From Syntrophaceae bacterium (GTDB taxonomy: Bacteria > Desulfobacterota > BSN033 > UBA1163): a DNA stretch of 64,000 nt. A model generated the notes under the pieces. The model was not told the DNA's origin. It saw only the letters and a list, made by a program, of their open reading frames with translations, and made no database searches. Made by a program: the position numbers and the translations under genes. The DNA is taken from positions 24,934 to 88,933 of the forward strand of contig JACAEV010000100.1 of the NCBI GenBank assembly GCA_013388645.1. Direction: 5' to 3'. Shown here piece after piece: positions 1 through 64,000 of the stretch (positions are counted from its first letter, which is position 1; each line of letters opens with the position of its first letter).

Positions 1-246
1 AGTAACAGGTTCCTTGTTACGCCAGATGAAAAAGAGAATCAAGCTAACCAGGGCAAGGTCACGAAGAATGGCCGAAATAGACACCAGGACGAAGCTCAGG
101 CTCCCTTGTTTAATGGCGAAAAAGGAAATGGCCATCGAGGGAACGATGAGAAAAAGAAAAACAGAGACCTCAACAAGCCGCTCCACCCAGCTTAATTGCA
201 CACTATTCTCCTTGCTAAGTTCGGTATGATTCAATTCGATGACCAT
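1..246 (-). CDS. Membrane protein, N-terminal part (gene runs off the window start)
   Basis: ATG at 246..244 is preceded by AGGAGA. Translation MVIELNHTELSKENSVQLSWVERLVEVSVFLFLIVPSMAISFFAIKQGSLSFVLVSISAILRDLALVSLILFFIW shows two or three hydrophobic helices. It is open to the window edge, so it is absent from the ORF track. Function unknown. Confidence 0.45.
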   Translation of the reverse strand, partial: MVIELNHTELSKENSVQLSWVERLVEVSVFLFLIVPSMAISFFAIKQGSLSFVLVSISAILRDLALVSLILFFIWRNKEPVT

Positions 247-551
247 GAATGGTTCTCCTAAAGGCAATATTTTGATGATTCGTTAGATACATAATCTCAA
301 AGCGACACCCTTTCCCCAATTACAAAAAGGAATCAATACATTCAATTGCGAATCCCATGTTTGAAAATAAGTTGAGGAAGTTTTTCCTATCGGTTCATTT
401 CCTTGCAGCTCTGGTGCAAGACCATTAAGAGAGAGAAAAAACCAATGATACGATCCCGATAAGAAATCCGAAACAAATCCTACCTGAACTTCGTTGTCTT
501 CCTGTGAACATGACCGTCGCTTTTTTAGGGAAATTTGAGTTGTTTCCCTTC

Positions 552-896
552 CTATTTCATTTCAAGCTCATCCATTCTTTTCTGCATCTGGACCATTCTG
601 TCTTGCATCATCTTCATCTCTTTATCTGAGGCTGTACCCTTCTCCATCATTTTGGATATATCCATTAGCTGCATTGACATGTCCTTCATTATTTCAAACA
701 TCGCTTCCCTTACGTCCGGAGGAGGCATCACTTTCCTCATCATACCTGGCATCCTTGCCATTATTCCTGACATTTGATTCATCACCTCCCTCACTTTGTC
801 CATCATCTCTTTCTGATCCATCATCTCACCTTTTCCGGCATAGCTGTAGGAAGTTAACAATCCTAAAATTAGACCGATTAAGAATAACTTTCTCAT
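552..896 (-). CDS. Secreted methionine-rich, helix-forming protein (about 23% Met, MM / MxxM motifs)
   Basis: Internal ATG at 896 (MRKLFLIGLILGLLTSYSYA signal peptide) is preceded by AGGGGAGGA. The mature part is K/E/M-rich with repeated MM and MxxxM spacings (EMMDQKEMMDKVREVMNQMSGIMARMPGMMRKVM...). Confidence 0.55.
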   Translation of the reverse strand: MRKLFLIGLILGLLTSYSYAGKGEMMDQKEMMDKVREVMNQMSGIMARMPGMMRKVMPPPDVREAMFEIMKDMSMQLMDISKMMEKGTASDKEMKMMQDRMVQMQKRMDELEMK

Positions 897-1104
897 CTTT
901 GTCCTCCCCTTCTGTTTAAACGGATACATGAAATTCTTGTCGATGAAACTCACCCTATCCCTACTTCTGGAGAGCCCGTACGGTTACCTGTTACCATGAC
1001 TATTCAGCGTCTCCTCCTGATTCCGACCCCCTCCGGTTTCACGATAAGGCCTTCCCGTTATTGAAAATGGAAAGAATCACTCTTCTTTAAATCCCTAAAG
1101 GGGT

Positions 1105-3975
1105 CTATTTTCTTTTTTTTTCTCCCTGCGGTGCACGCACCCTCTTCTTCCCAATCGCCTGTTCAAGGATCTGGGATAAGGCGTCCAGTCCCCGGAGGAC
1201 ATCCTTGCCCAGGTGGACCCTCATGACGCGCCGACCATGGTCCTGCAGCGCTTTCAGATCACCCAATGCCTGAGCCCTTTTGAAAATCCCAAAGGTATAA
1301 GACGTTCCAGGAACCGGGGTATCTTCAGAATCATCAGCGGTGAGTTGTAGAAAGAGTCCTGTATTGGGACCCCCCTTATGGAATTGGCCTGTGGAATGGA
1401 GGAAGCGTGGGCCGTAACCGAGCGTGGTGGCCAGATGGAATGCATCGCGGAGGCGAATCCTAATGCTCTGAAGCCGCTGATGGATCTCCGGATTTTCTGA
1501 CAAATACGCCTGGAACGCAATATAATAACCAGGTTGGGCTTTGGCGAAAAAAGTTTTGAGATATTCTGCAGGGTTCTTTCTCTTTCCCCCGCCGTAAAAT
1601 TGCAAGGGGTCTTCCCTCAAGTCAGGATCCGGTTCGAAGAGTCTTCCCGTTCGGTCCATTTCTTTGAGCAGATGGTCGGTATTGTCCTTGCTCTCCTGGA
1701 CGTTGGGTTGATCGAAAGGATTGATGCCGAGGATTGCCCCTGCTGTGGCCGTCGCAACCTCCCATCGAAAGAATTCCTGGCCAATGTCTAATAAATCATC
1801 CATCTGGATGGTGACGACCGGATGGCCCGCTCCTTTTAAGTCGGCAATCCCATTCTCAAAGGCTCGGTCAGTCTCCCCCTGCAATCGAAGGTAGGCAAAC
1901 AGCCGGTCTTTTCCGTAAACGGAAGGAGGGCCAACGGATTCGCCGGCCACAGGCAGAAGGTCCTTCTCCTCCTTGCCCGTACTTTCAGCGAGAAGCTGTT
2001 CCAGCCACATGCCAAAGGTGGAGATAGTTTCCGGCATCAGGAAAGTGACCTTGTCCCGTTGATGTTTTGCCAGCTCTCCCATGCCGACACCGAGAACAAC
2101 GCCTGGATTCTCCTGACTGGGAACGCACGAATCACAGGCATGTTTCATCCGCAAAGCCCTGATGAGAAGCTCAGAAATATCCACGCCCGTCAGAGCAGCA
2201 GGCACAAGACCAAAATAGGAGAGAGCTGAATATCTTCCGCCGATATCGACGAAATTAAGGAAGGTCCGTCGGAAGGAGCGATCTCTGGCTATCTGAACCA
2301 GAGGGGTGCCGGGGTCCGTGATGGCCACGAAATTTTTCCCGGCCTGTTCTCCCTTCAGAGCTTTCACTTTGCTGTAAAAGTATTCGCCAAACGCCAAGGG
2401 CTCCGCTGTGGTACCAGACTTGCTGGCCACGATAAAAAGGGTCTCGGTCAGTGAAGATTCTCGTTCGATCCTCAAGATCGTTTGGGGGTCTGTGGTATCC
2501 AGAACAACCAGGGGGATGCCATGTTCACCGGTTGGGAAGATCCGCTCGAAGGCCAAAGGGGCAAGACTGCTCCCGCCCATGCCCATATGGACCACCTTTC
2601 GGAAGCCAGCCGCCCGAATTTCTGAGACGAAGTCAGAAAGCGCACCTAAATGCTCCTCCATTTTTTCGGCCACATGAAGCCAGCCTAACCCCTGACGGAT
2701 TGTCTTCTGGTTCCCAGCATCTGTTTTCCACAAGTTGGGATCCTTACGCCAGAGACGGACACTGAAGTTACTCTCCTGCAAACGGTTCAGACCCTTCTGA
2801 ACCGCCGCTTTATACTTAGGAGTATCTAACGCTTGCCGATCCACTGCCTCTTTGAGCGCTGCAGCACGCTTTGTTTTCAACGTCTCCATCAAACTGTCGT
2901 ACGGTTTGTTGAACTTCTCCACTCCCTCATCTTCCAATTGTTGCGTCACCTGATTGATGTCGATACCCACCTCTGCCAGTTGACGGAGGACTTGGTGAGC
3001 CTCTTCCAGTCCTTCTTCCAGGCGGAGGCCCGGATCTCCATGGTCCCGATAGGCATTGAGTGTTTCCTGAGGTAAGGTGTTGACCGTTTCCGGACCGATC
3101 GAATCCTCCACATACTTCACATCAGAATAGTTTGGATTCTTGGTGCTCGTACTGGCCCACAACACGCGCTGAGGCTTTGCCCCTCGGCCGACCAATTTGG
3201 AAAATCGCTCGCTACTGAAGATCTCCTTGTAGATTTGGTAGGCGATTTTTGCGCTGGCGATGGCCACCTTGCCAAGTAGGTTAGCACCTTTCTCAGCCCT
3301 GGCCTCCCCGTCTTTCATCCGTCTTTCCAGTATGGTGTCCACGAGAACGTCGATGCGACTGAGAAAGAAGCTGGCCACCGAGGCTAATGGGTTAACAGGA
3401 TCCCCTCTGGTCGTACGCTCTTCAAGCCCACCGATATAAGCTTCTGCAACTTCCCGATAACGGGGCAATCCAAAGAGAAGTGTGACGTTCACATTGATCC
3501 CCTCGCTGATGAGTTGTCTTATGGCTGGCAATCCCTCTCGCGTGGCAGGGACCTTAATCATGACGTTCGGTCGACTGATAGATGACCACAACCGCCGGGC
3601 TTCCGAAATCGTTCCTTCTGTGTCATGGGCAAGATGGGGATTGACCTCGAGGCTCACAAATCCGTCTCTTCCGTTCAACCGATGATAAATGGGTCGAAAG
3701 AGGTCGGCAGCCTGTTGAACGTCTTCCACCGTGAGGGCCTGGTAGATCTCATCAATGCTCTTGCCCTCAAGAGCTAAGGTGCGGATGGCCTCATCGTAAT
3801 CATGGCTGCCTGCGATGGCCTTCTCAAAGATCGATGGATTCGAGGTGACTCCCCGAAGTCCATCCTCCTCGATAAGTTGCTTGAGTTCTCCAGAGGTCAT
3901 CATATGCCGGCGGATGTAGTCCATCCATAGGCTTTGGCCAAAAGCTTGGAGTTTGAGTAAAGGATTCTCTCTCAC
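1105..3975 (-). CDS. tal-pgi: Bifunctional transaldolase / glucose-6-phosphate isomerase fusion (956 aa)
   Basis: N-terminal transaldolase region (MRENPLLKLQAFGQSLWMDYIRRHMMTSGELKQLIEEDGLRGVTSNPSIFEKAIAGSHDYDE, VNVTLLFGLPRYREVAEAY). C-terminal PGI region (GGRYSALSYFGLVPAALTGVD). GGGAGA RBS; stop overlaps rpiB. Confidence 0.9.
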   Translation of the reverse strand: MRENPLLKLQAFGQSLWMDYIRRHMMTSGELKQLIEEDGLRGVTSNPSIFEKAIAGSHDYDEAIRTLALEGKSIDEIYQALTVEDVQQAADLFRPIYHRLNGRDGFVSLEVNPHLAHDTEGTISEARRLWSSISRPNVMIKVPATREGLPAIRQLISEGINVNVTLLFGLPRYREVAEAYIGGLEERTTRGDPVNPLASVASFFLSRIDVLVDTILERRMKDGEARAEKGANLLGKVAIASAKIAYQIYKEIFSSERFSKLVGRGAKPQRVLWASTSTKNPNYSDVKYVEDSIGPETVNTLPQETLNAYRDHGDPGLRLEEGLEEAHQVLRQLAEVGIDINQVTQQLEDEGVEKFNKPYDSLMETLKTKRAAALKEAVDRQALDTPKYKAAVQKGLNRLQESNFSVRLWRKDPNLWKTDAGNQKTIRQGLGWLHVAEKMEEHLGALSDFVSEIRAAGFRKVVHMGMGGSSLAPLAFERIFPTGEHGIPLVVLDTTDPQTILRIERESSLTETLFIVASKSGTTAEPLAFGEYFYSKVKALKGEQAGKNFVAITDPGTPLVQIARDRSFRRTFLNFVDIGGRYSALSYFGLVPAALTGVDISELLIRALRMKHACDSCVPSQENPGVVLGVGMGELAKHQRDKVTFLMPETISTFGMWLEQLLAESTGKEEKDLLPVAGESVGPPSVYGKDRLFAYLRLQGETDRAFENGIADLKGAGHPVVTIQMDDLLDIGQEFFRWEVATATAGAILGINPFDQPNVQESKDNTDHLLKEMDRTGRLFEPDPDLREDPLQFYGGGKRKNPAEYLKTFFAKAQPGYYIAFQAYLSENPEIHQRLQSIRIRLRDAFHLATTLGYGPRFLHSTGQFHKGGPNTGLFLQLTADDSEDTPVPGTSYTFGIFKRAQALGDLKALQDHGRRVMRVHLGKDVLRGLDALSQILEQAIGKKRVRAPQGEKKRK

Positions 3976-3977
3976 GG

Positions 3978-4436
3978 CTATTTCTCCCTTGTTTTCTTTT
4001 CGATGGCAGCCACCTTTTCCAGGCGGCGCCGGAAACGTTCTTCCCCTCTGAAGCAGGCTTTCAAAAATGTCTGGACGAGGTCCCAGGCCAGCGCGTGGCC
4101 TGTTACACGCCCGCCCAGGCAGATGACATTCATACCATCATCTTCCACCCCTTGATGGGCGGAATAAACATCGGTAATTAATGCCGCTCGTACTCCAGGA
4201 ATCTTGTTGGCAACCACGGATGCCCCCACACCACTGCCACAGAGGGCCACGCCTCGCTCAACCTCTCCCTGTGCGACGGCCTTGGCCAGAGGGACGACCA
4301 CGTCGGGATAATCATCTTCCAGGACGAGGCTGTGTGTGCCAAAGTCGACCACCTCGCAATCGGAGGCGAGGGCCTCTGCCAGTTTCTTCTTCAATTCGAA
4401 TCCTCCATGGTCTGCAGCGATTCCGACGCGCATCAT
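3978..4436 (-). CDS. rpiB: Ribose-5-phosphate isomerase B
   Basis: [19 protein letters not shown]... with [25 protein letters not shown] overlap with tkt. Confidence 0.9.
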
Positions 4437-6532
4437 TTCTTTCTTTTTCTCCTTTTTTGTTGCCGCGAAAACAAACCGAGAGCCTGTTGAAGAATATTTT
4501 CAACGGTGAACCCAAATTCACGCATCAATACCGAGGCGGATGCTGAAGCACCAAAGCGATCCAATCCAATGACATCACCTTGGTCCCCGACGTAGCGATG
4601 CCAACCCTGTGGCACGCCTGCTTCCACTGCAAGACGAAGCCGAACCGATGGCAGCAACACCGAGTCACGATACTCTTGTGACTGAGCCTCGAACAACTCC
4701 CAACTCGGCATAGAGACGACCCGCGCATCAATCATTTGTTCCTTCAACTTTTCCTGGACCTCAATCAATAGATGGATTTCCGATCCACTGGCAATCAAAA
4801 TCATATCAGGTTTGCCCTTGGGCTCTACCAGAATGTAAGCCCCACAGCGTAACCCTTCGACAGAGGAATTCCGAGTGTAGGCTAGGGTCGGAACACTCTG
4901 TCTTGTCAATATGAGCGCGACAGGTCGCTCCCGTATTTCTAAAGCAACCCGCCAGGCCACAGCCACCTCGTTCGCATCGCACGGACGAATGACAATAAGA
5001 TGCGGAATGGCCCTTAATGCAACGAGGTGCTCGACCGGTTGATGGGTCGGGCCATCTTCTCCCAGTCCAATGCTGTCGTGGGTAAAAACATAAATGACAT
5101 GCTGCTTCATCAGGGCAGCAAGGCGGATCGATGGTCGCATGTAATCCGAGAAGATGAGAAATGTTGCACCAAAGGGAATCAACCCTCCGTGGACCGCTAT
5201 TCCGTTCAGAATGGTCCCCATCGCATGTTCGCGGACGCCAAAATGGATATTACGACCTGCGTAGCTCCAGCCTCCCCCAACCGCGCCCTGCATATCCTCC
5301 TGTAGCGTAAGGGGACTTTCAAAATCCCCCATCCCGTTAAGTGCCGTATGAGTCGAAGGGTTCAAATCCCCCGATCCCCCGATCAGCATCGGGATACTGG
5401 ACGCTACAGCGTTCAGAACCTTTTCAGAAACGACGCGGGTAGCCATTCCTTTTCCTTCCGCAGGAAATTTAGGAATGTCTTTATCCCATCCCCTGGGTAA
5501 GTCACCGTTCATCATCCGATGGAGCTCTTCAGCGAGGTCAGGAAATTCCTTTTCGTACATAGAAAATTTCATATTCCACTCTTCTTCGGCCTGTTGACCT
5601 CTCGGCAGGGCCTGCCGAAAATGTCTGAGCGCTTCGCTTGGGATGTAGAAGGGTGGCTCAAGGGGCCACCCCAGATTCTGTTTGGTTAGTTTCACTTCTT
5701 CTTCGCCGAGGGGCGAGCCATGGGCTTGGAACGTATCTTGTTTGTTCGGTGATCCATATCCGATGTGGGTGCGCACCGAGATCAAAGAGGGACGCTCAAC
5801 CTCTTGTTGTGCGGCAAGTATTGCCCGATCGATAGCCTCCAGGTCATTTCCATTGTCAATGGACTGGACATCCCAGCCATAAGCTTCAAACCGCTTTCCA
5901 CAATCTTCCGTGAAGGTGAGATGGGTTGCCCCGGCCAACGAAATAGAATTGTTATCGTAAAAATAAATGAGCTTGCCAAGTCTCAGATGGCCCGCGAGAG
6001 AGGCCGCTTCCGAGGCAACACCCTCCATCAAATCGCCATCACTGACAATGGCATAGGTATAGTGATCAATGATTTCAAAACCGGGGCGGTTAAAGCAAGC
6101 CGCCAGATGTCTTTCTGCGATCGCGAGACCTACACCGTTGCCAAATCCCTGACCCAGTGGGCCGGTGGTCACTTCAATTCCGGGGGCAAGTCCTCGTTCA
6201 GGATGGCCGGGGGTCATACTGCCCCACTGCCGAAACTGTTTGATCTGTTCGAGAGGAAGAGCGTAGCCTGTGAGATGGAGTAGGCTATAGAGCAACATCG
6301 ATCCGTGTCCTGCGGAGAGAACAAATCTGTCGCGATCGAACCAATTTGGATTGGAAGGGTTGTATTTCAAAAATCGCGTCCACAAGATGTAGGCCATGGG
6401 AGCTGCACCCATCGGCATCCCTGGATGACCTGAACTGGCTTTTTCAACCGCATCAATCGATAGGAAACGAATCGTATTGATACAAAGAAGATCCAATTCA
6501 GATGAAGCAGAATTTGAATATTCCCTATTCAC
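4433..6532 (-). CDS. tkt: Transketolase
   Basis: 699 aa. [18 protein letters not shown] thiamine-diphosphate-binding N-terminus and a GDG motif. GTG start with GAGGGAGG RBS. Confidence 0.95.
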
Positions 6533-6569
6533 GACTAACCTCCCTCATTCCCAAATCAACGCATCACCG

Positions 6570-7310
6570 TTATATGGAGAGTTGGCCACTGGCTTCCCGG
6601 TCTATCACAAAGATCAATTTCCCTTTATCGGGGTGAACCATCGATGCTGGTAAAGAGGTATCTTCTTGATCTATTATTTTTTGTAACGCAGGCGCCTTAT
6701 TCTTTCCAACCACCAGAAATAAGATGTGTTTCGCATTGTTGATAACGGGCAATGTCAAAGTGATCCGCGGGTGTCTCATTTCATCCATGGAAACGGATGC
6801 GGCAAGGTGGATGGAGTCATCTAAAACAGGAGTCCCTGGAAAGAGAGATGCTGTATGACCGTCTTCACCGATCCCAAGGAGTAAGAGGTCAAACTCAGGG
6901 AACTGATCTTTCGATAATCCGAAGAATTTTTTCAGTTCCTCTTCGTATGCCATTGCTGAAATTTGCGGCGTTGGTCTGTCGGTCGGAACGGGATGGATGT
7001 TCCCTTGGGGGATAGGGACATGGTCGAGAAGCGTTTCCTTTAACATCCGATAATTGCTATCTCTGTGTTCAAGGGAGACAAACCGTTCATCTACAAGGAA
7101 GATATGTGTCTTATCCCACGGTAACATTTTTTTCACACCGGAAAATTTATGGTAAAGATCGATCGGGGTTTTTCCTCCCGAGAGGGCAGCACTAAAGACC
7201 CCCTTTCTTTCTATCGCCTCTTGTGAAGTCTCTCTCCAGTTTTCGATGATGAAAGAAGAAATGTCATCTTTGGCATCAAAGACGCGCACGCTCCGTCGAC
7301 GAACTTTCAT
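6570..7310 (-). CDS. pgl: 6-phosphogluconolactonase
   Basis: GGKTPIDLY and LLLGIGEDGHTASLFPG motifs. Start trimmed to the ATG at 7310, which gives an ATGA overlap with the zwf stop. Confidence 0.85.
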   Translation of the reverse strand: MKVRRRSVRVFDAKDDISSFIIENWRETSQEAIERKGVFSAALSGGKTPIDLYHKFSGVKKMLPWDKTHIFLVDERFVSLEHRDSNYRMLKETLLDHVPIPQGNIHPVPTDRPTPQISAMAYEEELKKFFGLSKDQFPEFDLLLLGIGEDGHTASLFPGTPVLDDSIHLAASVSMDEMRHPRITLTLPVINNAKHILFLVVGKNKAPALQKIIDQEDTSLPASMVHPDKGKLIFVIDREASGQLSI

Positions 7311-8806
7311 GTCGTGATCCAATGGCGGCCATCCCGTTCGAGCAATTGCTTGGCTTCCTCCGGTCCCCATGTCCCTGCCTCATAGTTTGGAAAGTGATCA
7401 GGGACAATGCTTTCCCACACTTCCAGGATAGGGACTAATATGGACCATGCAGCTTCTACTTGGTCATCACGCATAAAAAGCGTTGCATCCCCCAACATTG
7501 CATCCAATAATAGAGTTTCATAAGCTTCATGAATTGGTTTCCTAAAAGCTTCTCGATAGGTAAAACGCATATCGGCTGGACGGACTAACATTATTAAACC
7601 AGGCTGCTTAATCTGAAAGCGAAGATTAATGCCTTCCTCGGGTTGGATATGTATTACAATACGATTCGCTTGCCAGTCTTTTACAGAGGTAGATGGAAAA
7701 GACTGGTGAGGCACAGGTCGAAACTGAATAGAAACTTCTGAAACCTTGGCAGGTAGCCGCTTACCAGTTCGAAGATAGAAGGGTACATCCTGCCATCGCC
7801 AGTTATCAACAAGGAGTTTGAGAGCAACAAAGGTCTCGGTAATGGAATCCGGATCTACCCCAGTCTCCTCACGATAGCCAAGTACACGCAGTCCTTGAAG
7901 GCAGCCTGCTCCGTATTGGCCTCGAACAGTGAATCGATGGACTTGATCTTTAGGAATGGGTCGGATGGCATGCAGGACATCCACTTTCTTGTTACGTATT
8001 TCGTTGTCATTAAAAGATACTGGGGGTTCCATGGCGATGAGGCATAGGATCTGCAGCAGATGATTCTGTATCATATCGCGCAGGGCACCAGATTGGTCAT
8101 AATAGCCTCCCCGATGTTCCACTCCCACCTCTTCCGCTACGGTGATTTGAATATGGTCAATATAGCGTCGGTCCCAGATAGGCTCAAACAAAGCATTTGC
8201 AAATCTGAAAGCAAGAATATTTTGCACTGTTTCCTTCCCAAGATAGTGATCAATTCGGTAAATCTGGGATTCCTGAAAGAGGCTACTAAGAATCTGATTT
8301 AGGCCATGGGCCGACACTAAATCCCGACCAAAAGGTTTTTCTATAATAATGCGAGTTCGTTGGGGATCGTGAGATAGCCCGGCTTTCCCAAGATTTTTGG
8401 CAATTGCTTCAAACCCTTCGGGAGGCGTGGCTAAGTAAAAAGTGTGATTTGCATAAGTATGCCACGTTTTATCAAGCTTTGAAAGGTGATTGACCAGAGC
8501 GGTATATGCAGCAGAGTCATCATAATGGCCTGAAATGTAGCTGAAGTGGGAGGCAAAATCATGCCAATCCCGATCATTGGTTTTGCCACGGAGCGAAAAC
8601 CTATCTACTTTTTTGCGCAGGTGCTGTCGGAATGAAGTTTCGGTGAAATGTGTTCGGGCAAAACCGATAACCGCAAAGCATTCTGACAACCACTTATCGA
8701 CGAAAAGATTATAAAGTGCTGGTACTATTTTTCGCTCCGTAAGGTCACCTGAGGCACCAAAAATAACAATCACCATGGGTTTAAGATGCGATGGTAGAGT
8801 CATCAT
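7307..8806 (-). CDS. zwf: Glucose-6-phosphate 1-dehydrogenase
   Basis: IFGASGDLTERKIVPALYNLF NADP-binding N-terminus and the RIDHYLGKE active-site motif. 499 aa. Confidence 0.95.
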   Translation of the reverse strand: MMTLPSHLKPMVIVIFGASGDLTERKIVPALYNLFVDKWLSECFAVIGFARTHFTETSFRQHLRKKVDRFSLRGKTNDRDWHDFASHFSYISGHYDDSAAYTALVNHLSKLDKTWHTYANHTFYLATPPEGFEAIAKNLGKAGLSHDPQRTRIIIEKPFGRDLVSAHGLNQILSSLFQESQIYRIDHYLGKETVQNILAFRFANALFEPIWDRRYIDHIQITVAEEVGVEHRGGYYDQSGALRDMIQNHLLQILCLIAMEPPVSFNDNEIRNKKVDVLHAIRPIPKDQVHRFTVRGQYGAGCLQGLRVLGYREETGVDPDSITETFVALKLLVDNWRWQDVPFYLRTGKRLPAKVSEVSIQFRPVPHQSFPSTSVKDWQANRIVIHIQPEEGINLRFQIKQPGLIMLVRPADMRFTYREAFRKPIHEAYETLLLDAMLGDATLFMRDDQVEAAWSILVPILEVWESIVPDHFPNYEAGTWGPEEAKQLLERDGRHWITT

Positions 8807-8815
8807 ATTCCTCTT

Positions 8816-10231
8816 TCAAACTCGACCCCATTCCGTATGGAAACCCTCTCCTTTATCTATTCTCTCATAAGTATGTGCACCAAAGTAGTCACGCTGGGCC
8901 TGGGTCAGGTTGGCAGGCAACCAGGCGCTGCGATAACCGTCAAAATAGGCCAAGGTAACCATCATGGCAGGGACCGGTAGACCCAGTTCGATCGCAGTGA
9001 TGACAACGCGGCGCAGGTTTGCTTGCCGCTCCATTACTTCCTGCCCTAAATGAGGATCCAGGAGCAGGTTGACGAGGTCCCTCCGATTTTCGTATGCCCT
9101 TTGAATGTTCTCCAACAATGCCGCTCGGATAATGCATCCTCCTCGCCAGATCCGAGCCACGGCTTCAAGGTTCAAGCCATAGCCATATGCCTCCGAAGCC
9201 CCCTGAAGCAGGTTCATTCCTTGGGCATAGGTTATGATCATGCAAGCGTATAAAGCACCTCGGATGTGATCGATAAACGTTTTCTTATCTCCCCGGAAGG
9301 TTGTCTTAGGTCCCTGAAGCATTTGGCTTACCGCCTCCCTTTCGGTTTTGTGAGTCGACAGATTCCGAGCGATCACGGCTGCGTCGATCGTTGGCGTTGG
9401 AATCTGAAGATCCATCGCCTCACACGATGTCCACTTGCCAGTCCCTTTCTGCTTCGCTTGGTCGACAATCATGTCAATCAATCTCTTTGCCGTCTTATCA
9501 TCCGGCTGCTGAAAAATTTTCGTCGTGATCTCTATTAAGTAGGAATTCAATTCCTTCCGATTCCACTGGCCGTAGACGGAATGCAGTTCGTCGTTCGTCA
9601 AACATAGCCTTCGTTTCATCAGGTCATAGGTCTCCGCAATCAGCTCCATGACTCCGTATTCAATCCCGTTGTGGACCATTTTGACATAGTGCCCTGCAGA
9701 TCCCGATCCCAAAAAGGCGACACAGGGTTCTCCGTTTACATTTGCCGAAACGGCTTCCAAGATCGGACGGACCCTTTCAAAGGCCTCTTTTTGCCCTCCC
9801 GGCATCATGCTGGGGCCGTGGCGGGCACCATACTCACCTCCAGAGATACCCATACCCATATAGAACAAGCCCTTTTCAGCCAACGATTTGCCTCGACGAT
9901 TCGTATCAGAAAAATGAGAGTTCCCGCCATCAATAACCAGATCGCCGACTTCAAGGAGGGGAAAGATCCCTTCGATCACATCATCCACCGGCGCCCCTGC
10001 CTCGACCATGATTAGAATGGCTCGGGGTTTTTTCAGTAAACTGATAAATTCTTGTAAAGTGTAAGCAGATCGGATTTTCCGTTCACCAGCTTCCTTTTCA
10101 ATAAATTCTCGAGTTTTTTCCGCAGTCCGGTTATAAACACCCACTGAGAAACCGTGATCTGCCATATTCAGTGCCAGATTCCTCCCCATCACCCCCAAAC
10201 CAATCAAACCTATATCACACTCATGGGTCAT
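8816..10231 (-). CDS. gnd: 6-phosphogluconate dehydrogenase (decarboxylating)
   Basis: IGLIGLGVMGRNLALNMADHGF Rossmann N-terminus. Start set at the internal ATG (MTHECDIG) because GGAGG lies 5 nt upstream. The track ORF extends to 10264. Confidence 0.9.
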   Translation of the reverse strand: MTHECDIGLIGLGVMGRNLALNMADHGFSVGVYNRTAEKTREFIEKEAGERKIRSAYTLQEFISLLKKPRAILIMVEAGAPVDDVIEGIFPLLEVGDLVIDGGNSHFSDTNRRGKSLAEKGLFYMGMGISGGEYGARHGPSMMPGGQKEAFERVRPILEAVSANVNGEPCVAFLGSGSAGHYVKMVHNGIEYGVMELIAETYDLMKRRLCLTNDELHSVYGQWNRKELNSYLIEITTKIFQQPDDKTAKRLIDMIVDQAKQKGTGKWTSCEAMDLQIPTPTIDAAVIARNLSTHKTEREAVSQMLQGPKTTFRGDKKTFIDHIRGALYACMIITYAQGMNLLQGASEAYGYGLNLEAVARIWRGGCIIRAALLENIQRAYENRRDLVNLLLDPHLGQEVMERQANLRRVVITAIELGLPVPAMMVTLAYFDGYRSAWLPANLTQAQRDYFGAHTYERIDKGEGFHTEWGRV

Positions 10232-11196
10232 GATTGCCTCCATATTCTCACAAAAGCATTGCACATTGAATTGACCAATGACTTCAACGTAACGTTAAGA
10301 AGTCATCATTGCGTGAGTGATCACGCCAAATAAGGGGGAAGGGAAGATGCCCAACCCTAAAATCAGAACCAAAACAACGACGCCTGCGAGGAGGGCAGAA
10401 AGGTCGATCTATCGCAGTCAAATCATCCAGGCAGAGGAACCGACGCGTGGACTCGCCCTTGAGAAACCGCAGAACGTCCTTTGCCTGTTTTTCGGCTACG
10501 TGAAAGCTAACGTATCCGCCGTTGGGGGAGTCTCCTGGATCGCATCGTCAAATTTTTCCTTCTTATCCGGTTGGGAGGATACCACATTCATAAGGCCTCT
10601 GTTTCTCCTGATTTGGTTTCTTCTCTCCCAGCCAGCTTGAAAGAAAAAGGATAACCCCTATCAGCATGAAGGCACGAATCACATAAATGCCAAGAGAAAG
10701 GAGGCCTAGTTCCCAGGGGGTCACTGTTAGGCTATTTGATTCGAATTCCAAACTTTTCCTCTCCAACCTCGAGGCAACGAAACAGAACCGGTTCGCCTCT
10801 TGGCCTAACATTTAACTATTCTAATTATTTTCAATGGTCTACTTTACAAGAAACATGCCAGGATAACGAAATGATATGGTATTGTTTTAAAATTCAAATG
10901 GTTAAGTGTTGTATACTGTCATGAAGGAGGGGTAAAAGTTTCTGAAGATGTCCTGCAAGACAGGATTCTGTCCCTTGGAGCAGGAATTCGTCTATTCTAA
11001 CAAGACGTATCGGAGGGTTTTAGAGGCCATCAGAAAGTCACGAGACCCCAGCGATATGCTTTTTATCAAAACGACTTTCGCTGAACCCAATACATACCCT
11101 GGGCAGCGGGCACTTTCATTCCGCGTCATTAGCAATCTTGGCAGCATTTCCTTGTCTGGCAAATATCATCTTTAGTGAATGAATAACGGAAGAATC

Positions 11197-11796
11197 TCAA
11201 TGTCTATTTCTTCTGTTCTTGAAATATATGAAGAAGATTCCACCCACAAAAAGTATTAACACGACAACGATTAAAATATGTTCAATACGTGTGATATCTT
11301 TTTTCAACATCTCGATGCTATTCCCTCCGGTATATCCAATTCCACCCATGAAAGTGATCGTGAATAATGCAGAGGTTGCATCAGCCATCATAAATTTTAT
11401 TGCAGACATTCTCATCACCCCTGCTGCAAGAAATATCTGTGCCCTGATCCCTAAAAGATGCCTTCCAAAGAATACTACCCAAATGCCCCATCTCTTAAAT
11501 TTTTCTTCAAGTTTTGAAAGCCTCTCAGGTGAGATGATACTGTGGAACCTTATGTGTTCAACCACCCTCCTGCCATATTTCTTGCCAACCCAATAGAGGG
11601 AAAAATCAGTCACTAATAGACCGGAATAAACGACCAAAAACGTTGGCAATGGTTGAATAACACGATGGGCAACTAAAAACCCACTCAATATAAGGGTGGT
11701 ATCCTCTGGAAAGGGTAATCCAATATCTCCAAGAACGAGAAGGGCAACAATCCCTAAGTATGGAAAGTGTTCTACGATTCCTGAAATATCAGACAT
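11197..11796 (-). CDS. DedA/TVP38 family membrane protein
   Basis: YLGIVALLVLGDIGLPFPEDTTLILSGFLV ... FFGRHLLGIRAQIFLAAG is the typical DedA core. Confidence 0.8.
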   Translation of the reverse strand: MSDISGIVEHFPYLGIVALLVLGDIGLPFPEDTTLILSGFLVAHRVIQPLPTFLVVYSGLLVTDFSLYWVGKKYGRRVVEHIRFHSIISPERLSKLEEKFKRWGIWVVFFGRHLLGIRAQIFLAAGVMRMSAIKFMMADATSALFTITFMGGIGYTGGNSIEMLKKDITRIEHILIVVVLILFVGGIFFIYFKNRRNRH

Positions 11797-11828
11797 TTAA
11801 TAACTACCAACTCCCGTTGTATGTTTCC

Positions 11829-13217
11829 TTAATTTGTACGGTATTTTGGAAGAGTAAATGCAAAAGTACTTCCTTTTCCATAAATGCTATCGACCCATAT
11901 CCTCCCGCCGTTTGTCTCCACAATGGTCTTGACAATCGCCAGCCCGAGTCCTGAGCCTTTGGAGTCCTCGGTTACTCGATAAAAAGGGTTGAATAGATGC
12001 GGGAGGTGTTCCTCGGGAATGCCCGTCCCCGTATCGGCTACTTGGACAAAAATGTCTTTATCTCTATCTGAAAGAGTAACCGTTATTGTCCCACCAGGAT
12101 TTGTATACTTTATTGAATTATCGAGTAGATTGACAAGAACTCTATCGATTTGTGTAACATCGGCATGGACCGCTGCTGTTCGACCATCAATAACTTCGAA
12201 GATCAGTTTGATATTCTTCTTCTCCGCCTCAATTCTTAGAGCCTCCAGGTTTTTTTCTATAGACATTGTCAAGTCAAATGGAGCAGGAACCGTTTTATAT
12301 TCACCTGATTCAATCCTCGAAAATTCAAGGAAGTTTGTGATAAACTTCCCCACCCTACGGATTGCATCGCTTATTAATTCCAGGTAGTTTAATTGCTTGT
12401 CTGTTAGCGGCCCCGCTTTACCCGAGGATAATCGTGACAGAAATCCTTCTGCCACGAGAGTGGGGTTCTTCATGTCATGGGCAAACATGGAAAGCATATT
12501 CTTTCGTTCCCTTTCCAATTTCTTGGATTCGGATATATCCATAGCCGTCTCGTAACGCACCCATCTCCCATCTGGCCATTTTATTGCGCGATCAACACAC
12601 CTGTACCATCGCTGATGTACTCTATCCCAATGTTCCCAGAAATAGGGCTTTCCTTTGTTCTCACCAAAAATGTATTTATTGGTGCAGAAATCACAGGGCT
12701 TTTGCACGTTCTGTAATGTTTCATAGCATTTTTTCCCAATAATTTCCGAACCCGCCAGATTACTTAGGGCGTTGTTAGCGTAAAGGATTTCGTACGATTC
12801 AGGATCAGATATATAGATGAGATCGTCAGTGGTATCGAGGATGGATAAGAATTGCCCGTGCTCAAACTTGAGGGCTTTCTCTTTTTCTGCAAGCCTAAAT
12901 AAAATATAAACAACAATGAAGAAGATACCCAACTTCTCAGCCAGATTCCACAAAGGAATAACTGTATTGGGATAAGAAGGTCCCGATATCATATCAGTCA
13001 AAGTCCATATGAGTGCACTTGTGGTAGATACCAAAATCCCGGCGGCGGAGCTTCCCACAAACCAGAAGACAAAAATAACGGGGATTAAATAAAACACCAG
13101 CGAGGAAAAGGCAGGCCCTGTTAAATAATCGATCATCCCTATCAATATGACAAGGGCAAATCCCAGTACCGTCAAGAACGGTCCTTGTCGTTTATTGAAA
13201 ACGTCCTCCGCATTCAT
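11829..13217 (-). CDS. Sensor histidine kinase: N-terminal multi-TM domain, Cys-rich PAS domain, HisKA, HATPase
   Basis: H-box FAHDMKNPT. N/G boxes LLDNSIKYT and GTGIPEEHLPHLFNPFYRV...GSGLGLAIVK. PAS segment with C-x10-C-x2-C ... C. Confidence 0.85.
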   Translation of the reverse strand: MNAEDVFNKRQGPFLTVLGFALVILIGMIDYLTGPAFSSLVFYLIPVIFVFWFVGSSAAGILVSTTSALIWTLTDMISGPSYPNTVIPLWNLAEKLGIFFIVVYILFRLAEKEKALKFEHGQFLSILDTTDDLIYISDPESYEILYANNALSNLAGSEIIGKKCYETLQNVQKPCDFCTNKYIFGENKGKPYFWEHWDRVHQRWYRCVDRAIKWPDGRWVRYETAMDISESKKLERERKNMLSMFAHDMKNPTLVAEGFLSRLSSGKAGPLTDKQLNYLELISDAIRRVGKFITNFLEFSRIESGEYKTVPAPFDLTMSIEKNLEALRIEAEKKNIKLIFEVIDGRTAAVHADVTQIDRVLVNLLDNSIKYTNPGGTITVTLSDRDKDIFVQVADTGTGIPEEHLPHLFNPFYRVTEDSKGSGLGLAIVKTIVETNGGRIWVDSIYGKGSTFAFTLPKYRTN

Positions 13218-13251
13218 AGCCCTCCTTAAAAAAGACCTCTTAGGGTCTCAG

Positions 13252-15696
13252 CTATAATACAAATTTTTTGAACAAATAGTATTTGGGGAAATCGATACCC
13301 AGTGTAAATAAGGCCGAGAATCCCAGAATAGCAAGGACCTGATATAACGTGAGGGATGGGACAAGGATATCGTATACGCCAAGTAGCGCAAATCCAATGA
13401 TGGTCGCTGCACTCAAAATAAGTAATTCCCTGCCAGGACGTGATGACCAGAAGTGTCTCCTTTCTCTTACGATGAGTACTCTAAACTGGCTGTTAAATAT
13501 GAGATTCAGCATGACGAGGGTGCGCAACTTCTCCCATTCAAGATGGAAATATTTCATCCCCATGAGGATTACGATCATACCCTCCACAACCAGCAGTATC
13601 CCTGGAATGAGTGATGCCAGAGTAATGTTCTTCACATTCCACTTGTTCGGATTGCTTGTATGCTTTACATTGTCGGTTGCCAGAGACATGGTTACGAAAT
13701 CGTTTGCAAACACAAGCAGCGACATCCCGAGGAGAGAGAGCACAACTTCATGGAGCCAGAAGAAGCTCAGGGTCAATAGACCGACGAATTCTATGACCTT
13801 CGTAACCTTATTTAGGACCCATGTCAGCATCCGTTGATAGGTCTTCCTACTTATGGTTACCGCATCAATGATCACGCTCATGCCTGGTTCGGTTAAGACC
13901 ACGCTTGCTGACGCTTTCGCGGCGTCGGTCGAGTTGCTTACCGCTATTCCCATCTCCGCCTGCTTCAGTGCCGGCGCATCGTTAACCCCATCTCCGGTCA
14001 TCCCTACCATGTGACCCCTGGATTGCAGAAGTTTCACGACTTTGTACTTGTCCTCGGGATAGATCTCGGCAAACCCGTCGCTCTCTTCGACTACCTTCAC
14101 CTGTTCATTTTCGCTTAAGTGTTCAATATCAGCCAGTCGGATAATGTTACTGCCGATACCCACCTGATAGGCTATTTCTTTCGCTATGGCAATATTATCA
14201 CCGGTAAGCATCAGCGGCTTTATTCCCTGCTTTCTTGCTTCCTCGATCATGCTTTTTGAGTCCAGCCTGGGTGGATCAGCCATCGGCAGCAATCCTACAA
14301 GTTTGAGATTATCCAAATCATCGCCTTCCGATCGAGCAACTGCTATGGTTCTGTACCCTTTCTGAGAAACCTCTTCTATGGTTCTCTTTGCCTTCTCTAT
14401 GGCCTCTTTATCGATTCCCCGGCACAGAGTTATGACTACCTGGGCTGCGCCTTTAACAGCTTTAAAACGCTTCCCATCGGCTTCAATGATCGCCTCTGTT
14501 CTCTTGACCGACGGATTGAAGGGTGTATATGAAAGTTGTTTGTACGCATTAAGATCAACTCGCGTATTTTTAGCGTATCCAATAACTGCAAGGTCTATGA
14601 TATCCATGCCCTCCTCTTGCGACGATAGGGCGGCTATGGCAATTACATCTTCTTTCGAATATCCGGAGAACGGTATGCTGTCGGTAACCGACAATTTGTT
14701 CTGAGTCATCGTACCTGTCTTATCGAGGCAGAGGACGTCTACTGAAGCGGCATCCTCGATCGAATCGAGCCTCGTGACCAGTGCTCCTTTTTTTGCCAGC
14801 TCCATTGCTCCGACGGACTGGACTATGGTGAGAACGGCCGGAAGGGCTACAGGGACCGCGCCCATCAGGAAGATTACCGCGAAAGTCAGTATCAGCAGGA
14901 TACCTAAATGCATCACTAACACATCTATTGAAACTAAAACCGATGCGGCTATACCCAAATACATCATATATTTGACCACAGCCATCATTACTTCCTCCTG
15001 ATGGGACTTTGGCTTGGCTGTTTTGACCAGTTCCGCTGTTTTACCGAAGTACGTATTTGCTCCCGTATTGATGACCGCGCACCTGGCCTCTCCACGCCTC
15101 ACTACGGAACTCGCGTAGATGACGTCCGATTGGCGCGCCTCCACAGCCAAGGATTCTCCGGTCAGGGCTGACTGATCAACTGAAAGCTGGCCGCTCACAA
15201 TCTCGGCATCGGCCGCCACGATATCCCCGATTCCGACGGTGATGATGTCCCCGGGCACGATCTCCTTAGCCTCCCTTATTCCCCATCTCCCATCCCGTAA
15301 TACCTTAGCTTTTATCGCCAGCTTTTTCTTGAGAAGTTCGACCGCTCTCTGCGAACCCCGTGAGTGCATGTGGCCAATGATTGCGTTTACGGTGAGTAGC
15401 AAAAAGATAATTATCCCTTCAAGATAATGTCTCAGTACGAACGAGAGGCCCATCGCCAGCTCCAGAAGCCACGGCATGGGCCCCCAGTATCGCAGCAAAA
15501 ATTCAAAAAAAGGATTTTTCTTCTTCTCCACTATTTCATTATATCCAAAGAATTCGAGTCGATTCTTAACTTCACTCTCCGTAAGACCCTCTGCTGTTGT
15601 GTTTAAGAGTTTGAACGTCTCTTCAATAGGGGATTTCTTGTATTCAGAGGTGTTTTTAATTTTTAAGTCCATAAAAGCAATCCTATTCCGTAACAA
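13252..15696 (-). CDS. P-type ATPase, type IIIA (plasma-membrane proton-pump-like), 814 aa
   Basis: CLDKTGTMTQNKL phosphorylation motif, MTGDGVNDAPALKQAEMGIAV hinge, TGES actuator motif. C-terminal region LIVRERRHFWSSRPG is typical of H+-ATPase-like pumps. Confidence 0.9.
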   Translation of the reverse strand: MLRNRIAFMDLKIKNTSEYKKSPIEETFKLLNTTAEGLTESEVKNRLEFFGYNEIVEKKKNPFFEFLLRYWGPMPWLLELAMGLSFVLRHYLEGIIIFLLLTVNAIIGHMHSRGSQRAVELLKKKLAIKAKVLRDGRWGIREAKEIVPGDIITVGIGDIVAADAEIVSGQLSVDQSALTGESLAVEARQSDVIYASSVVRRGEARCAVINTGANTYFGKTAELVKTAKPKSHQEEVMMAVVKYMMYLGIAASVLVSIDVLVMHLGILLILTFAVIFLMGAVPVALPAVLTIVQSVGAMELAKKGALVTRLDSIEDAASVDVLCLDKTGTMTQNKLSVTDSIPFSGYSKEDVIAIAALSSQEEGMDIIDLAVIGYAKNTRVDLNAYKQLSYTPFNPSVKRTEAIIEADGKRFKAVKGAAQVVITLCRGIDKEAIEKAKRTIEEVSQKGYRTIAVARSEGDDLDNLKLVGLLPMADPPRLDSKSMIEEARKQGIKPLMLTGDNIAIAKEIAYQVGIGSNIIRLADIEHLSENEQVKVVEESDGFAEIYPEDKYKVVKLLQSRGHMVGMTGDGVNDAPALKQAEMGIAVSNSTDAAKASASVVLTEPGMSVIIDAVTISRKTYQRMLTWVLNKVTKVIEFVGLLTLSFFWLHEVVLSLLGMSLLVFANDFVTMSLATDNVKHTSNPNKWNVKNITLASLIPGILLVVEGMIVILMGMKYFHLEWEKLRTLVMLNLIFNSQFRVLIVRERRHFWSSRPGRELLILSAATIIGFALLGVYDILVPSLTLYQVLAILGFSALFTLGIDFPKYYLFKKFVL

Positions 15697-15698
15697 AT

Positions 15699-16781
15699 TT
15701 AAAAAATACTGAATTTAAGATACTTCCGCGGATGCTCTTTAATATCTTTAACGAATGCCTCAAGCTCTACACTCAATTTCTTGAACTCCACGAGAGCCTC
15801 ACTCAACTCTCTGGTAAACTCTTCGTTTCTGACAAAAGCACCGGCTAGCCCTTCGCCTTTATCTATTTTTTCTAAGATAGAAGAAAGTTGTTTGGATCCC
15901 CTGTTAAGGTTCTCATACAATTCTGCGTCTTCAACCAATTTTTTTAGTGTCCCGTGACTCTCATTGAGCTTCTTGCTGAATTCTTCTATCCGCGAGATGG
16001 TGGAAAGCGTCTTATTGTAAAGGGATGGGTCTTCAACCAGCTTTCTCAACGTCCCATTCCCCTCATTGAGTCTCTTGCTGAACTCTTCAAACGATGAAGT
16101 AGCGGTGAGTAGTTTATTATAAAGAGAAGGGTCTTCTATCATCATTTTCATGGTGCCTCGTGAAGTTGCAATATCTTCTATTAACAGAGATAGCTTTTTA
16201 GTGGTTTGATTCAAATTTTCATAAATAGCGGGGTCTTTGAAGAATTTAGCAATGGTCCCTTCACTCCTTTCCATCTCCACCACAAGATTATCCAGCTTTG
16301 TTATAAACTCACCCATTTTCCCGATAGTAACGGATGCAGTCCCCATGATATCTGAGAACTCAATTTGTGTCTCGCCTTTTATCGTCTCCCCTGCGTGGAT
16401 TTGCTTTGCCAATGGCGAGCCAGTGCTCAATTCAATGTATTTATCACCCAACAGCCCCATTGTAAGTATGCTTGCCTGAGCATCCTTTTTAATAAATGTC
16501 TGGACGCTCTTATCGATAGAGATGGTAACGATCGCTCCTCGAACCGGATCCAAATTGATTCTCTTAACGGAACCCACCTCTGTGCCAAACAGCCAGACAG
16601 GAGAACCTCTTCGCAATCCCTTAGCATCCTTAAATTGTGCTTTGAGTTCGACTCTGGGTGAAAACATCTCTCCGATCCCCCCGGCAAAGATGACAGCCAC
16701 AATCAGTATTAAGAGAGCAAGGGTGATCACCAAACCAGCCTTGAGCTTTGACCAGCTGAGCTGCTTTTTCGTATCAAACAT
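15699..16781 (-). CDS. mlaD: MlaD/MCE-domain protein with a C-terminal coiled-coil repeat array
   Basis: The MCE domain covers roughly residues 40-150 (SPVWLFGTEVGSVKRINL ... LLGDKYIELSTG). It is followed by three to four repeats of about 38 aa (EDPSLYNKLLTATSSFEEFSKRLNEGNGTLRKLV). Confidence 0.8.
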   Translation of the reverse strand: MFDTKKQLSWSKLKAGLVITLALLILIVAVIFAGGIGEMFSPRVELKAQFKDAKGLRRGSPVWLFGTEVGSVKRINLDPVRGAIVTISIDKSVQTFIKKDAQASILTMGLLGDKYIELSTGSPLAKQIHAGETIKGETQIEFSDIMGTASVTIGKMGEFITKLDNLVVEMERSEGTIAKFFKDPAIYENLNQTTKKLSLLIEDIATSRGTMKMMIEDPSLYNKLLTATSSFEEFSKRLNEGNGTLRKLVEDPSLYNKTLSTISRIEEFSKKLNESHGTLKKLVEDAELYENLNRGSKQLSSILEKIDKGEGLAGAFVRNEEFTRELSEALVEFKKLSVELEAFVKDIKEHPRKYLKFSIF

Positions 16782-16790
16782 CTCTTCCTC

Positions 16791-17549
16791 CTATGAACCA
16801 ATACACGATCGACTCTTTAGAACAAGGCTCAATTCGCTAAGGAATACCTGAAGTTCGGGAAGAGTCGAACCGATAAACTGCTCTTTTTGGCCATCAAAAA
16901 TGATCATTCCCTCTTTTAAAACTATAAATCGGTCTGCCACCTTGATGGCATCCGTGACTTTTTGTGTAATCATCACAAACCCCTTTCCATTTTTAGATAG
17001 ATCGTGGATGAGTCCACATATAATATCTGAATTAGCCGGGTCGAGCCCTGATGTGGGTTCATCGTATAGAAACATCTTTGATTCAAAGGCAGCGAGTAAC
17101 CTCGCAATGGAAACCCTTCGGTGCATGCCACCACTTAGTTCTTCGGGTATCATTTCCACGGCATACTCCAACCCGACCATCCTAAGTAATTCTTTCACCC
17201 TTTCATCGATCTCCTGTTCAGACATTCTTGTATATTCTCTTAAATAAAAGGCCACGTTTTCCTTTACACTCAAAGAATCGAAAAGGGCCCCTTCCTGAAA
17301 AACAACGCTGAATTTCATCCTGATAGGGCGAAGCTCGTCTTCCGTTTTATCATTTATTTTCACCTCATCAATGAGAATTCTGCCAGCATCTGGGTTGATG
17401 AGTCCCAAAGTAAGTTTGAGAACGGTCGTCTTGCCTCCTCCGCTTTCTCCGAGGATCGCAACCCTCTCATGGGCGTTGATAGAGAAACTGACATCCTTAA
17501 GAATCCGTCGCGCACCGTACGAAAACGAGACCCTATCAAATTCAATCAT
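16791..17549 (-). CDS. mlaF: ABC transporter ATP-binding protein (MlaF-like)
   Basis: Walker A GESGGGKTT, signature LSGGMHRRVSIARLL, Walker B FLYDEPTSGLD. Confidence 0.85.
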   Translation of the reverse strand: MIEFDRVSFSYGARRILKDVSFSINAHERVAILGESGGGKTTVLKLTLGLINPDAGRILIDEVKINDKTEDELRPIRMKFSVVFQEGALFDSLSVKENVAFYLREYTRMSEQEIDERVKELLRMVGLEYAVEMIPEELSGGMHRRVSIARLLAAFESKMFLYDEPTSGLDPANSDIICGLIHDLSKNGKGFVMITQKVTDAIKVADRFIVLKEGMIIFDGQKEQFIGSTLPELQVFLSELSLVLKSRSCIGS

Positions 17550-18325
17550 ACTGAAAATCCCAAAATGTAAAGTAATATCCTTGTCAGGATGAAATCAGCA
17601 ACGATGATCATGATAAATGATATGACCACAGCCCTTGTCGTTGTCCTCCTGAGCCCCTTCGCTCCACCTCTTGTGGAAAGTCCTATATAACAACTGATGC
17701 AGGCGATCAGATAACCGAAGAGAAATGGTTTCATAGCACCAGCAAAGACATTCTCAAAGGTAAAGACTTCTCGAACCGAACTCCAGTAAACGTTACTACT
17801 TTGATAACTCACATAGACTGCGATGAAATAGCCCCCCAGAACGGAAATGGCATCTCCAATAATCGTTAGGACGGGTAGCATGATGATAGAACTCCATATT
17901 CTCGGTGTGACCAGCTTTTTCAAAGGATCTACACCAAAGACTCTGAGCGTATCCACCTGGTGGCCGAGGATCATGGACCCCAATTCTGAGGCCATACCAG
18001 AACCAACTCTCCCCGCAAAGACCAGTGCTGTCACTACAGGTCCTAATTCCCTGACAATAGAGACCCCCACAATACTTCCGGTATAAATCTTAAGACCAAC
18101 CCTCGAAAGTTCGGCAGAGAGTTGAAGTGAGAGTGCCATCCCTAAGAAGAAGGAGACGAGGAGAACGATGACCAGGGATCCCGGTCCAGCATAATCCAAT
18201 TGCTCGAGGGTATCTTTGAAATAAAATGGTTTCCTTATTAAACCCAAAACCCCGCGAACGGAGAGGAAATAAAAATCCTGAAGTTCGCTTACCCACTCTT
18301 TTAATTTACTAATTTCCCTTTCCAT
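17546..18325 (-). CDS. mlaE: ABC transporter permease (MlaE-like)
   Basis: 259-aa polytopic membrane protein. Overlaps mlaF by 4 nt. Typical MlaE length and hydrophobicity pattern. Confidence 0.85.
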   Translation of the reverse strand: MEREISKLKEWVSELQDFYFLSVRGVLGLIRKPFYFKDTLEQLDYAGPGSLVIVLLVSFFLGMALSLQLSAELSRVGLKIYTGSIVGVSIVRELGPVVTALVFAGRVGSGMASELGSMILGHQVDTLRVFGVDPLKKLVTPRIWSSIIMLPVLTIIGDAISVLGGYFIAVYVSYQSSNVYWSSVREVFTFENVFAGAMKPFLFGYLIACISCYIGLSTRGGAKGLRRTTTRAVVISFIMIIVADFILTRILLYILGFSV

Positions 18326-18453
18326 TTCTTCAATGATCCGATTCTTTCCGAAATCTTAGCAGAAATTCTTGAGCTCACTTTCACCAGAGGTGATAATGGT
18401 TGCTGAGTTGAGTATTTGAACGGTGTGGTCCCAATTTAGGGCCTTTTCACCAT

Positions 18454-19848
18454 TTATTTCAGGTCATTCAGGATTGTTTCAGCAATAGCTTCATAATCGC
18501 CGCCAAAATGATGGCCTCCCTTTAAGGGGATAACTTTCCCAAGATCGACACGCAATTTCTTACAGAGTGAATGCTTCTCTTCTTCTCCATAAAAGCAAAG
18601 GATCCTTACACCTTTTAGCCTTTCAACTTCTGGAAGGACAGAATAGCCCTTTCTTGCAGAAGAGACCCCCAGCCAGTCAGTCAAATGAAACTCAAAATCT
18701 ACCACATCACCTGGACCGAGTAGTGCAACGCCTTGAATCCGCGTAAGAATCTCTTGCGGAAGGCGATTGACCATGAATGGTAGTACATCGGCTCCCAACA
18801 AGTAACCTATGAGGATAGCTTTTTCCATCTTCCATGCATCGAAGTAATGCCTTAAAATCCTTCCGAGATCCCTAGCTGATTCATCTGGGGTACGCCGCGT
18901 CCAGAAGTATTGCAGAGAATTAAGACCTACTACCGGAATTCCATGACCAGCAAGAATATTCCCCAACTCTCGATCGATGCCTGCCCATCCTCCATCCCCT
19001 GAAAGGATAACGGCCATTGAATTTCTCGGTAAATCTTTCGGTAAAACTTCAACCAAAGGAAGATCTTTTAATTCATCAGCGAACGAAGAGCGATTGATCT
19101 TATGTCTTTCAACAAGGCTGATAAATACCTGTCTGAATTGAGGCATCCAATTTCGCTGAACAGCAAATCCGTGGCCTACCTTAGGAAGAAGAACAATCTT
19201 CCCTTCCTTAACCTGTCTCACATAATTCTGCACAGCAGTGACATTGCAAACCTGGTCAATTGTGCCTTGAAAGGCAATCCATGGCGTCTGAAGATTCGAT
19301 GCAGGAACGAAACTATATCCCCTCCCCCTCGAACCAGGTTTCCACTCCAGCCCATATCCCCGACAAAGAGGTTTTGTCAGGGGAAGGTCTGGGCAGAAGC
19401 CTAAACTAATAGCTCCGTGAAAAGTATTGGGAGGCGCCTGAACCAGAATTGCATAAACCAGTGTCGCTCCTGAGGAATATCCGACTAGGATCGGTGGCAC
19501 GTAATTTGGGAAATCCAACTTTTTCTGTATAAACTTACTCAACATTTCAAAATCTGCTGCTGCGTAGCTACATTTCTCAGAGGAAATTCTCAGTTCTTTT
19601 AAATAATGAGAAATATCAATACCCACGACAACCACACCCAATGAAGCAAGAGCCTTTGCCATGTCAATGACCCCTTTATTCCAACCCCCATCGCCTGAAA
19701 CGAATAGAACGACTTGAGATGGATGCCGGGATTCTCGATACACGGTTACCCTACCAAAGCGCCCAAAGAATAAATACTCTTCAGCCATGGAGAGTGAATG
19801 AGTTAGTAGTGAAAGAAGAATGAATACGCCCAAAATAAGTCGCTTCAT
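18454..19848 (-). CDS. VirJ/AcvB-family secreted alpha/beta-hydrolase (probable lysyl-phosphatidylglycerol hydrolase)
   Basis: Signal peptide. Two repeated SGDGGW-containing hydrolase-like halves (VVLFVSGDGGWNKGV ... MAVILSGDGGWAGID). 4-nt overlap with upstream mprF. Confidence 0.7.
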   Translation of the reverse strand: MKRLILGVFILLSLLTHSLSMAEEYLFFGRFGRVTVYRESRHPSQVVLFVSGDGGWNKGVIDMAKALASLGVVVVGIDISHYLKELRISSEKCSYAAADFEMLSKFIQKKLDFPNYVPPILVGYSSGATLVYAILVQAPPNTFHGAISLGFCPDLPLTKPLCRGYGLEWKPGSRGRGYSFVPASNLQTPWIAFQGTIDQVCNVTAVQNYVRQVKEGKIVLLPKVGHGFAVQRNWMPQFRQVFISLVERHKINRSSFADELKDLPLVEVLPKDLPRNSMAVILSGDGGWAGIDRELGNILAGHGIPVVGLNSLQYFWTRRTPDESARDLGRILRHYFDAWKMEKAILIGYLLGADVLPFMVNRLPQEILTRIQGVALLGPGDVVDFEFHLTDWLGVSSARKGYSVLPEVERLKGVRILCFYGEEEKHSLCKKLRVDLGKVIPLKGGHHFGGDYEAIAETILNDLK

Positions 19849-22409
19849 TTCGAAACAACTCCTTTCACGCCTCCAGAGATAAGAGATGCAATGTTGATGA
19901 GCACCCTAGGTAGCGCCAGTCCGCCAGGTGAAGCTAAATATTTTGGTTTCCACAAAGGATTAAATTTCTCCTTGTACTCACGCAATCCCTGGAAATTGTA
20001 GAAGTGCTCCCCATGGCGAAAAATAAATGCACCGATCCGGTTCCATAATGGGGCTAAGGCGTGATCCTCCATTCCGGAAAGAGGTGCCATCCCCAGATTG
20101 AACCATTGATATCCTTCTCTCTTTCCCCATAGCAACAGCTCAATAAAAAGGTAATCCATGACACCATGAGGGGCTTCCGGAAGGTACCGCATGAGGTCGA
20201 CGGAAAGCTCCTCTTTCTCCGTCCCCTGTAACAGATTGGCAAAGGCCAAGATTTTTTCCTGCTTTCGAACGACTCCTATTTGGGAATGCATCAAATAATC
20301 GGGTTTAAAAAAACCAATCGAGAATCTTTTCTCTTTCGTGTTTTTCTCTTTTAGCCATGTATCTGAAATACTTTTGAGTTCTGGAAGGTATTGAGGGATG
20401 ATAGAAGGGGAAATGATCTCGAATGAACAGGCCTCTTTTTCAATTTTGTGATGGGAGTGGCGGAGTTCCTTTCGATCTCTTTCAAGAGAAAAGTCTTGAA
20501 GAGGGATCAGCGCCTCTTCACCAAGCTTTAGGAGGTTGAGACCAAGATCGAGATAGAGGCTGAGATTTTCTTTTCCGACTTCGTAAAATATTGTCCATCC
20601 TATATAACGGTCACACATCTCACGGAACCGCCAAACCAACTCAATCCATTCCTCTTTCGGTCCGATAGGGTCCCCTAAGGCTACCCAACTTCGTCCCTCA
20701 ATGCCGTACATGATGAAGGCTTTTCCGTTGTCGCTAAACAGAAATTCTTTATCACCAAGTAATGCAAGATGGGCATAGGTTCTTAGAGATTTCTCTGCAA
20801 TATTGCGAGCCTTCTCCAAGTCGTTCGTGCCGGGAGGAGAGGGCTTAGGTGGGCCAGGATGAAGCAACCGGGCAAATGCAAAAAACAACGTCGCTCCTAT
20901 CACTCCAACAGTGGTGCGGAGAAAACGGGATGCATCTCCTAAAAGTGTGAATCCCCACCAAAGTTCGTCGGAGTACTCTACATGCTTGTAGGAGAAGAAG
21001 CCTATCCAGATTGAGCATAGTAAAACAAGAATGATCGCAATCATCCAACCGGGTGTGAAGCGTTGACTGAAAAGGGATGCCTTTCGATAGAAATGTTTTC
21101 GAGAAGAAAGAAGGACTCCAAGCATAATCAATAAAATAATGGCTTCCTCATAATCAAACCCTTTAAGAAGGGAGAAGATGATTCCAGCACTGAGAAGGAT
21201 CATCGTAAGAAGATAGGCAGCGTCGAGTCTCCGTTGAATACCTCTTGCTAAAAGAAGAAACCCCACACCAGCCAGGCTCCCAAGGAAATGGGAGACTTCT
21301 ATCACAGGTAAAGGAAGAAAATCTTTTAGCCATATTAAACGATCTCCCACCCCAGGTAACGCACCCGAAAAGAGCAGAATGACGCCAGCAATAAATGTGG
21401 TAATAGACAGCACATGGGGCACCATTGTGGGAACCCAATGGCCGAAGATCTTGAAAACCCGCTCAACCCGTTCCTTCTTCTCAAGAACCTCGTGCGCCCC
21501 AAGCATCACTGTTGCTACAGCTAAAGGCAGAAGGTAATATATTCCTCGATAAGCTAAGAGCGATCCAAAAACTGCTGAGGCAGGGAGGTAAGGAGTGAGA
21601 AGGAGAACGATAATTGTCTCAAATACCCCAAGTCCTCCCGGAACCTGACTCACCAGTCCCGCGAATTGGGCCATCATGTAGATACCAATAAATCCAATTA
21701 AAGACAGACCTTCACTTGAGGGGAGTAGAAAATATAAGATGCCTCCAGCGAGTCCCCAATCTATAGAAGCAACAGCAACCTGGACAAGAAATAGGTGAGC
21801 GGGCGGCATGGGAAATTTCCATCCTCCAAGTTCCAAAGACCTCTTCCTGGTGATGTTCCATAAAAAGTAACCTCCCACCAGAGAAAGAAAAATTACTCCC
21901 ATGCTGCGAAGAGAGGCAAAGGGAAGATGAAGGGCCGATGGAATAACCATTGGCTCAAATAGAAAAACGATACCCCCAAGGGTTAAAAACCCGAGCCAGA
22001 GTGTCAGGCTGCAAAAGAGAACCACTTTAGTGATCTCTTCTGCCGAAAGCCCCCAAGCCGAGTAGAGACGAAAGCGTACCGATCCCCCAGCGAGCATGGA
22101 AAGCCCAATGTTATTGCTGAAGGCATAGCCAATGAAGGATGCGGCGGCGATCTTGCGGTATGGAAGTTGATAACGTATATAACGTAAGGCTAATAGGTCA
22201 TACCCCGACATGATGAAATAATTCAGCACGGTCAGCCCTAAGGCGATGAGGAGATATGAAAGAGGGAGTTCCCGCAAGTGGCGAAGGATGTCATGATAAT
22301 GATAGCCTTTCAGCGCACGATACAATACCCAGAGGGCGATAGAGAAAAGGACAAGGCCAACCAAAGGACCTATGGCATGTAGAAATTTTTTCTTCATTTT
22401 GAATAGCAA
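19845..22409 (-). CDS. mprF: Bifunctional lysyl-phosphatidylglycerol synthase/flippase MprF
   Basis: 854 aa. Polytopic N-terminal flippase domain plus a C-terminal DUF2156-type aminoacyl-PG synthase domain (LGDKEFLFSDNGKAFIMYGIEGRSWVALGDPIGP). Confidence 0.8.
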   Translation of the reverse strand: MLFKMKKKFLHAIGPLVGLVLFSIALWVLYRALKGYHYHDILRHLRELPLSYLLIALGLTVLNYFIMSGYDLLALRYIRYQLPYRKIAAASFIGYAFSNNIGLSMLAGGSVRFRLYSAWGLSAEEITKVVLFCSLTLWLGFLTLGGIVFLFEPMVIPSALHLPFASLRSMGVIFLSLVGGYFLWNITRKRSLELGGWKFPMPPAHLFLVQVAVASIDWGLAGGILYFLLPSSEGLSLIGFIGIYMMAQFAGLVSQVPGGLGVFETIIVLLLTPYLPASAVFGSLLAYRGIYYLLPLAVATVMLGAHEVLEKKERVERVFKIFGHWVPTMVPHVLSITTFIAGVILLFSGALPGVGDRLIWLKDFLPLPVIEVSHFLGSLAGVGFLLLARGIQRRLDAAYLLTMILLSAGIIFSLLKGFDYEEAIILLIMLGVLLSSRKHFYRKASLFSQRFTPGWMIAIILVLLCSIWIGFFSYKHVEYSDELWWGFTLLGDASRFLRTTVGVIGATLFFAFARLLHPGPPKPSPPGTNDLEKARNIAEKSLRTYAHLALLGDKEFLFSDNGKAFIMYGIEGRSWVALGDPIGPKEEWIELVWRFREMCDRYIGWTIFYEVGKENLSLYLDLGLNLLKLGEEALIPLQDFSLERDRKELRHSHHKIEKEACSFEIISPSIIPQYLPELKSISDTWLKEKNTKEKRFSIGFFKPDYLMHSQIGVVRKQEKILAFANLLQGTEKEELSVDLMRYLPEAPHGVMDYLFIELLLWGKREGYQWFNLGMAPLSGMEDHALAPLWNRIGAFIFRHGEHFYNFQGLREYKEKFNPLWKPKYLASPGGLALPRVLINIASLISGGVKGVVSK

Positions 22410-22450
22410 AGATAATAGACCCTCTAATGTTTTGGACTTTCAAACTTCCT

Positions 22451-23737
22451 TTACTCCGGAAGGATACCCTTTTTGATATAGATGGGACGAACCATTTCTC
22501 TTAGCGAAGGAAGTCTCCTGACAAATAAAATCGAACCTAAAATACAAACTATCCCGCCGATCATGACAGTTCCTGAAGCACCTACCTTGCTCGCCATACT
22601 CCCGGCTAACAAACTTCCAAAGGGTACCATTCCCATGAACGCCATTGTATAAAAACTCATTACCCTACCCCTTTTGTCTTCTTCGACTATGGTCTGTATA
22701 ATTGTATTGCTCGATGCCATTTGCACCATCATTCCAAAACCGACTAAGACCATTAAGATCAAAGAAATTGGAAAAATACGGGAAAGAGCGAAGGTGATGA
22801 GTCCGATCCCAAAGATATTCAGAGCGATAACGATGAGCCTCCCCAACCCCAAAACATTCTTTCTCGAAGCAAGATAAATAGCTCCTACCAGCGCCCCGAT
22901 TCCTGAAGCACCCATGAGAAAGCCAAGGGTATGGGATCCACCCTGTAGGATATTTTTTGCAAAAATTGGCATGAGCACTGTATACGGCATCGCTGCTATA
23001 CTGACCAACCCCAAGAGGAAAAGCAGGGTCCGAATAGGTGCAAATCCAAAGGTGTAAGTGAACCCTTCCCTCAATCCACTGATGACATGCGAATCTTGGG
23101 GTTGTATAGCCCGTGGCTTAACTTTCATCGCCAAAAGGGCGATGATCACGGCAAAAAAACTGATGCCGTTCAAAAGAAAACAAATCCCTTCACTCACCAG
23201 GGAGATGAGCATCCCTCCAATGGAAGGTCCCAGTAATCTCGCTCCATTGAAGAGGAGGGAGTTCAAAGCAATGGCATTTCCCAAATCCTCACTATTTTCT
23301 ATCATCTCTACGACGAATGCCTGACGGGTCGGCATATCAAAGGCGTTCACGAGGCCAAGGAATAACGACAGGAGGATGATATGCCAGATCGCTATCTTCC
23401 CTGTCAAATCAAGAGCAGAGAGAAGAAAAGCCTGCATCATGGCCAGGGATTGAGTTAAAATGAGAATCCGATGGCGGTTCCATCTATCGATCAAAACACC
23501 CGCAAAAGGAGTTAACAGAAAGGAAGGAATTTGACCTGTAAATCCCACCACACCTAATAAGAATGCTGAATTCGTCATGCGGTAAACCAACCAACTCATT
23601 GCAAGTTGCTGGATCCATGTGCCGATGAGGGAAACGCCTTGACCACCGAAAAAGAGTCGATAATTTCGATGACTCACTGAGCGAAAGATCAGTTTCAGAC
23701 CATTTGGGTCTTTAGGATGGGGTTTATTAATTTCCAT
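22451..23737 (-). CDS. MFS transporter
   Basis: 428 aa with a 12-TM pattern. Motif-A-like GFTGQIPSFLLTPFAGVLIDRWNRHR. Confidence 0.8.
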   Translation of the reverse strand: MEINKPHPKDPNGLKLIFRSVSHRNYRLFFGGQGVSLIGTWIQQLAMSWLVYRMTNSAFLLGVVGFTGQIPSFLLTPFAGVLIDRWNRHRILILTQSLAMMQAFLLSALDLTGKIAIWHIILLSLFLGLVNAFDMPTRQAFVVEMIENSEDLGNAIALNSLLFNGARLLGPSIGGMLISLVSEGICFLLNGISFFAVIIALLAMKVKPRAIQPQDSHVISGLREGFTYTFGFAPIRTLLFLLGLVSIAAMPYTVLMPIFAKNILQGGSHTLGFLMGASGIGALVGAIYLASRKNVLGLGRLIVIALNIFGIGLITFALSRIFPISLILMVLVGFGMMVQMASSNTIIQTIVEEDKRGRVMSFYTMAFMGMVPFGSLLAGSMASKVGASGTVMIGGIVCILGSILFVRRLPSLREMVRPIYIKKGILPE

Positions 23738-23899
23738 TCTTCTTGTTACTCATTCTTATCCATAAAAAACGCTGAGCAGATCGTTGGCATAATCCGGGTC
23801 CAGGTCTTTGAGAATCTTGCACTCATTCAAGGCAGAATCACGATCACCCACTTCTAAATAAGCCAAACCGAGAAAGTAATGTGCAAGAACAAATTCGGG

Positions 23900-24772
23900 T
23901 CAGATATGAATCGCCTCTTCGTAGGCTTTTACTGCTTTCTTGTAACGTCCGAGTTGCGCATGACAATATCCGATCTGAAAATATGCCTGCGCATAGCGAG
24001 GATTTTTCTTAACCGCCTCCTCAAAGTAGAAAAGGGCTTTCTTGTATTCTTCTTTCCAAAGGAAAGGGAATCCTTTCGCATAAAGAGCTTCTGCAACCTC
24101 TTCCCTCCTTCCTCCCCATTCGGTTAAAGTTTTTCCTTTAGTTGGTTTGAATCTCGCGATTCTCTCACTTGTAAGGATAAAGTGAAAGGGGTGCCCTTCA
24201 ATGGTTCGAGAAATAATAACTCCAATGACCTGACCGTTCATACTGATTACCGGATTGCCAGCACAGACAGAAGAGAGAGACGTAGAGATTTGAATCCCTT
24301 TCCCAAAATCCGGAATCTCCCAAAGGCCGGATATAACACCCCCCTTACCAGGCTTCTCAGGTTTTGAAGTGTCAATTACCATGACTCTCTCACCGAGTTG
24401 AAGAAGAACAGTACTTATGGCAAGAGGGTGAACAGTTCCTGGGGGAATCTCAACAGAAAGTCGAATAAGGTCAGCTTCTTTATCTTCCGTGACAACCCTG
24501 GTCACTGGATAAAGCATTCCATCGGAAGCTTTTATTTCTGCACGGGACGCCCCCTCCAATAGATGTCGATTCGTGATGACATCTCCCTCTCTACTGATAA
24601 AAAACCCCTTTCCTTCACTCAGTAACCTTCCTTCCTGATCGTAAGTCAGAATAGCAATGAAAGATGGTGAAACTTTTTTGATAAGGGTCGATATTTCTTC
24701 TCCGGTTGAGGGAACAGAAATCATCACTGAGAAGAAAAAACCCCATAGGATTAGAAACCAGCGGGTCATCAT
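23900..24772 (-). CDS. Secreted trypsin-fold / TPR protein, paralogue A
   Basis: Signal peptide, trypsin-like His/Asp contexts (TNRHLL, DLIRL) and C-terminal TPRs. The GDSGG serine box is replaced by AGNPV. A conserved in-frame sequence of 47 codons continues beyond the TGA at 23900..23902, reaching 23756 (see findings). Confidence 0.7.
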   Translation of the reverse strand: MMTRWFLILWGFFFSVMISVPSTGEEISTLIKKVSPSFIAILTYDQEGRLLSEGKGFFISREGDVITNRHLLEGASRAEIKASDGMLYPVTRVVTEDKEADLIRLSVEIPPGTVHPLAISTVLLQLGERVMVIDTSKPEKPGKGGVISGLWEIPDFGKGIQISTSLSSVCAGNPVISMNGQVIGVIISRTIEGHPFHFILTSERIARFKPTKGKTLTEWGGRREEVAEALYAKGFPFLWKEEYKKALFYFEEAVKKNPRYAQAYFQIGYCHAQLGRYKKAVKAYEEAIHI

Positions 24773-24883
24773 ATCAATCTCTTCTATGATTGGATAATTT
24801 TACGATTCCATCTGATCTAAGTTAATGTCAAAGGTGTTTAAAAAACTCTTAGCTTTTCTGCCGTCTTGAAAATTTCTGGAATG

Positions 24884-25174
24884 TCAGTACAACACCTCCA
24901 ATGTCATGATATTGCATTTTTCATTATCGATCATGATCTCATCCGAATCACAGATGTAGCTTTTAATAAGGCGAATATTTGATGATGGACCAATGCTACA
25001 ACCAGGGATTTCCAGGCGTGCGATGGGCCTCATCTGCTTATAAAAGACAACCGTATGCTCATCTTCCAAAACCCAACTGGTAAATTCTCCAAGATCGAGA
25101 CAATCTGCTGAGACCAAAGCCGGGAAGAGCAACCAAACCAAAACACTCACAAGGATCAGTATTCTCATTTTCAT
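24884..25174 (-). CDS. Small secreted cysteine-containing protein (96 aa from ATG 25174)
   Basis: AAGGAGAG RBS, signal peptide MKMRILILVSVLVWLLFPALVSA, four Cys in the mature part. Sits between the two trypsin/TPR paralogues. Confidence 0.5.
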   Translation of the reverse strand: MKMRILILVSVLVWLLFPALVSADCLDLGEFTSWVLEDEHTVVFYKQMRPIARLEIPGCSIGPSSNIRLIKSYICDSDEIMIDNEKCNIMTLEVLY

Positions 25175-25224
25175 TTTCTCTCCTTCCTCTACGTTACATC
25201 CCCTTCTTAACCGCTGTAACTTTC

Positions 25225-26244
25225 TCACTGAATCATACGGAGGAGGTCGCTGGCATAATCCCGATCGAGATCTCTAAGAATCTTATATTCCTCCATCGCA
25301 TGATTCTTATCCCTCACCTCTAAATAGAGCAGACCTAGAAAGAAGTGTGAAAGGACAAAATCAGGTTTGATACGAACGGATTGTTTGTAAGCTTCATATG
25401 CCTCTACATATTGCTTGAGTTGAGCATGACAATATCCAATCTGGAAATATGCCTCCGCATAGCGAGGGTTTTTCTTAGCTGCCTTCTCGAAGTATAGAAG
25501 GGCTTTCTGATAGTCTTCTTTCCAAAGGAAAGGAAGCCCCTCCGCATAAGCGATGTCTGCTGTTTCCTCCCTCATTCCTTCCCATTCAGCGAGCGTAATC
25601 CCTTTGCCTGGCTTCAGTCTAATGACTCTCTTACCTGGAAGGATAAAGTGAAAGGAATGCCCCTCGATGGTTCGAGAAATAACTACCCCAACGACTTGGC
25701 CATTCATACTGATCACAGGATCGCCAGCAGTGACGGGAAAGGGAGCCTTAGAGATTTGGATCCCTTTCCCAAAAGTAGGGGTCTCCCAAAGACCAGACAC
25801 CACGCCCCCTAAAGCAGATCTCTCAGGTTTTGAAGTGTCAATCATTATGACTCTCTCGCCGAGTTGAGGAAGAACAGCACTCATGGCGAGAGGGTGAACA
25901 GCCTTTGGAGGGACCTCCACAGAAAGTCGAATAAGATCAGCTTCTTTATCTTCCGCGACCACCCTGGTCACTGGATAAAGCATTTGATCGACAGTTTTTA
26001 TTTCCGCCCGCGACGCTCCCTCCAATAGATGTCGATTCGTGACGACATCCCCTTCCTTACTGACAAAAAAGCCTCTTCCGTGACTCAGAGTGCTCCCTTC
26101 TTTATCGTAAGTTAAGACATCAAGAATGCATGGCCCAATCTTTTTAACCATTGACGACAAATTTTCTTCCGACAGCGAAGACGAAACAGCCATCATGCAG
26201 GAAAGAAAAACAACCCATTCTAAAAACAATCTTCTAACCCTCAT
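25225..26244 (-). CDS. Secreted trypsin-fold / TPR protein, paralogue B (full length)
   Basis: About 70-80% identical to paralogue A across the protease-like core and TPR tail (…PRYAEAYFQIGYCHAQL…). Serine box is AGDPV, not GDSGG. Confidence 0.75.
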   Translation of the reverse strand: MRVRRLFLEWVVFLSCMMAVSSSLSEENLSSMVKKIGPCILDVLTYDKEGSTLSHGRGFFVSKEGDVVTNRHLLEGASRAEIKTVDQMLYPVTRVVAEDKEADLIRLSVEVPPKAVHPLAMSAVLPQLGERVIMIDTSKPERSALGGVVSGLWETPTFGKGIQISKAPFPVTAGDPVISMNGQVVGVVISRTIEGHSFHFILPGKRVIRLKPGKGITLAEWEGMREETADIAYAEGLPFLWKEDYQKALLYFEKAAKKNPRYAEAYFQIGYCHAQLKQYVEAYEAYKQSVRIKPDFVLSHFFLGLLYLEVRDKNHAMEEYKILRDLDRDYASDLLRMIQ

Positions 26245-26747
26245 TGCTTCATCCCTTTTATTAATTCAATTTGCCCCCGAATCTCTCCATCCGGATGTTT
26301 CTTCGTGCATACGTTGACATGAGTTTCTCCTGCCTTCATCATTTGTAACAGGCAATCGGGGGATTCTCCTTTCAGTGATCCCACCAACTGATATGCTGCA
26401 ATCGTGCCTTCAGCATAAAGTGTGCCGCTGATATCCCTTTTCTTAGGCTCAGTGAAAAGAGTTACTATGGGTTCACCTTTTGCACCTCTCCTCCCGGCAT
26501 GAATATGTGCAGACGTAACCTCCCCGATGTCTGTTAATGTCAGCCGATAAATCAACTCCTCCTCTCCTTTGTTAAGTCTAAGAGTAATTTCACCTTTGGC
26601 TTTCGTCTCAACAGGCGGGACTTCTTCATTTCCAAGGAGTTTTGCTTGGAAGATGGAACCTCCTCCCTGCTGATCGGTTGCCATTCCAAGAGAAACGAAA
26701 ATCACCATTGTCAAAATGGTGAAAAAGTGGATCCTTGCCTTTGCCAT
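26241..26747 (-). CDS. CHRD-domain secreted protein
   Basis: Signal peptide MAKARIHFFTILTMVIFVSLGMA from the internal ATG at 26747. SAHIHAG...GEPIV CHRD signature. The track ORF extends to 26879. Confidence 0.65.
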   Translation of the reverse strand: MAKARIHFFTILTMVIFVSLGMATDQQGGGSIFQAKLLGNEEVPPVETKAKGEITLRLNKGEEELIYRLTLTDIGEVTSAHIHAGRRGAKGEPIVTLFTEPKKRDISGTLYAEGTIAAYQLVGSLKGESPDCLLQMMKAGETHVNVCTKKHPDGEIRGQIELIKGMKQ

Positions 26748-26851
26748 GGAACACCTATTGGCTGATATTACTAATTTCGCGAGGTTTCCTTGAGTGAATG
26801 GAAAAGGTAGTTTCGGTGGACACAAAACCGATCCCTCCTCTAAAAGTCTCC

Positions 26852-27400
26852 TTACCGCTGAATATAAGCATACCTCCACTCACTCTGATAAGCATAATCC
26901 CCCCATGGATATTCAGGGAAATAATAATCTTTATAAGGAGGCGGATAATGATACCAGTATATTCTCCACAGATATATCTCCTCACTAAGGAGAAGGGGAT
27001 AAGAATACTCTAACTCTCCCAGGGGTCTTTTCTTCACCCCTATGATTTTCCCCGCCACCGTTATCTCCCTTCCTTTTCGGTAGAAATGGGGATCCAAGAA
27101 TTTTTCAACGAGAGCTAAGAATCTTCCCCCAGATTCATTTGTCTCTTTCGGTTCTTTCAACCAATTCAAAGGCTTTTGTAAGACCTCAATAAGAGTAGTA
27201 TTATCCTTCTGGGTTAAGGTCTCAATGATCTCTCCACCCCAAATAACTGTCTTTCCTTCGTATGCTTCCGGATTTTTGAGGATTTCCTCAAAAGCAGGGC
27301 TTCGATCTGCAAGATCTCTCAAATTCTTTGAGATGGGTGAGCAGCTAATAAAAAAAACAAAGAGAAACAATAGAAATATTAACCAGTTCGTCCTTTTCAT
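26852..27400 (-). CDS. Slp-family outer-membrane lipoprotein
   Basis: Lipobox FFISCS. YEGKTVIWGGEIIETL is the core of the Slp/YeaY family. Confidence 0.7.
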   Translation of the reverse strand: MKRTNWLIFLLFLFVFFISCSPISKNLRDLADRSPAFEEILKNPEAYEGKTVIWGGEIIETLTQKDNTTLIEVLQKPLNWLKEPKETNESGGRFLALVEKFLDPHFYRKGREITVAGKIIGVKKRPLGELEYSYPLLLSEEIYLWRIYWYHYPPPYKDYYFPEYPWGDYAYQSEWRYAYIQR

Positions 27401-27445
27401 CTTTTAAGTCTCCTCTTATGATCTCCCCTGCCTTTTAGGTTTAGC

Positions 27446-28138
27446 CTATCCAAGCACACGGCCAGGCTGTGATTTGAGAGCCGGTCCTTTAAATCTTGGT
27501 ATCGGGAGATATTCCACAGAAGGCTGGTGCCTTACAGGCTGAGGGTAAAGGCTCATCAGCTGATATAGTTCAGCAGGAATACCTTTTGTCACATGAAGGC
27601 CGAGTTTCATTGCTTCTTCATACGTTATTGGATAATCATGAGCCCATCTGCCCTCAGTAAGAATTCGTGCCAGCTCTTCTGCCTTTTCCGACGGATATTT
27701 CCCTTCTAAGAGGGACCTCGCCTGAGATCTGATCTGCTCAATTGCCTTTCGGCCCACATCCGCAAGGAGCCATGATTTGTCATCAATATCTGATATGGGC
27801 TTGCTCTCAGCTAACTTCACAAGGGAGACTGCAGGATACTCACCCAGTTGTGGATCTACCGGTCCAAGAACCGCATGTTCTTCCATCATAATCTCATCGG
27901 CAGCGAGAGCAATCAATGTCCCTCCTGACATGGCATAGTGGGGAACAAAAGCGGTCACTTTCCCACGGTGCAATTTTATAGCATGGGCAATTTGGTATGA
28001 TGCAAGGACCAGACCACCAGGGGTGTGCAGCACAAGGTCAAGGGGCATATCCGGGTCTGTCATGTGAATAGCCCTGATCACTTCTTCCGAGTCATCAATA
28101 TCAATGTATCGAAGGATGGGAAAACCTAATAGGCTCAT
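27446..28138 (-). CDS. Clp-fold serine peptidase, SDH (serine dehydrogenase proteinase) / NfeD-N-like family
   Basis: LHTPGGLVLASYQIAHAIKLHRGKVTAFVPHYAMSGGTLIALAADEIMM matches the ClpP/crotonase-fold catalytic region. Confidence 0.7.
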   Translation of the reverse strand: MSLLGFPILRYIDIDDSEEVIRAIHMTDPDMPLDLVLHTPGGLVLASYQIAHAIKLHRGKVTAFVPHYAMSGGTLIALAADEIMMEEHAVLGPVDPQLGEYPAVSLVKLAESKPISDIDDKSWLLADVGRKAIEQIRSQARSLLEGKYPSEKAEELARILTEGRWAHDYPITYEEAMKLGLHVTKGIPAELYQLMSLYPQPVRHQPSVEYLPIPRFKGPALKSQPGRVLG

Positions 28139-28302
28139 GGTCTCCTGTCTGTGTATGAGAACAATGACTCTTGAACCCCTTTTTTCTCAAACGTAGAGAT
28201 GACTCTCTGTCTTATCCCCACCAGGAGTCGCTTTTTTAAAAGAGGCTGCAGTGCAACAATGATAAAAAACAACCAGAATATCGTGGAGATGTCGAATTTC
28301 AT
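28138..28302 (-). CDS. Small single-TM protein (54 aa), translationally coupled to the SDH peptidase
   Basis: AAAGGAGTG RBS 5 nt before the ATG at 28302. MKFDISTIFWLFFIIVALQPLLKKRLLVGIRQRV... Its TGA stop overlaps the next ATG (cATGAgc). Below the track length cutoff. Confidence 0.45.
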
Positions 28303-28315
28303 TTTTCACTCCTTT

Positions 28316-29041
28316 CTAACGGTAAATGTGGTGATAGGTTTCATCCGGAAAGGGCTCCCGGTATGAATGTCTCCTGTTTCTGAACACCGGGACAAAGGCC
28401 ATTCCAGCAAGAAACCCTCCTACATGTGCCCACCATGCCACTCCTCCTGTTCCGGGGGAAGTGAAAGAGAGGGTTCCAGAAAACAACTGAATGAGAAACC
28501 AAAAGCCGAGATAAAAAAGGGCCGGTAGGTAGAAAAAAAAAGGGAAAAGGAAAATTGGAATCAAGGTGAGAATTCTGGCCCGAGGAAACATCACGATATA
28601 AGCACCCATCACCCCTGCGATGGCACCCGAGGCACCAAATTCAGGAATCATGGAATGGATATCAAGGGTGAAGAAAAGGATATTGGCCGCCAACCCCGTA
28701 AGGAGATATAAAATCAGAAATCGAATGTGGCCCATCCGATCTTCTACACTACTTCCAAAAAGGTAAAGAAACCACATATTGCCTATGATGTGGAGCCAGC
28801 CAGCATGAAGAAACATGTTGCTCAGAAAGGGGAAATAATCCTTCGGAGAAAGTCCGTGAATCAATGCCCATTTTGGAGAGGAATACCTTGCGGGGACAAG
28901 GCCAAAAAAATAGAAGACTTCTTCCAAGATGTCTTTAGGAATGGAGATCTCAAAGATGAAGATGATAGCATTTAAGAGGACCAGAATCCATGTGATCAAT
29001 GGAATTCCTATACGCGGAATGGTATCTTTGAGTGGTATCAT
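28316..29041 (-). CDS. Rhomboid-family intramembrane serine protease
   Basis: GASGAIAGVMGAY (GxSG catalytic Ser) and AHVGGFLAGMAF (catalytic His helix). Confidence 0.85.
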   Translation of the reverse strand: MIPLKDTIPRIGIPLITWILVLLNAIIFIFEISIPKDILEEVFYFFGLVPARYSSPKWALIHGLSPKDYFPFLSNMFLHAGWLHIIGNMWFLYLFGSSVEDRMGHIRFLILYLLTGLAANILFFTLDIHSMIPEFGASGAIAGVMGAYIVMFPRARILTLIPIFLFPFFFYLPALFYLGFWFLIQLFSGTLSFTSPGTGGVAWWAHVGGFLAGMAFVPVFRNRRHSYREPFPDETYHHIYR

Positions 29042-29249
29042 GTTATGTCATTCTCCAGTCGACCTGCTATGCCGCTAAAATGCGTTATGAATGTCCAGTA
29101 CAAAAAGACAGGGTGTCAATCCAAGGACCGCGCCTGGGAATATTTCAGGAAAGATCTTCATCCATTCGGTTCTTGTCAATTCAGTTACTCCCTTCTACAC
29201 CCATTTTAAGACATCGGAAGGAGTTTGGATGTTCTCAACTGTTTAGCCT

Positions 29250-30368
29250 CTAAGTCCTGAGCTCCCGTAAGGTGCGCAGATAGCCAACGACATCCTCCCG
29301 GCTGAGCATGCCCTGAATTTGCCCATCTACCATCACGGGAAGTTGGTTGACTCCATCACGGTCCATCTCTTCCAGAGCTGCCCATAGTTCTGTATCGGGC
29401 TTCACCCGTTTTGTTCGCTCTATCGGGATCATGGCTTGAGCGCTGGTCGTGGTTGGCCATTCAGGTCGCGGAACCTCTTTAACGTGATGCAAAGTCAACA
29501 AACCAATAACCACGTCACTCCGTTTAACCACGAAACTCCTACGACCGCTCGCCAAAATGTGATCATCCACCAGGTGTTGCAAAGTAGTATCAGCAGGAAT
29601 GGCTATGTATTGCCGATTCATTGCCTGTGACACTTTATGGCCAGCCAGAATATCGTGGAGCGCCAGTTGCTGAACCTGACCCCTGGCGGCACTCTCCAGG
29701 AACCAGCCGATGAAGGCGATCCATATGCCGTTGATGAAGTTGCCGCCAAAGATCTGCCACACACCGAAGATGACGAAGAGGTAGGCGATGAATCGCCCCA
29801 CATTGGCGGCGATCAGGGTGGCCCGGCGCATGTTATGGGTGACACCCCAGACAATGGCTCGTAAGACACCACCTCCGTCCAGAGGGAAGCCTGGAACAAG
29901 ATTGAACAGGCCCAGCGCTCCGTTGATATAGGCCAGATATTTGGAGAGAGCAAGTAGCGGGGCGACACCTGCGAAGAAAGGCTGCATTAGACTGAAGAGG
30001 GCTGCCAAAGCGAAACTGACAGAAGGGCCGGCGATGGCAATCCAGAATCCGGCGGTGGCGCTGGGTGGTTCGGTGCCAATTAGGGATATACCACCGAAAA
30101 TATAGAGCGTGATGCTGCGGACTGGAACCTTATAGCGCATCGCCACCACCGAATGCCCCAGTTCATGGAGCAACACACTCACAAAAAGCATGATGGCTGT
30201 CACCGCTCCCATGGACCAATACTGCGCTACAGGCCAGTTCTTGAATTCAGCCGGGTAGTAGCCAACGGCCATCGTCCAGGTGATAAGCACAAAAATCAAA
30301 AACCAGGAATAGTCCAGCCCAATGGGGATACCCAGAATGTGTCCTAATGGAATCGTATGTCGGTTCAT
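29250..30368 (-). CDS. Site-2 protease (M50 metallopeptidase) with C-terminal CBS pair
   Basis: HELGHSVVAMRY HExxH motif in TM helix 2. C-terminal CBS domains (…DILAGHKVSQAMNRQYIAIPADTTLQHLV…). Confidence 0.85.
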   Translation of the reverse strand: MNRHTIPLGHILGIPIGLDYSWFLIFVLITWTMAVGYYPAEFKNWPVAQYWSMGAVTAIMLFVSVLLHELGHSVVAMRYKVPVRSITLYIFGGISLIGTEPPSATAGFWIAIAGPSVSFALAALFSLMQPFFAGVAPLLALSKYLAYINGALGLFNLVPGFPLDGGGVLRAIVWGVTHNMRRATLIAANVGRFIAYLFVIFGVWQIFGGNFINGIWIAFIGWFLESAARGQVQQLALHDILAGHKVSQAMNRQYIAIPADTTLQHLVDDHILASGRRSFVVKRSDVVIGLLTLHHVKEVPRPEWPTTTSAQAMIPIERTKRVKPDTELWAALEEMDRDGVNQLPVMVDGQIQGMLSREDVVGYLRTLRELRT

Positions 30369-30371
30369 AGA

Positions 30372-30725
30372 TTATCTCCTCCTATCTGTCGCAGGGGACA
30401 CCTGCAGGGCCAGTCCTTCCACGGCCTCGATAACCACCTGCTGACCAGGTTGCAAAGGCTGCGGAGAAGAGGCTCGCCAGATTTCACCTTCGTACTCAAC
30501 CTCAGCAGCATCTCCGTCGACCCTGACCACCACCGCTCGATCCCCAATCATCGCTCTTTTACCAATGACCGGGCGTCGACGCTGAGCCTGGATGATTTTC
30601 CAGTAGATGGCAAGCGAGACAACCAACATGACCATATACAACGGCAATGCTACCTGCCACCTTAGAAAGATGAACAGGGCAAAACCAAGTAGAGGCAATA
30701 CCAAAAGCAAATGATGCATCAGCAC
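30372..30725 (-). CDS. NfeD-like short-form membrane protein (OB-fold C-terminus)
   Basis: Two TM helices, then GDRAVVVRVDGDAAEVEYEGEIWRASSPQPLQPGQQVVIEAVEGLALQV, which resembles the NfeD OB-fold. Confidence 0.65.
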   Translation of the reverse strand: MLMHHLLLVLPLLGFALFIFLRWQVALPLYMVMLVVSLAIYWKIIQAQRRRPVIGKRAMIGDRAVVVRVDGDAAEVEYEGEIWRASSPQPLQPGQQVVIEAVEGLALQVSPATDRRR

Positions 30726-30831
30726 TCCCTTTCTTTTTTACACTCACTACTGAACCATACGCAGTAATCGAATATATCCCGGTCTTCTCCTGAGGGGCCC
30801 CGCTAACAGCGCCCGTCTGACTGAAGGATTT

Positions 30832-32769
30832 TTATGATACCAGTCGCGCCGGTGAAGTCTCCGCAGGGATCTTGCCTAACATCTTTCTGAGCTCCTCCCC
30901 CTGTACAATTTCCTCCTGGGAAAGCAAGTGGGCCAAGTTATCTAAAACATTCCGGTGAGCGGACAGGATTCCTCGCACCCTTTGATGAGCTTCCTCAATG
31001 ACCCGGGTGACTTCATCGTCAATTTGGGCGGCTTTCTTTTCACTGTAGGTTTTGTTGGGAGCAAAACCTTGTGGTAGGAACATAGGCTGACGAGGGCGCT
31101 CATACGTCGCCAGTCCCAGGGAATCACTCATGCTATATTCCGTGACCATGGACCGGGCAATGTCTGTAGCCCGCTGCAGGTCGTTTTGGGCCCCTGTGGA
31201 GATCTCTCCGAAAACTTGCTCCTCCGCTACCCTACCTCCTAAGAGAACAGCTAACCGGTCCAGTAGCTCCGACCGAGTCATTAAGTAGCGGTCCTCCGTG
31301 GGTTGCTGCTGGGTATATCCGAGAGCCGCAATCCCTCGGGGAATAATGGAGATTTTGTGCACCGGGTCGGCGTGCTCTACAGATTCAGCCACAATCGCAT
31401 GTCCGGATTCGTGGAAGGCAACAATTTCTTTCTCCTGCGGATTCATGACCCGGTTCTTTTTCTGCAGACCCCCAACCACCCGGTCGATGGCCTCGTCGAA
31501 ATCTGCTGACCCTACCCTATCTTTATTTTTCCGGGCAGCCAACAAGGCGGCTTCATTAACGAGGTTGGCTAGGTCAGCTCCCACAAAGCCCGGGGTGCGA
31601 CCGGCAACTTTTCGGAGATCCACTTCGGGACTTAAAAGAACATTCTTGGAATGGATTTTCAGGATGGCTTCTCGCCCATTGATATCCGGGCGGTCTACCA
31701 GGACCTGCCGATCAAACCGCCCCGGGCGTAACAAGGCAGGATCCAGGATTTCCGGCCGATTGGTGGCGGCCATGATGATGACCCCCTTATTCGTTTCGAA
31801 TCCGTCCATCTCCACCAGAAGCTGATTGAGGGTTTGCTCTTGCTCGTCATGTCCACCCATGACATTCATTCCCCGGGCTTTTCCTAATGCGTCCAGCTCA
31901 TCGATGAAGATGATGCAGGGGGCTTGGCTCGTGGCCTGAGAAAAAAGATCGCGAACGCGCGCTGCTCCCACGCCGACGAACATCTCCACGAACTCCGATC
32001 CGCTGATGCTGAAGAAAGGTACTTTTGCTTCCCCGGCCACCGCCCTGGCCAGAAGGGTTTTGCCAGTCCCCGGCGGGCCAACCAAAAGTACCCCTTTAGG
32101 AATCCTTCCCCCCAGTTTCTGAAACCTTCCCGGATTGCTCAAAAATTCCACTACTTCCTGGAGCTCTTCTTTGGCCTCATCGATTCCAGCGACATCGACA
32201 AAAGTGACCCTCGTCTCATTCTCGGCAAAAATCTTGGCTTTGCTCTTGCCAAAGGACATGACCCCCATCCCCGGCCCCATTTTTTTTATGGCAAACCACC
32301 AGATCAGAAAAAAAATACCAATAGGGATGATCCAGGAAAGAGCAGTGCTCAGGAATTTGCTCTCATAGTGCCCAGAGTAACTGATCTTGTGTTCATCCAG
32401 GTCTTTTACTAAGTCGGGATCATTCACCCGAACCGTGGTGAACTCCTCACCCGGCTTTTTTTCTTTTCCTATTAGCATTCCGGTGATATTCTCTGGGCTG
32501 ATGATCAATTTACTCACGGTACCCTCGGCTAAGTATTGTTTAAATTGGCTGTAGGGAATCGTCTCCATTTTTCGAGAAAGAAAGTATTGTTGCAAGTAGG
32601 TAAATAAAAGGAAGGCGATCAGGATATACCAGATGCTGAAATGAGCCTTGGGGGGCAAGGCATCCTTCTTTTTCTGGGGGTCCTGTGGACCCAAGAAGGA
32701 ACGAATTTTATCTTTTAAATTCTCGTCTGGTTCTTTTTTTCCATTGGATGGCATATTTTCTCTCCTCAT
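30832..32769 (-). CDS. ftsH: ATP-dependent zinc metalloprotease FtsH
   Basis: Walker A GPPGTGKT, second region of homology, HESGHAI zinc site. 645 aa. Confidence 0.95.
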
Positions 32770-32916
32770 GGTTATTAAAATAATCCTGAAAAGATGATTG
32801 TCTCCGCTTCCGAGGAAGGCAAACTTTTTCTGCCTCGACGGAATGAGGAGCCGTTGTCAAAGAAGGACTTCCACCCTTGTCGATGCCTTCTGAGATCTTC
32901 AGGTGAGCATTTCGGT

Positions 32917-33384
32917 TTATTTATTCTTCTCTCCTCTCCTTACGATTAAGACAGGAATACGGATATCTTTATGGACCACTCCATAAGTGACACTCCCAAG
33001 GAATACAGCGGCCAGAGCACTCTTCCCATGGGAACCCAGAACAATAAGATTACATTTCGATCGTTCTGCTTCTTTTATAATCTCTTCACTAGGATGCCCA
33101 TTGGAGATAACCCCACGGCATGAAACATTTTTCTTTTCGCAAAGCTTCTTGACTTTAGCGACATCCGCTTTAGCTGCTTCTCTGAGAAATTCCTCCATCG
33201 GTTCCGTGATATTCGTCACTGTCATCTCAGGGGGCGCAGTATAAAGCGTTGAGAAAGATCGATTATCCATCACGCTCACTACGGTGATAGAAGCGCCAAG
33301 TTGCTTTGCAAGGTCTACCGCATATCGACTCGCTTTTAGGGCTGTCTCTGAACCATCGGTGGCTACAAGAATTTTTGAGATCAT
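32917..33384 (-). CDS. Universal stress protein
   Basis: KILVATDGSETALKASRYAV ... LIVLGSHGKSALAAVFLGSVTYGVV. UspA fold. Confidence 0.8.
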   Translation of the reverse strand: MISKILVATDGSETALKASRYAVDLAKQLGASITVVSVMDNRSFSTLYTAPPEMTVTNITEPMEEFLREAAKADVAKVKKLCEKKNVSCRGVISNGHPSEEIIKEAERSKCNLIVLGSHGKSALAAVFLGSVTYGVVHKDIRIPVLIVRRGEKNK

Positions 33385-33406
33385 GATTTTCTCCTTTTAT
33401 GAATTC

Positions 33407-33958
33407 TTATTCTCTGCTCCTATTCACCAAATTTGAGGACATAGTAACGATTTTATCCTCGATATATAACTCCTTAAATCCATTTTTCTCACAGAAAGAT
33501 AAGGCTACACGATTATCGAACCTAACCTTTGCGATGATTTCATCCACGAATGAAAACTTTTTTAAATTTTGTGCTAAGAGGTTCAATACCTTGCTTCCGT
33601 AACCAAGATGCCTCGTGTTTTCTTCAAAAATGAACAGCCCGATTTCAACAGATTTGCGAAACTTGAGATTATACAAGCCGATAAACCCAATTCTTCTCGA
33701 ATCAATAAGAATGCAGTAAGTACATGCGAAGGTTCTTTTAATCCACCACCATACGGGAAGCCATGAGGAGTAGATAGGTTTTTTCAAATTGTTTACAACC
33801 AAAAAGTCTTCTCTCTTAAATCCTTCACTCAAAAATGGACCATCCAAAATCCGTACCGGCCTCAACTTAATAGGAGGAGTTGCCATATATCTTGGAATGC
33901 GTACATAGAACATTCTTAATCCTGCTTTGCAAGTGGCTCTTATCTGACTCGTAGTCAT
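33407..33958 (-). CDS. GNAT-family N-acetyltransferase (start uncertain)
   Basis: RHLGYGSKVL (R/Q-x-x-G-x-G/A acetyl-CoA motif) and ALSFCEKNGFK. Possible later start at MATPPIKL. Confidence 0.6.
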   Translation of the reverse strand: MTTSQIRATCKAGLRMFYVRIPRYMATPPIKLRPVRILDGPFLSEGFKREDFLVVNNLKKPIYSSWLPVWWWIKRTFACTYCILIDSRRIGFIGLYNLKFRKSVEIGLFIFEENTRHLGYGSKVLNLLAQNLKKFSFVDEIIAKVRFDNRVALSFCEKNGFKELYIEDKIVTMSSNLVNRSRE

Positions 33959-34032
33959 AACTGATGCAGAGGAGAAGCCTTCATAAGCATAGCCAAAGAC
34001 CCCTTCAACTTTTTAACCCGGTTTTACTTGGT

Positions 34033-34287
34033 TTATTCTTCAAAATGCGGAGTTTCCGCCTTGCTTGCCACGACTTTCCCTGTAGCCGTGTCAAGAACGT
34101 AATACCCACTGCGAGCTTTGACTCCCTCTGCCTCGACCGCCCATGCAGAGATCTGATACCTTCCTTTCTTTTCATCTTCAGAAACTGCCAAAGCCGCCTT
34201 TGAAGAAAAGACGTTGTTTAATAGGTTGAGGAGAAGCAGTATCGAAACGATTCCTAAGAAGACTTTTGTTATTCGATCGGTTTCCAT
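34033..34287 (-). CDS. Small N-anchored or secreted protein (84 aa), hypothetical
   Basis: AAGGGAGG RBS. N-terminal hydrophobic helix FLGIVSILLLLNLL. Lies immediately downstream of the Cyc2-like gene. Confidence 0.45.
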   Translation of the reverse strand: METDRITKVFLGIVSILLLLNLLNNVFSSKAALAVSEDEKKGRYQISAWAVEAEGVKARSGYYVLDTATGKVVASKAETPHFEE

Positions 34288-34379
34288 AAGTGACCTCCCT
34301 TTTTGTTATACATTTTTTTCCTTCATTCAATGTTCCTTTTTCAGCTCTGACATCCAAACCATTGCCCTACCTTCAATGA

Positions 34380-35759
34380 TCAAAACATGAACCAAAGCAG
34401 GAAATAGAGCGTGTTGTTGTCAGAAGCGTCCCGGCCAAACCCGTCATAGTTCGAATGAGAGCCGTTGAATTTGTTGTAAAGTGTATACTGCAGGGAACAT
34501 TTGAGTGAAAGAAAATTGGTAATTTCGAGTCTTTGATAGTCTAATTCGAAAATCAAACCGTTGCTGTTCGGGCTGCCCGTTCGACTCCCATCCGCGGGGC
34601 CCGGCGCATAGAGCAAGATGTCTTTATTTCCGGTGGTGGAAAAAAATCCGGCTGACCCGCCGAAATCACCGATCGGGCTCCGGTAGGTGTAATGGCCGTG
34701 AATTTTGAAGGTATTCAAGTGGCCTGACTTCTTTGCGGTATTTCCTAAATCAAAACTCGCATTCCAATCTTGATACTCATGAATCCAGGTTGAATGCAAT
34801 GTAAAGATATGGCTTTTCACAATGTATTGATACTGGGTATCGAGGCCGATATCCGTGAAACGATCCGTAGGACCATGATGCATTCCCTCAGGATAGATAT
34901 CGGCGGTGAGGCCAAAGGTCCCCAGGGATAAGTAATGCTTTCTCCACTGTCGCTGGAGGACCAGGCGCCAATAGGGAACGATACCGTCCGTCTCCATATC
35001 CACGGTCGTGCCAGCGCCCAAGATTTTTGTGATCCCGTGGTCCGTCGTCCTGTACAAAGCCCCTCCCGCATAGATCATGTTATTCCAGAACACATAGGCT
35101 CCCATTCCGCCTACTTGCTGGTCTAAGGTCCCATCAATAATCGTACTTGCGGCAGGCGTTGGGGCGATGGGCGATGCAGCGTACGGGAAGCCGAAGGCGG
35201 GCGTACTGTTCCATACATCCTGGAGGGTCGGACTATTGTTGACCGTCACGCCATAGATCAGCTGCTTATTCCAAAGAGTCGTCGTATTTGCATATCGGAT
35301 ATCCGTCATATCCAGCATGACATCATTTTCTGCCCCGTCGAAGGTTCCCTGAACGAAAGCCCCAAGATGCCTGTAGATTCGTCCTCCATAGTACAAGCTC
35401 ATCTCTTGAGGTAAGCTCAGGACATTGTTATCCGTCGAGGTGACATGAGTGGCCCAATTGTCCTCGATCGATTTTCGCGGCAAGTCCTTCTTCAAATGGG
35501 TAAAAGAGAGTTGCACCAGACCAGCGAGGGGTGGCGGAAACTCATATGGTTTAGTGCTCTTGCTGATGGAATAACCTGTCAATTTAAAAAATCGTCCAAA
35601 AGGGGTGAGCTCAGGCCACATGGTATGGCAGGTCGTACAGGACATACCCGTTTGACGCGCGAAACTTGGCAAGGCATGGGTGTTGGGAGGTAAAAATAGC
35701 ATCCATCCCCCAATTAAGACCCATCCGATCCATGTAGTTCTTAACATCTTCCATAACAT
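34380..35759 (-). CDS. Cyc2-like fused monohaem cytochrome c / outer-membrane beta-barrel porin
   Basis: Signal peptide. A single CTTCH haem motif about 15 residues into the mature protein. The remaining ~400 residues show alternating amphipathic, aromatic-rich strands and end ...LYFLLWFMF (C-terminal Phe), as outer-membrane barrels do. Length 459 aa matches the Cyc2 family. Confidence 0.6.
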   Translation of the reverse strand: MLWKMLRTTWIGWVLIGGWMLFLPPNTHALPSFARQTGMSCTTCHTMWPELTPFGRFFKLTGYSISKSTKPYEFPPPLAGLVQLSFTHLKKDLPRKSIEDNWATHVTSTDNNVLSLPQEMSLYYGGRIYRHLGAFVQGTFDGAENDVMLDMTDIRYANTTTLWNKQLIYGVTVNNSPTLQDVWNSTPAFGFPYAASPIAPTPAASTIIDGTLDQQVGGMGAYVFWNNMIYAGGALYRTTDHGITKILGAGTTVDMETDGIVPYWRLVLQRQWRKHYLSLGTFGLTADIYPEGMHHGPTDRFTDIGLDTQYQYIVKSHIFTLHSTWIHEYQDWNASFDLGNTAKKSGHLNTFKIHGHYTYRSPIGDFGGSAGFFSTTGNKDILLYAPGPADGSRTGSPNSNGLIFELDYQRLEITNFLSLKCSLQYTLYNKFNGSHSNYDGFGRDASDNNTLYFLLWFMF

Positions 35760-35806
35760 TTTATCCTCACCCCTTTCCTAAGGCTTCACACTCTTAGCAA
35801 TGCCCT

Positions 35807-36163
35807 CTATGAGCCAGGTTTAAAGGCATGAGCTATGTAGTCCATGACAGCCTTAATCTGATCAGGGTTTAGGCCCATGGGCGGCATCATCCCATGGCCG
35901 TGCTCGATGGTATTGGTAATTATTTTATTGATGTCTTTCTGCTTCCAGAACTTAGGGTCCGTGAAGCTGGCTGGTTTAGGATTAAAGGCAGCGGCAGCCG
36001 GGCCATTACCATTTCCTTTTGGACCATGGCACATCTGACACTTATTCTCATAAATGTCTTTTCCCCGCTGGACCTCACTTGCCTCAATTCCCTTGACGTT
36101 CCAGGCCGTAAATCCTAATCCCAGGACCATTCCTGCGGCGAAAAAAACAATCATTTTCTTCAC
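35807..36163 (-). CDS. Class I monohaem cytochrome c (periplasmic)
   Basis: GTG start with AAGGAGG 7 nt upstream. Signal peptide, CQMCH haem site and distal HGHGMMPPMG Met-ligand region. 118 aa. Confidence 0.8.
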   Translation of the reverse strand: MKKMIVFFAAGMVLGLGFTAWNVKGIEASEVQRGKDIYENKCQMCHGPKGNGNGPAAAAFNPKPASFTDPKFWKQKDINKIITNTIEHGHGMMPPMGLNPDQIKAVMDYIAHAFKPGS

Positions 36164-36176
36164 AAGGTTACCTCCT

Positions 36177-38633
36177 TTATACGGGTATCCTTTCTGAGAC
36201 CCCTACCTTGAACTCCTCCCATTGAACGTAAAGCATCCCGTTTTCTACCTTGAATGGCAGCGTATCAAGGGGGCGGGGTGCTGGCCCTTTAAGCACTTTT
36301 CCATCGATGGAATAAACACTCCCATGGCAGGGACACGCAAAGGTTTTGCTTTGTGGGTCCCAGTCATAATGGCAGCCAAGATGTGGACAGATTGGAGAAT
36401 AGACGGCAAACCCCGTGACCCCCGAGGACGATCGTTTGATGATCCAAACGCTATGTGTGACCGTCTCCATTAGATAAGCATCCTGGGTGTTGAAAGAAAA
36501 ATCTATATTTTGAGGTTTCCCTGTAGGCAATGAATGGATATCCGCTATTTTAGTCCAGGTAAGTTTTTTTCTTTGAAAGGATGGGCCAATCAAATTTCCG
36601 ATAAGAGGAATCCCAATAGCCAAGGTGATCAGAGAGCTTAACCCTCCTATCATCATCTTCAGAAAACTGCGGCGTGTTGTTTCGTGCGTCCCAGCCGAGT
36701 GGCTCCCTTTTTTCGTGTCTGAACCGGAGGGAGTTCCTTTCGCCTTCACTCCCTTCAGAATCCAAAGTCCACCAATGACAATGATAAAGGTCGCTGCGAC
36801 CAGCCAGAAGAAGAGATGGGGTTGAAGGCCGGGACGGACGAGCTTGGCCCGATCCACTCCGTTCAGCCACAGGATATAGGCTTCTATATTTGCGATGGTT
36901 GGCTGGTTAAGCGAGTTAGAATCTCCAAAGGGAAGCATCTGTAGAGCTGGATTCGGACCTTCTGGTCTTGAACCATGCAGGATAAAACGGTCGATGTTAT
37001 CCGTAAAAGTTCGAGGGTCTTTGTTGAAAAGCTCTGGATCAATTGGATTGAGGGGGGGAACGGTTCCATCCTCTGAGCCTGGATTTGGAACTTTACCCGT
37101 TCCTTTTGGACCGTGGCAGGCTTCACAGTGTTGTTGGAACAGAATGGCTCCTCGACCAAAACTTCCGATAACATTTGCCGCTGGCCCCGGCTGTCCGTGA
37201 GGGCCGACGATTAATTTTTCCTGTATGGTCATTGTGGCCATCTGTGGCATAGGAGGGACTGCTGAAGAAGATTTGCCTGAAGCTAAATTTTGTAGATAAT
37301 CGACGATCTCATTGAGCTGATGGTCGGTGGCTGAGGAAAAAGCGGGCATGATCGTATTCAGGTTGTGTTTTTTCGGATCTCGAATCTGGGTGATCAACCA
37401 TTGTCGCGATTTACCTTTTAACGATTCGGAAGATAATTCAGGCCCCACCGTACCTCCTTGACCATTTACCCGGTGGCATCGAATGCAGCCCATGGAATGG
37501 AAGAGTTGAGCCCCCTTCGAGGCACTTTCTGATATTTGAGTAGGTGGGATGGTTTGGGATAATGGAGTCTGAGAACTTGCGGTTTCTGGTTTGCTGAAAT
37601 ATCCTACAACGGCAAGGATAATCACCCATGCAACAAAAATCAGGTAACCTGACATTGTGATCGGGCGGCGAGATGGGTTTCGCTCTGGGGTTCGATCTAT
37701 GAAAGGAAGAAATACGAGGAGTAACGTGACGAAAAGGGGAATCCCGACTGTACCAATGGGTTCAAGCCTTCCGGGAAAGGCTTTCAGGGTTTGATACAAA
37801 AAGAGAAAATACCACTCCGGTTTAGGAACATAGGAGGTATCCATAGGATTCTTGGGACCAGCAATAGGGGTGCGAATATATGCGGCAAGCCCCACTAAGA
37901 TCACAAAGACAAACGTAATGACTACCGTATCTTTAAAAACCTGATCTGGCCAGAAACGCCCGATGATTTTGCGTTTCTCTTGATTCCAGGGACCTGAAAT
38001 TCCAGATTGGCGAAAAGCGATGATATGTAAGATCACTAAAACGAAAACGATTCCAGGAAGAATCGCTACATGGAGCACAAAGAACCGGGAGAGCGTCATC
38101 TGTCCAAGGTTTGGACCACCGCGCAACAAATTTGTTGCCAGATCACCTAAGTAGGGCACCGTACCTGCCATACTGGTACCTACTTCGACCTCCCAATAAC
38201 CTCTTTGGTCCCATGGGAGAACCGGTCCTGTGAATCCCAGCGCCAGCGTACATATCAAGAGTCCTACACCGAGCAGCCATGTCAGTTGCCGTGGTTGTTT
38301 GTAAGCGCCCCAGATAAAGACACGGGACATGTGAAGTCCCACCAGAATGATCATGGCAGCTGCTCCCCAGTAATGGAGCCCATGGATCAACCAACCAAAA
38401 GGAACTTCGATACGCAGGTAATTCAGGCTATCGTAGCCATGACTGATCGTAGGAACAAAGTAGAAGAGCTGCCACAAACCTGTGATGACTTGAATGAGAA
38501 AAGTCGTTAAGACCGAACTGCCGAAGATGTAAACAAAGCTATCTCCTCCGGGCATTTCCTCTTCAAGGCCTAAACGAATCAATCCATTAAGAGGCCAACG
38601 CTCATTAATCCAACGCATCACACGTGAAACCAT
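36177..38633 (-). CDS. Single-polypeptide cytochrome bc complex: cytochrome b6 plus subunit IV, dihaem cytochrome c and Rieske iron-sulfur protein in one frame
   Basis: There is no stop codon across the whole ORF. Bis-His pairs HYWGAAAMIILVGLH and HVAILPGIVFVLVILH, and the PEWYFLFLYQ motif. Two CxxCH (CIRCH, CEACH) with MPAF / MLPFG ligands. An extra TM helix, then a TRRSFLK twin-arginine-like motif, a TM anchor and Rieske boxes CPHLGC...CPCHGS. The track ORF starts at a TTG at 38654. The ATG at 38633 (MVSRVMRWINERWPLNG) lies 18 nt after the S10 stop and is the more likely start. Confidence 0.8.
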   Translation of the reverse strand: MVSRVMRWINERWPLNGLIRLGLEEEMPGGDSFVYIFGSSVLTTFLIQVITGLWQLFYFVPTISHGYDSLNYLRIEVPFGWLIHGLHYWGAAAMIILVGLHMSRVFIWGAYKQPRQLTWLLGVGLLICTLALGFTGPVLPWDQRGYWEVEVGTSMAGTVPYLGDLATNLLRGGPNLGQMTLSRFFVLHVAILPGIVFVLVILHIIAFRQSGISGPWNQEKRKIIGRFWPDQVFKDTVVITFVFVILVGLAAYIRTPIAGPKNPMDTSYVPKPEWYFLFLYQTLKAFPGRLEPIGTVGIPLFVTLLLVFLPFIDRTPERNPSRRPITMSGYLIFVAWVIILAVVGYFSKPETASSQTPLSQTIPPTQISESASKGAQLFHSMGCIRCHRVNGQGGTVGPELSSESLKGKSRQWLITQIRDPKKHNLNTIMPAFSSATDHQLNEIVDYLQNLASGKSSSAVPPMPQMATMTIQEKLIVGPHGQPGPAANVIGSFGRGAILFQQHCEACHGPKGTGKVPNPGSEDGTVPPLNPIDPELFNKDPRTFTDNIDRFILHGSRPEGPNPALQMLPFGDSNSLNQPTIANIEAYILWLNGVDRAKLVRPGLQPHLFFWLVAATFIIVIGGLWILKGVKAKGTPSGSDTKKGSHSAGTHETTRRSFLKMMIGGLSSLITLAIGIPLIGNLIGPSFQRKKLTWTKIADIHSLPTGKPQNIDFSFNTQDAYLMETVTHSVWIIKRSSSGVTGFAVYSPICPHLGCHYDWDPQSKTFACPCHGSVYSIDGKVLKGPAPRPLDTLPFKVENGMLYVQWEEFKVGVSERIPV

Positions 38634-38650
38634 GTATCGTTCTTTCAAGT

Positions 38651-40222
38651 TCAATCCTTGATTTTAGGGATAGCCTCTCGAAAAAAGTTGGCCACATCGG
38701 TCTTTAGTTTTTTCAAGGCTGGCAGATGAGTATACATCTGATGCCCTGCTTCATAAAAGGTTAGAGTTAGGTTCTTACGCAACTTCGCATCGAGACCAAG
38801 ATGGTTTGCGGCATATTTCGATGCAAAAAAAGGCGTATCAAGATCATAGTAGCCGCTTGCAATGAGGACTTTTAAATATTTATTTTCGCTCATCGCCTGG
38901 TGTAAAGTGTCTACGACATTCACGTATCCCAATCCTCCGGTGTCGGAGCTCCAATTCCAGGATTCGTTGACTTTCATAGAGAGAATTTCGTAAGGGAGAT
39001 CGGTTTCGTACTTAAGCTCTTTCCTCACATAATCGTTCCAGGTCGCCATGAGAAGGCCTGTCACCAAAAACACACTGGGGTCCTCAATGAAGTCCTGAGG
39101 GGTATATTTGCCTGTAATCCGAGAGTCTAAGACACCGATCCGGAGATCCTCCTGGCGAAGCAACTCTTTTGTAAAATCACCCCGGCTGATACGTAATTTG
39201 GATTTCTGTATGGACGTTTCAGAAAGACCTGTATATCTCGTTAACTTTTCAACAACTCTATTTCGTTCGGGCTCTGAGAGGAGATCCCCTTTCGCCAAAG
39301 CGACTAAATATTCATTCAATGCAAATTCTTCTGCTTCATCCATCGTTTTTTGAAAATTTGATTGGAATTCAGGCGATAACTTATGATGGTACCAGGCTGT
39401 TGTGGCATAGGTAGGCAGAAACAGGATGTAGGGTAAATCATTTCCCGCGGTAAAAACGATGGTCTGAAAGTTGAGAGCTTCTGAGATTAAAATCAGTCCA
39501 TTGAGATTGATAGCCAGTTTGTTTTGAAGATAGCTTGAAAGGCCGGCTGCCCTTGTTGTTCCATAACTTTCGCCCGCTATAAACTTTGGGGAAAGCCAGC
39601 GATTGTATTTTGTTAGATAAAGTCGAATGAATGCACCAACCGATTGAATATCCTCCTTTACGCCCCAGAACTTCTTCGGATCTTCGCCGGAGGCGGCACG
39701 ACTATAACCTGTACCAACCGGATCGATAAAGACAAGATCTGTGATATCGAGCCAAGTATATGCATTCTCAATCAATCGATATGGAGGAGGCAAAGCTTCC
39801 TTTTCCTCCTTCAAAAGCATACGTTTGGGGCCAAGGGCGCCAAGATGCAGAAAGACCGAGGCTGCCCCTGGCCCGCCATTAAACGCAAAAGTAATTGGAC
39901 GTTGAGATTTATCTTCCTCTTCATCTTTGATATAAGAGGTGAAAAATATGGTTGCCCTGAGTTTTCCTGCTTCATCTTTCATCGGCAGGTAACCAGCAAA
40001 TGCCTTATAATTCAGAGTCATTCCATTAATCTTGATAGAGTGATGGGTAATTGAAATTTTTTCTTCAGGTGGTTCTTTTGCCTTTGATTTGTCACGAGGT
40101 TGTGGTAAACTCTCGGGTGTTTCCAAAGCAACGAACAGATTTTTCGTTGCCTGACAGGCACCTAAAGAAAGGACACCGATGAGCAGGCTTGCAACCAAGG
40201 AAATGGAGACAATTTTTTTCAT
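38651..40222 (-). CDS. S10-family serine carboxypeptidase lipoprotein
   Basis: Lipobox LSLGAC. FAFNGGPGAASVFLHLGALGP and the GESYGT catalytic-Ser motif. Stop overlaps the bc ORF. Confidence 0.8.
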   Translation of the reverse strand: MKKIVSISLVASLLIGVLSLGACQATKNLFVALETPESLPQPRDKSKAKEPPEEKISITHHSIKINGMTLNYKAFAGYLPMKDEAGKLRATIFFTSYIKDEEEDKSQRPITFAFNGGPGAASVFLHLGALGPKRMLLKEEKEALPPPYRLIENAYTWLDITDLVFIDPVGTGYSRAASGEDPKKFWGVKEDIQSVGAFIRLYLTKYNRWLSPKFIAGESYGTTRAAGLSSYLQNKLAINLNGLILISEALNFQTIVFTAGNDLPYILFLPTYATTAWYHHKLSPEFQSNFQKTMDEAEEFALNEYLVALAKGDLLSEPERNRVVEKLTRYTGLSETSIQKSKLRISRGDFTKELLRQEDLRIGVLDSRITGKYTPQDFIEDPSVFLVTGLLMATWNDYVRKELKYETDLPYEILSMKVNESWNWSSDTGGLGYVNVVDTLHQAMSENKYLKVLIASGYYDLDTPFFASKYAANHLGLDAKLRKNLTLTFYEAGHQMYTHLPALKKLKTDVANFFREAIPKIKD

Positions 40223-40235
40223 CGATCTTAATCTC

Positions 40236-41735
40236 CTATCTCACCACCACTTGAACATTGCCCATATTTCCACTTCGATGGTCAAGGGCGAGCAACGTAA
40301 TTCTCTGATCAGGTTTTAATGCACTCACCAACTGTATGAAAGCTTCCACCCCTTTAATCGGTTGGTTGTTAATCTCCAAGATCATATCTCCTACCTCAAA
40401 ACCAGCCTTCCTAAGGGGACCCTTGGCTTCGAGCTGGTTGATCATGACTCCCTGACCCGCATCCAATCCATATTTCTCAGCCTCCTGTGGTGAGATCGCC
40501 CGAACCTCTGCCCCTAAACGTCCCTTCACGTAGGTAGCTAAGATTTTTGTCGATTCCTCCAGATTCCCCAATTTGATAGTTAGTTCCACTTTTTTACCAT
40601 TCCTTAAGACCGTTACCTTCGTCTCACTGCCAATGGGTGTGTTCGCCACCTCATTTCGAAACGTTCCAGAGTCAGGGATCTCTTTACCGCGATAAGCAAC
40701 CACTACATCATTTTTCTTTAGTCCTCCTTTTTCTGCCGGACCTCCCTTGACTACATCAGCGACGAGCGCCCCTTTCGTTGTCTCTACATGAACGCTCTTG
40801 GCTAAATCCGGAGTTAAATCCTGTATACTGATACCCAGCCACCCTCGCTCCACTTTTCCATGGGTAATGAGCTGTTTCGCCACATGAAGGGCCATATTAC
40901 TGGGGATGGTGAAACCAATCCCCTCGAAACCTCCAGACTCTGAAGCAATCGCAGCATTCACACCAATCACCTCTCCTCTAAGGTTCAACAAAGGCCCCCC
41001 ACTGTTTCCTGGATTGATGGCCGCATCCGTCTGTAAGAAGTCCTGGTAACTGCTTGGGTCTGTGATGCCCTGTCGATGTTTAGCACTGATGATACCCTGT
41101 GTAACGGTCTGGTCTAAACCCCGAGGATGTCCAATGGCCACCACCCATTCTCCTACTTCCACTTTGTCGGAATCCCCGAAGGTCACAGTTGGGAGAGGTT
41201 CTTTGGCCGAAATCTGGATCACAGCCAGGTCTGTCTTAGAATCAGTTCCCACCAGTTTTGCCGGATACCTATTCCCATCCGAGAGCAGCACTTCGATCTT
41301 GGTTGCCCCTCCTGCGACATGATGATTCGTCAGGATATGACCCTGAGTATCTATAATCATCCCAGTTCCCAATCCTTTCAGTTCCCTTTTAAACTTACGA
41401 GGCATTTTAGGAATATCAAAGAATCTCCTAAAAAAAGGGTCACTTTCAAAGGGCAGCAAAGGATTCATGACCTCTTGCCTCTCCGTTACTTCAATGTGCA
41501 CGACCGCCGGAATTGCCTGCTTAGCCACTCTTATGATGCCGGTGCTCAAATCGATAGATCCTTTTGAACCCTCTGAAGTTTGCCCAGTTACCGATTCTAC
41601 AAACGGTTTCTTGGCTTGCTCCTCCTGCTTCGCACATGCGGTAACCGTTAAGAAAGTGAATGCGGTCCCCAAGGTTAAAACCATTAGAAGTAAGATATAG
41701 CCCCAATGATGCGATCTGCGAATACTGTTTAACAT
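40236..41735 (-). CDS. htrA: DegP/HtrA periplasmic serine endoprotease with two PDZ domains
   Basis: Catalytic-triad contexts TNHHVAGGA, DLAVIQ and GNSGGPLLNLRGEVIGVNAAI. Two PDZ segments (ISIQDLTPDLAKS..., GVMINQLEAKGPLRKAGFEVGDMIL). Confidence 0.9.
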   Translation of the reverse strand: MLNSIRRSHHWGYILLLMVLTLGTAFTFLTVTACAKQEEQAKKPFVESVTGQTSEGSKGSIDLSTGIIRVAKQAIPAVVHIEVTERQEVMNPLLPFESDPFFRRFFDIPKMPRKFKRELKGLGTGMIIDTQGHILTNHHVAGGATKIEVLLSDGNRYPAKLVGTDSKTDLAVIQISAKEPLPTVTFGDSDKVEVGEWVVAIGHPRGLDQTVTQGIISAKHRQGITDPSSYQDFLQTDAAINPGNSGGPLLNLRGEVIGVNAAIASESGGFEGIGFTIPSNMALHVAKQLITHGKVERGWLGISIQDLTPDLAKSVHVETTKGALVADVVKGGPAEKGGLKKNDVVVAYRGKEIPDSGTFRNEVANTPIGSETKVTVLRNGKKVELTIKLGNLEESTKILATYVKGRLGAEVRAISPQEAEKYGLDAGQGVMINQLEAKGPLRKAGFEVGDMILEINNQPIKGVEAFIQLVSALKPDQRITLLALDHRSGNMGNVQVVVR

Positions 41736-41757
41736 GATGTTCCTCCTTTCTATTTTC

Positions 41758-42126
41758 TCATTGATCCTTAAACATTTTCTTCAATACTGCGGTAATTTCT
41801 GCCAAATCGGTGTTGATATCCGTTAAGAAACGTGGTCGTAACCGATGCGCCAAAGCTACGATTTCAGCCTCTTTACTTGGAACAAGAAGAATGATGCGGA
41901 TATTTTGGAAGAGGTGAGCAATAGAAAGAATATTTTTGAGATCTTCCTGATTGGATACGAGAAGAACTGCAACATCCGAATTTTCTGTAGGGTGTCTTAA
42001 ACTCTGTGCTAGATTATCTATTGTTCTGTAAACTGCCATTTCAACCTCTGGAAGATGCGTTTTAATTAACTTTTCAAGTATAAGTCCGGAACGATCACTC
42101 GCTCCGAAGTATAGGAAAATCTTCAT
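41758..42126 (-). CDS. Hypothetical 122-aa protein, possible degenerate receiver-like (CheY-fold) domain
   Basis: Alternating beta/alpha pattern (KIFLYFG / LILEKLIKT / EVEMAVY / VAVLLVS). No acidic pocket and no phospho-acceptor Asp. First gene of the htrA-bc-cyc2 string. Confidence 0.5.
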   Translation of the reverse strand: MKIFLYFGASDRSGLILEKLIKTHLPEVEMAVYRTIDNLAQSLRHPTENSDVAVLLVSNQEDLKNILSIAHLFQNIRIILLVPSKEAEIVALAHRLRPRFLTDINTDLAEITAVLKKMFKDQ

Positions 42127-42176
42127 CTATAGGACCTATTGATTGAAAAAGTTACCTCAATTTCATTGATTACTTA

Positions 42177-42192
42177 AACAAGAAGCGTGCCA
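42177..42192 (-). promoter_or_regulatory. Sigma54-like promoter (TGGCAC-N5-TTGTT) upstream of the 122-aa gene
   Basis: The minus-strand sequence reads TGGCACgcttcTTGTT. The -24 element is perfect. The -12 element has GT in place of the canonical GC. It lies about 50 nt upstream of the ATG at 42126. Confidence 0.3.
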
Positions 42193-42287
42193 ATACCTTA
42201 TTAAATTAGATTTCTCTTTATTTTTAATTAGTTAGGATTTTCTTGGGGGATGCTTTGAAGAGGTAAAGCAAGAAGTTCGTCTTATTT

Positions 42288-42306
42288 CACAGGATTAAAT
42301 CCTGTG
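42288..42306. promoter_or_regulatory. Perfect 9-1-9 palindrome CACAGGATTaAATCCTGTG (candidate enhancer / operator)
   Basis: Exact inverted repeat about 105 bp upstream of the sigma54-like promoter. No U-tract follows on either strand, so it is not a terminator. Confidence 0.3.
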
Positions 42307-42386
42307 GAACAGGAATTCATCCTTTTTAATAAGACTCTCTAAGGACTTATTTATAAGAAAATGTCCTTGTCTAATATCGTTGTTTT

Positions 42387-42600
42387 ATGTATCTTATTTT
42401 TATGGGCTGGTTTGATCGGGTCTTGGATCAATTAATCTCCTTTAGAATTTTTTTGCCTTTTATTCCACTCTTTGTGGCTTTCAATGCCCTGGGCATTCTT
42501 CCAATTTTTGCCTCCCTCACAACAGAGATGTCGGAGCCCGAGCAAAAAAGGGAAGTTAAGCGTAAAAGGATTCAGATATTATTCCTCTTTAGATTTTCGC
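42387..42600 (+). pseudogene. MarC/YhgN-family membrane protein gene remnant (N-terminal ~60 codons only)
   Basis: MGWFDRVLDQLISFRIFLPFIPLFVAFNALGILPIFASLTTEMSEPEQKREVKRK follows the MarC/YhgN N-terminal pattern (…DPLGNLPIFMSVLKHTEPKRRR…). The frame then runs into the 3' end of the convergent mgtA gene and degenerates. Intact family members are about 200 aa. Confidence 0.4.
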
Positions 42601-45126
42601 TCACAATAAATTTACCTTTCTGTAAAAGAATCTTTTTACCACCTCCGCTACCACTACGTAGACACCGACAATCATTCCCATCAATAAAATGAACATACCT
42701 GATAGAGGCTGGAACCCTAAAAGACTTCCAAGAGGAGAGTAGGGGAAGAGAAATGTTACGCCAATAATCAATAATGTTGTCATTGTGAGATATCTTCCTG
42801 GTCTGCTCTTAAAAAAGGGCCTCCGAGTCCGAATGACGAGGACAACTACCGAAGCTGAAATCACTGATTCTAAGAACCATCCCGTACGAAACATTTCTGG
42901 CTTAGCATGAAGAATAAATAGCAATACACCGAAGGTGATGAAGTCAAAGACCGAACTCACGGGCCCAAATGTAATCATGAAATTCCGGATGAACTTGATG
43001 TCCCAGCGTTGAGGCTTTTCAACCATTTCATGATCAACGCTGTCTGTCGCAATGGTCATCTCTGGGAAATCTGTTAGCAAATTCGTAAGGAGAATCTGTT
43101 TCGGCAACATAGGAAGGAAAGTCAGGAAAAGGGAAGCTCCTGCCATGCTGAACATATTTCCAAAGTTAGCGCTGGTCGCCATGAACATATATTTGAGCGT
43201 ATTGGCAAACGTTCTTCTTCCCTCCCGGACGCCTTCCACCAATACTGCCAACTCCTTTTCAAGGAGCACAATGTCAGCAGCCTCTTTCGCCACATCTACC
43301 GCGCTATCGACGGAAATTCCAACATCGGCAGCATGAAGTGCAGAGGCATCATTGATTCCGTCCCCCATATAACCTACTACATTTCCAGCCTTTTTTAAGG
43401 CGAGGATGATCCGTTCTTTTTGATTGGGCTCCACTTCGGCAAAGATTTCTACATCATTGACTCTTCGGAATAGGGCTTCATCGCTCATCTCATGAATATC
43501 TCCACCCGTAACGAAGTGTGGATTTGTTAATCCTACTTGTTGGCTAACATTGATAGCCACTAAAGAGTTGTCTCCAGTAATAATCTTCAATGAAATACCC
43601 AGATGATTCAACTGATGAATGGTCTCGATAATTCCTGCCTTAGGTGGATCAAAGAGGATTAAAAATCCCAAAAATATCATGTCGATTTCATGATCCTTTG
43701 TGATATGAGAAATAGGCCCTATATCCTTGTAAGCGATCCCTAAGACGCGAAATCCCTGATGGCTGATTTCCTCAAACCGTTGACGAATCTCCTCCTGTAG
43801 AAGAGCGATATCTACGATTTTCCCTTCACAATTTTCTGCCGTTGAACAGCTCTCCAAAACATTTTTGCAAGCCCCTTTCGTAATCATCAGATTCCGTTTC
43901 TCTTTGCAGACCACTATGCTTAATCGTTTACGAATAAAATCATAAGGCACTTCATCTCGTTTTTCGTAACCCGTCAGATCAAAGGGATGGTGTGTCCGAA
44001 TGGCTTCGTCAATGGGATTTCTAAAGCCTGTTTCATAAATAGAATTGAGATAAGCATAGAACAGTACTTTTTCGCTTTCCCTCCCATGAACATCGATTGC
44101 AGAATGTAGCTGCACCACCCCTTTTGTCAATGTCCCGGTTTTATCAGAGCAGAGCACGTTTATGCTGCCAAAGTTCTCAATGGAAGCCAGGCGTTTCACA
44201 ATTACTTTTTTAAGGGCCATGCCTTTAGCACCGCGGGCGAGGTTGACACTGATAATGGCAGGAAGCAGTTGCGGAGTTAGGCCAACTGCCAGGGCCAAGG
44301 CAAATAGAAATGATTCTAAGACTGGCCGTTTGAAATAGACATTGGTGGCAAAGATGGCAATCACAAGGACCAAGGTCACTTCCATCAGAAGATACCCAAA
44401 TCGCCTGACACCGCGCTCAAACTCTGTCTCCAGAGGCCTGAGCTTCAGCCGTTCGGATACTTTGCCAAATTCGGTGTCCTTTCCTGTGCGGACGACGACC
44501 GCTCTTCCACTACCACTGACCACATGGGTTCCCATGAAGAGAGAGTTTGTCCGCTGATGAAGTGGCGTTTCCCCTGGTAGAACCCCAATCGTTTTTTCTA
44601 CAGGATAGGTTTCACCTGTCAATGTTGCTTCATCGACAAATAGGTCCTTAGATTCCAGAATGAGGCAATCTCCAGGGATAATATCTCCCGAATTGAGGAT
44701 GAGAACATCTCCTGGGGCAATCTCTTCCACGGGGACTTCTTTTGAATATCCATTGCGAAGAACCAAGGTTTTGTTCCGGACAAGAGATATTAATTTATTG
44801 ACAGCATCCACGGCTCCTCGCTCTTGCCAGAATCCGAGTAAACCGCTGATCAAGACGATCACCAAGATGATGAGGGCATCCGACGGATCATGTAGAGAAA
44901 GGGACAATCCCGCTGCAAAGAGAAGGATGATAATAATCGGGCTCTTGAATTGAGAAAGCAGGAGGGTCAGGGCGTCTGATCGCTTTTTCGGCTTGAGTAG
45001 ATTGAATCCATAACGATTCAGTCGTTGTTTGACCTCATCCTCTGTCAAGCCCTGTGATGTTGTTCGAAGTTGCTGAATTAGTTCTTCAGGGGAAAGGCTC
45101 CAAAAAGACCTTAAATTTCGATCCAA
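42601..45126 (-). CDS. mgtA: Magnesium-translocating P-type ATPase (type IIIB, MgtA-like)
   Basis: 841 aa. LLLSQFKSPIIIILL N-terminal signature, CSDKTGTLTKG phosphorylation site, GDGINDASALHAADVGISV hinge. Confidence 0.9.
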   Translation of the reverse strand: MDRNLRSFWSLSPEELIQQLRTTSQGLTEDEVKQRLNRYGFNLLKPKKRSDALTLLLSQFKSPIIIILLFAAGLSLSLHDPSDALIILVIVLISGLLGFWQERGAVDAVNKLISLVRNKTLVLRNGYSKEVPVEEIAPGDVLILNSGDIIPGDCLILESKDLFVDEATLTGETYPVEKTIGVLPGETPLHQRTNSLFMGTHVVSGSGRAVVVRTGKDTEFGKVSERLKLRPLETEFERGVRRFGYLLMEVTLVLVIAIFATNVYFKRPVLESFLFALALAVGLTPQLLPAIISVNLARGAKGMALKKVIVKRLASIENFGSINVLCSDKTGTLTKGVVQLHSAIDVHGRESEKVLFYAYLNSIYETGFRNPIDEAIRTHHPFDLTGYEKRDEVPYDFIRKRLSIVVCKEKRNLMITKGACKNVLESCSTAENCEGKIVDIALLQEEIRQRFEEISHQGFRVLGIAYKDIGPISHITKDHEIDMIFLGFLILFDPPKAGIIETIHQLNHLGISLKIITGDNSLVAINVSQQVGLTNPHFVTGGDIHEMSDEALFRRVNDVEIFAEVEPNQKERIILALKKAGNVVGYMGDGINDASALHAADVGISVDSAVDVAKEAADIVLLEKELAVLVEGVREGRRTFANTLKYMFMATSANFGNMFSMAGASLFLTFLPMLPKQILLTNLLTDFPEMTIATDSVDHEMVEKPQRWDIKFIRNFMITFGPVSSVFDFITFGVLLFILHAKPEMFRTGWFLESVISASVVVLVIRTRRPFFKSRPGRYLTMTTLLIIGVTFLFPYSPLGSLLGFQPLSGMFILLMGMIVGVYVVVAEVVKRFFYRKVNLL

Positions 45127-45517
45127 CCCACAAAGCTCCTCTCATCAAATCAATATCTTTGTTAAAGCCACAATTACCCATTCGTTGCAAGCTTTGTACT
45201 CAGCAGACCTCTGAAAAAGAAATTCAGACACAACAATGCAATGCGGTGATATGCAACTCTACGTACCCCTGCTTGAAATATACCCATTAACATAGTATCC
45301 CAATTTGGTGCGCTAGTAAAGCGAATATTCTGTTTATGGTGAGATGTTGAGAAGGTTTAAAATTAACATTTTTAAGAATAGCTCAGACATAATTTCATCC
45401 ATCATATTCAAATAGGCACGCCTCAACAGGGATGGGCATGACAAAATTCGAACCTTAATCTTTGGCTTTGAACCAATTGGTCAAGTCCTATTGATTTCCG
45501 AGAAGACAGAGCTTTCC

Positions 45518-45991
45518 TTACGGCATCACAAATTTTTTCCCAGGAAGTCTCACCGTTAATACTGGATAGGGGGATTTTCTTACCACCTTCTCCGCGGTGC
45601 TCCCGAAGAGGATATGATCCAAGCCTGTCCTTCCATGTGTCCCCATGACAATGAGATCGATAGACTCTTCTCTGGCTGTCTGTATAATCTCGTAGAAGGC
45701 AACGCCCTTTTTGAAAATGACTTTATAATCCTTAAACCCATTCATCCTTTGAATGTAATAACTGTTTAATTCACGATCCGCTTTCTCCTTTTCGGAAACC
45801 TCATATTCTTCTATTCTTTCCTCAGGGAGGTAAGCATAGAGTTGATCTGGATAGAGATAGACTGGATCGGGGGGTATAACATGAAGAATCAGGAGCTTTG
45901 CCTGGTAGGTTCTTGCGAGATTCAGTGCATACTTGAAGGCCCAATCGGAATTCTCAGAAAAATCGGTGCAAAATAGAATTTTTTTAAACAT
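45518..45991 (-). CDS. Universal stress protein
   Basis: KILFCTDFSENSDWAFKYALNLA ... LIVMGTHGRTGLDHILFGSTAEKVVRKSPYPVLTV. Confidence 0.8.
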   Translation of the reverse strand: MFKKILFCTDFSENSDWAFKYALNLARTYQAKLLILHVIPPDPVYLYPDQLYAYLPEERIEEYEVSEKEKADRELNSYYIQRMNGFKDYKVIFKKGVAFYEIIQTAREESIDLIVMGTHGRTGLDHILFGSTAEKVVRKSPYPVLTVRLPGKKFVMP

Positions 45992-46050
45992 CGGGTGAAC
46001 CCCTCCTTAATTTTGATAAAGATATTAAGAATAATTTTAAATACTGGGTT

Positions 46051-46090
46051 GAATGAAAATCTCAGCCCCATCCCGCCAAAGCAGGACGGG
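46051..46090 (-). terminator. Probable intrinsic terminator after the SPW-like gene
   Basis: Minus-strand hairpin CCCCGUCC-UGCUUUGGC-GGAUGGGG (one G-U pair), followed by CUGAGAUUUUCAUU. Confidence 0.35.
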
Positions 46091-46097
46091 GCCAATG

Positions 46098-46310
46098 TTA
46101 GCTTGTCTTCTTTTCTGCATGTCTCAATGCAGGGTAACCAGCAATCGTTATTCCCATGCCGAGAATAACCACAATAGCTCCAAAGATCAGATTATTCATG
46201 GTCATGGTTCTGATCTCCTTGTGTCCTAAGAAGTTTAGGACATACGGAGAGATGGCAAGCCAAATTCCCACCAAAACCTGAAGTACCATCCAATAATATA
46301 GGCTCTTCAT
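46098..46310 (-). CDS. SPW-repeat-like small membrane protein (70 aa)
   Basis: Two TM helices with the LAISPYVL motif (an SPW-repeat variant). GxxxG-rich second helix. Confidence 0.45.
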   Translation of the reverse strand: MKSLYYWMVLQVLVGIWLAISPYVLNFLGHKEIRTMTMNNLIFGAIVVILGMGITIAGYPALRHAEKKTS

Positions 46311-46378
46311 ATTGGTTCACCTCCTTCCAATTTTTGAGTCTGCGACTCTTTTTTCCCATTTGGACTGACCGCTTTTCC

Positions 46379-47284
46379 CTATTCTTTCCAGTAGGGTCGC
46401 TGGCCAAAAAAACTGTAGGCATTTCTTGCCCATTTCAAATTGTTCATATCCGTATACTCATTAAAGTTGGGGGCAGATGACAGTCGGTCTCCAGTGGTAT
46501 TGAGAATAAAAGTATTACCACTCACGGAAAGTTCACCGAAGGGAACTGCAACCTGCGAATCGCCCCTTCTTGGGACTTTATCCAGAACTAAGAAGGCGAC
46601 ACGCCCACCTTTGGAATCGATTATTAAATCATCGATCCTTGCTGACACGCCTCCATCCTTAGACTGTACCCTGGCACCCATTAGTACCGGGGCCGTTTTC
46701 CCCATAAGGAGAGATTCTAATATGGAAGGTCTGGCGGTTCGGTAAGACACAATATCCGGAGGTACTGTTCTTCCCTCAGTCCAATAGGGCCTCTGTCCAT
46801 AGAAACTGTAAAGGGAATCAGCCCAGAGAGGATCAATTGTCGCTGGGATAGTGGATAATCCAACGATGCTCCTATCCCGATAAAGTAGGTATGCGTAAGG
46901 ATCCTCATAAGGGGTCGAGGGTATTGAAGTATATTGATCACCGAAGTTGAGCTGGAAGGTATTCTCCCCCATTCTTTCAAGTGCACCAAAAGGAGCAGCT
47001 GCGAACTCCGCCCCAAAACCCTGGACCCCGGAAAGAATCACTAGTGAGATATGTCCATCGGTTCTGTCAATCATGAGATCATCAATTTGGCCTAATTCTA
47101 CGCCCAATGGGCTATAGACTCTGTGCCCGATAAACCAACTGGCTTCAAATGTTTCCCAAGCGGTCGGCTGCGACATGGCTCCTGCTTCGCCTTTGATCCA
47201 CTCTTTGGCAAATACCTTACTGCTACCAAAGAGAGCTAAGCCGAAAATGGAAATCACCATTAAGATTTTAACTTTCTTGTTCAT
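46379..47284 (-). CDS. Secreted tandem-PRC-barrel protein, paralogue 1
   Basis: Signal peptide MNKKVKILMVISIFGLALFGSSKVFA. Two PRC-barrel-like segments (LGQIDDLMIDRTDGHISLVILS; ARIDDLIIDSKGGRVAFLVLD). Both halves end ...FFGQRPYW. Confidence 0.7.
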   Translation of the reverse strand: MNKKVKILMVISIFGLALFGSSKVFAKEWIKGEAGAMSQPTAWETFEASWFIGHRVYSPLGVELGQIDDLMIDRTDGHISLVILSGVQGFGAEFAAAPFGALERMGENTFQLNFGDQYTSIPSTPYEDPYAYLLYRDRSIVGLSTIPATIDPLWADSLYSFYGQRPYWTEGRTVPPDIVSYRTARPSILESLLMGKTAPVLMGARVQSKDGGVSARIDDLIIDSKGGRVAFLVLDKVPRRGDSQVAVPFGELSVSGNTFILNTTGDRLSSAPNFNEYTDMNNLKWARNAYSFFGQRPYWKE

Positions 47285-47400
47285 TTTTCCTTCCTCCTTT
47301 TTGATTAGATTTTAGTAGCTGCTGACGCTGCAGCTACGTGTCCCCTTTCTACCAACCTCTTTCCCGGGGACTAGGAAATAACCTGGACCAATACATTTGA
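47285..47400 (-). promoter_or_regulatory. Conserved structured 5' leader of PRC-barrel paralogue 1
   Basis: Over 80% identical to the leader of paralogue 2. Contains the hairpin GUCCCC-N19-GGGGAC and a second stem GUAGCUGC...GCAGCUAC, then AAAAAGGAGGAAGG-N4-AUG. Confidence 0.3.
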
Positions 47401-47500
47401 TGATCTATTTCTTACTAATAGGGAGAAGCGAGGGAATATTCTCCTTGCTTCACCCTGGGTCTTCAAGAGCTAACCGGATCTGGTTTTTGCTCCTGAGACC

Positions 47501-48415
47501 CTAAAAATCTTGAGCCTCTCCTCCCCAGCGATAGGGGTCGAGGCCTCCAGTGTACCCTCTTACCGTCCAGTAAGGTTGTTGGCCAAAGAACCTGTAAACG
47601 TTTTCGGCATATCCGCGCTTGTTCATATCCGAATGGTGAAAGCTCGGTGCCGATGCCAGATGATTTCCCGTAACGTTGAGAGTAAAGGTTTTTAGACTCG
47701 CTCTGTTCAAAACATCGAAGGGAACTGCAACCAAATGGTCGCCTCTGCCCTTGACATGCGAAAGGACTAAAAGGATGATCTGTCCATTTGAAGAGTCAAT
47801 AGTAAAGTCGCTGACCCTTGCGCTGACATTGCCTTCAGTTGCTTGGACTTCGGTGCCAATCAATTGGGTTCTCAGGTAAAAGTCAGTGGTTGATGGCGTA
47901 CTTTCTCCCTGTATCCAGTAGGGGCCTCCTATCCCGTAGGTTCGGTAAATCTCAGCAACCCAGTTAGGGTCGATTGGTTGTGGAATGCTATAGAGAGGGG
48001 AATCTGTAGGGTACTGTCTCAGCAAATAGAGATCTGGATCCTCACGGTTGTTAACGGATGCTATTGCCATAATAGGGAACCGAACAGTAAAGGTGCGGTT
48101 ATCGTTTCTTTCAAGACATCCATAGGGAATCGCCACCTGATCGGCTCCGAATCCCGGGACATTGGAAAGAACGACAAGAGCCACGCGATCATTAGCCTGA
48201 TCGATGACGAGATTGCTGATTTGGCCTAGGTAATTGCCCGCACGACCATCGACACGCTGCCCTATCAACCAACTGGCTTCATATCTGTCCCGACCCATTG
48301 GCTGGTAAATGCCTCCTACTTCTGCTTTCTGCCATACTCCGGCAAAAGCACTACTGCCAAAAAGAACTAAGTTGAAAATGGAAATCAGCATTAAGAATCT
48401 AATTGTCTTGTTCAT
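47501..48415 (-). CDS. Secreted tandem-PRC-barrel protein, paralogue 2
   Basis: Same architecture as 46379..47284 (LGQISNLVIDQANDRVALVVLS; ARVSDFTIDSSNGQIILLVLS; ...FFGQQPYW). Confidence 0.7.
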   Translation of the reverse strand: MNKTIRFLMLISIFNLVLFGSSAFAGVWQKAEVGGIYQPMGRDRYEASWLIGQRVDGRAGNYLGQISNLVIDQANDRVALVVLSNVPGFGADQVAIPYGCLERNDNRTFTVRFPIMAIASVNNREDPDLYLLRQYPTDSPLYSIPQPIDPNWVAEIYRTYGIGGPYWIQGESTPSTTDFYLRTQLIGTEVQATEGNVSARVSDFTIDSSNGQIILLVLSHVKGRGDHLVAVPFDVLNRASLKTFTLNVTGNHLASAPSFHHSDMNKRGYAENVYRFFGQQPYWTVRGYTGGLDPYRWGGEAQDF

Positions 48416-48535
48416 TTTTCTTTCCTCCTTTTTGATTACTTTTTAGTGGCTGCTCACGCCGCAGGCGCATGTCCCCTTTCTTTCAGCCTGTTTTCCGGGG
48501 ACTAGGAAATAACCTGGGACAATACCTCATTTTGA
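48416..48535 (-). promoter_or_regulatory. Conserved structured 5' leader of PRC-barrel paralogue 2
   Basis: GUCCCC-N20-GGGGAC hairpin and RBS AAAAAGGAGGAAAG, as in the paralogue 1 leader. Confidence 0.3.
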
Positions 48536-48594
48536 CTTTTATGAAAAAAGGTACACTTAAAGCGGTACCCTTTTGATAGAGATTCACTTCAATG

Positions 48595-49011
48595 CTACTT
48601 CTTTTCAGGAGTTTTCTCTGAAAGAGTAGTTTTTTCAGAAGGGGTCTCTTTCTTTGCCGTCACTTTTGGCATGCTGACCCTGATAGACTCAGCCATCAGT
48701 TTTTCCCCCTCTTTCTTGTATTCCACGGACGCCCACATGCCTTTTTTCAAATCGCTAAAAGGTAGCTCTTTCTTGCCTTCAACGATTTTTGTATGGTCCC
48801 CTAAAGAAAAGGTCATCTTTTCTTTGTGGTATTGCACGAGAACGTCCTTGGTAGCCTCATCGACTTTTTCAACCACGCCACTAAACTTCTCCAGTTTGGT
48901 CTCTTGTGTAGTGGTTGCCTGAGGAACTGGTTTCTGTTCTGCCATCACCGCAGAGACAAAGGCTACTGAAATAACCAGAGCGACTAAATTCAGTAGGATC
49001 GTTTTTTTCAT
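48595..49011 (-). CDS. Secreted K/E-rich hypothetical protein (138 aa)
   Basis: Signal peptide MKKTILLNLVALVISVAFVSAVMA, then a low-complexity T/K/E-rich mature domain. AAGGTG RBS. Confidence 0.55.
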   Translation of the reverse strand: MKKTILLNLVALVISVAFVSAVMAEQKPVPQATTTQETKLEKFSGVVEKVDEATKDVLVQYHKEKMTFSLGDHTKIVEGKKELPFSDLKKGMWASVEYKKEGEKLMAESIRVSMPKVTAKKETPSEKTTLSEKTPEKK

Positions 49012-49071
49012 TTCTATTCACCTTCTTTCATTGAGATTTCGGTATTGCCCCAAGTTACCATCGAAGCTTCC

Positions 49072-49458
49072 TCAAATTCCCGTTGATACATTCAACTTCT
49101 CACGGAAGAATTTGGAGATCAAATTCAACAATTCCTCCTTGGTAAAGGGTTTTTTCAGTAAGCCTGCTTCGAACCTGGCCTTCTCCTTTTCAAGAAGGGA
49201 ACGAAAGCCGTCAAACTCACTGCTCATGTAAATTGTTTTCACCTTTGGATCATGCTTCCTTATCATACTTATCATTTCCAATCCGTTTATGCTCCTCATC
49301 TGGATATCCGTAATGACCAGATCCGGTCTGAATGAGAGGTAAGTCGAATAACCGGCCTCCCCGTCCGAAGCCAACCGCACTTCAAAGCCTTCTTCCTCTA
49401 ACATCACGCGAACGATGAAGGCCCAGCTTTTGTTGTCGTCTACAATTAGTATCTTCAT
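49072..49458 (-). CDS. Single-domain response regulator (CheY-like receiver)
   Basis: Start at the internal ATG (MKILIVDDNKSW...). DD pair, phospho-acceptor Asp in LVITDIQM, conserved T/K (YMSS...KKPF). Confidence 0.8.
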   Translation of the reverse strand: MKILIVDDNKSWAFIVRVMLEEEGFEVRLASDGEAGYSTYLSFRPDLVITDIQMRSINGLEMISMIRKHDPKVKTIYMSSEFDGFRSLLEKEKARFEAGLLKKPFTKEELLNLISKFFREKLNVSTGI

Positions 49459-49497
49459 CTTCTCTTTTTTCTCCGACCTCTTTGATAAGCTTATTTG

Positions 49498-49513
49498 AGC
49501 AAACGGCATGCCA
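49498..49513 (-). promoter_or_regulatory. Sigma54 promoter TGGCAT-N5-TTGCT driving the CheY-like regulator gene
   Basis: The minus-strand sequence reads TGGCATgccgtTTGCT. GG and GC sit at the canonical -24 / -12 spacing, about 40 nt upstream of the ATG at 49458. An NtrC-family activator is encoded immediately upstream. Confidence 0.5.
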
Positions 49514-49645
49514 AAAGTTTTTCTGCCGTATACCCTCATAATATTCAAGGGGTTTTCTTTCTGGCGGGAATTCTGAAGAATCTCTTTTTGTAGCTAATTC
49601 ACCTACAGAAAGGGGAACGGAGGTGAGCCGAATCCCTACACTCTA

Positions 49646-51010
49646 TCAGGATTCTCTAAAATCTTCTGTTTTTAGACCATGTTTCTTTAGGAGATCGTAG
49701 AAATCAACCCGGTGCTTTCCAGCAAGCTTTGAGGCGTTGGTCACATTGCCTTCACAGAGTTCAAGGAGGCGGATAAGATATTCCTTCTCAAACTCATCTC
49801 TGGCTTCTCTGAGAGGTTTTACAGATCCCTGGGAGATTGACAGTGTGGTTTTGAGAATAAGGTCTTCAGTAAGGACATCTTTTTGAGCCATGGCCACCGC
49901 GTACTCTATGGTGTTCTCTAACTCTCGCACATTCCCGGGCCATTCATGAAGCATCAGCTTCTGTATTGCCTTAGGGGTGAAACCTTTCACCTCCTTTTTC
50001 ATCTCGCCGCTGAATTTCTTTAGGAAGTATCTTGCTAAAGGCGGAATGTCTTCTTTTCTTTCTCTCAACGGCGGCAGAAGGATGGGGACAACATGAATCC
50101 GGTAAAAGAGATCTTCACGGAAAAGTCCTTGTTTAACCTGGTCTTCAAGGTCTCTCTGAGTGGCCACAATCACCCGAATATCCACCTCCACAGATCTTTC
50201 ACTGCCCACCGGATAGAACTGTCGCTCTTGAAGCACCCTCAGAAGTTTGGCCTGAATTGAAAGAGGCATATCTCCAATCTCATCCAAAAAGATAGTGCCT
50301 TCATGACCCTGAGTAAACAAACCTCTTTTACTCCGAATCGCCCCGGTAAAGGCCCCCTTTTCATGGCCAAAAAGTTCAGACTCCAGGAGATTTTCAGGAA
50401 GAGCGGCACAATTGATTGCTACGAAGGGTTTATCCCTCCTCTCACTTGCAACGTGAACAGCTTTTGCGATCAACTCCTTGCCCGTGCCGCTCTCTCCATG
50501 GATATAGACTGTAGAATCCGTTTGGGCAATCCTGGATACCACTTCCAGCACCCTTTGCATCTTCTCGCTTTTGGCCACAATATTTGAAAACTCATACTTC
50601 TCTTTCAGAAGACCCTTAAGCCGTTTGATTTCCGAGGTGAGCCTTCGATTCTCCAAAGCCTTTTCGATTTGTAAGAGCAGGTCGGGGGGATTAAAAGGCT
50701 TGGTAATGTAGCTATAGGCTCCTCTTTTCATGGCCTCCACCGCACTCCCAATCGTTCCATAGGCTGTGACGATAATGACGGGCATCTCAGGGAGAATCGC
50801 ATGAAGTCTCTCCATTAATGAGATCCCATCCTGGTGGATTAGCTGGAGATCGACAAGGGAGACGTCAAACGTTTGCTCCTTGATCGCCTCGATGGCCTCC
50901 TCTTCTTGTAGGGCTGCGGTTACCTTATAGCTTGCAGACTCGAGTCTGATTTTTACCAGGTCTATGAAATTTCTGTCATCATCAACTAATAAGATCTTTC
51001 CTGAAACCAT
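49646..51010 (-). CDS. Sigma54-dependent response regulator (NtrC family: receiver, AAA+ and HTH)
   Basis: Receiver LLVDDD...DVSLVDLQL, Walker A GESGTGKE, GAFTGA motif ESELFGHEKGAFTGA, C-terminal HTH NVTNASKLAGKHRVDFYDLLKKHGL. Confidence 0.9.
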   Translation of the reverse strand: MVSGKILLVDDDRNFIDLVKIRLESASYKVTAALQEEEAIEAIKEQTFDVSLVDLQLIHQDGISLMERLHAILPEMPVIIVTAYGTIGSAVEAMKRGAYSYITKPFNPPDLLLQIEKALENRRLTSEIKRLKGLLKEKYEFSNIVAKSEKMQRVLEVVSRIAQTDSTVYIHGESGTGKELIAKAVHVASERRDKPFVAINCAALPENLLESELFGHEKGAFTGAIRSKRGLFTQGHEGTIFLDEIGDMPLSIQAKLLRVLQERQFYPVGSERSVEVDIRVIVATQRDLEDQVKQGLFREDLFYRIHVVPILLPPLRERKEDIPPLARYFLKKFSGEMKKEVKGFTPKAIQKLMLHEWPGNVRELENTIEYAVAMAQKDVLTEDLILKTTLSISQGSVKPLREARDEFEKEYLIRLLELCEGNVTNASKLAGKHRVDFYDLLKKHGLKTEDFRES

Positions 51011-51108
51011 TCGTCCCTCATTTATTTTCGTATGTAGTTAGGTTATCTTCATTCTTCTGTCCATTCTTTATTTCCAGGATACCACCTCTCCTAAAAAGCC
51101 AAGAAAGA

Positions 51109-52554
51109 TTAAACAGGCAAAACAAAAATGAAACGGCTCCCTTCTCCCTGTTTGCTTTCTACCCAAACCTCCCCTCTATGGGATTTGATAATCTGCTTAA
51201 CGATCGCCAAACCCAATCCGGTTCCTTTGGCCCGAGATAAACCAACGGCACTTGCTTGTTCGAACTTGTTGAATATGATTGTCAGATTTTCCCGCGGTAT
51301 TCCTGGACCTGTATCTGTTACGGACACCTCAACCCCTTGGTGAACGGGGCGTGCCAGAACCCTCACCTCTCCCCCCTCGGGAGTAAACTTCACGGCGTTT
51401 CCAACCAGGTTTCGAAGAACTTGAAGGATTCTCTCTATGTCCATTTCAATTCTCGGTAATCGCCCTTCCGCCTTCGCCTCAATCACGATTCGTTTGGCTT
51501 CCGCAAGGGGACTGATTTCATTGATCGATTGTTCAATCAGAGGTTCGAGGCTCGCTCGTTGAAAGTCATACGTCATCATCCCCGCTTCCATTTTGGAAAG
51601 GTCCAGCAAAGAATTGACGAGACCAATCAAACGGTCGCCTTCTTCTGCCAGAATGGTTAAAAGCCTCTTTTGCTTTTCGGTCCCTAACCCACCTAAGTCT
51701 TCAGACAAAAGGTTAGCCCCTTCTCTCATGGAAATGAGCGGCATGCGTAATTCATGGGACACGGTTGAAAAAAAATCGGACTTCATCTTATCAAGGGCCT
51801 TTAGTTTCCCACACATTAGGTTAAAAGCCTCTGCAACCCTTTTTATCTCTGGTGGGGAAGAGATGTTCAAATCACTTTCAAAAATGCTCTGAGATACTTC
51901 TCCCGTTTTTTCCACTAAAATAGTTAAGGGTTTATTGATGCTTCTTGTAATAAAAAAGGAGATACCCGTTCCTAAAACAATTGTTGAAAGAGCCATGAGG
52001 ATCACCAGACTCCGGGCAGAGACCCCGGCTTCCCCCAACATCTTTAACCTGTTTGAGATGTCTTGCCAGGAATAACCTTCAAGCGTTTCCAGTTTTTTCA
52101 AAATTTCTGCTGAAACGTTTTCTTTTTCTTGCTTATACCATTTTCTATCATAGCTTTGGTTTATTCTCGCAACCCTGGTTTCCTCTTCAATCAATGACTG
52201 ATAATTTTCATAATATGCTTTCACCTTACCGAGAGAAGCCCTTTTCTTAGGTGTATCTGCGAGGGAGCTTGCTTCATTAAGATATTTCCTAAACTCCCTC
52301 GCGGCCAAGATAAACGCGTCGCTCTGAGAAGGGTTCCCTGTGGTGATATGCTCATCTTCATATTGTCGCTGCATTAGGATAGAATCCGCGAGCTCCTTTT
52401 TGTGGTTTAGAAGGGAGTTATCAATCTTCAGAATATACTGATTTTCAGTATTGAATTCGTGAAGCTTTAAAATAGCATACGTGCTTACCGTAATTACCAA
52501 AGCCAGCATGATGAGATAACCAATCATCAGCCGGGAAAGTATTGTTAATTTCAT
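51109..52554 (-). CDS. Sensor histidine kinase (two TM helices, periplasmic sensor, HAMP, HisKA, HATPase)
   Basis: Start at ATG 52554 with GAAGGAGA RBS (the track starts at a TTG at 52587). H-box FFSTVSHELRMPL. G boxes TDTGPGIP and GTGLGLAIVKQI. Confidence 0.85.
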   Translation of the reverse strand: MKLTILSRLMIGYLIMLALVITVSTYAILKLHEFNTENQYILKIDNSLLNHKKELADSILMQRQYEDEHITTGNPSQSDAFILAAREFRKYLNEASSLADTPKKRASLGKVKAYYENYQSLIEEETRVARINQSYDRKWYKQEKENVSAEILKKLETLEGYSWQDISNRLKMLGEAGVSARSLVILMALSTIVLGTGISFFITRSINKPLTILVEKTGEVSQSIFESDLNISSPPEIKRVAEAFNLMCGKLKALDKMKSDFFSTVSHELRMPLISMREGANLLSEDLGGLGTEKQKRLLTILAEEGDRLIGLVNSLLDLSKMEAGMMTYDFQRASLEPLIEQSINEISPLAEAKRIVIEAKAEGRLPRIEMDIERILQVLRNLVGNAVKFTPEGGEVRVLARPVHQGVEVSVTDTGPGIPRENLTIIFNKFEQASAVGLSRAKGTGLGLAIVKQIIKSHRGEVWVESKQGEGSRFIFVLPV

Positions 52555-52590
52555 AACGGCGTCTCCTTCGCTCCACGGAACGCACAAATG

Positions 52591-53937
52591 CTAATCCATC
52601 CCCGCTTCCTCCATATTAGCGACGATGACGAGAATGTAGTTCTCTGGATGGAGATGGGTTTTGGCAACACGGAGAACCTCTTCTCTGGTAACGGACTTGA
52701 TGAGGAATTTATATTTCTCAGGGTAGTCCAAACCTAAACCATAATACTCCACCTGAGTGAGAAAATTAGCCAACTTTCCTTGAGTGTCAAAACGCATAGG
52801 GAAACTGCCGACGAGGTATTTCTTTGCCCCTTCAAGTTCTTTCTCTGATACTTTCTCTTCTTGAATTCGCTTTATTTGTTGAAGAGCGATAGAGATAGCC
52901 TTTCGAGCAGATGCATTTTTTGTCTGGAGGACGACTTGGAAAGACCCTGGGTATGTTCCAGCGTCAAAAAAACTATCTACAGAATAGGCCAATCCCCTCT
53001 TGTTTCTGATTTCCTCCATCAAACGAGACGCAAACCCTCCGCCTCCCAGAATATAGTTCATGACACTAAGGGCATAGAAATCGGGGTTGCCTCGACTCAC
53101 TCCAACATGGCCAAGAATAATATTGGCCTGTGTGATCCTCCGATCGATCTTAATTGTTTTCATCCCTTTGGGAAAGACGGATTCAAAAACCTTTTTAGGA
53201 ATTTCACTTTGGGGCCATTTTTCAAGTCGGGGAAGAAGTCTTGTTTTTATTTCATTGTCATTAATGTCTCCAACCACAGTGAGAATGGCATGATTGGGAT
53301 GATAATAAGTTCGAAAAAAACGAAGGACGGACTCCCGTGTGATTTGGGGAAGTGATTCCTTGGTGCCCTCTACCGGATATTTGTATGGGCCTCCCAGAAA
53401 AAGGGCTTTCTGAAATTCTCTTTCAGCAACCCAACCGGGTTGATCCTCGGCGGACCGGATAGCAGCCAATGTTCTTTCGACTTCCCTTCGGATCTCCGCC
53501 TCAGGAAAAATGGGTTGGGTCAGTACCTCCATAAAGAGATCCAGCCCTTTATCCAGATCTTTCTTCAGAATACGGAGAGTTAACGTGGTAAAATCCCTTC
53601 CAGATAAAACATCCAGAGAGGCTCCCATAAAATCCAACACTTCATTGAGTGCTGTGAGAGAGTGCTTAGGGGTCCCCATAAGAAGTCCTTTTGCAGTGAT
53701 ATGAGATAAACCCTCTTTCTCAGAAGGATCTCTTGAGGACCCTCCATCAATGAGAAGCTCGAACGTCACAAAAGGGAGGGAACGCTCCTGGCAGAAAAGA
53801 AGGCGGAGTCCGTTTGGAAAAACCATTTTCTCGACAGGAGGTATGGCGTAAACCGTACCTGGAAGGAGAACGAGCCACGGAAATAACAGTACGAATATAA
53901 AGAGAACACTTGACCCCTTACGGATTTTAGGAATCAT
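52591..53937 (-). CDS. M16-family peptidase, non-catalytic-type subunit
   Basis: Signal peptide. Pitrilysin fold without an HxxEH motif. Partner of the next gene. Confidence 0.8.
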   Translation of the reverse strand: MIPKIRKGSSVLFIFVLLFPWLVLLPGTVYAIPPVEKMVFPNGLRLLFCQERSLPFVTFELLIDGGSSRDPSEKEGLSHITAKGLLMGTPKHSLTALNEVLDFMGASLDVLSGRDFTTLTLRILKKDLDKGLDLFMEVLTQPIFPEAEIRREVERTLAAIRSAEDQPGWVAEREFQKALFLGGPYKYPVEGTKESLPQITRESVLRFFRTYYHPNHAILTVVGDINDNEIKTRLLPRLEKWPQSEIPKKVFESVFPKGMKTIKIDRRITQANIILGHVGVSRGNPDFYALSVMNYILGGGGFASRLMEEIRNKRGLAYSVDSFFDAGTYPGSFQVVLQTKNASARKAISIALQQIKRIQEEKVSEKELEGAKKYLVGSFPMRFDTQGKLANFLTQVEYYGLGLDYPEKYKFLIKSVTREEVLRVAKTHLHPENYILVIVANMEEAGMD

Positions 53938-53946
53938 GGAACCTCC

Positions 53947-55332
53947 TTATCGAATGAACCGTTCTTTGAGAGAAGGCCCAGTTAGTGTGGGTTTTCCTTC
54001 CTTAGGCGGTAAGGGAATCAGAATCCCGACAGTTCGGTTGTCCGGAATGAGATATTTCTTGGCCGCTCTTTGGATGTCTTGTGGGGAGACTTTTCTGATG
54101 GCTGGAAGGTAATCGTCGATAGCTTTCCAGCCAACGGCAATCTCATGTTGGGCTAAGAGCATGGCTTGATAGAAAAGAGAATCCTGTCCAAATATGAAAG
54201 AAGCCTCGATTTGATTTTTTGCCTTTGCTAATTCACGCTCCCCCAATGGCTCTTTTTGAAGTCGTCCGATCTCTTGATCCAGAGCCTTTTCCACTTCCGA
54301 CACTTCTTTTCCCGGGAGAACTTCTGTTGAGAGAAGAAAGAGGCTCGAGTCTCTGGAGAGAAGAGAGTGATCTGCATCGGCTCCAAGAACAAGCCTTTTG
54401 TCCAGGACAAGGCTTTTATAGAGTCGAGAGCTTTTCCCTTCGGAGAGGATCGTGGCAATTACTTCCAGCACATAGCTATCTGGTTCACGGAGGTTTGGGA
54501 CATGGTAGCCCATGACCAGAAATGGAAGTTGAGCCTCCTTCCTTACAATGATTCTTCGCTCTCCTACCTGAGGAGGTTCTTTATCTCCTTCTTGAACGGG
54601 TGACCCCCCTTTCGGATAGGGCCCAAAGGCTTTCTCAATCTTTGACAGAAGTTCCTCTTTTTTGAAATCTCCGACAATGACAAGAAAGGCATTGACAGGG
54701 TTATAGTGGGTCCGGTAATATGTCTTTAAGTCCTCGAGTGTAAATCGCGCAATATCCTCCATCCATCCAACAGTGGGCCAGTGATAGGGATGTACTTGAA
54801 AAGCGGTGGCTTCCAACTGTTCGAGAAGATAAGCTTGAGGATTATCTTCCGTACGAAGTCTTCGCTCTTCCATCACGACCATTCGCTCTGTACGGAAGTC
54901 CTCCTCCCGAAGAAGTAAGTTCTGCATTCGGTCGGATTCTAAATCGATGGCAATTCGGATTTGATCTGCACTTAAATTCTCGAAATAGGCCGTAAAATCA
55001 CGCGAGGTGAAGGCGTTGTCATTCCCCCCATTCTCTTGAATGATTCTTGAATACGCTTCAGGACCAATCTTTTGGGTCCCCTTAAACATCATATGCTCCA
55101 GCATATGGGAAAGACCCGTCTTGCCCCACTCTTCATTCCGTGACCCGACCCGATACCAAATCTGAAACGTTATGAGGGGCGTCTTATGATTCTCCAGAAG
55201 GATCACCTTTAATCCATTGGACAAAACAGCTTCGAAAACTTGCTCATTGAGTCCTGCATGAGAAATCGGGATGAATAGAAGAAAGAAAGGGAGTAAAAGA
55301 ATGATTGTTCTTATCCTTGCTTTTGAATTCAT
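53947..55332 (-). CDS. M16-family zinc peptidase, catalytic subunit
   Basis: HMLEHMMFKGT inverted zinc-binding HxxEH motif. Start trimmed to ATG 55332 (MNSKARIRTIILLLPFFLL signal peptide) with GGAGAGG RBS. Confidence 0.85.
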   Translation of the reverse strand: MNSKARIRTIILLLPFFLLFIPISHAGLNEQVFEAVLSNGLKVILLENHKTPLITFQIWYRVGSRNEEWGKTGLSHMLEHMMFKGTQKIGPEAYSRIIQENGGNDNAFTSRDFTAYFENLSADQIRIAIDLESDRMQNLLLREEDFRTERMVVMEERRLRTEDNPQAYLLEQLEATAFQVHPYHWPTVGWMEDIARFTLEDLKTYYRTHYNPVNAFLVIVGDFKKEELLSKIEKAFGPYPKGGSPVQEGDKEPPQVGERRIIVRKEAQLPFLVMGYHVPNLREPDSYVLEVIATILSEGKSSRLYKSLVLDKRLVLGADADHSLLSRDSSLFLLSTEVLPGKEVSEVEKALDQEIGRLQKEPLGERELAKAKNQIEASFIFGQDSLFYQAMLLAQHEIAVGWKAIDDYLPAIRKVSPQDIQRAAKKYLIPDNRTVGILIPLPPKEGKPTLTGPSLKERFIR

Positions 55333-55509
55333 TGTCCTCTCCGCTACACCTTGTTTGCCCTTATTGGCTATTGTCCTCAAATCATTCGATTTACGGAACA
55401 CCCTTTTCCATCAATTGGTTGAGATCATCTTCAGTCTATCGATGAAAAACCCCTCACTCGGAACCTTCCTGCTGCGCCTTTGGCCGGGCTCACACTGAAC
55501 CCCTTCTAA

Positions 55510-55782
55510 CTATTCGGAAAATCTCTTCTTGCCAATGAATAAATTGTAGAGCCAGCCGAGAAGTAATCCGCCGATTGCACCATCGATAAAGGCGTATAGG
55601 GTTCCAACAATTAAATCACCTATCGAACGCACGGCATGATAATCTGGATGGACCGAAGCTATCATCTTCAAGAACCCCTCGCCATATCCTGGCCAAATTA
55701 GGTTGGCAACACCTGTCATAAATAGTGCCAAAGCCCACAGAATGCCTGTAGCCAATGCAAGCGCTTTAAGATTTAATCTCAT
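55510..55782 (-). CDS. Small two-TM membrane protein (90 aa), hypothetical
   Basis: MRLNLKALALATGILWALALFMTGVANLIW ... GTLYAFIDGAIGGLLLGWLYNLFIG. Confidence 0.4.
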   Translation of the reverse strand: MRLNLKALALATGILWALALFMTGVANLIWPGYGEGFLKMIASVHPDYHAVRSIGDLIVGTLYAFIDGAIGGLLLGWLYNLFIGKKRFSE

Positions 55783-55890
55783 TTTTTGCCTCCTACCCCA
55801 TGGACAAAACAGGGAGCCTCATCCTCTGAATCGTATTGGGCCTTCTCCACGAAGCTCTTTCCTCCTCATCTGTCAGCTCAAAGACGAAGA

Positions 55891-57678
55891 TCATTCTGAA
55901 AAGAAATCGTTGGCTTCAACGATTGCACCTCCTATCTGTTGCCTTGTGATCAGCCCTTTGACGTTACTGGCCTGAGCGGCTGCTGACCCATTTGTGACCA
56001 GGGCAATGGAAACATTGCGAGAACGCATCCTTTCTGCGATGGCGAAAAGTGTTGTCTCTTCCAACACGGTCACGTACCCTTCATGTGCGACCTCCTCCAA
56101 TGTGGTTGTCTCGTTCGATTCCCCCAGGGTTTCCACGAGAGTATCTTTCGAGACAACACCGAGGATTTCCCCACCTCGGTTTTCCACCAGAAATGCCAAT
56201 GCATCATTCTTTTTGGGGCCCATTCGGATAAGCTCCCTGAGTGGCATTGAAGCCGGCACAGTCATAAAATGGGTATCCATGAGTTCACGTGCCCTTCTCA
56301 ACTGTTGGAAATTTGCCTGCAACGTCTGGGGGATGATGTGCCCCCGACGGGCGAGTTTCATCGTATAAATGCTCTCCTTTGAAAGCATCGTTCTTACCCC
56401 GTAACCGATCGCCACAGTGATCGTCATGGGGATGATCACGTTGTAGTTCAAAGTCATCTCAAAGATCATCACAATGGCTGCCATCGGTGCCCCTGTGGCT
56501 CCCCCTGTCATTCCCGCCATCCCCGCAACGGCAAATGCCGGTGGATCGATCGGCAATTCGGGGAAGATCTGGCGCAGGATAAGCCCGAATGTTCCGCCCA
56601 AGGTGGCACCCAAATAGAGAGAGGGCGAGAAAATTCCGCCCGATGCACCCGAACCCAAGGTAACGGATGTGGCAAACAGTTTCAGGATAAAAAGGAGACC
56701 GAGAAGCTTTGCTTCAGAAAGTCTGTCCGTGAAGATGTCCTGAAGGGTCGCATACCCCACCCCCTCGACGTAGTAGTAACCAAGACTGGCCATCAATAGA
56801 TAGATGATAATGCCTACGAGTAACATTCCAATCATATGGCGGAGATAGGGGTTCCTCTTGATCCTTTGGTCGAAAAAATCTTCAAAGACATAGATTGATT
56901 TGATATAGACCGCGGAGGCGGCCCCCAAAAGGATACCCAGGCTTGCATAGGAGAGAAGTAAGAGTGGGTTGTCGATATGAAAATAGAGCATCTCAAAACT
57001 CGGTATCATGAAGGAAGGATAGGGGCCAAAGAAGATTTGACCTATGTATGTAGCCGTAACGGTGGCGATGGCCACGGGAACGATCGTTTTTACGCTTACC
57101 TCGTGGAGCATGAGTTCATAAGCAAACAGGACTCCGCCGATTGGCGTGTTAAAGGTAGCGGCTATCCCGGCTCCAGTCCCTGCTGCAATTAATATAATAC
57201 GTTGCCAGGTGGGCATACGCAGGATCTGGCCGACAGTGGATCCGAAAGAAGAACCAATTTGAACAATGGGCCCTTCCCGGCCAACCGATCCACCGCTACC
57301 GATAGAAAGTGCAGAGGCAATCGACTTAATCAAGGCGACGACGGGTCGAATGATACCCTTGTGGTAGTAGATTGCATCCATTACCTCAGGCACCCCATGC
57401 CCCTTGGCCTCCGGGGCGAAATTTTGAACGAGGAAAGTGACACCGATGGCTCCTACCACAGGCACGAAAATAACCCCCAGACCCCAAGGACTGGGGGACG
57501 TATGCACATTGGCGTCATAGACCACGGACAGTTTTCCAAGGAACAATAAGTTGTGAAAGAAAGCAATCAGTCCCCGGAATGCCACAGCCCCTAAACCGGC
57601 CACGACTCCAATTAGAATTGACAATAAGAAGAATCTAAAGGGTTGAAGGCTCGATCTTTGCCAAGTCGTTTCATCCAT
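55891..57678 (-). CDS. ClC-family chloride channel / H+-Cl- antiporter with C-terminal CBS pair
   Basis: Selectivity-filter motifs GSGGSVGREGP, GTGAGIAATFNTPIGG and GSGASGGIFSPSLYLG. C-terminal CBS domains. Confidence 0.85.
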   Translation of the reverse strand: MDETTWQRSSLQPFRFFLLSILIGVVAGLGAVAFRGLIAFFHNLLFLGKLSVVYDANVHTSPSPWGLGVIFVPVVGAIGVTFLVQNFAPEAKGHGVPEVMDAIYYHKGIIRPVVALIKSIASALSIGSGGSVGREGPIVQIGSSFGSTVGQILRMPTWQRIILIAAGTGAGIAATFNTPIGGVLFAYELMLHEVSVKTIVPVAIATVTATYIGQIFFGPYPSFMIPSFEMLYFHIDNPLLLLSYASLGILLGAASAVYIKSIYVFEDFFDQRIKRNPYLRHMIGMLLVGIIIYLLMASLGYYYVEGVGYATLQDIFTDRLSEAKLLGLLFILKLFATSVTLGSGASGGIFSPSLYLGATLGGTFGLILRQIFPELPIDPPAFAVAGMAGMTGGATGAPMAAIVMIFEMTLNYNVIIPMTITVAIGYGVRTMLSKESIYTMKLARRGHIIPQTLQANFQQLRRARELMDTHFMTVPASMPLRELIRMGPKKNDALAFLVENRGGEILGVVSKDTLVETLGESNETTTLEEVAHEGYVTVLEETTLFAIAERMRSRNVSIALVTNGSAAAQASNVKGLITRQQIGGAIVEANDFFSE

Positions 57679-57795
57679 CAGAGATCCCTTTCTGTCTGAA
57701 ACTTAACACCAAAGCCTGCCTTCTTCTGCAATTCAGAGCGGTTCTGCTTTCTCATTTCGCTTCATTTCACACATCCCTCTTCTTCGTCAAAACTT

Positions 57796-59568
57796 CTATG
57801 ATGTAATAGGGCCGTCTTGAGATCGAATGCCAACCCGTCCGTTTTCCACAGAAATAAGATTATTAATTTCTTGAGCGGAAGCAAGATCAAACACTCTTTT
57901 GGCGACTGACTGCCAGTGCTCATATTTAACTGAGCGAACGATTTTTTTTGCTTCGAGAAGACAAGAAGGATTCATACTTAAATCGGTCAACCCTATCCCA
58001 AGCAAAAGAGGGATATAAGCTGCTGTCCCAGCCATTTCTCCACAAAGGGTAATTTGTTTATTTGTGCGATTTGCCACTTCAACAACATTTCGAATCAGCC
58101 GCAGGACAGCTGGGTTTAGCGGGTCATAAAGATGCTTTACCAAATCATTATCGCGATCCACTGCGAGCGTATATTGGGTCAAATCGTTTGTACCGATACT
58201 GAGGAAATCGACCTCTTTTGCTATTTGGTCAGCGAGGATCGCAACAGAAGGTATTTCGATCATCACCCCAAAAAGAATTCCTTCGTCAAAAGGAATCCCT
58301 TCTATTTGAAGTTCTTTTTTGGTCGATTCGAACAGATCTCGGATCTCCGTAACTTCCCCAATGTTTGAAATCATTGGGAAAAGAATCTTCACAGGTCCGT
58401 AGGCACTTGCTCTCAGAATCGCCCGAAGCTGCTGCTTGAAAAGATCCTTCTCTTTCAAAAACACACGGATGGACCGATAACCCAAGAAAGGATTCTTCTC
58501 TTTCTGGCTCTTCCCATCTTCAAAAAATTTATCCCCTCCAAAATCGAGTGTCCGGATTGTGACTTCCCTGCCCGCAGCCTCGGTAACTACTTTCTGATAG
58601 AGAGAAAATTGTTCATCTTCGGAGAGGAATCTTCTCCAGACCAGAAACGGCAGCTCGGTTCTGAACAATCCAATGCCATAGGCACCAAAACGAAGTGCGT
58701 ATTCAAGGTCGGTTAGTCCTCCGATATTAGCCCATAACCGAATTTCGCGGCCGCCAAGGGTTTCGCAAGGTAAAGAAACGAGTTTACATAATTCCGTTTG
58801 ATATGATTCCCGTTTCCTCTGGAGATCATGATAATTTTGGATGAGTTCCAAAGGCGGACGAATGAGTACGATACCTGTATCACCATCGACGATCAGGGTA
58901 TCCCCTTTCTTAACCTTTGAAAGTAATCCCTCTATACCGAGGACTGCAGGAATCCCAAGAGAACGAGCAAGAATCGCGGCATGAGAGTCCCTCCCTCCCA
59001 ACTCTGTTACAAAAGCAAGAACTTTTTTCTTGTCTAATCTGACCGTATCGGAGGGTGCCAGTTCCGAGGTTACCAATATCACTGGTTCCTTAAAATCCCA
59101 TGGGGGTTCCTGTGTTGACGTCAGCTTTCCGATAATTCTCCTTCCGATGTCCCTGATGTCAGCGCCACGCTCCCGTAAATAAGGGTCACCCATCTTATTA
59201 AAAGCTTCTCCAAACTCGTCAATTTGCCTCAAAACCGCTGACTCTGCATCAACCCGATCTTCCCGAATATCTTTTAAGATCCGAGCGATGAAATAAGGGT
59301 CCTTAAGTATTGCAAGGTGGGCAAGAAAGATCTCTGCTTCTTTCTTACCGATCCTTAGAGACAACTGTGAGTTATCTTCCATCAACTCATCGGTCACTTG
59401 ACGAATGGCCTCTTTAAGGTGGGCAACCTCTTCCTCTGCATGTGCCTCTTCGAGATTCCTCCTTTCAACCATCAGAAGAATGTCCTGAAAGACATAAGCC
59501 TTCCCGATGACGATTCCCGGTGAAGCGGCAATCCCCTTTAGAAACCATTTGCTAATTTCTTCATGCAT
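57796..59568 (-). CDS. ptsI: Phosphoenolpyruvate-protein phosphotransferase (PTS enzyme I)
   Basis: GIAASPGIVIGKAYVF N-terminus, phospho-His region GGRDSHAAILARSLGIPAV, PEP-binding LFRTEL. 590 aa. Confidence 0.85.
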   Translation of the reverse strand: MHEEISKWFLKGIAASPGIVIGKAYVFQDILLMVERRNLEEAHAEEEVAHLKEAIRQVTDELMEDNSQLSLRIGKKEAEIFLAHLAILKDPYFIARILKDIREDRVDAESAVLRQIDEFGEAFNKMGDPYLRERGADIRDIGRRIIGKLTSTQEPPWDFKEPVILVTSELAPSDTVRLDKKKVLAFVTELGGRDSHAAILARSLGIPAVLGIEGLLSKVKKGDTLIVDGDTGIVLIRPPLELIQNYHDLQRKRESYQTELCKLVSLPCETLGGREIRLWANIGGLTDLEYALRFGAYGIGLFRTELPFLVWRRFLSEDEQFSLYQKVVTEAAGREVTIRTLDFGGDKFFEDGKSQKEKNPFLGYRSIRVFLKEKDLFKQQLRAILRASAYGPVKILFPMISNIGEVTEIRDLFESTKKELQIEGIPFDEGILFGVMIEIPSVAILADQIAKEVDFLSIGTNDLTQYTLAVDRDNDLVKHLYDPLNPAVLRLIRNVVEVANRTNKQITLCGEMAGTAAYIPLLLGIGLTDLSMNPSCLLEAKKIVRSVKYEHWQSVAKRVFDLASAQEINNLISVENGRVGIRSQDGPITS

Positions 59569-59692
59569 TCCTGAACTTCCTTAGGTGAGTTCATTCATAT
59601 AGCGGCCATTGAATTCTGCTTTGCCGATACCAGATGTCACAAAACTTTCGTATTTCTAAATACCAATTGGTTCAAAATCGTCATACCACCTA

Positions 59693-62183
59693 TCAGATGG
59701 TCCATCTGTTGCTCCTTCTGAGTAGGAGTCCCAGGTATTTCGGGTCAAAAATTCGATAGGTCACAAGTTTTACTCGATCGTTTAGCAGGAACCAGATCAA
59801 GGCATAGCCCCATACCAGCAGTGCCCATCCCCAACCAATCGGGGTCATAAAGAGGCCATAGACTGTGATGAATGTTGCAACCAATTGGGTTCCTACCACA
59901 GCCCAAATGAGAACCGGTGCAGGCCGAGAGGACCAGAATGGACCACGGGTGCGGGTAACAAATATCGTTAAATGGCCAGCCACAGAAAGCTTCAAATATA
60001 TCAGAGACTGAATCATCTCCCCTGGAAGATGGAAGGTGTGTTCAGCCAAGTAAAAAAGGCCAAAGGAAGCAAGGACCCCCACAATACCAAGCCAAGCATT
60101 GTAGCCACTCCTAAAACCATTGGCATGTTCCATGATTCGGGCTGATTAGAGTAACGGGTTTGATCGAAGGCAATGGATAAGATAGCACCGTCGTTGAGCA
60201 AGGCCAGCAAAACGATCATCACCGCCGTTACAGGATAGAAGTTAAAAACTAAGATCGATAAAGTCATAAACAGCAGTACTCGGATGGTCTCAGCGATGCG
60301 GTAGATCGCGTAACTGTTCATCCGCTGGAAGATTTTTCGGCTCTCCTTGATTGCATCGATGATCACCGACAGACCCGGCGTCAACAACACGATGGCCGCT
60401 GCCGCCCGCGCCGCGTCCGTCGCGCCCGAAACGGCGATGCCGCAGTCGGCTTTCTTCAGTGCGGGCGCGTCGTTCACCCCGTCGCCGGTCATGCCGACAA
60501 TGTGCTTGTGTTGCTGCAAGACATCGACAATGTGGAACTTATGCTCGGGGAACACCTGGGCAAAACTGTCCGCTTTCTCGATGGACTCCGCCAACTGCGC
60601 CGTCTCGTGATGACGCGTGTCGCCGAAGCCGCTGGCATCAAGGATGTTCGTACCCAGCCCCATTTGCCCGGCGGTTTCCCGACCAATTGCCAATTGATCA
60701 CCCGTAACCATCTTCACGTTCACGCCCATCTGCCGCACCGTGGCGATGGTCGCTTTCGAATCCTCGCGGGGTGGATCGTAAAGCGGCAGGACACCAAGAA
60801 ACTGCCAACGCCCCTGCTCGTCGGTGCGCGCCACGCCGAGAGAACGGAAGCCGTGTGCCGCAAAGCTGTTGATCGCTTTCTCTACTACGGACTTTACCTG
60901 CGCCGCATTGGCCGCCAACTCCAATATCACCTGTGCCGCACCTTTCGTCACCTTGAACGTTTTCCCATCTGCCGTTTTAACAGTGGCCTCGGTGCGCTTG
61001 TGCACGGGGTCGAAAGGCTGGAAGTTCGTGACTCGGTAACTGTTCAGTTGCTGACCATCCTTCACACCACTGAGGACTGCGAGATCGATCGTATCCCGAT
61101 TTTCGGCACGCGACGCCAGCGCGGCGTTGAGAATCACCTGATCGGAGTTGACTCCTTCGACGCTGAACGGGACGCCCAGAGTCAGCTTGTTCTGCGTCAG
61201 CGTGCCCGTTTTGTCTGAGCAGAGCACATCCATCCCCGCCAACTCTTCGATAGCTACGAGCCGACTGACAATCGCTTGTTTTGTCGCCAGCAGCCGCGCC
61301 CCCACGGCCATTGTTACTGACATAACGGTTGGCATTGCCACCGGAATGGCGGCCACGGTCAGCACCAGCGCAAACTGCAGCGTGGTGGTCATCTTGTCGC
61401 CACGAAACAGCGCAACTGCCAGAATCATAATCACCAGCGCCACCGCCAGCATGATCAGGTAGTCGCCGATTTTTAACACAGCGCGCTGGAAGTGGCTAAC
61501 GGTGTGCGCCTCCTGCACCAGTTGCGCGGTCTTGCCGAAGTAGGTCTTCTGACCCGTACCATACACCAGCCCATCAATTTCGCCTTGACGAATAATCGAC
61601 CCCGAGTAAACCGCCTCGCTGGGTTTGCGCGTAACGGGCAACGACTCACCCGTCAATGCGGACTGATCCACTTCCACCGGGTCACCCTCCAACAAGCGCG
61701 CATCTGCCGGTACGATGTCGCCGAGACGCAGGCGGACAACGTCGCCCGGTACAAGCTCACGCGCACGGACGGACGTCCACTTCCCGTCTCGCCGCACACG
61801 AGCTTGCAGCGCTAGTTTCTCTTTAAGCGCTGCAATAGCGTTGCAAGCCTGGTATTCTTCCCAGAAACCAACGGCAGCATTGGCCACCAGCAGCACAAGG
61901 ATAATGAAGAAATCTGGCCAGTGCCTCACCATCGCTGACAGAACCACCGCTGCTTCGATCATCCAAGGGATGGGTCCCTAAAATAGGACAAAAATTTCAG
62001 AAGGGGATTCTTTTTTTCCCCAGGAAGTTCGTTGTATCCATACTGAGCAAGACGGCGTTGGGCTTCTTCCTGACTAAGACCAGCCATTGATATATCGAAA
62101 ACCTTCTTCAATTTTTCAGATGATAGATCCCTATTAGCTCTGGATTCATTTGTATCTTGTTTCGGGTACTTCTGACTTCTCAT
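59693..62183 (-). pseudogene. Second type IIIA P-type ATPase, split into three ORFs by two frameshifts, with a high-GC central core
   Basis: N-terminal piece (…LSQEEAQRRLAQYGYNELPGEKKNPLLKFLSYF), core (CSDKTGTLTQNKL, GDGVNDAPALKKADCGIAV) and C-terminal piece (…IYLKLSVAGHLTIFVTRTRGPFWSS…) are contiguous and in the same orientation. The frame changes are at about 61968 (T4-A-G3 run) and about 60080 (C5 run). The segment at about 60340-61820 is roughly 70% GC against about 47% in the flanks. Confidence 0.7.
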
Positions 62184-62193
62184 CTCATCTCCC

Positions 62194-63186
62194 CTAATTC
62201 CGAGCATTGCTGATACCATCTGATGAACTTTTATGTTTGGGCTGCGATTCTGAGAAATAAGATGATACTTTCTTTTCTTTCTCCAGCATATCCAATGCAT
62301 TATAGGCTGCTTGAGGAACCTCCACTGCTGGTTCGATATCTTCCAGCGCGACTTTCAGCGGAACAAGATATTTTCTTAGTTCACCTTTCGCCAGATCATG
62401 AATGACATGATGCGCACCCTCTCTAAGAAGTGTCGAATCTCCTCTTTTCATTAAAGCTTGAAGCAGTGGTTTTAGACCCTTAATATTCATTCCAATCAAC
62501 CCGACCGCAGCCAGCCAACGAACGTCGAATTCATCATCCTCCAGAACCTCTGTAAGAGCGGGTGCGGCGTTTGGATCCCCTATTTCACCAAGGGCTTTTG
62601 CAGCTTCCCATCTTACCCAATGTTGTGGATGTTTTAATGTTTCGATCAACTGAGGAACGGCCCGATTCCCCGTTCTCACAAGGGACTCCCGTGATTGGAT
62701 CCGGACAGTATCATCGCTTCTGGAAAGTTTCATGATAAGGCTTTGAATGGCTGGATCGATTTTATAGACCCCCATCCATCGATCCGATGCAACTCTATCG
62801 ATCACTCTTTTCAATTTGTCCGATACTTCCAATGCAATTTTTTTCAATTCCTTATTTTCTATCACTGCTAAAGCTGCTATTGGATTGAGGGCGGATACAT
62901 GGATTTTATTGTCTTCAATCTCATAGATGATTACATTACATGGAAGAAGTAAGCCAACATCTAACTCCGCTTGCAGGGATCGGTAGGCATAGAGAGGATT
63001 GCAGGCCCCTAAGATTAAATACTTTCTAAAATCCACATCTAATTTCTTTTTTAAGGTGGCCTTTACATCAATTTCTGTGAGAATCCCAAAACCTTCCTCT
63101 TTTAAAACTTCAATAACTTTTGAAACTGCCTCTTCATAAGAAGTTTCTAAAACCGTGCTGAAAACATATTCTTTAACCTTTTTCAT
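62194..63186 (-). CDS. DUF302-domain / HEAT-repeat fusion protein
   Basis: N-terminal ~130 aa resemble DUF302 (…FGILTEIDVKATLKKKLDVDFRKYLILGACNP…). The C-terminus carries HEAT/PBS-lyase-type repeats (HWVRWEAAKALGEIGDPNAAPALTEVLEDDEFDVRWLAAVGL). Confidence 0.6.
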   Translation of the reverse strand: MKKVKEYVFSTVLETSYEEAVSKVIEVLKEEGFGILTEIDVKATLKKKLDVDFRKYLILGACNPLYAYRSLQAELDVGLLLPCNVIIYEIEDNKIHVSALNPIAALAVIENKELKKIALEVSDKLKRVIDRVASDRWMGVYKIDPAIQSLIMKLSRSDDTVRIQSRESLVRTGNRAVPQLIETLKHPQHWVRWEAAKALGEIGDPNAAPALTEVLEDDEFDVRWLAAVGLIGMNIKGLKPLLQALMKRGDSTLLREGAHHVIHDLAKGELRKYLVPLKVALEDIEPAVEVPQAAYNALDMLEKEKKVSSYFSESQPKHKSSSDGISNARN

Positions 63187-63697
63187 GGTTCCTCACTTCG
63201 CTCCGATTGATATTGTTTTGGTTCATCTCCTCTTCGTTGCTCTTTCTCCTTGAATTGGAACATAACAAGAAATATGCCAATTTCTTTATCAATAAAATCC
63301 TTTTTTATTACGATTGCTTATGATTTATCAGATCAATGAAAGGTGAGAAGAAATCAGGAATATGTCCTGTTTTATGGGACAGATTCCTGTTACACAAGAT
63401 TTTATCCTTTAAAGCAAGACTCTCGCTGACTCATGTGAGGAAAGTATTTTGCCTTAACTTCGGGACATCCTCTCATGAAATTGTTTTAAAGATATAAATA
63501 GTATAAATATCCGGATGTGAGAGACAGGATTTAATCTTATAGCATTGTCAAGACAGGGAAGGATTACTTTAGAGACCATTACCAAACACTTTGATACAGC
63601 ATTGCAGATTTCAACCTATTATCGGTAACCATCATGTGTTGTATTAATATGCATATTTATCAAATTCTTAAATCTTTTAATTCAAAATAAATTTCGT

Positions 63698-63703
63698 TAT
63701 AAT
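63698..63703 (+). promoter_or_regulatory. Candidate -10 box (TATAAT) for hypB
   Basis: Perfect TATAAT about 40 nt upstream of the hypB ATG, in an AT-rich divergent intergenic region. The -35 element is ambiguous. Confidence 0.3.
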
Positions 63704-63745
63704 GTCTAGTCAATTTGAAATAGAGCTGTTTCAGGAGTGAAAACG

Positions 63746-64000
63746 ATGAAAATAATAAAATCAAAGGGACCTGAGATATTTGATATTGAATTAGAAAAAG
63801 CCCTTTTAGCCAAAAATAGGAGTTTGGCCAAAGCGAATAAGAAAAGGTTTGATCGTTCAAAAATATTAGCTATCGACATTATGGGTTCGATTGGATCAGG
63901 GAAGACCACCTTGATCAAGGCAATTTTAAAAAAACTTGGAATAGGTAAGAAGGTCGCCGTGATCGCTGGAGACCTCACTACCAGCATCGATGCAGAAAGG
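63746..64000 (+). CDS. hypB: Hydrogenase nickel-incorporation GTPase HypB, N-terminal part (runs off the window)
   Basis: AGGAG RBS. …LLAKNRSLAKANKKRFDRSKILAIDIMGSIGSGKTTLIKAIL…KVAVIAGDLTTSIDAER matches the HypB P-loop and the GDL.T..DAER region. Confidence 0.7.
   Translation, partial: MKIIKSKGPEIFDIELEKALLAKNRSLAKANKKRFDRSKILAIDIMGSIGSGKTTLIKAILKKLGIGKKVAVIAGDLTTSIDAER

Follow-up and report, generated by a model that had tools for sequence, protein, structure and literature searches.

In a 64,000-nucleotide stretch of DNA from a Syntrophaceae bacterium (the window), one of two tandem paralogous genes, copy A, is interrupted by an in-frame TGA, which is probably an ordinary young nonsense mutation in a redundant paralogue. 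An earlier sequence-only reading had left the choice between a recent nonsense mutation, an error in the sequence and programmed read-through, and it is the first of these that gains support, since the TGG of the orthologue is one transition away and the tail beyond the stop is nearly unchanged. The stop matters mainly for annotation, in that the database entry NWG02815.1 should carry a label as truncated at the C-terminus (an allele or pseudogene of a 338-aa protein) and not be taken for a native 290-aa protein.

We propose that a single G-to-A transition turned TGG (Trp) into TGA in the TPR2–TPR3 loop of one of the two paralogues. Release factor 2 would terminate most ribosomes at this codon, and the main product of copy A would be a protein of 290 aa without TPR3 and the C-terminal capping helix, i.e. 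without three of the seven helices of the TPR domain. The 47 post-stop codons would still be protein-like because there has been too little time for decay, and the intact paralogue B may buffer the loss of the copy A tail. If Trp-tRNA(Trp) decodes UGA as a near-cognate at a basal rate, a little full-length protein with the ancestral residue could still be made; read-through of this kind at a few per cent seems plausible if E. coli is a guide.

The tandem locus and its interrupted copy

Copy A as terminated (23900..24772, minus strand; 290 codons; NCBI NWG02815.1) runs from an ATG at 24772 to the TGA at 23900..23902. Its product up to this stop ends ...EEAIHI and consists of a hydrophobic N-terminus, a dead S1C/Trypsin_2 domain and TPR1–TPR2. 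The TGA (minus strand, context AUC UGA CCC; from −15 to +15, GCGATTCATATC TGA CCCGAATTTGTT) is located in the inter-repeat loop between TPR2 and TPR3. Past it, the frame reads PEFVLAHYFLGLAYLEVGDRDSALNECKILKDLDPDYANDLLSVFYG, i.e. 47 codons, before it closes at TAA 23756..23758; this orphaned tail (23756..23899, minus strand) comprises both helices of TPR3 and the C-terminal capping helix, and a full-length read-through product would contain the junction peptide ...AIHIWPEFVLAHYFLGLAYLEVGDR. A promoter-like site (TTAACT-17-TAAAAT at 24797..24825, minus strand), which is a consensus match only, is found 25 nt 5' of the ATG. Internal re-initiation after the stop was also considered and rejected, since the sole in-frame TTG and GTG have no Shine–Dalgarno-like sequence upstream.

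The intact paralogue, copy B (25225..26244, minus strand), encodes 339 aa with a dead S1C/Trypsin_2 domain, three TPRs and a capping helix (AF2 model pLDDT 89.7). The coordinates given by the sequence-only reading, among them those of the TGA and the TAA, are all correct, and so is its alignment of the copy A tail to the tail of copy B, with AAA (Lys293) opposite the TGA. The two proteins are, however, 65% identical (61% in the tail) and not about 75% as it had put it, a figure that fits the 74% identity of the nucleotide sequences. Both had also been called secreted; the only ground for this is their hydrophobic N-termini, and we consider A and B probably exported.

The gene between the two copies (24884..25174, minus strand; NCBI NWG02816.1), rightly recognized before as one for a small Cys-containing protein, encodes 96 aa with a hydrophobic N-terminus, four Cys and no Pfam family, and is a conserved neighbour of the S1C/TPR gene family (74% identity in L002, 55% in L008). 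The TGA of a CHRD-domain protein gene (26241..26879, minus strand; the Logan gene call starts at 26825) overlaps the copy B ATG in an ATGA, which suggests that the two genes are translationally coupled. At the other end, an MFS_3 transporter gene (22451..23737, minus strand) starts 18 nt past the TAA of full-length copy A and 162 nt past the premature TGA, and termination at this larger distance may lower its expression. It is also the downstream gene in the orthologous loci L001, L005 and L004. The window has two copies of the S1C/TPR gene where the relatives L013 and L016-18 have a single copy at the syntenic site. Other decay in the clade is seen at the locus as assembled: in L001 the gene for the small Cys protein has both a frameshift and a stop, and L005 has a split MFS gene.

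The sister-species orthologue and the tail beyond the stop

The informative comparison for the stop site is, in our view, the one with the true orthologue and not with paralogue B. This orthologue, from a sister species, lies between the same genes, shows 80% identity to copy A and is present in five ENA and JGI assemblies. Its codon at the stop site is TGG (Trp) in L001 (ENA), L005 (JGI) and the cluster members P0121-P0123, all of which read ...AIHIWPEFVLAHYFLG... and share the 18-nt spacer and the downstream MFS gene; the TGA of copy A thus differs from it by one G-to-A change. The Lys of the paralogue, to which the sequence-only reading had pointed, is present in B but is misleading, since the immediate ancestral residue was most likely Trp. 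Other family members have AAA or AAG (Lys), CGA (Arg), AAC (Asn), GAG (Glu) or Gln at this site, with GAG found in L020 (P0126), which has an A-type tail. Codon parsimony is not decisive for the direction between TGG and TGA, as it depends on the outgroup, with AAA and CGA favouring a TGA intermediate and GAG and AAG favouring an ancestral TGG.

Among the GTDB representative genomes, copy A as a query found no relative, and the alignment as a query retrieved only homologues at 51–52% identity (L008, L009) and distant TPR matches, with no closer genome of the species. A protein search with the tail alone yielded just seven fragments (40–71% identity) and no additional A-type orthologues, and an exact look-up for an intact copy A allele located the proteins encoded next to it nowhere but in the NCBI MAG and the Logan run SRR10095362. 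One family member in pieces (P0128/L019) was set aside as uninformative, since its contig is full of short ORFs and indel errors in the assembly probably broke it up.

The codons after the TGA had been described as open and protein-like, and this stands: 43 of the 47 residues are those of the intact orthologue tail (94% nucleotide identity, only 8 nucleotide differences), so chance does not account for the open frame. Compared with the orthologue, the tail has a dN/dS of 0.33 (P = 0.07 versus neutrality, P = 0.21 versus omega = 0.2), a value which comes from only these 8 differences and cannot tell constraint from neutrality; the tail may still be translated. A relative-rate test places the polarisable tail differences on the A branch by 8:0, 6:0 or 6:1 according to which outgroup is used, whereas upstream they split about 1:1, as in 54:58 (Fisher p = 0.006 with L013 as the outgroup, 0.02–0.06 with the others). 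Two A-specific replacements, Y318C (23819..23821) and M335V (23768..23770), affect nearly invariant tail positions, and copy A deviates at 4 of 19 conserved tail columns, i.e. at more than any of 18 relatives. These substitutions on the A branch, two of them at nearly invariant residues, hint at relaxed constraint on the copy A tail. This argument from rates is complicated by the fact that the most conserved stretch of the locus (92–96% nucleotide identity) runs from the tail through the spacer into the first part of the MFS gene, as nucleotide-level constraint or recent recombination could explain part of the tail conservation. A promoter scan run to account for this conservation found no promoter site in the copy A tail, and its sole promoter-like match was the one 5' of the copy A ATG.

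Other readings of the UGA codon

Of the alternatives, selected leaky read-through survives best, even if it seems unlikely. It would have UGA decoded as Trp by a near-cognate tRNA(Trp), either to generate isoforms with two and three TPRs or with TGA as a tolerated intermediate to or from TGG. The base following the copy A UGA is a C, and UGA-C is reportedly the weakest termination signal in E. coli; among the 19 other ORFs of the window that end in TGA, a single one has C at +4. Basal read-through of UGA by Trp-tRNA(Trp) is known in E. coli (PMC10570021; PMC4989110), where UGA is misread as Trp at 1e-2 to 1e-3 (PMC4989110), and the orthologue residue is exactly the one that such misreading inserts. 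The tail is open, with the dN/dS of 0.33 given above, AAA or CGA outgroups make TGA the more parsimonious intermediate, and stop intermediates have been reported in double substitutions (PMC7918605). The stop is absent, however, from all five orthologue assemblies, and the tail substitutions are concentrated on the A branch and affect invariant residues. There is also no stimulatory structure downstream, as 53, 60 and 81 nt of RNA 3' of the UGA fold no better than shuffled sequences (z-scores +0.55 to +1.5). With the stop not conserved in the orthologues and no such structure, the programmed read-through envisaged in the sequence-only reading is unsupported, and a basal level of a few per cent would represent a by-product and not a programme. 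The tRNA(Trp) and prfB genes lie outside the window; tRNA(Trp) variants with a 4-bp anticodon stem are on record (PMC13092985). Should read-through be appreciable, an anaerobic deltaproteobacterial lineage would offer, in this locus, a convenient natural test of how far UGA leaks to Trp.

We rate as quite improbable, and below selected read-through, that the TGA is an artefact of sequencing or of the consensus, or else a minority variant in a population that mostly has TGG and an intact gene. The Logan assembly of SRR10095362, from an independent assembler, has the same TGA (contig L022), which makes an assembler artefact unlikely and weakens the sequencing-error option raised earlier. Contig L022 is identical to the window at 2949 of 2950 positions, and since the single difference, elsewhere at 23698, sets it apart from the MAG, the Logan sequence is not a copy of the MAG sequence. 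Yet the sequence is known from one MAG (a 98,290-bp NCBI contig) and one run only, and as the base was called at the assembly level and both assemblies probably go back to the same dataset, a systematic error or a mixed population is possible; furthermore, there are frameshifts, perhaps erroneous, in other metagenome contigs of the family (L005, L019). On the other hand, copy A is the only gene in the window that is visibly disrupted, and substitution errors are rare in short-read consensus sequences. A literature search found no mention of SRR10095362.

Less probable again is a UGA that is tolerated and leaky, at which Trp-tRNA(Trp) in the weak UGA-C context would restore the ancestral Trp. 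The cell would then contain a two-TPR form together with a minor three-TPR form, and TGA would be a viable intermediate between Lys or Arg codons and the TGG of the sister lineage; if so, copy A would offer a natural snapshot of sense–stop–sense codon evolution.

Selenocysteine, which many deltaproteobacterial lineages use and for which UGA is the codon, is effectively refuted at this site. The sequence-only reading was correct in dismissing it on account of the paralogue's Lys, but there are better grounds: the orthologue has Trp, homologues carry W, K, R, N, Q or E and never Cys, and the site is a TPR inter-repeat loop and not a redox centre. Moreover, no SECIS-like hairpin follows the UGA (the 53–81 nt downstream behave like shuffles) and there is no Rfam match, the window contains no Sec machinery such as selA, selB, selC or selD and no tRNA-Sec, and no positive evidence for selenocysteine emerged within its 64 kb. 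Rfam returned nothing at gathering thresholds across the whole window and only chance lncRNA or sRNA matches in an E-value scan around the site, and a tRNA scan of the window found no tRNAs. The sole same-frame TGA junction, at 8815/8816, tried as a possible selenoprotein, separates two complete genes, 6PGD and G6PD. Finally, a genetic code in which UGA is a sense codon (code 4 or 25), for which nothing speaks beyond this single codon, is refuted by stop-codon usage in the window, where 20 of the 52 best ORFs end in TGA and are closely followed by the next gene, and where TGA interrupts no other long ORF.

Fold, family and comparison with known systems

Copies A and B match Pfam Trypsin_2 (PF13365; E = 6e-13 and 2e-13, respectively) and the TPR families TPR_1 and TPR_2 (E = 1e-11 to 1e-16), and the predicted model has seven helices over residues 229–338 with a pLDDT above 90. 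Alignment to Deg1 (3qo6) and HtrA2 as well as codon positions show that both have the His (TNRHLL) and the Asp (DLIRL) but Ala (GCT) at the HtrA-type Ser position, in agreement with the catalytic Ser having been noted as missing. The triad sites are His70 (24563..24565), Asp101 (24470..24472) and Ala171 (24260..24262) in copy A and His72, Asp103 and Ala173 (25726..25728) in copy B. Judged by this replacement of Ser by Ala, neither should be filed as an active protease.

With the HtrA/DegP/Deg1 S1C proteases (3qo6, 3otp, 1lcy), A and B share a chymotrypsin-like fold (Foldseek E = 1e-13, probability 1.0 for Deg1, DegP and HtrA1), His and Asp in canonical motifs and probably an envelope location. 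Unlike these, they have Ala for Ser and three TPRs instead of a PDZ match, and the triad positions drift freely in the clade of short proteins to which they belong. The long Trypsin_2-TPR proteins (450–590 aa, e.g. P0005-P0033) resemble A and B in domain order, sequence (41–49% identity) and TNRH and D[LI][IV]R motifs, but have more TPRs, and 95 of the 96 retain His-Asp-Ser together with a GSSGSPV box, whereas the short clade has lost the triad. A search for the Ser box in relatives, as had been advised, therefore gives a divided answer, and the idea of a non-catalytic module suits the short three-TPR clade with its degenerate triads but not the wider Trypsin_2-TPR family.

The short S1C-fold/three-TPR clade occurs in Syntrophaceae/Thermodesulfobacteriota-type MAGs, and its conserved neighbours are Slp, CHRD and a small four-Cys protein or a 355-aa repeat protein. 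The lost triad together with these neighbours makes the probably exported clade a candidate envelope binding module or pseudoprotease. A precedent for an S1C fold as a binding module is RsgI9 of Clostridium thermocellum (7sjy), whose S1C-like sensor domain binds a ligand and is not known to cleave it. It is the second-best sequence match and one of the top structural matches (E = 4e-9, rmsd 2.7 Å over 181 columns), and in the alignment its nucleophile position holds Thr and not Ser. RsgI9 is, however, a membrane anti-sigma factor with an NTF2 domain, whereas A and B are small, end in TPRs and show no connection to a sigma factor.

As for the stop itself, copy A shares with basal UGA read-through in E. 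coli the UGA codon, the C next to it and Trp as the misread residue, which here is the orthologue residue; in E. coli this read-through has been measured, whereas the copy A case is known from sequence alone. The general point is that a protein-like extension past a stop needs comparison with an orthologue before recoding is invoked. Bacterial genes commonly carry in-frame stops, which do not last long (PMC7918605), and the closest parallels to the young nonsense allele proposed here are the nonsense polymorphisms and young pseudogenes described by Belinky et al. 2021 (PMC7918605). Like these, copy A has a single in-frame stop in an otherwise intact gene, flanking codons that still look selected, a stop at the tip of the tree only, and a TGA, i.e. 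a leaky stop read as Trp. That study required a stop to be present in at least two genomes, whereas the copy A stop is seen in one population only, and, unlike in its cases, the sense residue of the copy A orthologue happens to be Trp itself.

An interrupted copy in a tandem pair

The two minus-strand paralogues, copy A and copy B, both match Pfam Trypsin_2 and several TPR families, and align end to end, with 65% identity at the protein level and 74% at the DNA level; the figure of about 75% that the sequence-only reading gave for the proteins is the nucleotide value. Copy B (25225..26244) encodes 339 amino acids. Copy A runs from ATG 24772 to TGA 23900..23902, i.e. for 290 codons ending in EEAIHI, and its frame stays open beyond this stop for a tail of 47 codons (PEFVLAHYFLGLAYLEVGDRDSALNECKILKDLDPDYANDLLSVFYG) up to TAA 23756..23758. 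With AAA (Lys) in copy B opposite the TGA, the open frame noticed earlier is borne out in its coordinates, its length and its Lys counterpart. The 290-residue product of copy A is identical to NWG02815.1, encoded on a 98,290-bp contig next to NWG02816.1 and NWG02814.1. According to the AF2 model of copy B (pLDDT 89.7, pTM 0.81), a stop at residue 291 would remove TPR3 (helices 297-309 and 313-326, copy B numbering) and the capping helix 328-338. The TPR module would thereby lose three of its seven helices. Coupling to the MFS gene directly downstream may suffer as well from the early stop, since the full-length frame would end 18 nt before the start of that gene.

Some 50 window genes stand nearly back to back on the minus strand, and those around the pair are envelope and quality-control genes, in the order FtsH, M50 peptidase, rhomboid, SDH/ClpP-like protease, Slp, CHRD, copy B, small Cys protein, copy A, MFS_3 transporter, MprF and VirJ. 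The CHRD stop overlaps the start of copy B (ATGA, 26241..26244), which suggests a translationally coupled unit. After copy B (25225..25228), a GGAGG-type ribosome-binding site precedes ATG 25174 of the small Cys gene (24884..25174), which encodes 96 amino acids with a hydrophobic N-terminus and four Cys.

A probable change from tryptophan codon to stop

The closest homologue of copy A, P0002 (80% identical; on the sister-species ENA contig L001), is followed by the same 18-nt spacer as in the window (TAAGAATGAGTAACAAGAAGAATG) and then by the same MFS gene (72% amino acid identity), and has the small Cys gene upstream of it; P0002 is thus a positional orthologue of copy A. At the site, L001 reads ATT CAT ATC TGG CCT GAA and the window ATT CAT ATC TGA CCC GAA, and the sister-species JGI contig L005 and three more cluster members (P0121-P0123) all carry IHIWPEF. 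Given TGG in the orthologues, only a single G-to-A transition separates the stop from an intact Trp codon, as opposed to the two changes needed from the Lys codon of the paralogue, and comparison with the orthologue, rather than the paralogue, is decisive for copy A's stop.

By codon parsimony the direction of change is ambiguous and varies with the outgroup. Homologues have W, K, R, N, Q or E at this position, and the outgroup codons are AAA in copy B and in the homologous loci L004, L013 and L016, CGA in L008, AAG in L002 and GAG in L020, which has the nearest A-type tail. With AAA or CGA, TGA could be a step on the way to TGG; with GAG or AAG, TGG comes out as ancestral. We favour TGG to TGA over the reverse because all five assemblies of the sister lineage agree on Trp, because a stop surviving a divergence of dS ~0.4 would need sustained read-through, and because in-frame stops in bacteria are reported to be short-lived, persisting only on the scale of population polymorphism (PMC7918605).

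Between copy A and L001, the 290 upstream codons give dS 0.44, dN 0.12 and dN/dS 0.28, and the 47 tail codons dS 0.125, dN 0.042 and dN/dS 0.33. This last ratio rests on eight differences (3.5 synonymous, 4.5 non-synonymous) and decides for neither neutrality (P = 0.07 against it) nor strong constraint (P = 0.21 against it). Relative-rate and conserved-column tests lean towards relaxed constraint on the tail. With four outgroups, polarisable tail changes fall on the A and L001 branches in ratios of 6:1, 6:0, 8:0 and 8:0, against a balanced 53:61, 62:65, 57:67 and 54:58 upstream (Fisher p for the asymmetry 0.006 with L013 and 0.02-0.06 with the others). Among 18 relatives, 19 columns of the tail show conservation of 90% or more; copy A deviates at four of these, more than any other sequence, with Tyr318 to Cys and Met335 to Val specific to it. 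Nucleotide identity to L001 rises to its maximum of 92-96% from the tail through the spacer into the first MFS codons (23690..23960); the protease part reaches 80-85% and the MFS body about 70-75%. Conservation of the tail may thus owe something to recent recombination or to a constraint on the nucleotide sequence of this junction. Whichever reading of its history applies, the tail is still protein-like because only 8 of its 141 positions have changed.

Overall, we consider it probable that copy A, one of two redundant paralogues of a catalytically dead S1C-fold/TPR protein, has recently acquired a nonsense mutation from TGG to TGA, and its stop is an ordinary feature. Among the explanations first put forward from the sequence, nonsense mutation is thus favoured, sequencing error is unlikely and programmed read-through is unsupported, the stop not being conserved.

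Read-through, artefact and recoding

UGA is the leakiest stop codon, and rare read-through in copy A would by analogy insert Trp, i.e. the residue of the orthologue. The base after the TGA is C, as at only one of the 19 other TGA terminators in the window, and UGA-C is reportedly, from work by Poole and colleagues in 1995, the weakest termination signal in E. coli. Selected or functional leaky read-through nevertheless seems unlikely to us, as nothing stimulatory lies downstream of this non-conserved stop. In E. coli, EF-Tu:Trp-tRNA(Trp) and RF2 compete at UGA, and the outcome determines the level of read-through, which is ~2% at 37 °C and rises to 4% at 25 °C (PMC10570021). Earlier work put it at 1e-2 to 1e-3 (PMC4989110), and ~6% is given for B. 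subtilis (cited in PMC7918605).

That the TGA is an artefact or a minority variant is quite improbable. Exact look-up of neighbouring proteins found two Logan contigs of run SRR10095362, of which L021 corresponds to window 28174..24339 at 100% identity and L022, which also contains the TGA and the 47 open codons, to 24349..21400 with one mismatch. This difference at 23698 (C versus T between the NCBI MAG and L022, a synonymous Leu change in the MFS gene) indicates population variation or independent consensus calling. Since a second assembler with a slightly different consensus thus made the identical call here, an error of the assembler is unlikely, although both assemblies probably come from one dataset.

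Selenocysteine, already doubted in the sequence-only reading, is effectively excluded: the 53, 60 and 81 nt that follow the UGA show no folding advantage over shuffles (z = +1.5, +0.95 and +0.55), an Rfam scan for an RNA element found nothing, Cys never occurs at the aligned position among the homologues, and in the copy B model the site falls in a loop between helix 279-292 (TPR2-B) and helix 297-309 (TPR3-A), where a redox site would not be plausible. A code in which UGA is sense deserves practically no weight, because TGA terminates 20 of the 52 best ORFs in the window and interrupts no other long ORF there, so that the organism uses the standard code. One further same-frame TGA junction of long ORFs, between 6PGD (8816..10294) and G6PD (7307..8815), was rejected as a recoded fusion (7307..10294), these being two complete genes parted by TGA.

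Redundancy and loss of the catalytic triad

Related loci carry a single copy, in the order FtsH, M50, rhomboid, SDH protease, Slp, single copy and a 355-aa repeat protein in L013, and CHRD, single copy and a 356-aa repeat protein in L016-18. The tandem pair is thus lineage-specific and copy A the extra copy, which fits the tolerance of its truncation. In L008 the small Cys gene comes after the family member; in L002 and L001 it stands before the A-type gene. The repeat-protein gene (L013 7039..8106, L016 7075..8145; repeats ...ILYAGT..GGVFKS.DGG.(S/T)W...) is conserved, has no Pfam match on record and is absent from the window. At the L013 locus there is no CHRD gene, and the last 16 codons before the trypsin/TPR gene (5954..6001), 94% identical to the window CHRD C-terminus, look like the remnant of a deletion fusing the CHRD end to the Slp ORF.

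Other irregularities occur in these relatives. The L001 small Cys orthologue (1..299) is frameshifted and has an in-frame stop (LIQS-stop-MCDSDE versus LIKSYICDSDE in the window), and the L005 MFS_3 gene (588..1884) is split into overlapping ORFs (588..1079 and 1060..1884); both could be real decay or assembly error. A family member on the 63-kb ENA contig L019 (1389..2377), in 129-aa Trypsin_2 and 109-aa TPR pieces with many short ORFs, was set aside, its fragmentation probably reflecting assembly indel errors. L004, with the MFS gene downstream as in copy A, shares 80% identity with A upstream of the site, its tail being nearer B (78%) than A (67%), and L002 is 81% identical to A upstream and only 54% in the tail, a mosaic pattern that suggests recombination or gene conversion among paralogues.

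In an alignment to Deg1 (3qo6) and HtrA2, His72 and Asp103 of copy B fall on the catalytic His and Asp, and Ala173 takes the place of the Ser, with VTAGDPV instead of PGNSGGP; the copy A equivalents are His70, Asp101 and Ala171 (VCAGNPV), and both copies have a GCT codon for this Ala, in agreement with the earlier claim that neither has a catalytic Ser. Across 121 aligned sequences (copy B and 120 listed homologues, P0001-P0120), the long forms (400 aa or longer, with more TPRs) have His-Asp-Ser and a GSSGSPV box in 95 of 96 cases. The short 3-TPR forms (about 330-380 aa), A and B included, are mostly degenerate (HDA, HNA, SNS, GND, YGS, DNN, RND, WNT and others), with three still His-Asp-Ser. 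Since the long forms keep the triad and the short ones mostly do not, the short clade appears to have branched off, as pseudoproteases, from a Trypsin_2-TPR family that is otherwise active, and the initial idea of a non-catalytic binding module finds support for this clade only. The best Foldseek matches are Deg1, the RsgI9 S1C-NTF2 bi-domain, HtrA1, DegP and DegS. Of known systems, the S1C-like domain of RsgI9 is the nearest solved precedent for such a module in the short clade, with Thr at the aligned nucleophile position.

Follow-up and report, generated by a model that had tools for sequence, protein, structure and literature searches.

Within the 64-kb window, by which we mean the whole stretch of DNA analysed, a string of minus-strand genes encodes a putative outer-membrane cytochrome-porin, a small cytochrome c, a fused bc complex, an S10 carboxypeptidase and an HtrA protease, just as the sequence-only reading had described them. 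The open reading frames and their Pfam matches agree with that description, and a further small open reading frame lies beyond the cytochrome-porin gene:

34380..35759, minus strand: Cyc2-type fused monohaem cytochrome-porin gene, 459 aa (ORF, ribosome-binding site, homologues, AlphaFold2 model)
35807..36163, minus strand: 118-aa class I monohaem cytochrome c (CQMCH) with an N-terminal hydrophobic segment (Pfam Cytochrom_C, 4e-14)
36177..38654, minus strand: 825-aa single-polypeptide bc complex (Pfam, NCBIfam, hydropathy, motifs)
38651-40222, minus strand: S10 serine carboxypeptidase (Pfam)
40236-41735, minus strand: HtrA protease (Pfam)
34033..34287, minus strand: 84-aa ORF with an N-terminal hydrophobic segment, 92 nt 3′ of the cytochrome-porin gene (ORF)

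The 459-aa ORF begins with an ATG that has a ribosome-binding site, GGGGTGAGG, 6-12 nt on its 5′ side, and its stop codon occupies 34380-34382. The 118-aa ORF begins with a GTG and has AAGGAGG upstream. The S10 gene overlaps the bc gene by 4 nt and is separated from the HtrA gene by 13 nt, and no terminator-like site above chance was found in the gene string. Together, the tight spacing, the ribosome-binding sites and the lack of a terminator above chance support the reading of a shared operon. The S10 and HtrA genes may be co-transcribed with the bc gene; their membership of the electron-transfer module is uncertain. The 84-aa ORF has no Pfam or NCBIfam match and does have a counterpart (71% identical, at the same position in locus L001; called as a gene in L080). 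The 459-aa, 118-aa and 825-aa products account for all c-type cytochrome genes of the window, in which no terminal oxidase, nitrate reductase or carbon-fixation gene is encoded and in which Rfam and tRNA scans found nothing.

The cytochrome-porin gene can be divided into the following parts, of which the second overlaps the first and third and the last lies within the barrel:

35673..35759, minus strand: signal-peptide-like N-terminus, residues 1-29 (hydropathy scan and model)
35607..35675, minus strand: Cyc2 signature, residues 29-51, the haem c attachment site and its flanks (translation compared with the PMC8406198 consensus)
35529..35672, minus strand: small helical cytochrome domain before the first barrel strand, residues 30-77 (model and conservation)
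34383..35528, minus strand: predicted 16-strand outer-membrane beta-barrel with a C-terminal Phe, residues 78-459 (AlphaFold2 model)
35115..35237, minus strand: long conserved loop between strands 5 and 6, residues 175-215 (secondary structure in the model and conservation)

At the N-terminus a hydropathy scan places the hydrophobic core at residues 11-22, and in the AlphaFold2 model residues 2-20 are helical and are followed by a low-confidence linker (24-30). Judged by eye and from hydropathy, cleavage is likely at T-H-A/L, after residue 29. CTTCH (residues 41-45) is the sole CxxCH of the product, and its first Cys would lie 12 residues into the mature protein; the signal peptide and single haem site of the sequence-only reading thus stand, whereas its distance of about 15 residues does not. 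Keffer et al. (2021, PMC8406198) describe a consensus, AXPXFAR[Q/K][T/Y]...CXXCH...PXL, that they call unique to Cyc2 and use as an inclusion filter in the form PXFAR[Q/K][T/Y]. The translation contains, in order, A-L-P-S-F-A-R-Q-T, G-M-S, C-T-T-C-H, T-M-W and P-E-L. The first of these elements (A29 to T37) fits the published sequence exactly; the three residues G-M-S lie between T37 and C41, where the publication has '5 amino acids upstream', and the counting may differ slightly. On the other side, H45-T-M-W-P49-E-L51 fits the published PXL, four residues past the CXXCH. With 459 aa, the product is also above the Cyc2 minimum length of 365 aa (PMC8406198), and its C-terminus reads ...FLLWFMF, with a terminal Phe.

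A word-indexed search returned more than 4,906 homologues of the 459-aa product at E<=1e-3; clustering at 50% identity gave 4,503 clusters at this threshold and 646 at E<=1e-30. In an alignment of 112 diverse sequences, C41, C44, H45 and L51 are invariant and P49 is kept in at least 90%. Exactly one CxxCH is present in 124 of 124 full-length representatives (those passing a length and N-terminal-CxxCH filter), and one is likewise present in all full-length loci. Since homologues are this numerous, C41, C44 and H45 are invariant and the single CxxCH is universal among the representatives, a chance open reading frame could be ruled out. The relatives are full-length cytochrome-porins and not unrelated monohaem periplasmic cytochromes, and both the CxxCH and its Cyc2-specific flanks are conserved across 79 loci from species-representative genomes and the 124 cluster representatives; on both counts the proposed Cyc2 assignment could have failed. 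Searches of Pfam, NCBIfam and PDB sequences with the single protein, a 16-sequence profile and 40 diverse members returned nothing relevant. Among named organisms, a Ralstonia megaplasmid ORF that carries the motif (46% identity, E 1e-100) and an Acidiphilium cryptum protein (38% identity, E 3e-90) both match over their full length, and both genera have been named as containing Cyc2 homologues (PMC8406198, PMC10715153); a homologue search seeded with the Acidiphilium protein reached Acetobacteraceae only. Records of the family are labelled 'hypothetical protein', with a few that say 'cytochrome C', and members of 10 proteobacterial-type clusters, from Robiginitomaculum and Rhizomicrobium, are annotated solely as 'hypothetical protein'. 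The closest relatives come from metagenome-assembled genomes labelled Thermodesulfobacteriota, Thermodesulfovibrionales, Aminicenantes and Geobacteraceae, none of them known iron oxidisers, and many relatives are found in Thermodesulfovibrionales genomes of this kind.

An AlphaFold2 model of the 459-aa product, built with 112 homologues, reached a pLDDT of 93.7 and a pTM of 0.88. As had been expected from the aromatic-rich strand character and terminal Phe, the model predicts a barrel, of 16 strands, preceded by a cytochrome domain with helices at 32-37, 41-44 and 53-60. Residues 21-60 are the best-conserved stretch of the protein (mean column conservation 0.62-0.74). Within the barrel, where conservation ranges from 0.28 to 0.66, residues 161-220 are among the higher values (0.55-0.63); they include the loop at 175-215, which we take to lie where 16-strand porins have their constriction loop L3 and which may line the pore or the haem pocket. 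In the 112 sequences, no His or Met available as a sixth haem ligand reaches 60% conservation, which counts against the model set out below. When the model was compared with solved structures, the best matches were 16-strand porins, including OprP and OprO. These proteins and general 16-strand porins differ from the 459-aa product in having neither haem domain nor CXXCH, and sequence identity to them is 8-13%. A complex of the MtrB/MtoB/PioB type, in which a 26-strand barrel encloses a separate decahaem cytochrome, was rejected on strand number and haem count; the likeness to MtoAB, PioAB and MtrAB is that of an outer-membrane barrel and c-type haem used for electron exchange with extracellular iron. 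Taken together, the exact match to the published motif, the predicted fold and indirect homology make it credible that the product is a Cyc2-family cytochrome-porin, as its architecture had suggested from the outset, and it is not an unusual addition to this already known family.

The 825-aa protein has the hallmarks of a Rieske/cytochrome b complex, namely cytochrome b with the PEWY quinol-site motif, a Rieske 2Fe-2S domain with CxH...CxxH boxes and c-type haem as acceptor. Pfam matches were found to Cytochrome_B (2e-46), Cytochrom_B_C (1e-13), Rieske (2e-9) and two Cytochrom_C domains, and the motifs PEWY (279), CIRCH (390), CEACH (510), CPHLGC (756) and CPCH (774) are present. Nine TM helices are predicted with a consistent topology: cytochrome b with seven of them, two cytochrome c domains, TM helix 8, a linker, TM helix 9 and the Rieske domain, the linker being placed in the cytoplasm and bearing an RR motif according to hydropathy and motifs. 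The same fused architecture occurs in 14 clusters (P0271-P0284). Relatives of the cytochrome b-dihaem c protein carry a FixO/CcoO oxidase domain as a fusion, which indicates that these operate forward.

We then compared gene order across the family, counting partner cytochromes by tblastn and ORF scans. In 36 of the 79 loci the gene immediately upstream, on the same strand, encodes a homologue of the 118-aa cytochrome c; nearly all of these are among the loci with 45% identity or more, and the closest contexts all have it. Elsewhere in the family that position is held by a dihaem c4-like protein, a c-type cytochrome or a HiPIP, depending on the clade. A Rieske/cytochrome b complex is directly upstream of the cytochrome c/Cyc2-like pair in 7 of the 10 closest contexts, which come from different samples. 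It is one polypeptide in three of these (this window, L001 and L091), and cytochrome b-c and Rieske are separate genes in the others (L084, L085, L093 and JGI 3300075153). The split in L084 is not due to a single stop codon, as three in-frame stops part the two genes. In the remaining three closest contexts (L081-83, L090, L092) the bc complex does not adjoin the pair, and the same holds for most of the distant ones; some distant members are flanked by separately encoded Rieske and cytochrome b genes (L007, L040, L042, L043, L045, L047). Several samples share the order bc, cytochrome c, Cyc2, also when the genes around it are different. Furthermore, between related genomes the module is far more divergent than its flanks, and for this reason it appears to have been exchanged as a cassette. 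The sequence-only reading had also taken the two proteases as consistent with envelope quality control for the module. The full order HtrA-S10-bc-cytochrome c-Cyc2 recurs in L085, and HtrA without S10 adjoins the pair in L081-83 and L037/L038, but most loci have neither gene and shared ancestry of gene order explains the recurrence in related genomes equally well, so this suggestion gains little.

The arrangement can be compared with several known systems. By its published description, Cyc2 of Mariprofundus ferrooxydans PV-1 (Cluster 1, PMC8406198) resembles the 459-aa product in its signal peptide, its single N-terminal CXXCH with AXPXFAR[Q/K][T/Y] upstream and PXL downstream, and its barrel of about 400 residues and 16 strands with structural matches to OprP/OprO. 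It differs in that the host here is not a known iron oxidiser and in that a conserved partner, the 118-aa monohaem cytochrome c, and a bc complex are encoded here in the same gene string. Cyc2/Cyc1 of Acidithiobacillus ferrooxidans likewise places an outer-membrane monohaem cytochrome-porin beside a periplasmic cytochrome c, with electrons tied to bc1 either uphill (petI) or forward to Fe3+ (petII) (PMC10654088, PMC7735108). This likeness extends to the Ralstonia homologue, which is followed by a dihaem c4-like gene. In A. ferrooxidans, however, cyc2 is grouped with cyc1, cup, coxBACD and rus, apart from the operons that encode bc1, whereas the string described here lacks rusticyanin and oxidase genes and includes the bc complex, as a single polypeptide; the partner cytochrome is monohaem here and dihaem there. 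Leptospirillum Cyt572/Cyt579 (Cluster 3) again pairs an outer-membrane Cyc2-family cytochrome with a small periplasmic cytochrome; in the tree, Cyt572 sits on a long branch, and its haem is unusual (PMC8406198). The best NCBIfam match of the 118-aa cytochrome is to cytochrome 579, with 32.5 bits against a cut-off of 280; being far under threshold, this match means that the protein does not belong to that family. Lastly, 'Ca. Mariimomonas ferrooxydans' (Thermodesulfovibrionia), from an anaerobic Nitrospirota lineage, has a Cluster 3-type Cyc2 that oxidises Fe(II) in E. coli (PMC13647500). By published description it shares the signal peptide, CXXCH and 16 strands, but no bc1, Rieske or cytochrome b is mentioned in that report, in contrast to the bc linkage here.

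These observations provide the basis for a model in which the Cyc2-family cytochrome-porin, the cytochrome c and the bc complex link dissolved extracellular iron to the quinone pool, with inward flow the more likely direction; we give this model about an even chance. We infer that, after export, haem is attached at CTTCH and residues 78-459 fold as a 16-strand barrel in the outer membrane, with the haem domain of about 48 residues at or inside its periplasmic mouth. A dissolved extracellular redox species, most probably Fe2+, would enter the narrow pore and exchange one electron with the haem. The 118-aa cytochrome c, co-transcribed in the model, would ferry the electron over the periplasm to the dihaem c domains of the Rieske/cytochrome b complex, making contact with both partners, and the complex would join the path to the quinone pool. 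Most likely, Fe(II) would be oxidised at Cyc2, and part of the electrons would be driven 'uphill' through a reversed bc complex that consumes proton-motive force, so that quinone is reduced and reducing power gained; the remaining electrons would pass to a terminal reductase encoded outside the 64-kb window. The sequence-only reading had proposed a complete conduit from outer to inner membrane. This idea gains support from the 7 of 10 contexts described above, while iron as the substrate and the direction of flow are what we infer.

There are arguments against the direction given in the model. Bc complexes usually pass electrons from quinol to cytochrome c, the thermodynamically normal mode for Rieske/cytochrome b complexes, and this counts against the inward reading. 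Electrons might also flow outward, which in our estimate is unlikely, from quinol through the bc complex and the 118-aa cytochrome c to a Cyc2-type terminal reductase and a dissolved high-potential acceptor such as soluble Fe(III). A bc complex encoded together with cytochromes in an operon that lacks an oxidase resembles a respiratory exit, and the CcoO-type oxidase fusions among relatives work forward. Distant members have genes for Rieske proteins, cytochrome b and pentahaem cytochromes c as neighbours (L007, L040-L047); the labels of these lineages include Geobacteraceae and Desulfuromonadales. There is also a precedent in anaerobic A. ferrooxidans, in which electrons pass from UQH2 through bc1 (PetII), CycA and rusticyanin/Cyc1 to Cyc2 and Fe3+ (PMC7735108) and Cyc2B and Cyc1B are induced (PMC7735108, PMC10715153). 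That precedent comes from pH 2, however, and free Fe3+ is essentially insoluble at neutral pH. Chelated Fe(III) would be bulky for an OprP-type pore, and a small pore with one haem suits aquo-Fe2+ over chelated or solid Fe(III) (both from the pore argument of PMC8406198). Electrons leaving a Rieske/cytochrome b complex would moreover be too high in potential to reduce Fe(III) oxides. Biochemically, in vitro assays of family members have all given Fe(II) oxidation, including that of the Thermodesulfovibrionia Cyc2 in E. coli (PMC8406198, PMC13647500); Keffer et al. warn that much of Clusters 2 and 3 lacks functional verification (PMC8406198). Based on these arguments we favour inward transfer from Fe(II). 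That the hosts are not known iron oxidisers, and that oxidase, nitrate reductase and carbon-fixation genes are missing from the window, count against Fe(II) oxidation.

The same architecture and partners might instead serve a substrate other than iron, such as Mn(II), Cu(I) or a small soluble redox shuttle, which we consider improbable. In the Nitrospirota family 'Ca. Manganitrophaceae', Cyc2 homologues have been put forward as possible Mn(II) oxidases (PMC9040806), and Keffer et al. allow that additional Cyc2 functions are possible (PMC8406198). The family is also present in many organisms without a link to iron oxidation, for example Methylocapsa, Nitrosospira and Ralstonia. Of the 79 loci, 13 have heavy-metal-type P-type ATPases in the vicinity of the gene, and YHS and SHOCT domain proteins are often among the neighbours; such ATPases and small domain proteins are, however, ubiquitous as neighbours, and their adjacency may be incidental. 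Another substrate has been shown for no family member, and Mn(II) oxidation would demand a far higher potential than a bc-linked anaerobe chain normally offers. Less probable still is a haem-bearing porin that senses or detoxifies periplasmic or extracellular Fe2+ or oxidants, with the bc complex adjacent but uncoupled: the contexts in which the bc complex does not adjoin (3 of the 10 closest and most distant ones) and the common stress-type neighbours (universal stress proteins, HtrA, FtsH, two-component systems) would suit such a role, but one clade after another encodes a periplasmic electron carrier next to the gene, which points to an electron-transfer chain, and the order bc, cytochrome c, Cyc2 survives changes of flanks.

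Cyc2 is the most widely used genetic marker of microbial iron oxidation; to our knowledge, its function has been verified for a handful of sequences only, and which partners it has in neutrophiles and anaerobes is mostly guesswork. The present family exposes an annotation gap, in that more than 4,500 clusters at 50% identity are without a Pfam or NCBIfam model. The locus adds to Cyc2 a clearly delimited subfamily, found in uncultured lineages of sediment and groundwater type, whose partners are given by gene order. We suggest tentatively, and with clearly less than even confidence, that in a clade of genomes labelled Thermodesulfobacteriota and relatives the Cyc2-type porin, the 118-aa cytochrome c and the bc complex form a self-contained, one-operon cassette leading from the outer membrane to the quinone pool; the bacteria that carry it are uncultured and probably anaerobic. 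If this is true, three proteins would suffice to connect the outer membrane to the quinone pool directly, which would depart from the known arrangements of cyc2 with an oxidase (the rus operon) or cyc2 alone and would offer anaerobic Fe(II) oxidation, or some new form of extracellular electron transfer, a minimal route. Because gene order spells out the partners, the destination and direction of Cyc2 electrons become testable with three genes.

Reading the ORFs, motifs and domains of the minus strand confirmed the genes and haem sites that the sequence-only reading had claimed, and placed the 459-aa cytochrome-porin ORF (the target) in a tightly packed run of six genes at 34033-41735 (-). The first four were assigned with Pfam and NCBIfam:

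40236-41735, minus strand: HtrA protease, 499 aa
38651-40222, minus strand: S10 carboxypeptidase, 523 aa
36177-38654, minus strand: Rieske/cytochrome b complex (bc) with cytochrome b, two cytochrome c domains and Rieske, 825 aa
35807-36163, minus strand: monohaem cytochrome c, 118 aa
34380-35759, minus strand: target ORF (Cyc2-like), 459 aa
34033-34287, minus strand: small ORF, 84 aa

From the HtrA gene to the target ORF, intergenic spacing ranges from a 4-nt overlap to 47 nt, and the 84-aa ORF lies 92 nt beyond the target. Good ribosome-binding sites precede the target and 118-aa cytochrome c genes; promoter-like and terminator-like sites did not exceed their frequency in shuffled sequence. 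Of all minus-strand genes in the 64 kb, only the bc fusion, the 118-aa cytochrome c and the target contain a CxxCH. The 84-aa ORF has a hydrophobic N-terminus, matches no Pfam or NCBIfam family and has a 71% identical counterpart at the same position in L001, one of the relatives' loci. Elsewhere the window carries genes of an ordinary chromosome (pentose-phosphate enzymes, P-type ATPases, MprF, M16 peptidases, a sigma-54 two-component system, a CLC channel and a PEP-utilising enzyme), and tRNA and Rfam scans of the 64 kb returned no match. The minus strand carries all 41 non-overlapping ORFs of at least 150 aa, and cumulative GC skew drops steadily over all 64 kb, so that the window seems to lie within one replication arm with its genes co-directional throughout.

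Of the features attributed to the target, the single CTTCH and terminal Phe were recovered, together with a signal-peptide-like N-terminus. Hydropathy places a hydrophobic segment at residues 11-22 and a likely cleavage site between A and L of T-H-A-L, after residue 29, so that the predicted mature protein starts L-P-S-F-A-R-Q-T-G-M-S-C-T-T-C-H-T-M-W-P-E-L. The Cyc2 family is described as having a single CXXCH, AXPXFAR[Q/K][T/Y] just upstream and PXL four residues downstream; the second motif, stated to be unique to Cyc2, served as an inclusion filter in the form PXFAR[Q/K][T/Y] (PMC8406198). The target matches all three exactly (A29-L-P-S-F-A-R-Q-T37, C41-T-T-C-H45 and P49-E-L51), its 459 aa compare with the 365-aa minimum of Keffer et al. 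(PMC8406198), and its C-terminal residue is Phe.

A word-indexed search returned more than 4,906 homologues at E<=1e-3, all unnamed or 'hypothetical' and none with a Pfam domain, and a profile run against 1.84 billion cluster representatives matched 4,503 clusters at E<=1e-3, of which 646 reached E<=1e-30. Forty diverse family members likewise matched no Pfam or NCBIfam model. Among 124 full-length representatives, picked by a CxxCH near the N-terminus, exactly one CxxCH was present in every case, [AG]-x-P-[SAL]-[FY]-[AS]-R-Q-T in nearly all and an aromatic C-terminal residue in most. The haem motif is kept in homologues: in an alignment of 112 sequences (A2; 31-77% identity to the target), C41, C44, H45, L51, G55 and F58 are invariant, and A29, P31, R35, Q36, T37, G38, P49, R56, K59, G62 and Y63 are conserved in at least 90%. 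Conservation along the target is highest in the haem domain, as described for Cyc2 by Keffer et al. (PMC8406198). Across residues 1-459, H45 of the CxxCH aside, no His or Met reaches 60% conservation in the 112 sequences, and the sixth haem ligand of the family is thus not obvious from sequence.

AlphaFold2 with 16 sequences gave a mediocre target model (pLDDT 57) in which 16 strands were already present; with 112 sequences the 16-strand model reached pLDDT 93.7 and pTM 0.88, bearing out the barrel expected by the earlier reading. A helical mini-domain (residues 31-77) precedes the barrel, whose strands are joined by turns of 2-7 residues at one end and by long loops at the opposite end, the pattern of porins, and the N-terminal haem domain and C-terminal Phe share one, periplasmic, side. 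Strands 5 and 6 are connected by a 41-residue loop (175-215) that is among the better-conserved barrel regions and presumably sits where constriction loop L3 of classical porins does. In a Foldseek search of the PDB, the model matched 16-strand porins, with the highest query TM-scores (0.47) for OprP (2o4v) and OprO (4rjw). These best structural matches are identical to those reported for Cyc2 of Mariprofundus ferrooxydans PV-1 (PMC8406198). The exact motifs and the predicted barrel support the claimed Cyc2 architecture; by all published sequence and structure criteria tested, the target, as read and modelled here, is a Cyc2-family protein.

Two plasmid matches, to Ralstonia and Acidiphilium, link the target indirectly to proteins already called Cyc2. 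By tblastn, it matches Ralstonia solanacearum megaplasmids over its full length (46% identity, E 1e-100), as well as Caballeronia and Paraburkholderia genes annotated 'cytochrome C'. The Ralstonia ORF carries A-V-P-A-F-A-R-Q-T-G-M-A-C-M-A-C-H, and a dihaem c4-like ORF comes next, which is the cyc2-cyc1 arrangement; Burkholderia, Ralstonia and Xanthomonas are heavily sampled genera in the Cyc2 set of Keffer et al. (PMC8406198). An Acidiphilium cryptum plasmid encodes a protein with 38% identity across 440 residues (E 3e-90), and Acetobacteraceae proteins retrieved from A. ferrooxidans Cyc2B are counted as Cyc2 homologues, their genes frequently lying beside one for a mono- or dihaem cytochrome c (PMC10715153). 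Gene order around the Cyc2-like gene is the same in L089 (CP084173.1, labelled an Acidithiobacillus ferrooxidans plasmid) and L086 (Acidiphilium cryptum pACRY03), and the two match the target with the same statistics (37.7% identity, E 1e-70); L089 is either an Acidiphilium-type plasmid gained by transfer or a mislabelled or contaminant record.

From 185,579 species-representative genomes we obtained 219 stretches encoding a target relative and examined 79 loci. The closest belongs to a MAG labelled Thermodesulfobacteriota (74% identity); other MAG labels are Thermodesulfovibrionales, Nitrospiraceae, 'delta proteobacterium', Aminicenantes, Geobacteraceae, Desulfuromonadales, Ca. Sulfobium, Desulfobulbaceae and Rokubacteria, and relatives at ~40% identity include Methylocapsa, Stellaceae, Nitrosospira and Thiobacillus, among others. 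No classical iron oxidiser was found among these 79 loci, the top set. The identical window protein occurs on a Logan assembly of run SRR10095362.

Of the 79 loci, 36 have a 118-aa cytochrome c homologue encoded co-directionally and immediately upstream of the Cyc2-like gene, and nearly all of these are at 45% identity or more. In 13 of the 79, including L005, L011, L012, L019, L031, L033, L035, L037, L042, L058 and L092, the Cyc2-like gene adjoins one encoding a ~240-aa membrane protein, DUF2231 fused to a monohaem cytochrome c at the C-terminus, which is a candidate for an alternative partner in the inner membrane. A twin-arginine HiPIP replaces the small cytochrome c in the alphaproteobacterial loci L056, L064, L065 and L079, and one annotated 'high-potential iron-sulfur protein' adjoins the gene on a Caballeronia plasmid (L087 3948-4259). 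Large multihaem cytochrome ORFs occur within a few kb in some Thermodesulfovibrionales, Nitrospirae and Ca. Sulfobium loci (L002, 496 aa, 8 CxxCH; L028, 514 aa, 8 CxxCH; L021, 507 aa, 6 CxxCH).

We inspected ten contexts of the closest clade (63-77% identity). Fused bc lies upstream of the cytochrome c/Cyc2-like pair in the window, L001 and L091; a cytochrome b-dihaem c gene and then a separate Rieske gene do so in L084, L085, L093 and JGI 3300075153; L090 has no adjacent bc and a different Rieske/cytochrome b operon 5 kb off; and L081-83 and L092 have none upstream. The order that underlay the earlier proposal of an electron conduit, with bc directly upstream of the pair, is thus retained in 7 of the 10. 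In the distant members L007, L040, L042, L043, L045 and L047, Rieske and cytochrome b genes lie on the opposite side, in most cases with a pentahaem cytochrome. Between L085 (3850-11380) and the window (34380-41735), HtrA and S10 are 88% and 87% identical, the bc proteins (split in L085, fused in the window) 65% and 51%, cytochrome c 53% and the Cyc2-like protein 65%. With 51-65% against 87-88% identity, the cassette is far more divergent than its flanks, and from these sequences it looks as if it was replaced between the related genomes. PRC-barrel proteins are encoded directly downstream of the Cyc2-like gene in L084 (11389-12330), L085 (12057-12827) and L091 (8408-10418), with the magnetosome-protein domain MamS_MamX on the L085 protein and in a separate adjacent ORF in L091; the window's PRC-barrel genes, 46379-47284 (-) and 47501-48415 (-), lie ~11 kb off and are weakly similar to these (29% identity).

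The gene at 36177-38654 (-) encodes the whole bc in one 825-aa polypeptide: a b6-like cytochrome b of 7 TM helices is followed by two cytochrome c domains, a further pair of TM helices and the Rieske domain. Fourteen protein clusters share this fusion (815-837 aa), and its predicted topology is self-consistent, with 7 TM helices, c domains outside, TM8 inward, an RR-containing linker, TM9 outward and Rieske outside. Commoner relatives are ~645 aa long and lack Rieske, which has a gene of its own immediately downstream. Cytochrome b-dihaem c relatives of 779-1067 aa carry a FixO/CcoO domain (PF02433; proteins P0285, P0286, P0351, P0367, P0370-P0373, P0375, P0377, P0380, P0385 and P0387) and are apparent fusions of a bc subunit with a cbb3-oxidase subunit.

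As modelled, the target is built like Cyc2: a domain with one haem joins a narrow pore of 16 strands, and only dissolved species could therefore reach the haem. A dissolved redox species would meet the haem through this pore, and electrons would pass from the cytochrome-porin to the small periplasmic cytochrome c and the dihaem c domains of bc, and from the Rieske/cytochrome b complex to the quinone pool; such a three-protein path, given by the conserved neighbours, is plausible. Direction and substrate are beyond settling by sequence; most likely, and the reading we favour, is Fe(II) oxidation with reverse ('uphill') flow through bc, which would require a terminal reductase encoded elsewhere in the genome. 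At neutral pH, Fe2+ is the sole small soluble ion. Every tested member oxidises Fe(II), namely A. ferrooxidans Cyc2, Leptospirillum Cyt572 and Cyc2 of PV-1 (PMC8406198), as does a Thermodesulfovibrionia Cyc2 expressed in E. coli (PMC13647500), and inward flow would parallel the dedicated petI bc1 operon of A. ferrooxidans (PMC10654088). The chief alternative keeps the chain but runs it forward, the cytochrome-porin serving as terminal reductase: this is the normal direction of bc complexes, has been proposed for A. ferrooxidans growing anaerobically on Fe3+ (PMC7735108), and fits both the anaerobic lineages and the existence of cytochrome b-dihaem c relatives fused to an oxidase subunit. Less likely are a substrate other than iron, such as the Mn(II) proposed in Ca. 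Manganitrophaceae (PMC9040806), and a non-respiratory role of the cytochrome-porin.

Cyc2 homologues were already known to be widespread, Nitrospirota included (PMC13647500, PMC9040806), and to occur in organisms not known for iron oxidation (PMC8406198); the target gene itself is therefore not a new kind. In a limited literature check we found no description of bc, monohaem cytochrome c and Cyc2 genes kept together on one strand, or of a bc fused as a single b-c-c-Rieske polypeptide. Our tentative suggestion, possible rather than probable, is that these genes may provide anaerobes with a conduit of three proteins to the quinone pool, self-contained and exchangeable.

What the first reader, a model, noticed from the sequence alone, without database searches (positions are those of the whole stretch)
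36177..38654. A whole cytochrome bc complex (b6/subunit IV, dihaem c, Rieske) in one 825-aa open reading frame
The sequence shows one uninterrupted frame carrying, in order:
- a b6-type cytochrome b: haem-ligand pairs HYWGAAAMIILVGLH and HVAILPGIVFVLVILH, the latter with the extra residue typical of b6 and Bacillus-type enzymes;
- a subunit-IV segment with PEWYFLFLYQ;
- two class I cytochrome c domains (CIRCH...MPAF and CEACH...MLPFG);
- a further hydrophobic helix (LFFWLVAATFIIVIGGLWIL) and a short polar loop;
- TRRSFLKMMIGGLSSL, a Rieske-type twin-arginine signal-anchor;
- the Rieske cluster boxes CPHLGC and CPCHGS.

From established knowledge, bc1 / b6f / Bacillus-type complexes encode these parts as three or four polypeptides. 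Known fusions are partial, for example subunit IV fused to cytochrome c in Bacillus QcrC. I infer that the extra helix after the c domains returns the chain to the cytoplasm so the Rieske anchor can insert N-in, C-out. That makes the fusion topologically coherent and argues against an annotation artefact.

One puzzle remains. The RR motif is internal, so the folded Fe-S domain could not use a cleavable Tat signal in the usual way. The S10 carboxypeptidase stop overlaps the start, and the cytochrome c RBS overlaps the stop.
Basis: partly seen in the sequence, partly recalled or inferred. Interest (0 to 1): 0.85.

Follow-up and report, generated by a model that had tools for sequence, protein, structure and literature searches.

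The report
Whole cytochrome bc complex in one gene
One conserved gene encodes all three catalytic parts of a respiratory cytochrome bc complex (cytochrome b, a two-haem cytochrome c and the Rieske iron-sulfur protein), which is a rare natural fusion that must be assembled by two different membrane-insertion systems acting on a single chain.

Summary
The ORF at 36177..38654 (-) is uninterrupted. Its likely true start is the ATG at 38633, giving 818 aa. It carries a b6-like cytochrome b, subunit IV, two class I cytochrome c domains, an eighth TM helix, an internal TRRSFLK twin-arginine motif, a ninth TM helix and a Rieske domain.

It is not an artefact. Twelve full-length fused clusters (61-86% identity) come from independent assemblies, and every segment, linker included, is under purifying selection.

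Most relatives keep a separate Rieske gene upstream. The closest relatives have it downstream. In two of them it lies in frame behind a single TGA stop, so one substitution creates the fusion. Fused forms sit at three places in a rough tree.

The internal Tat "puzzle" has a precedent in the Sec-to-Tat handover of actinobacterial Rieske proteins. All the sequence rules for that handover are met here, but with eight Sec helices and two haem c domains ahead of the signal.

The gene heads a conserved cassette: monohaem cytochrome c, then a Cyc2-type outer-membrane cytochrome-porin. This suggests a link between the quinone pool and extracellular iron.

I found no published description. Verdict: a new variant of a known kind. 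Whether the chain stays uncleaved, depends on Tat, or which way electrons flow is untested.

The parts
36177..38633 (-). Fused bc gene, 818 aa from the ATG at 38633. The first possible start is the TTG at 38654, which would give 825 aa. The stop is TAA at 36177-36179.
   Evidence: ORF list. Homologue N-termini begin MFSRV... DNA at the start and stop.
37983..38633 (-). Cytochrome b6-like module, residues 1-217, helices A-D. Haem ligands are H87/H101 and H188/H203. There is no haem cn cysteine.
   Evidence: Pfam Cytochrome_B 1.8e-46. Cytochrome b6 chains of the PDB at 1e-54, with b6 Cys35 aligned to Ile. The four His are invariant in 53 sequences.
37596..37952 (-). Subunit IV-like module, residues 228-346, helices E-G, with the Qo motif PEWY at 272-275.
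   Evidence: Pfam Cytochrom_B_C 1.4e-13. TM scan. P272/W274 invariant and E273 at least 90% conserved.
37278..37532 (-). Class I cytochrome c domain 1, residues 368-452 (CIRCH 383-387, axial Met in IMPAF, M429).
   Evidence: Pfam Cytochrom_C / Cytochrome_CBB3. C383, C386, H387, M429 and P430 are invariant.
36834..37184 (-). Class I cytochrome c domain 2, residues 484-600 (CEACH 503-507, axial Met in QMLPFG, M566).
   Evidence: Second Cytochrom_C stretch. C503, C506, H507 and M566 are invariant.
36759..36815 (-). TM8, residues 607-625 (LFFWLVAATFIIVIGGLWI). It is the strongly hydrophobic C-terminal anchor of the dihaem c module and is ancestral, not added.
   Evidence: Hydrophobicity scan, crude Hessa sum -2.8. 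Unfused relatives end just after this helix.
36657..36758 (-). Cytoplasmic linker, residues 626-659, ending in the internal twin-arginine motif TRRSFLK (652-658).
   Evidence: Sequence. RR is kept in 13 of 13 fused homologues. dN/dS is 0.19-0.23.
36600..36656 (-). TM9, residues 660-678. This is the Rieske signal-anchor, marginally hydrophobic and followed by QRKK.
   Evidence: Crude Hessa sum +1.4 and 3 K/R within the 15 residues after the helix. It aligns to the anchor of b6f PetC.
36180..36566 (-). Rieske 2Fe-2S domain, residues 690-818 (CPHLGC ... CPCHGS).
   Evidence: Pfam Rieske 1.9e-09. NCBIfam b6f iron-sulfur subunit 6.5e-19, below the family cut-off. PDB PetC 1.3e-15. dN/dS 0.16-0.17.
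35807..36163 (-). Monohaem class I cytochrome c, 118 aa, with an N-terminal signal or anchor. Its AGGAGG ribosome-binding site abuts the stop of the fused gene.
   Evidence: Pfam Cytochrom_C 4.1e-14. Present directly downstream in every fused locus with sequence there. DNA.
34380..35759 (-). Cyc2-type fused cytochrome-porin candidate, 459 aa: signal peptide, single CTTCH at 41-45, 16-strand beta-barrel.
34033..34287 (-). Conserved 84-aa protein with one N-terminal hydrophobic helix; last gene of the cassette. Function unknown.
   Evidence: No Pfam hit. Found after the Cyc2-like gene only in the fused loci L002, L003, L004 and L087.

Best explanation
This is a genuine, selectively maintained gene fusion that puts a complete Rieske/cytochrome b complex on one 818-aa polypeptide.

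Origin:
- In most relatives the Rieske gene lies upstream of a gene that already fuses cytochrome b, subunit IV and a dihaem cytochrome c with a C-terminal anchor.
- In one lineage, whose members with an organism name are Thermodesulfobacteriota or 'delta proteobacterium' MAGs, the Rieske gene sits directly downstream.
- Loss of the intervening stop codon then joined the cytoplasmic end of the c anchor (TM8) to the cytoplasmic N-terminus of the Rieske Tat signal-anchor (TM9). This needs only one substitution where the two frames coincide.

Assembly (inferred):
- Sec/YidC inserts TM1-8 co-translationally and exports the two c domains unfolded, for haem attachment in the periplasm.
- The weakly hydrophobic TM9, followed by positive charges, is not inserted by Sec.
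- The Rieske domain folds and receives its 2Fe-2S cluster in the cytoplasm.
- The conserved internal twin-arginine motif then hands TM9 and the folded domain to the Tat translocase.

Function (inferred):
- A dimeric quinol:cytochrome c oxidoreductase exchanges electrons, through the co-transcribed monohaem cytochrome c, with a Cyc2-type outer-membrane cytochrome-porin.
- This links the quinone pool to extracellular iron. The direction of electron flow is not determined.
For: Shown:
- One ORF with all domains above the Pfam cut-offs.
- All cofactor ligands are invariant.
- Twelve full-length fused clusters, 43 member sequences counting two partial clusters, at 61-86% identity. They come from JGI and NCBI assemblies, including a 290-kb contig. 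Two more fused metagenome loci were found.
- dN/dS is 0.06-0.41 in every segment against two fused homologues, with the linker at 0.19-0.23 and Rieske at 0.16-0.17.
- Unfused relatives end just after TM8.
- The 57 more distant loci scored have Rieske upstream. The six closest GTDB loci have it downstream, as a clearly orthologous gene 25-65 nt (three loci) or about 210-600 nt (three loci) after the b-c gene.
- In L086 and L001 the b-c gene ends in TGA, followed in the same frame by AGGAGG, ATG and the Rieske gene. The linker of the fused sister P0014 resembles that Rieske N-terminus.
- Fused forms sit at three positions in a neighbour-joining tree, interleaved with split forms.
- Eight TM helices precede TRRSFLK. 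TM9 has marginal hydrophobicity and 3-4 K/R follow it. RR is kept in 13 of 13 fused sequences.
- These are the features shown experimentally to drive Sec-to-Tat handover (PMC5449189; PMC3471235).
- Other internal-RR Rieske fusions exist in the same Rieske subfamily: P0244 (dihaem c-TM-RR-Rieske) and P0242 (polytopic N-terminal domain-RR-Rieske).
- The cassette is conserved in all fused loci. The same four modules (Cyc2-like, monohaem c, Rieske, b-c) occur in another order in a Bacteroidales genome, and a Cyc2-like gene lies beside the bc locus in 19 of 80 genomes.
- The Cyc2-type architecture is supported.
Against: - No expression, proteomic or biochemical data exist, so an uncleaved ~90-kDa protein is inferred only.
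- The AlphaFold model of the whole chain is poor (pLDDT 54.8, pTM 0.40). It cannot show that TM8 and TM9 pack as in known complexes, or which monomer's Qo site the tethered Rieske head would serve.
- Tat and Ccm genes are not in the window and could not be checked in the genome.
- The TM9 features are shared with ordinary single-anchor Rieske proteins of this family. They are compatible with handover, not specific evidence for it.
- The hydrophobicity numbers use a simplified scale recalled from memory.
- The tree is a crude neighbour-joining tree, so the number of independent fusions is uncertain.
- The Cyc2 assignment rests on architecture, not on the FeGenie HMMs or an activity assay.
- The split close relatives lack a Cyc2-like gene within 8 kb.
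Confidence: 0.78

Rival explanations
1. Assembly or sequencing artefact: a lost stop codon or an indel has merged two adjacent genes (b-c and Rieske) that are separate in the real organism.
For: Close relatives do have two genes in this order. In L086 and L001 a single stop codon separates them in frame. L001 shows that indel errors or pseudogenisation occur in such assemblies.
Against: The same uninterrupted frame is found in 12 full-length clusters and in several independent assemblies from different projects. Synonymous divergence reaches dS 0.3-1.6, while the linker keeps its frame and length with dN/dS about 0.2. The window linker has no start codon with a well-spaced ribosome-binding site.
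Confidence: 0.02
2. Polyprotein: the fused chain is made but is cut after insertion into separate subunits, as in Bradyrhizobium FbcH, where a cytochrome b-c1 precursor is cleaved (recalled from the literature, not checked here). The mature complex would then be conventional.
For: A precedent exists for bc subunits made as a precursor. Two periplasmic proteases, HtrA and a lipoprotein-type S10 carboxypeptidase, are encoded directly upstream in the window and in L004. The linker and the c1-c2 spacer are the least conserved parts.
Against: The b-c to Rieske junction lies in the cytoplasm, between two TM helices, where signal peptidase cannot act. No small-x-small cleavage motif follows TM7 or TM9. 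The protease neighbours are absent from the fused locus L002. The b/IV-to-c junction is uncleaved in the comparable Bacillus QcrC (own knowledge).
Confidence: 0.12
3. Two products from one gene: besides (or instead of) the full chain, an internal start just after TM8 yields a normal stand-alone Rieske protein with an N-terminal Tat signal. In the window this would be the GTG coding V628, which is Met in P0001, P0002 and P0008.
For: A Met or Val codon sits at the same position, right after TM8, in the window clade. It is preceded by the purine-rich AAGGGA.
Against: AAGGGA abuts the GTG with no spacer, which is unfavourable for initiation. P0010, P0013 and P0014 have no Met in the linker before RR. 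Purifying selection on the linker in the fused frame is not needed under this model.
Confidence: 0.06
4. The Rieske domain of the fused chain is exported by Sec like the rest of the protein, and the twin arginines are only a topological positive-inside signal.
For: The RR lies in a cytoplasmic loop, where positive charges are expected anyway. No Tat genes could be examined.
Against: The full consensus (S/T)RRxFLK, not just positive charge, is kept in 13 of 13 fused sequences. It is identical in kind to the N-terminal Tat signals of the split orthologues. Positive charges after TM9 oppose Sec insertion (PMC5449189). Bacterial Rieske proteins tested so far are Tat substrates (PMC5449189 introduction).
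Confidence: 0.05

Closest known systems
Unfused orthologous complexes: Rieske gene plus a cytochrome b/subunit IV/dihaem c gene. These are widespread in Bacteroidota, Ignavibacteriota, Nitrospirota, Thermodesulfobacteriota, Planctomycetota and others.
   Same: Same modules and same cofactor motifs. The same C-terminal anchor follows the dihaem c. The identical type of Rieske Tat signal-anchor is present, and a Cyc2-like neighbour is often found.
   Different: There the Rieske protein is a separate gene, usually upstream. Here it is downstream and joined in frame, so the Tat signal is internal (residue 652 of 818).
Actinobacterial three-TM Rieske proteins (Streptomyces Sco2149, Mycobacterium QcrA) and the other dual Sec-Tat targeted families (PMC3471235, PMC5449189).
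   Same: An even number of Sec-inserted helices comes first. A consensus twin-arginine motif follows. Then comes a weakly hydrophobic last helix followed by positive charges and a cofactor-bearing external domain.
   Different: Those proteins have 2-4 helices before the motif and no other cofactor domain. This one has 8 helices, two b haems and two Sec-exported, covalently haem-bound c domains before it. Dependence on both pathways is untested here.
Partial natural fusions in bc complexes: long cytochrome b (b6 + subunit IV; PMC5600118), Bacillus QcrC (subunit IV + cytochrome c) and Bradyrhizobium FbcH (cytochrome b + c1, cleaved). The last two are from own knowledge.
   Same: Adjacent subunit genes whose termini lie on the same side of the membrane have merged. 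Fusion is recurrent and independent, as argued for b6 + subunit IV.
   Different: None of these includes the Rieske protein, the one subunit that needs a different export pathway.
Cytochrome b6f and Bacillus-type b6c complexes.
   Same: Best sequence matches in the PDB are cytochrome b6 (1e-54) and PetC (1e-15). The helix D histidines are 14 residues apart.
   Different: Cytochrome b and subunit IV are one chain. The haem cn cysteine is replaced by Ile. The acceptor is a dihaem class I cytochrome c, not cytochrome f.
Cyc2 / Cyt572-based iron oxidation chains of Acidithiobacillus, Leptospirillum and Zetaproteobacteria (PMC8406198, PMC10654088).
   Same: The chain runs from an outer-membrane monohaem cytochrome-porin, through a small periplasmic cytochrome c, to a bc complex.
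   Different: Here all parts are in one short operon with the bc complex. The related genomes that carry an organism name are Thermodesulfobacteriota MAGs, a phylum with many anaerobes (own knowledge). No oxidase gene is nearby. Membership in the Cyc2 sequence family and the direction of electron flow were not tested.

Membership tests
Rieske/cytochrome b (bc1/b6f) complexes | Cytochrome b with two His pairs on helices B and D that ligate haems bL and bH | tested here: met
   H87/H101 and H188/H203 are invariant in 53 sequences. Pfam Cytochrome_B 1.8e-46.
Rieske/cytochrome b (bc1/b6f) complexes | Qo-site PEWY-type motif in the subunit IV part | tested here: met
   PEWY at 272-275. P and W are invariant and E is at least 90% conserved. 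One fused homologue, L085, has PAWY.
Rieske/cytochrome b (bc1/b6f) complexes | Rieske 2Fe-2S boxes CxHxGC and CxCHGS, including the disulfide cysteines | tested here: met
   CPHLGC and CPCHGS are present in all fused sequences. Pfam Rieske 1.9e-09.
Rieske/cytochrome b (bc1/b6f) complexes | Quinol:cytochrome c oxidoreductase activity with a Q cycle in a dimer | not testable with these tools
   The whole-chain structure prediction was too poor to assess even packing.
b6f / Bacillus b6c type | Fourteen residues between the helix D histidines | tested here: met
   HVAILPGIVFVLVILH, read directly from the sequence.
b6f / Bacillus b6c type | Haem cn cysteine (CxGG motif) in helix A | tested here: not met
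   b6 Cys35 aligns to Ile in YIFGSS.
b6f / Bacillus b6c type | Cytochrome b6 and subunit IV as separate polypeptides | tested here: not met
   A continuous frame runs through residues 217-228.
[quoted passage not shown] | Even number of TM helices before the motif, N-in, and exactly one TM helix after it | tested here: met
   Eight hydrophobic helices lie before residue 652 and one after. The same helices appear in the AF2 secondary structure.
[quoted passage not shown] | Consensus twin-arginine motif immediately before the last helix | tested here: met
   TRRSFLK at 652-658. RR is kept in 13 of 13 fused homologues.
[quoted passage not shown] | Low hydrophobicity of the last helix plus positive charges on its C-terminal side | tested here: met
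   The crude Hessa sum is +1.4 for TM9 against -2.8 for TM8, and 3 K/R lie within the 15 residues after TM9. The scale was recalled from memory and ignores position dependence.
[quoted passage not shown] | Experimental dependence of the last helix on Tat and of the earlier helices on Sec | not testable with these tools
   Needs reporter fusions in tat+ and tat- hosts.
Cyc2 fused cytochrome-porins (for ORF 34380..35759) | Signal peptide, a single CXXCH near the N-terminus, and length of at least 365 aa | tested here: met
   N-terminal helix 2-22. The only CxxCH is CTTCH at 41-45, invariant in 36 homologues. Length is 459 aa.
Cyc2 fused cytochrome-porins (for ORF 34380..35759) | 16-strand beta-barrel porin structurally similar to OprP (2O4V) | tested here: met
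Cyc2 fused cytochrome-porins (for ORF 34380..35759) | Score above threshold with the FeGenie Cyc2 HMMs, and placement in the Cyc2 tree | not tested
Pfam and NCBIfam give no hit.
FbcH-type cleaved polyprotein | Internal cleavable signal peptide at the subunit junction | tested here: inconclusive
   No small-x-small motif follows TM7 or TM9, and the Rieske junction is cytoplasmic. Judged by eye only, with no predictor run.

The most novel reading that the evidence does not exclude
A natural single-chain bc complex. One uncleaved polypeptide would carry two b haems, two c haems and a 2Fe-2S cluster. It would be built by Sec/YidC, the cytochrome c maturation system and Tat acting in turn on the same molecule. 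The Tat signal would lie after eight Sec-inserted helices, which is the most complex dual Sec-Tat substrate proposed so far. The fusion would have arisen more than once by loss of a single stop codon, and it would be wired in one operon to a Cyc2-type outer-membrane cytochrome in a lineage related to Thermodesulfobacteriota MAGs. That would point to a compact route between the quinone pool and extracellular iron.
Probability: 0.5. Interest if true: 0.72.

Novelty: new variant of a known kind. Interest (0 to 1): 0.62.

Why it matters
1. It would be the first described natural fusion of all catalytic subunits of a Rieske/cytochrome b complex. That fixes stoichiometry and offers a minimal, single-gene system for expression and structural work.
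2. It tests the limits of the Sec-to-Tat handover model. A folded Fe-S domain must wait in the cytoplasm, tethered to a chain that is already inserted, haem-loaded and eight helices long.
3. In known complexes the Rieske anchor and head belong to different monomers. A covalent tether constrains how that swap can be made, which bears on assembly and on inter-monomer electron transfer.
4. The in-frame, one-stop-codon intermediates give an unusually clear picture of how such fusions arise.
5. The conserved module (Cyc2-like porin, cytochrome c, bc complex) across several phyla points to a widespread, unstudied route between the quinone pool and extracellular iron in soil and wetland bacteria.

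Tried and rejected
- Whole-chain AlphaFold2 model from a 53-sequence alignment: pLDDT 54.8, pTM 0.40. Only the secondary structure is usable. I did not run fold searches on it or draw packing conclusions.
- The window's own taxon is not established. The nearest named genomes are Thermodesulfobacteriota or 'delta proteobacterium' MAGs at 62-64% identity.
- Pfam scan of 20 other window genes for Tat, Ccm or oxidase genes: none found. They are housekeeping, transport and regulatory genes.
- Literature searches for a described b + c + Rieske fusion, or for the Cyc2-bc module: nothing found. Subscription-journal reviews of Rieske/cyt b diversity are not in the library, so prior mention cannot be excluded.
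- Idea that TM9's low hydrophobicity and flanking charges are adaptations to the fusion: rejected. Split and upstream Rieske proteins of the family have the same features.
- Idea that P0017 lacks a Rieske partner: rejected. The gene is there but is broken by two frameshifts in that assembly.
- First tree script timed out. It was rerun with a faster alignment and a simple distance tree.

Full report
**1. Observation**

The window holds one uninterrupted ORF at 36177..38654 on the minus strand, 825 aa counted from the first possible start, a TTG. All close homologues begin MFSRV.. at the position of the ATG at 38633, so the protein is most likely 818 aa. I use that numbering below.

The claimed overlap with the stop of the upstream S10 peptidase gene therefore applies only to the less likely TTG start.

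Pfam places the domains in this order, all above the curated cut-offs:
- Cytochrome_B (E 1.8e-46)
- Cytochrom_B_C (1.4e-13)
- two Cytochrom_C stretches (6.5e-17)
- Rieske (1.9e-09)

NCBIfam agrees at the superfamily level but reaches no family cut-off.

The cofactor motifs are all present:
- Haem b ligands H87/H101 with 13 residues between them, and H188/H203 with 14.
- PEWY at 272-275.
- CIRCH 383 with M429, and CEACH 503 with M566.
- CPHLGC and CPCHGS.

The b and c ligands are invariant in a 53-sequence alignment, and the Rieske boxes are present in all fused sequences.

A hydrophobicity scan finds nine membrane helices, seven in the b/subunit IV part:
- Residues 33-59, 82-107, 117-135, 184-202, 235-253, 293-311 and 325-343.
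- TM8 at 607-625, after the c domains.
- TM9 at 660-678, directly after TRRSFLK (652-658).

The predicted secondary structure has long helices at the same places and a beta-rich C-terminal domain. With the N-terminus inside, the c domains and the Rieske domain are both outside, and the 34-residue TM8-TM9 loop is inside.

**2. The fusion is real, not an artefact**

A search of about 5.8 billion proteins returned twelve full-length fused clusters (802-837 aa, 61-86% identity) and two partial ones. These hold 43 member sequences from JGI and NCBI assemblies, one on a 290-kb contig. The unfused relatives that follow in the list are 640-660 aa.

The DNA of four fused loci, L002, L003, L004 and L085, shows the same continuous frame, and L087 holds a fused gene cut off by the contig end.

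Codon comparison of the window with L085 and L004 gives these dN/dS values:

| Segment | dN/dS |
|---|---|
| Cytochrome b | 0.13 |
| Subunit IV | 0.06-0.09 |
| c domains | 0.12-0.25 |
| TM8 | 0.34-0.41 |
| Linker | 0.19-0.23 |
| Rieske domain | 0.16-0.17 |

Synonymous divergence is 0.3-1.6. The whole frame, junction included, is therefore maintained by selection.

**3. How the fusion arose**

Unfused relatives end a few residues after TM8. That helix is thus the ancestral C-terminal anchor of the dihaem c module, not an addition.

In 80 loci from species-representative genomes, the match to the query always included a Rieske part, but as a separate ORF:
- The 57 more distant loci that could be scored (40-55% identity: Bacteroidota, Ignavibacteriota, Nitrospirota, Syntrophales, Gemmatimonadota, Planctomycetota, Omnitrophota and others) have the Rieske gene upstream.
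- The six closest (62-64% identity, Thermodesulfobacteriota or 'delta proteobacterium' MAGs) have it downstream. It starts 25-65 nt after the b-c gene in three loci and about 210-600 nt after it in the other three. Its product is plainly orthologous to the fused Rieske part and starts with an ordinary N-terminal Tat signal, for example MTDNLCFAEPATSRRGFLK.

In L086 and L001 the b-c gene ends ..WVWMGRN-TGA. An AGGAGG and the ATG of the Rieske gene then follow in the same reading frame, so a single substitution in the stop codon would fuse them. The fused protein P0014, sister to that pair in the tree, has the linker ..ADDSVAAAPGEPVIPESQIARRRFLK. This resembles the Rieske N-terminus of L086, KADVSVPADPGGPVVLQSETTRRCFLK.

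In a simple neighbour-joining tree of the b-c part, all 'downstream, fused or no-Rieske' sequences form one clade apart from the 'upstream' set. Fused sequences sit at three positions, interleaved with split ones: the window clade, P0013 and P0014. Their linkers are not alike.

Recurrent fusion is the simpler reading. Fission would need a stop, a ribosome-binding site and a start to appear together. The tree is too crude to count events, however.

**4. The internal twin-arginine motif**

Bacterial Rieske proteins are inserted by Tat with a folded, cluster-bearing domain. Actinobacterial Rieske proteins have two Sec-inserted helices ahead of an internal twin-arginine motif and a Tat-inserted third helix (PMC3471235). 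The handover depends on low hydrophobicity of the last helix and on positive charges after it, and other families with four preceding helices follow the same rule (PMC5449189).

The fused protein meets each sequence criterion:
- Eight helices precede the motif, and the full consensus TRRSFLK is present.
- TM9 is marginally hydrophobic, with a crude summed Hessa value of +1.4 against -2.8 for TM8. The scale was recalled from memory and ignores position dependence.
- QRKK follows TM9.

RR is kept in 13 of 13 fused sequences. The same helix and charge features occur in the split and upstream Rieske proteins of the family. They are therefore a pre-adaptation that makes fusion tolerable, not a response to it.

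A search of 1.84 billion representatives with the Rieske part found only one full-fusion representative among the best 150. It also found two other internal-RR fusions:
- P0244: two cytochrome c domains, a TM helix, RR, a TM helix, then Rieske.
- P0242: a polytopic N-terminal domain that looks NarI-like by eye (not tested), then RR and Rieske.

The likely assembly order is inference:
1. Sec/YidC inserts TM1-8 and exports the c domains for periplasmic haem attachment.
2. TM9 is released on the cytoplasmic side.
3. The Rieske domain folds and receives its cluster.
4. Tat inserts TM9 with the folded domain.

No Tat or Ccm genes lie in the window, and the rest of the genome is not available.

**5. 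What kind of bc complex it is**

The best solved-structure matches are cytochrome b6 (1e-54) and the b6f Rieske subunit including its anchor (1e-15). No solved chain spans both.

The complex is b6-like in the 14-residue spacing on helix D. Otherwise it differs from b6f:
- Cytochrome b and subunit IV are one chain.
- The haem cn cysteine aligns to Ile.
- The acceptor is a dihaem class I cytochrome c.

The AlphaFold model of the whole chain is too poor (pLDDT 54.8, pTM 0.40) to say how TM8 and TM9 pack, or whether the tethered Rieske head would serve its own or the partner monomer. By simple geometry, a 34-residue loop is long enough for either (inference).

**6. Gene context**

Every fused locus with enough downstream sequence shows the same order: fused gene, monohaem cytochrome c (116-118 aa), a protein of 459-460 aa, then a protein of 82-84 aa.

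The 459-aa protein has no Pfam or NCBIfam hit and belongs to a large family of hypothetical proteins. Its architecture matches that given for Cyc2 fused cytochrome-porins, including the OprP template (PMC8406198):
- A signal peptide.
- A single invariant CxxCH at residues 41-45.
- A 16-strand barrel in the model (pTM 0.69).

Membership in the Cyc2 sequence family was not tested.

A homologue (39-45% identity) lies beside the bc genes in 19 of the 80 genome loci. In a Bacteroidales chromosome the order is Cyc2-like, monohaem c, Rieske, b-c. So the same four modules form a conserved unit across phyla. The split close relatives have no such gene within 8 kb.

This points to an electron path between an outer-membrane cytochrome and the quinone pool. 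It is comparable in outline to the Cyc2 or Cyt572 chains of iron oxidisers (PMC10654088). Whether it runs from quinol outward or from Fe(II) inward is open.

**7. Comparison with what is known, and novelty**

Partial fusions are familiar: b6 + subunit IV (PMC5600118), subunit IV + cytochrome c, and cytochrome b + c1 (the last two from my own knowledge). Dual Sec-Tat Rieske proteins are established.

I found no paper describing a fusion that includes the Rieske protein together with cytochromes b and c, nor the Cyc2-bc module. Reviews in subscription journals could not be searched.

I therefore file it as a new variant of a known kind. It is an ordinary Rieske/cytochrome b complex in chemistry, unusual in being one chain, and an extreme case for membrane-protein biogenesis.

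**8. Rivals**

- An assembly artefact is excluded by the conservation and selection data.
- Post-translational cleavage cannot be excluded. However, the Rieske junction is cytoplasmic and no signal-peptidase-like motif is evident. The upstream HtrA and S10 protease genes are conserved in L004 but not in L002.
- An internal start at the GTG or ATG just after TM8 is possible in the window clade. It has no spacer after its purine-rich stretch and no counterpart in P0010, P0013 or P0014.
- Sec export of the Rieske domain is unlikely, given the conserved full Tat consensus.

**9. Verdict**

Interest is moderate to high (0.62): the fusion is rare, apparently undescribed and experimentally tractable. 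Each ingredient has a precedent, though, and the key claims (uncleaved chain, Tat dependence, iron-linked function) remain untested.

Noticed in passing
window 34380..35759 (-): 459-aa protein with a signal peptide, a single invariant CTTCH at 41-45 and a predicted 16-strand barrel. This is the Cyc2-type fused cytochrome-porin architecture. It has no Pfam or NCBIfam hit and thousands of unnamed homologues, many of them beside bc genes in Bacteroidota and Ignavibacteriota.
   Followed up: partly
window 34033..34287 (-): 84-aa protein with one N-terminal hydrophobic helix. It is conserved (70-77% identity) as the last gene of the cassette, but only in loci with the fused bc gene. It has no family hit and its function is unknown.
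   Followed up: partly
L086 2060..2160; L001 4080..4980: Split relatives in which the b-c gene ends in TGA and the Rieske gene (AGGAGG + ATG) follows in the same frame. Stop-codon read-through could therefore already yield some fused protein. In L001 the Rieske gene is broken by two frameshifts, from either assembly errors or pseudogenisation.
   Followed up: partly
P0244 (480 aa) and P0242 (404 aa): Other fusions with an internal twin-arginine motif in the same Rieske subfamily. P0244 is dihaem cytochrome c + TM + RR + TM + Rieske. P0242 is a polytopic N-terminal domain that looks NarI-like by eye (not tested) + RR + TM + Rieske.
   Followed up: no
L085 (fused homologue, 86% identity): The Qo-site motif reads PAWY instead of PEWY, so the glutamate usually discussed as proton acceptor is missing in an otherwise very similar fused protein.
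   Followed up: no
P0015, P0081, P0097, P0100 and others; L067, L084: Relatives of 760-1080 aa in which the b/subunit IV part is followed by three or four cytochrome c domains separated by long Ser/Pro/Gln-rich spacers. Some have weak FixO-like Pfam hits.
   Followed up: no
window 38651..41735 (-): An HtrA/DegP-type protease (499 aa) and an S10 serine carboxypeptidase with a lipoprotein-like signal (523 aa) lie directly upstream of the fused gene on the same strand. The same pair precedes it in L004, and HtrA lies near the bc genes in L001, L006, L039 and L068. Any link to processing of the fused protein is unknown.
   Followed up: partly
window 1..64000: All the long ORFs that look like genes, including the 36 that gave a Pfam hit or lie in the cassette, are on the minus strand across the whole 64 kb. 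GC skew is negative in nearly every 2-kb bin.
   Followed up: no
window 1105..3975 (-): 956-aa ORF that combines a transaldolase domain (residues 16-365) with a phosphoglucose isomerase domain (458-669). It sits next to transketolase, glucose-6-phosphate dehydrogenase and 6-phosphogluconate dehydrogenase genes, which together form a pentose-phosphate cluster.
   Followed up: no
window 46379..48415 (-): Two adjacent proteins of about 300 aa, each with PRC-barrel domains. Their role is unknown.
   Followed up: no
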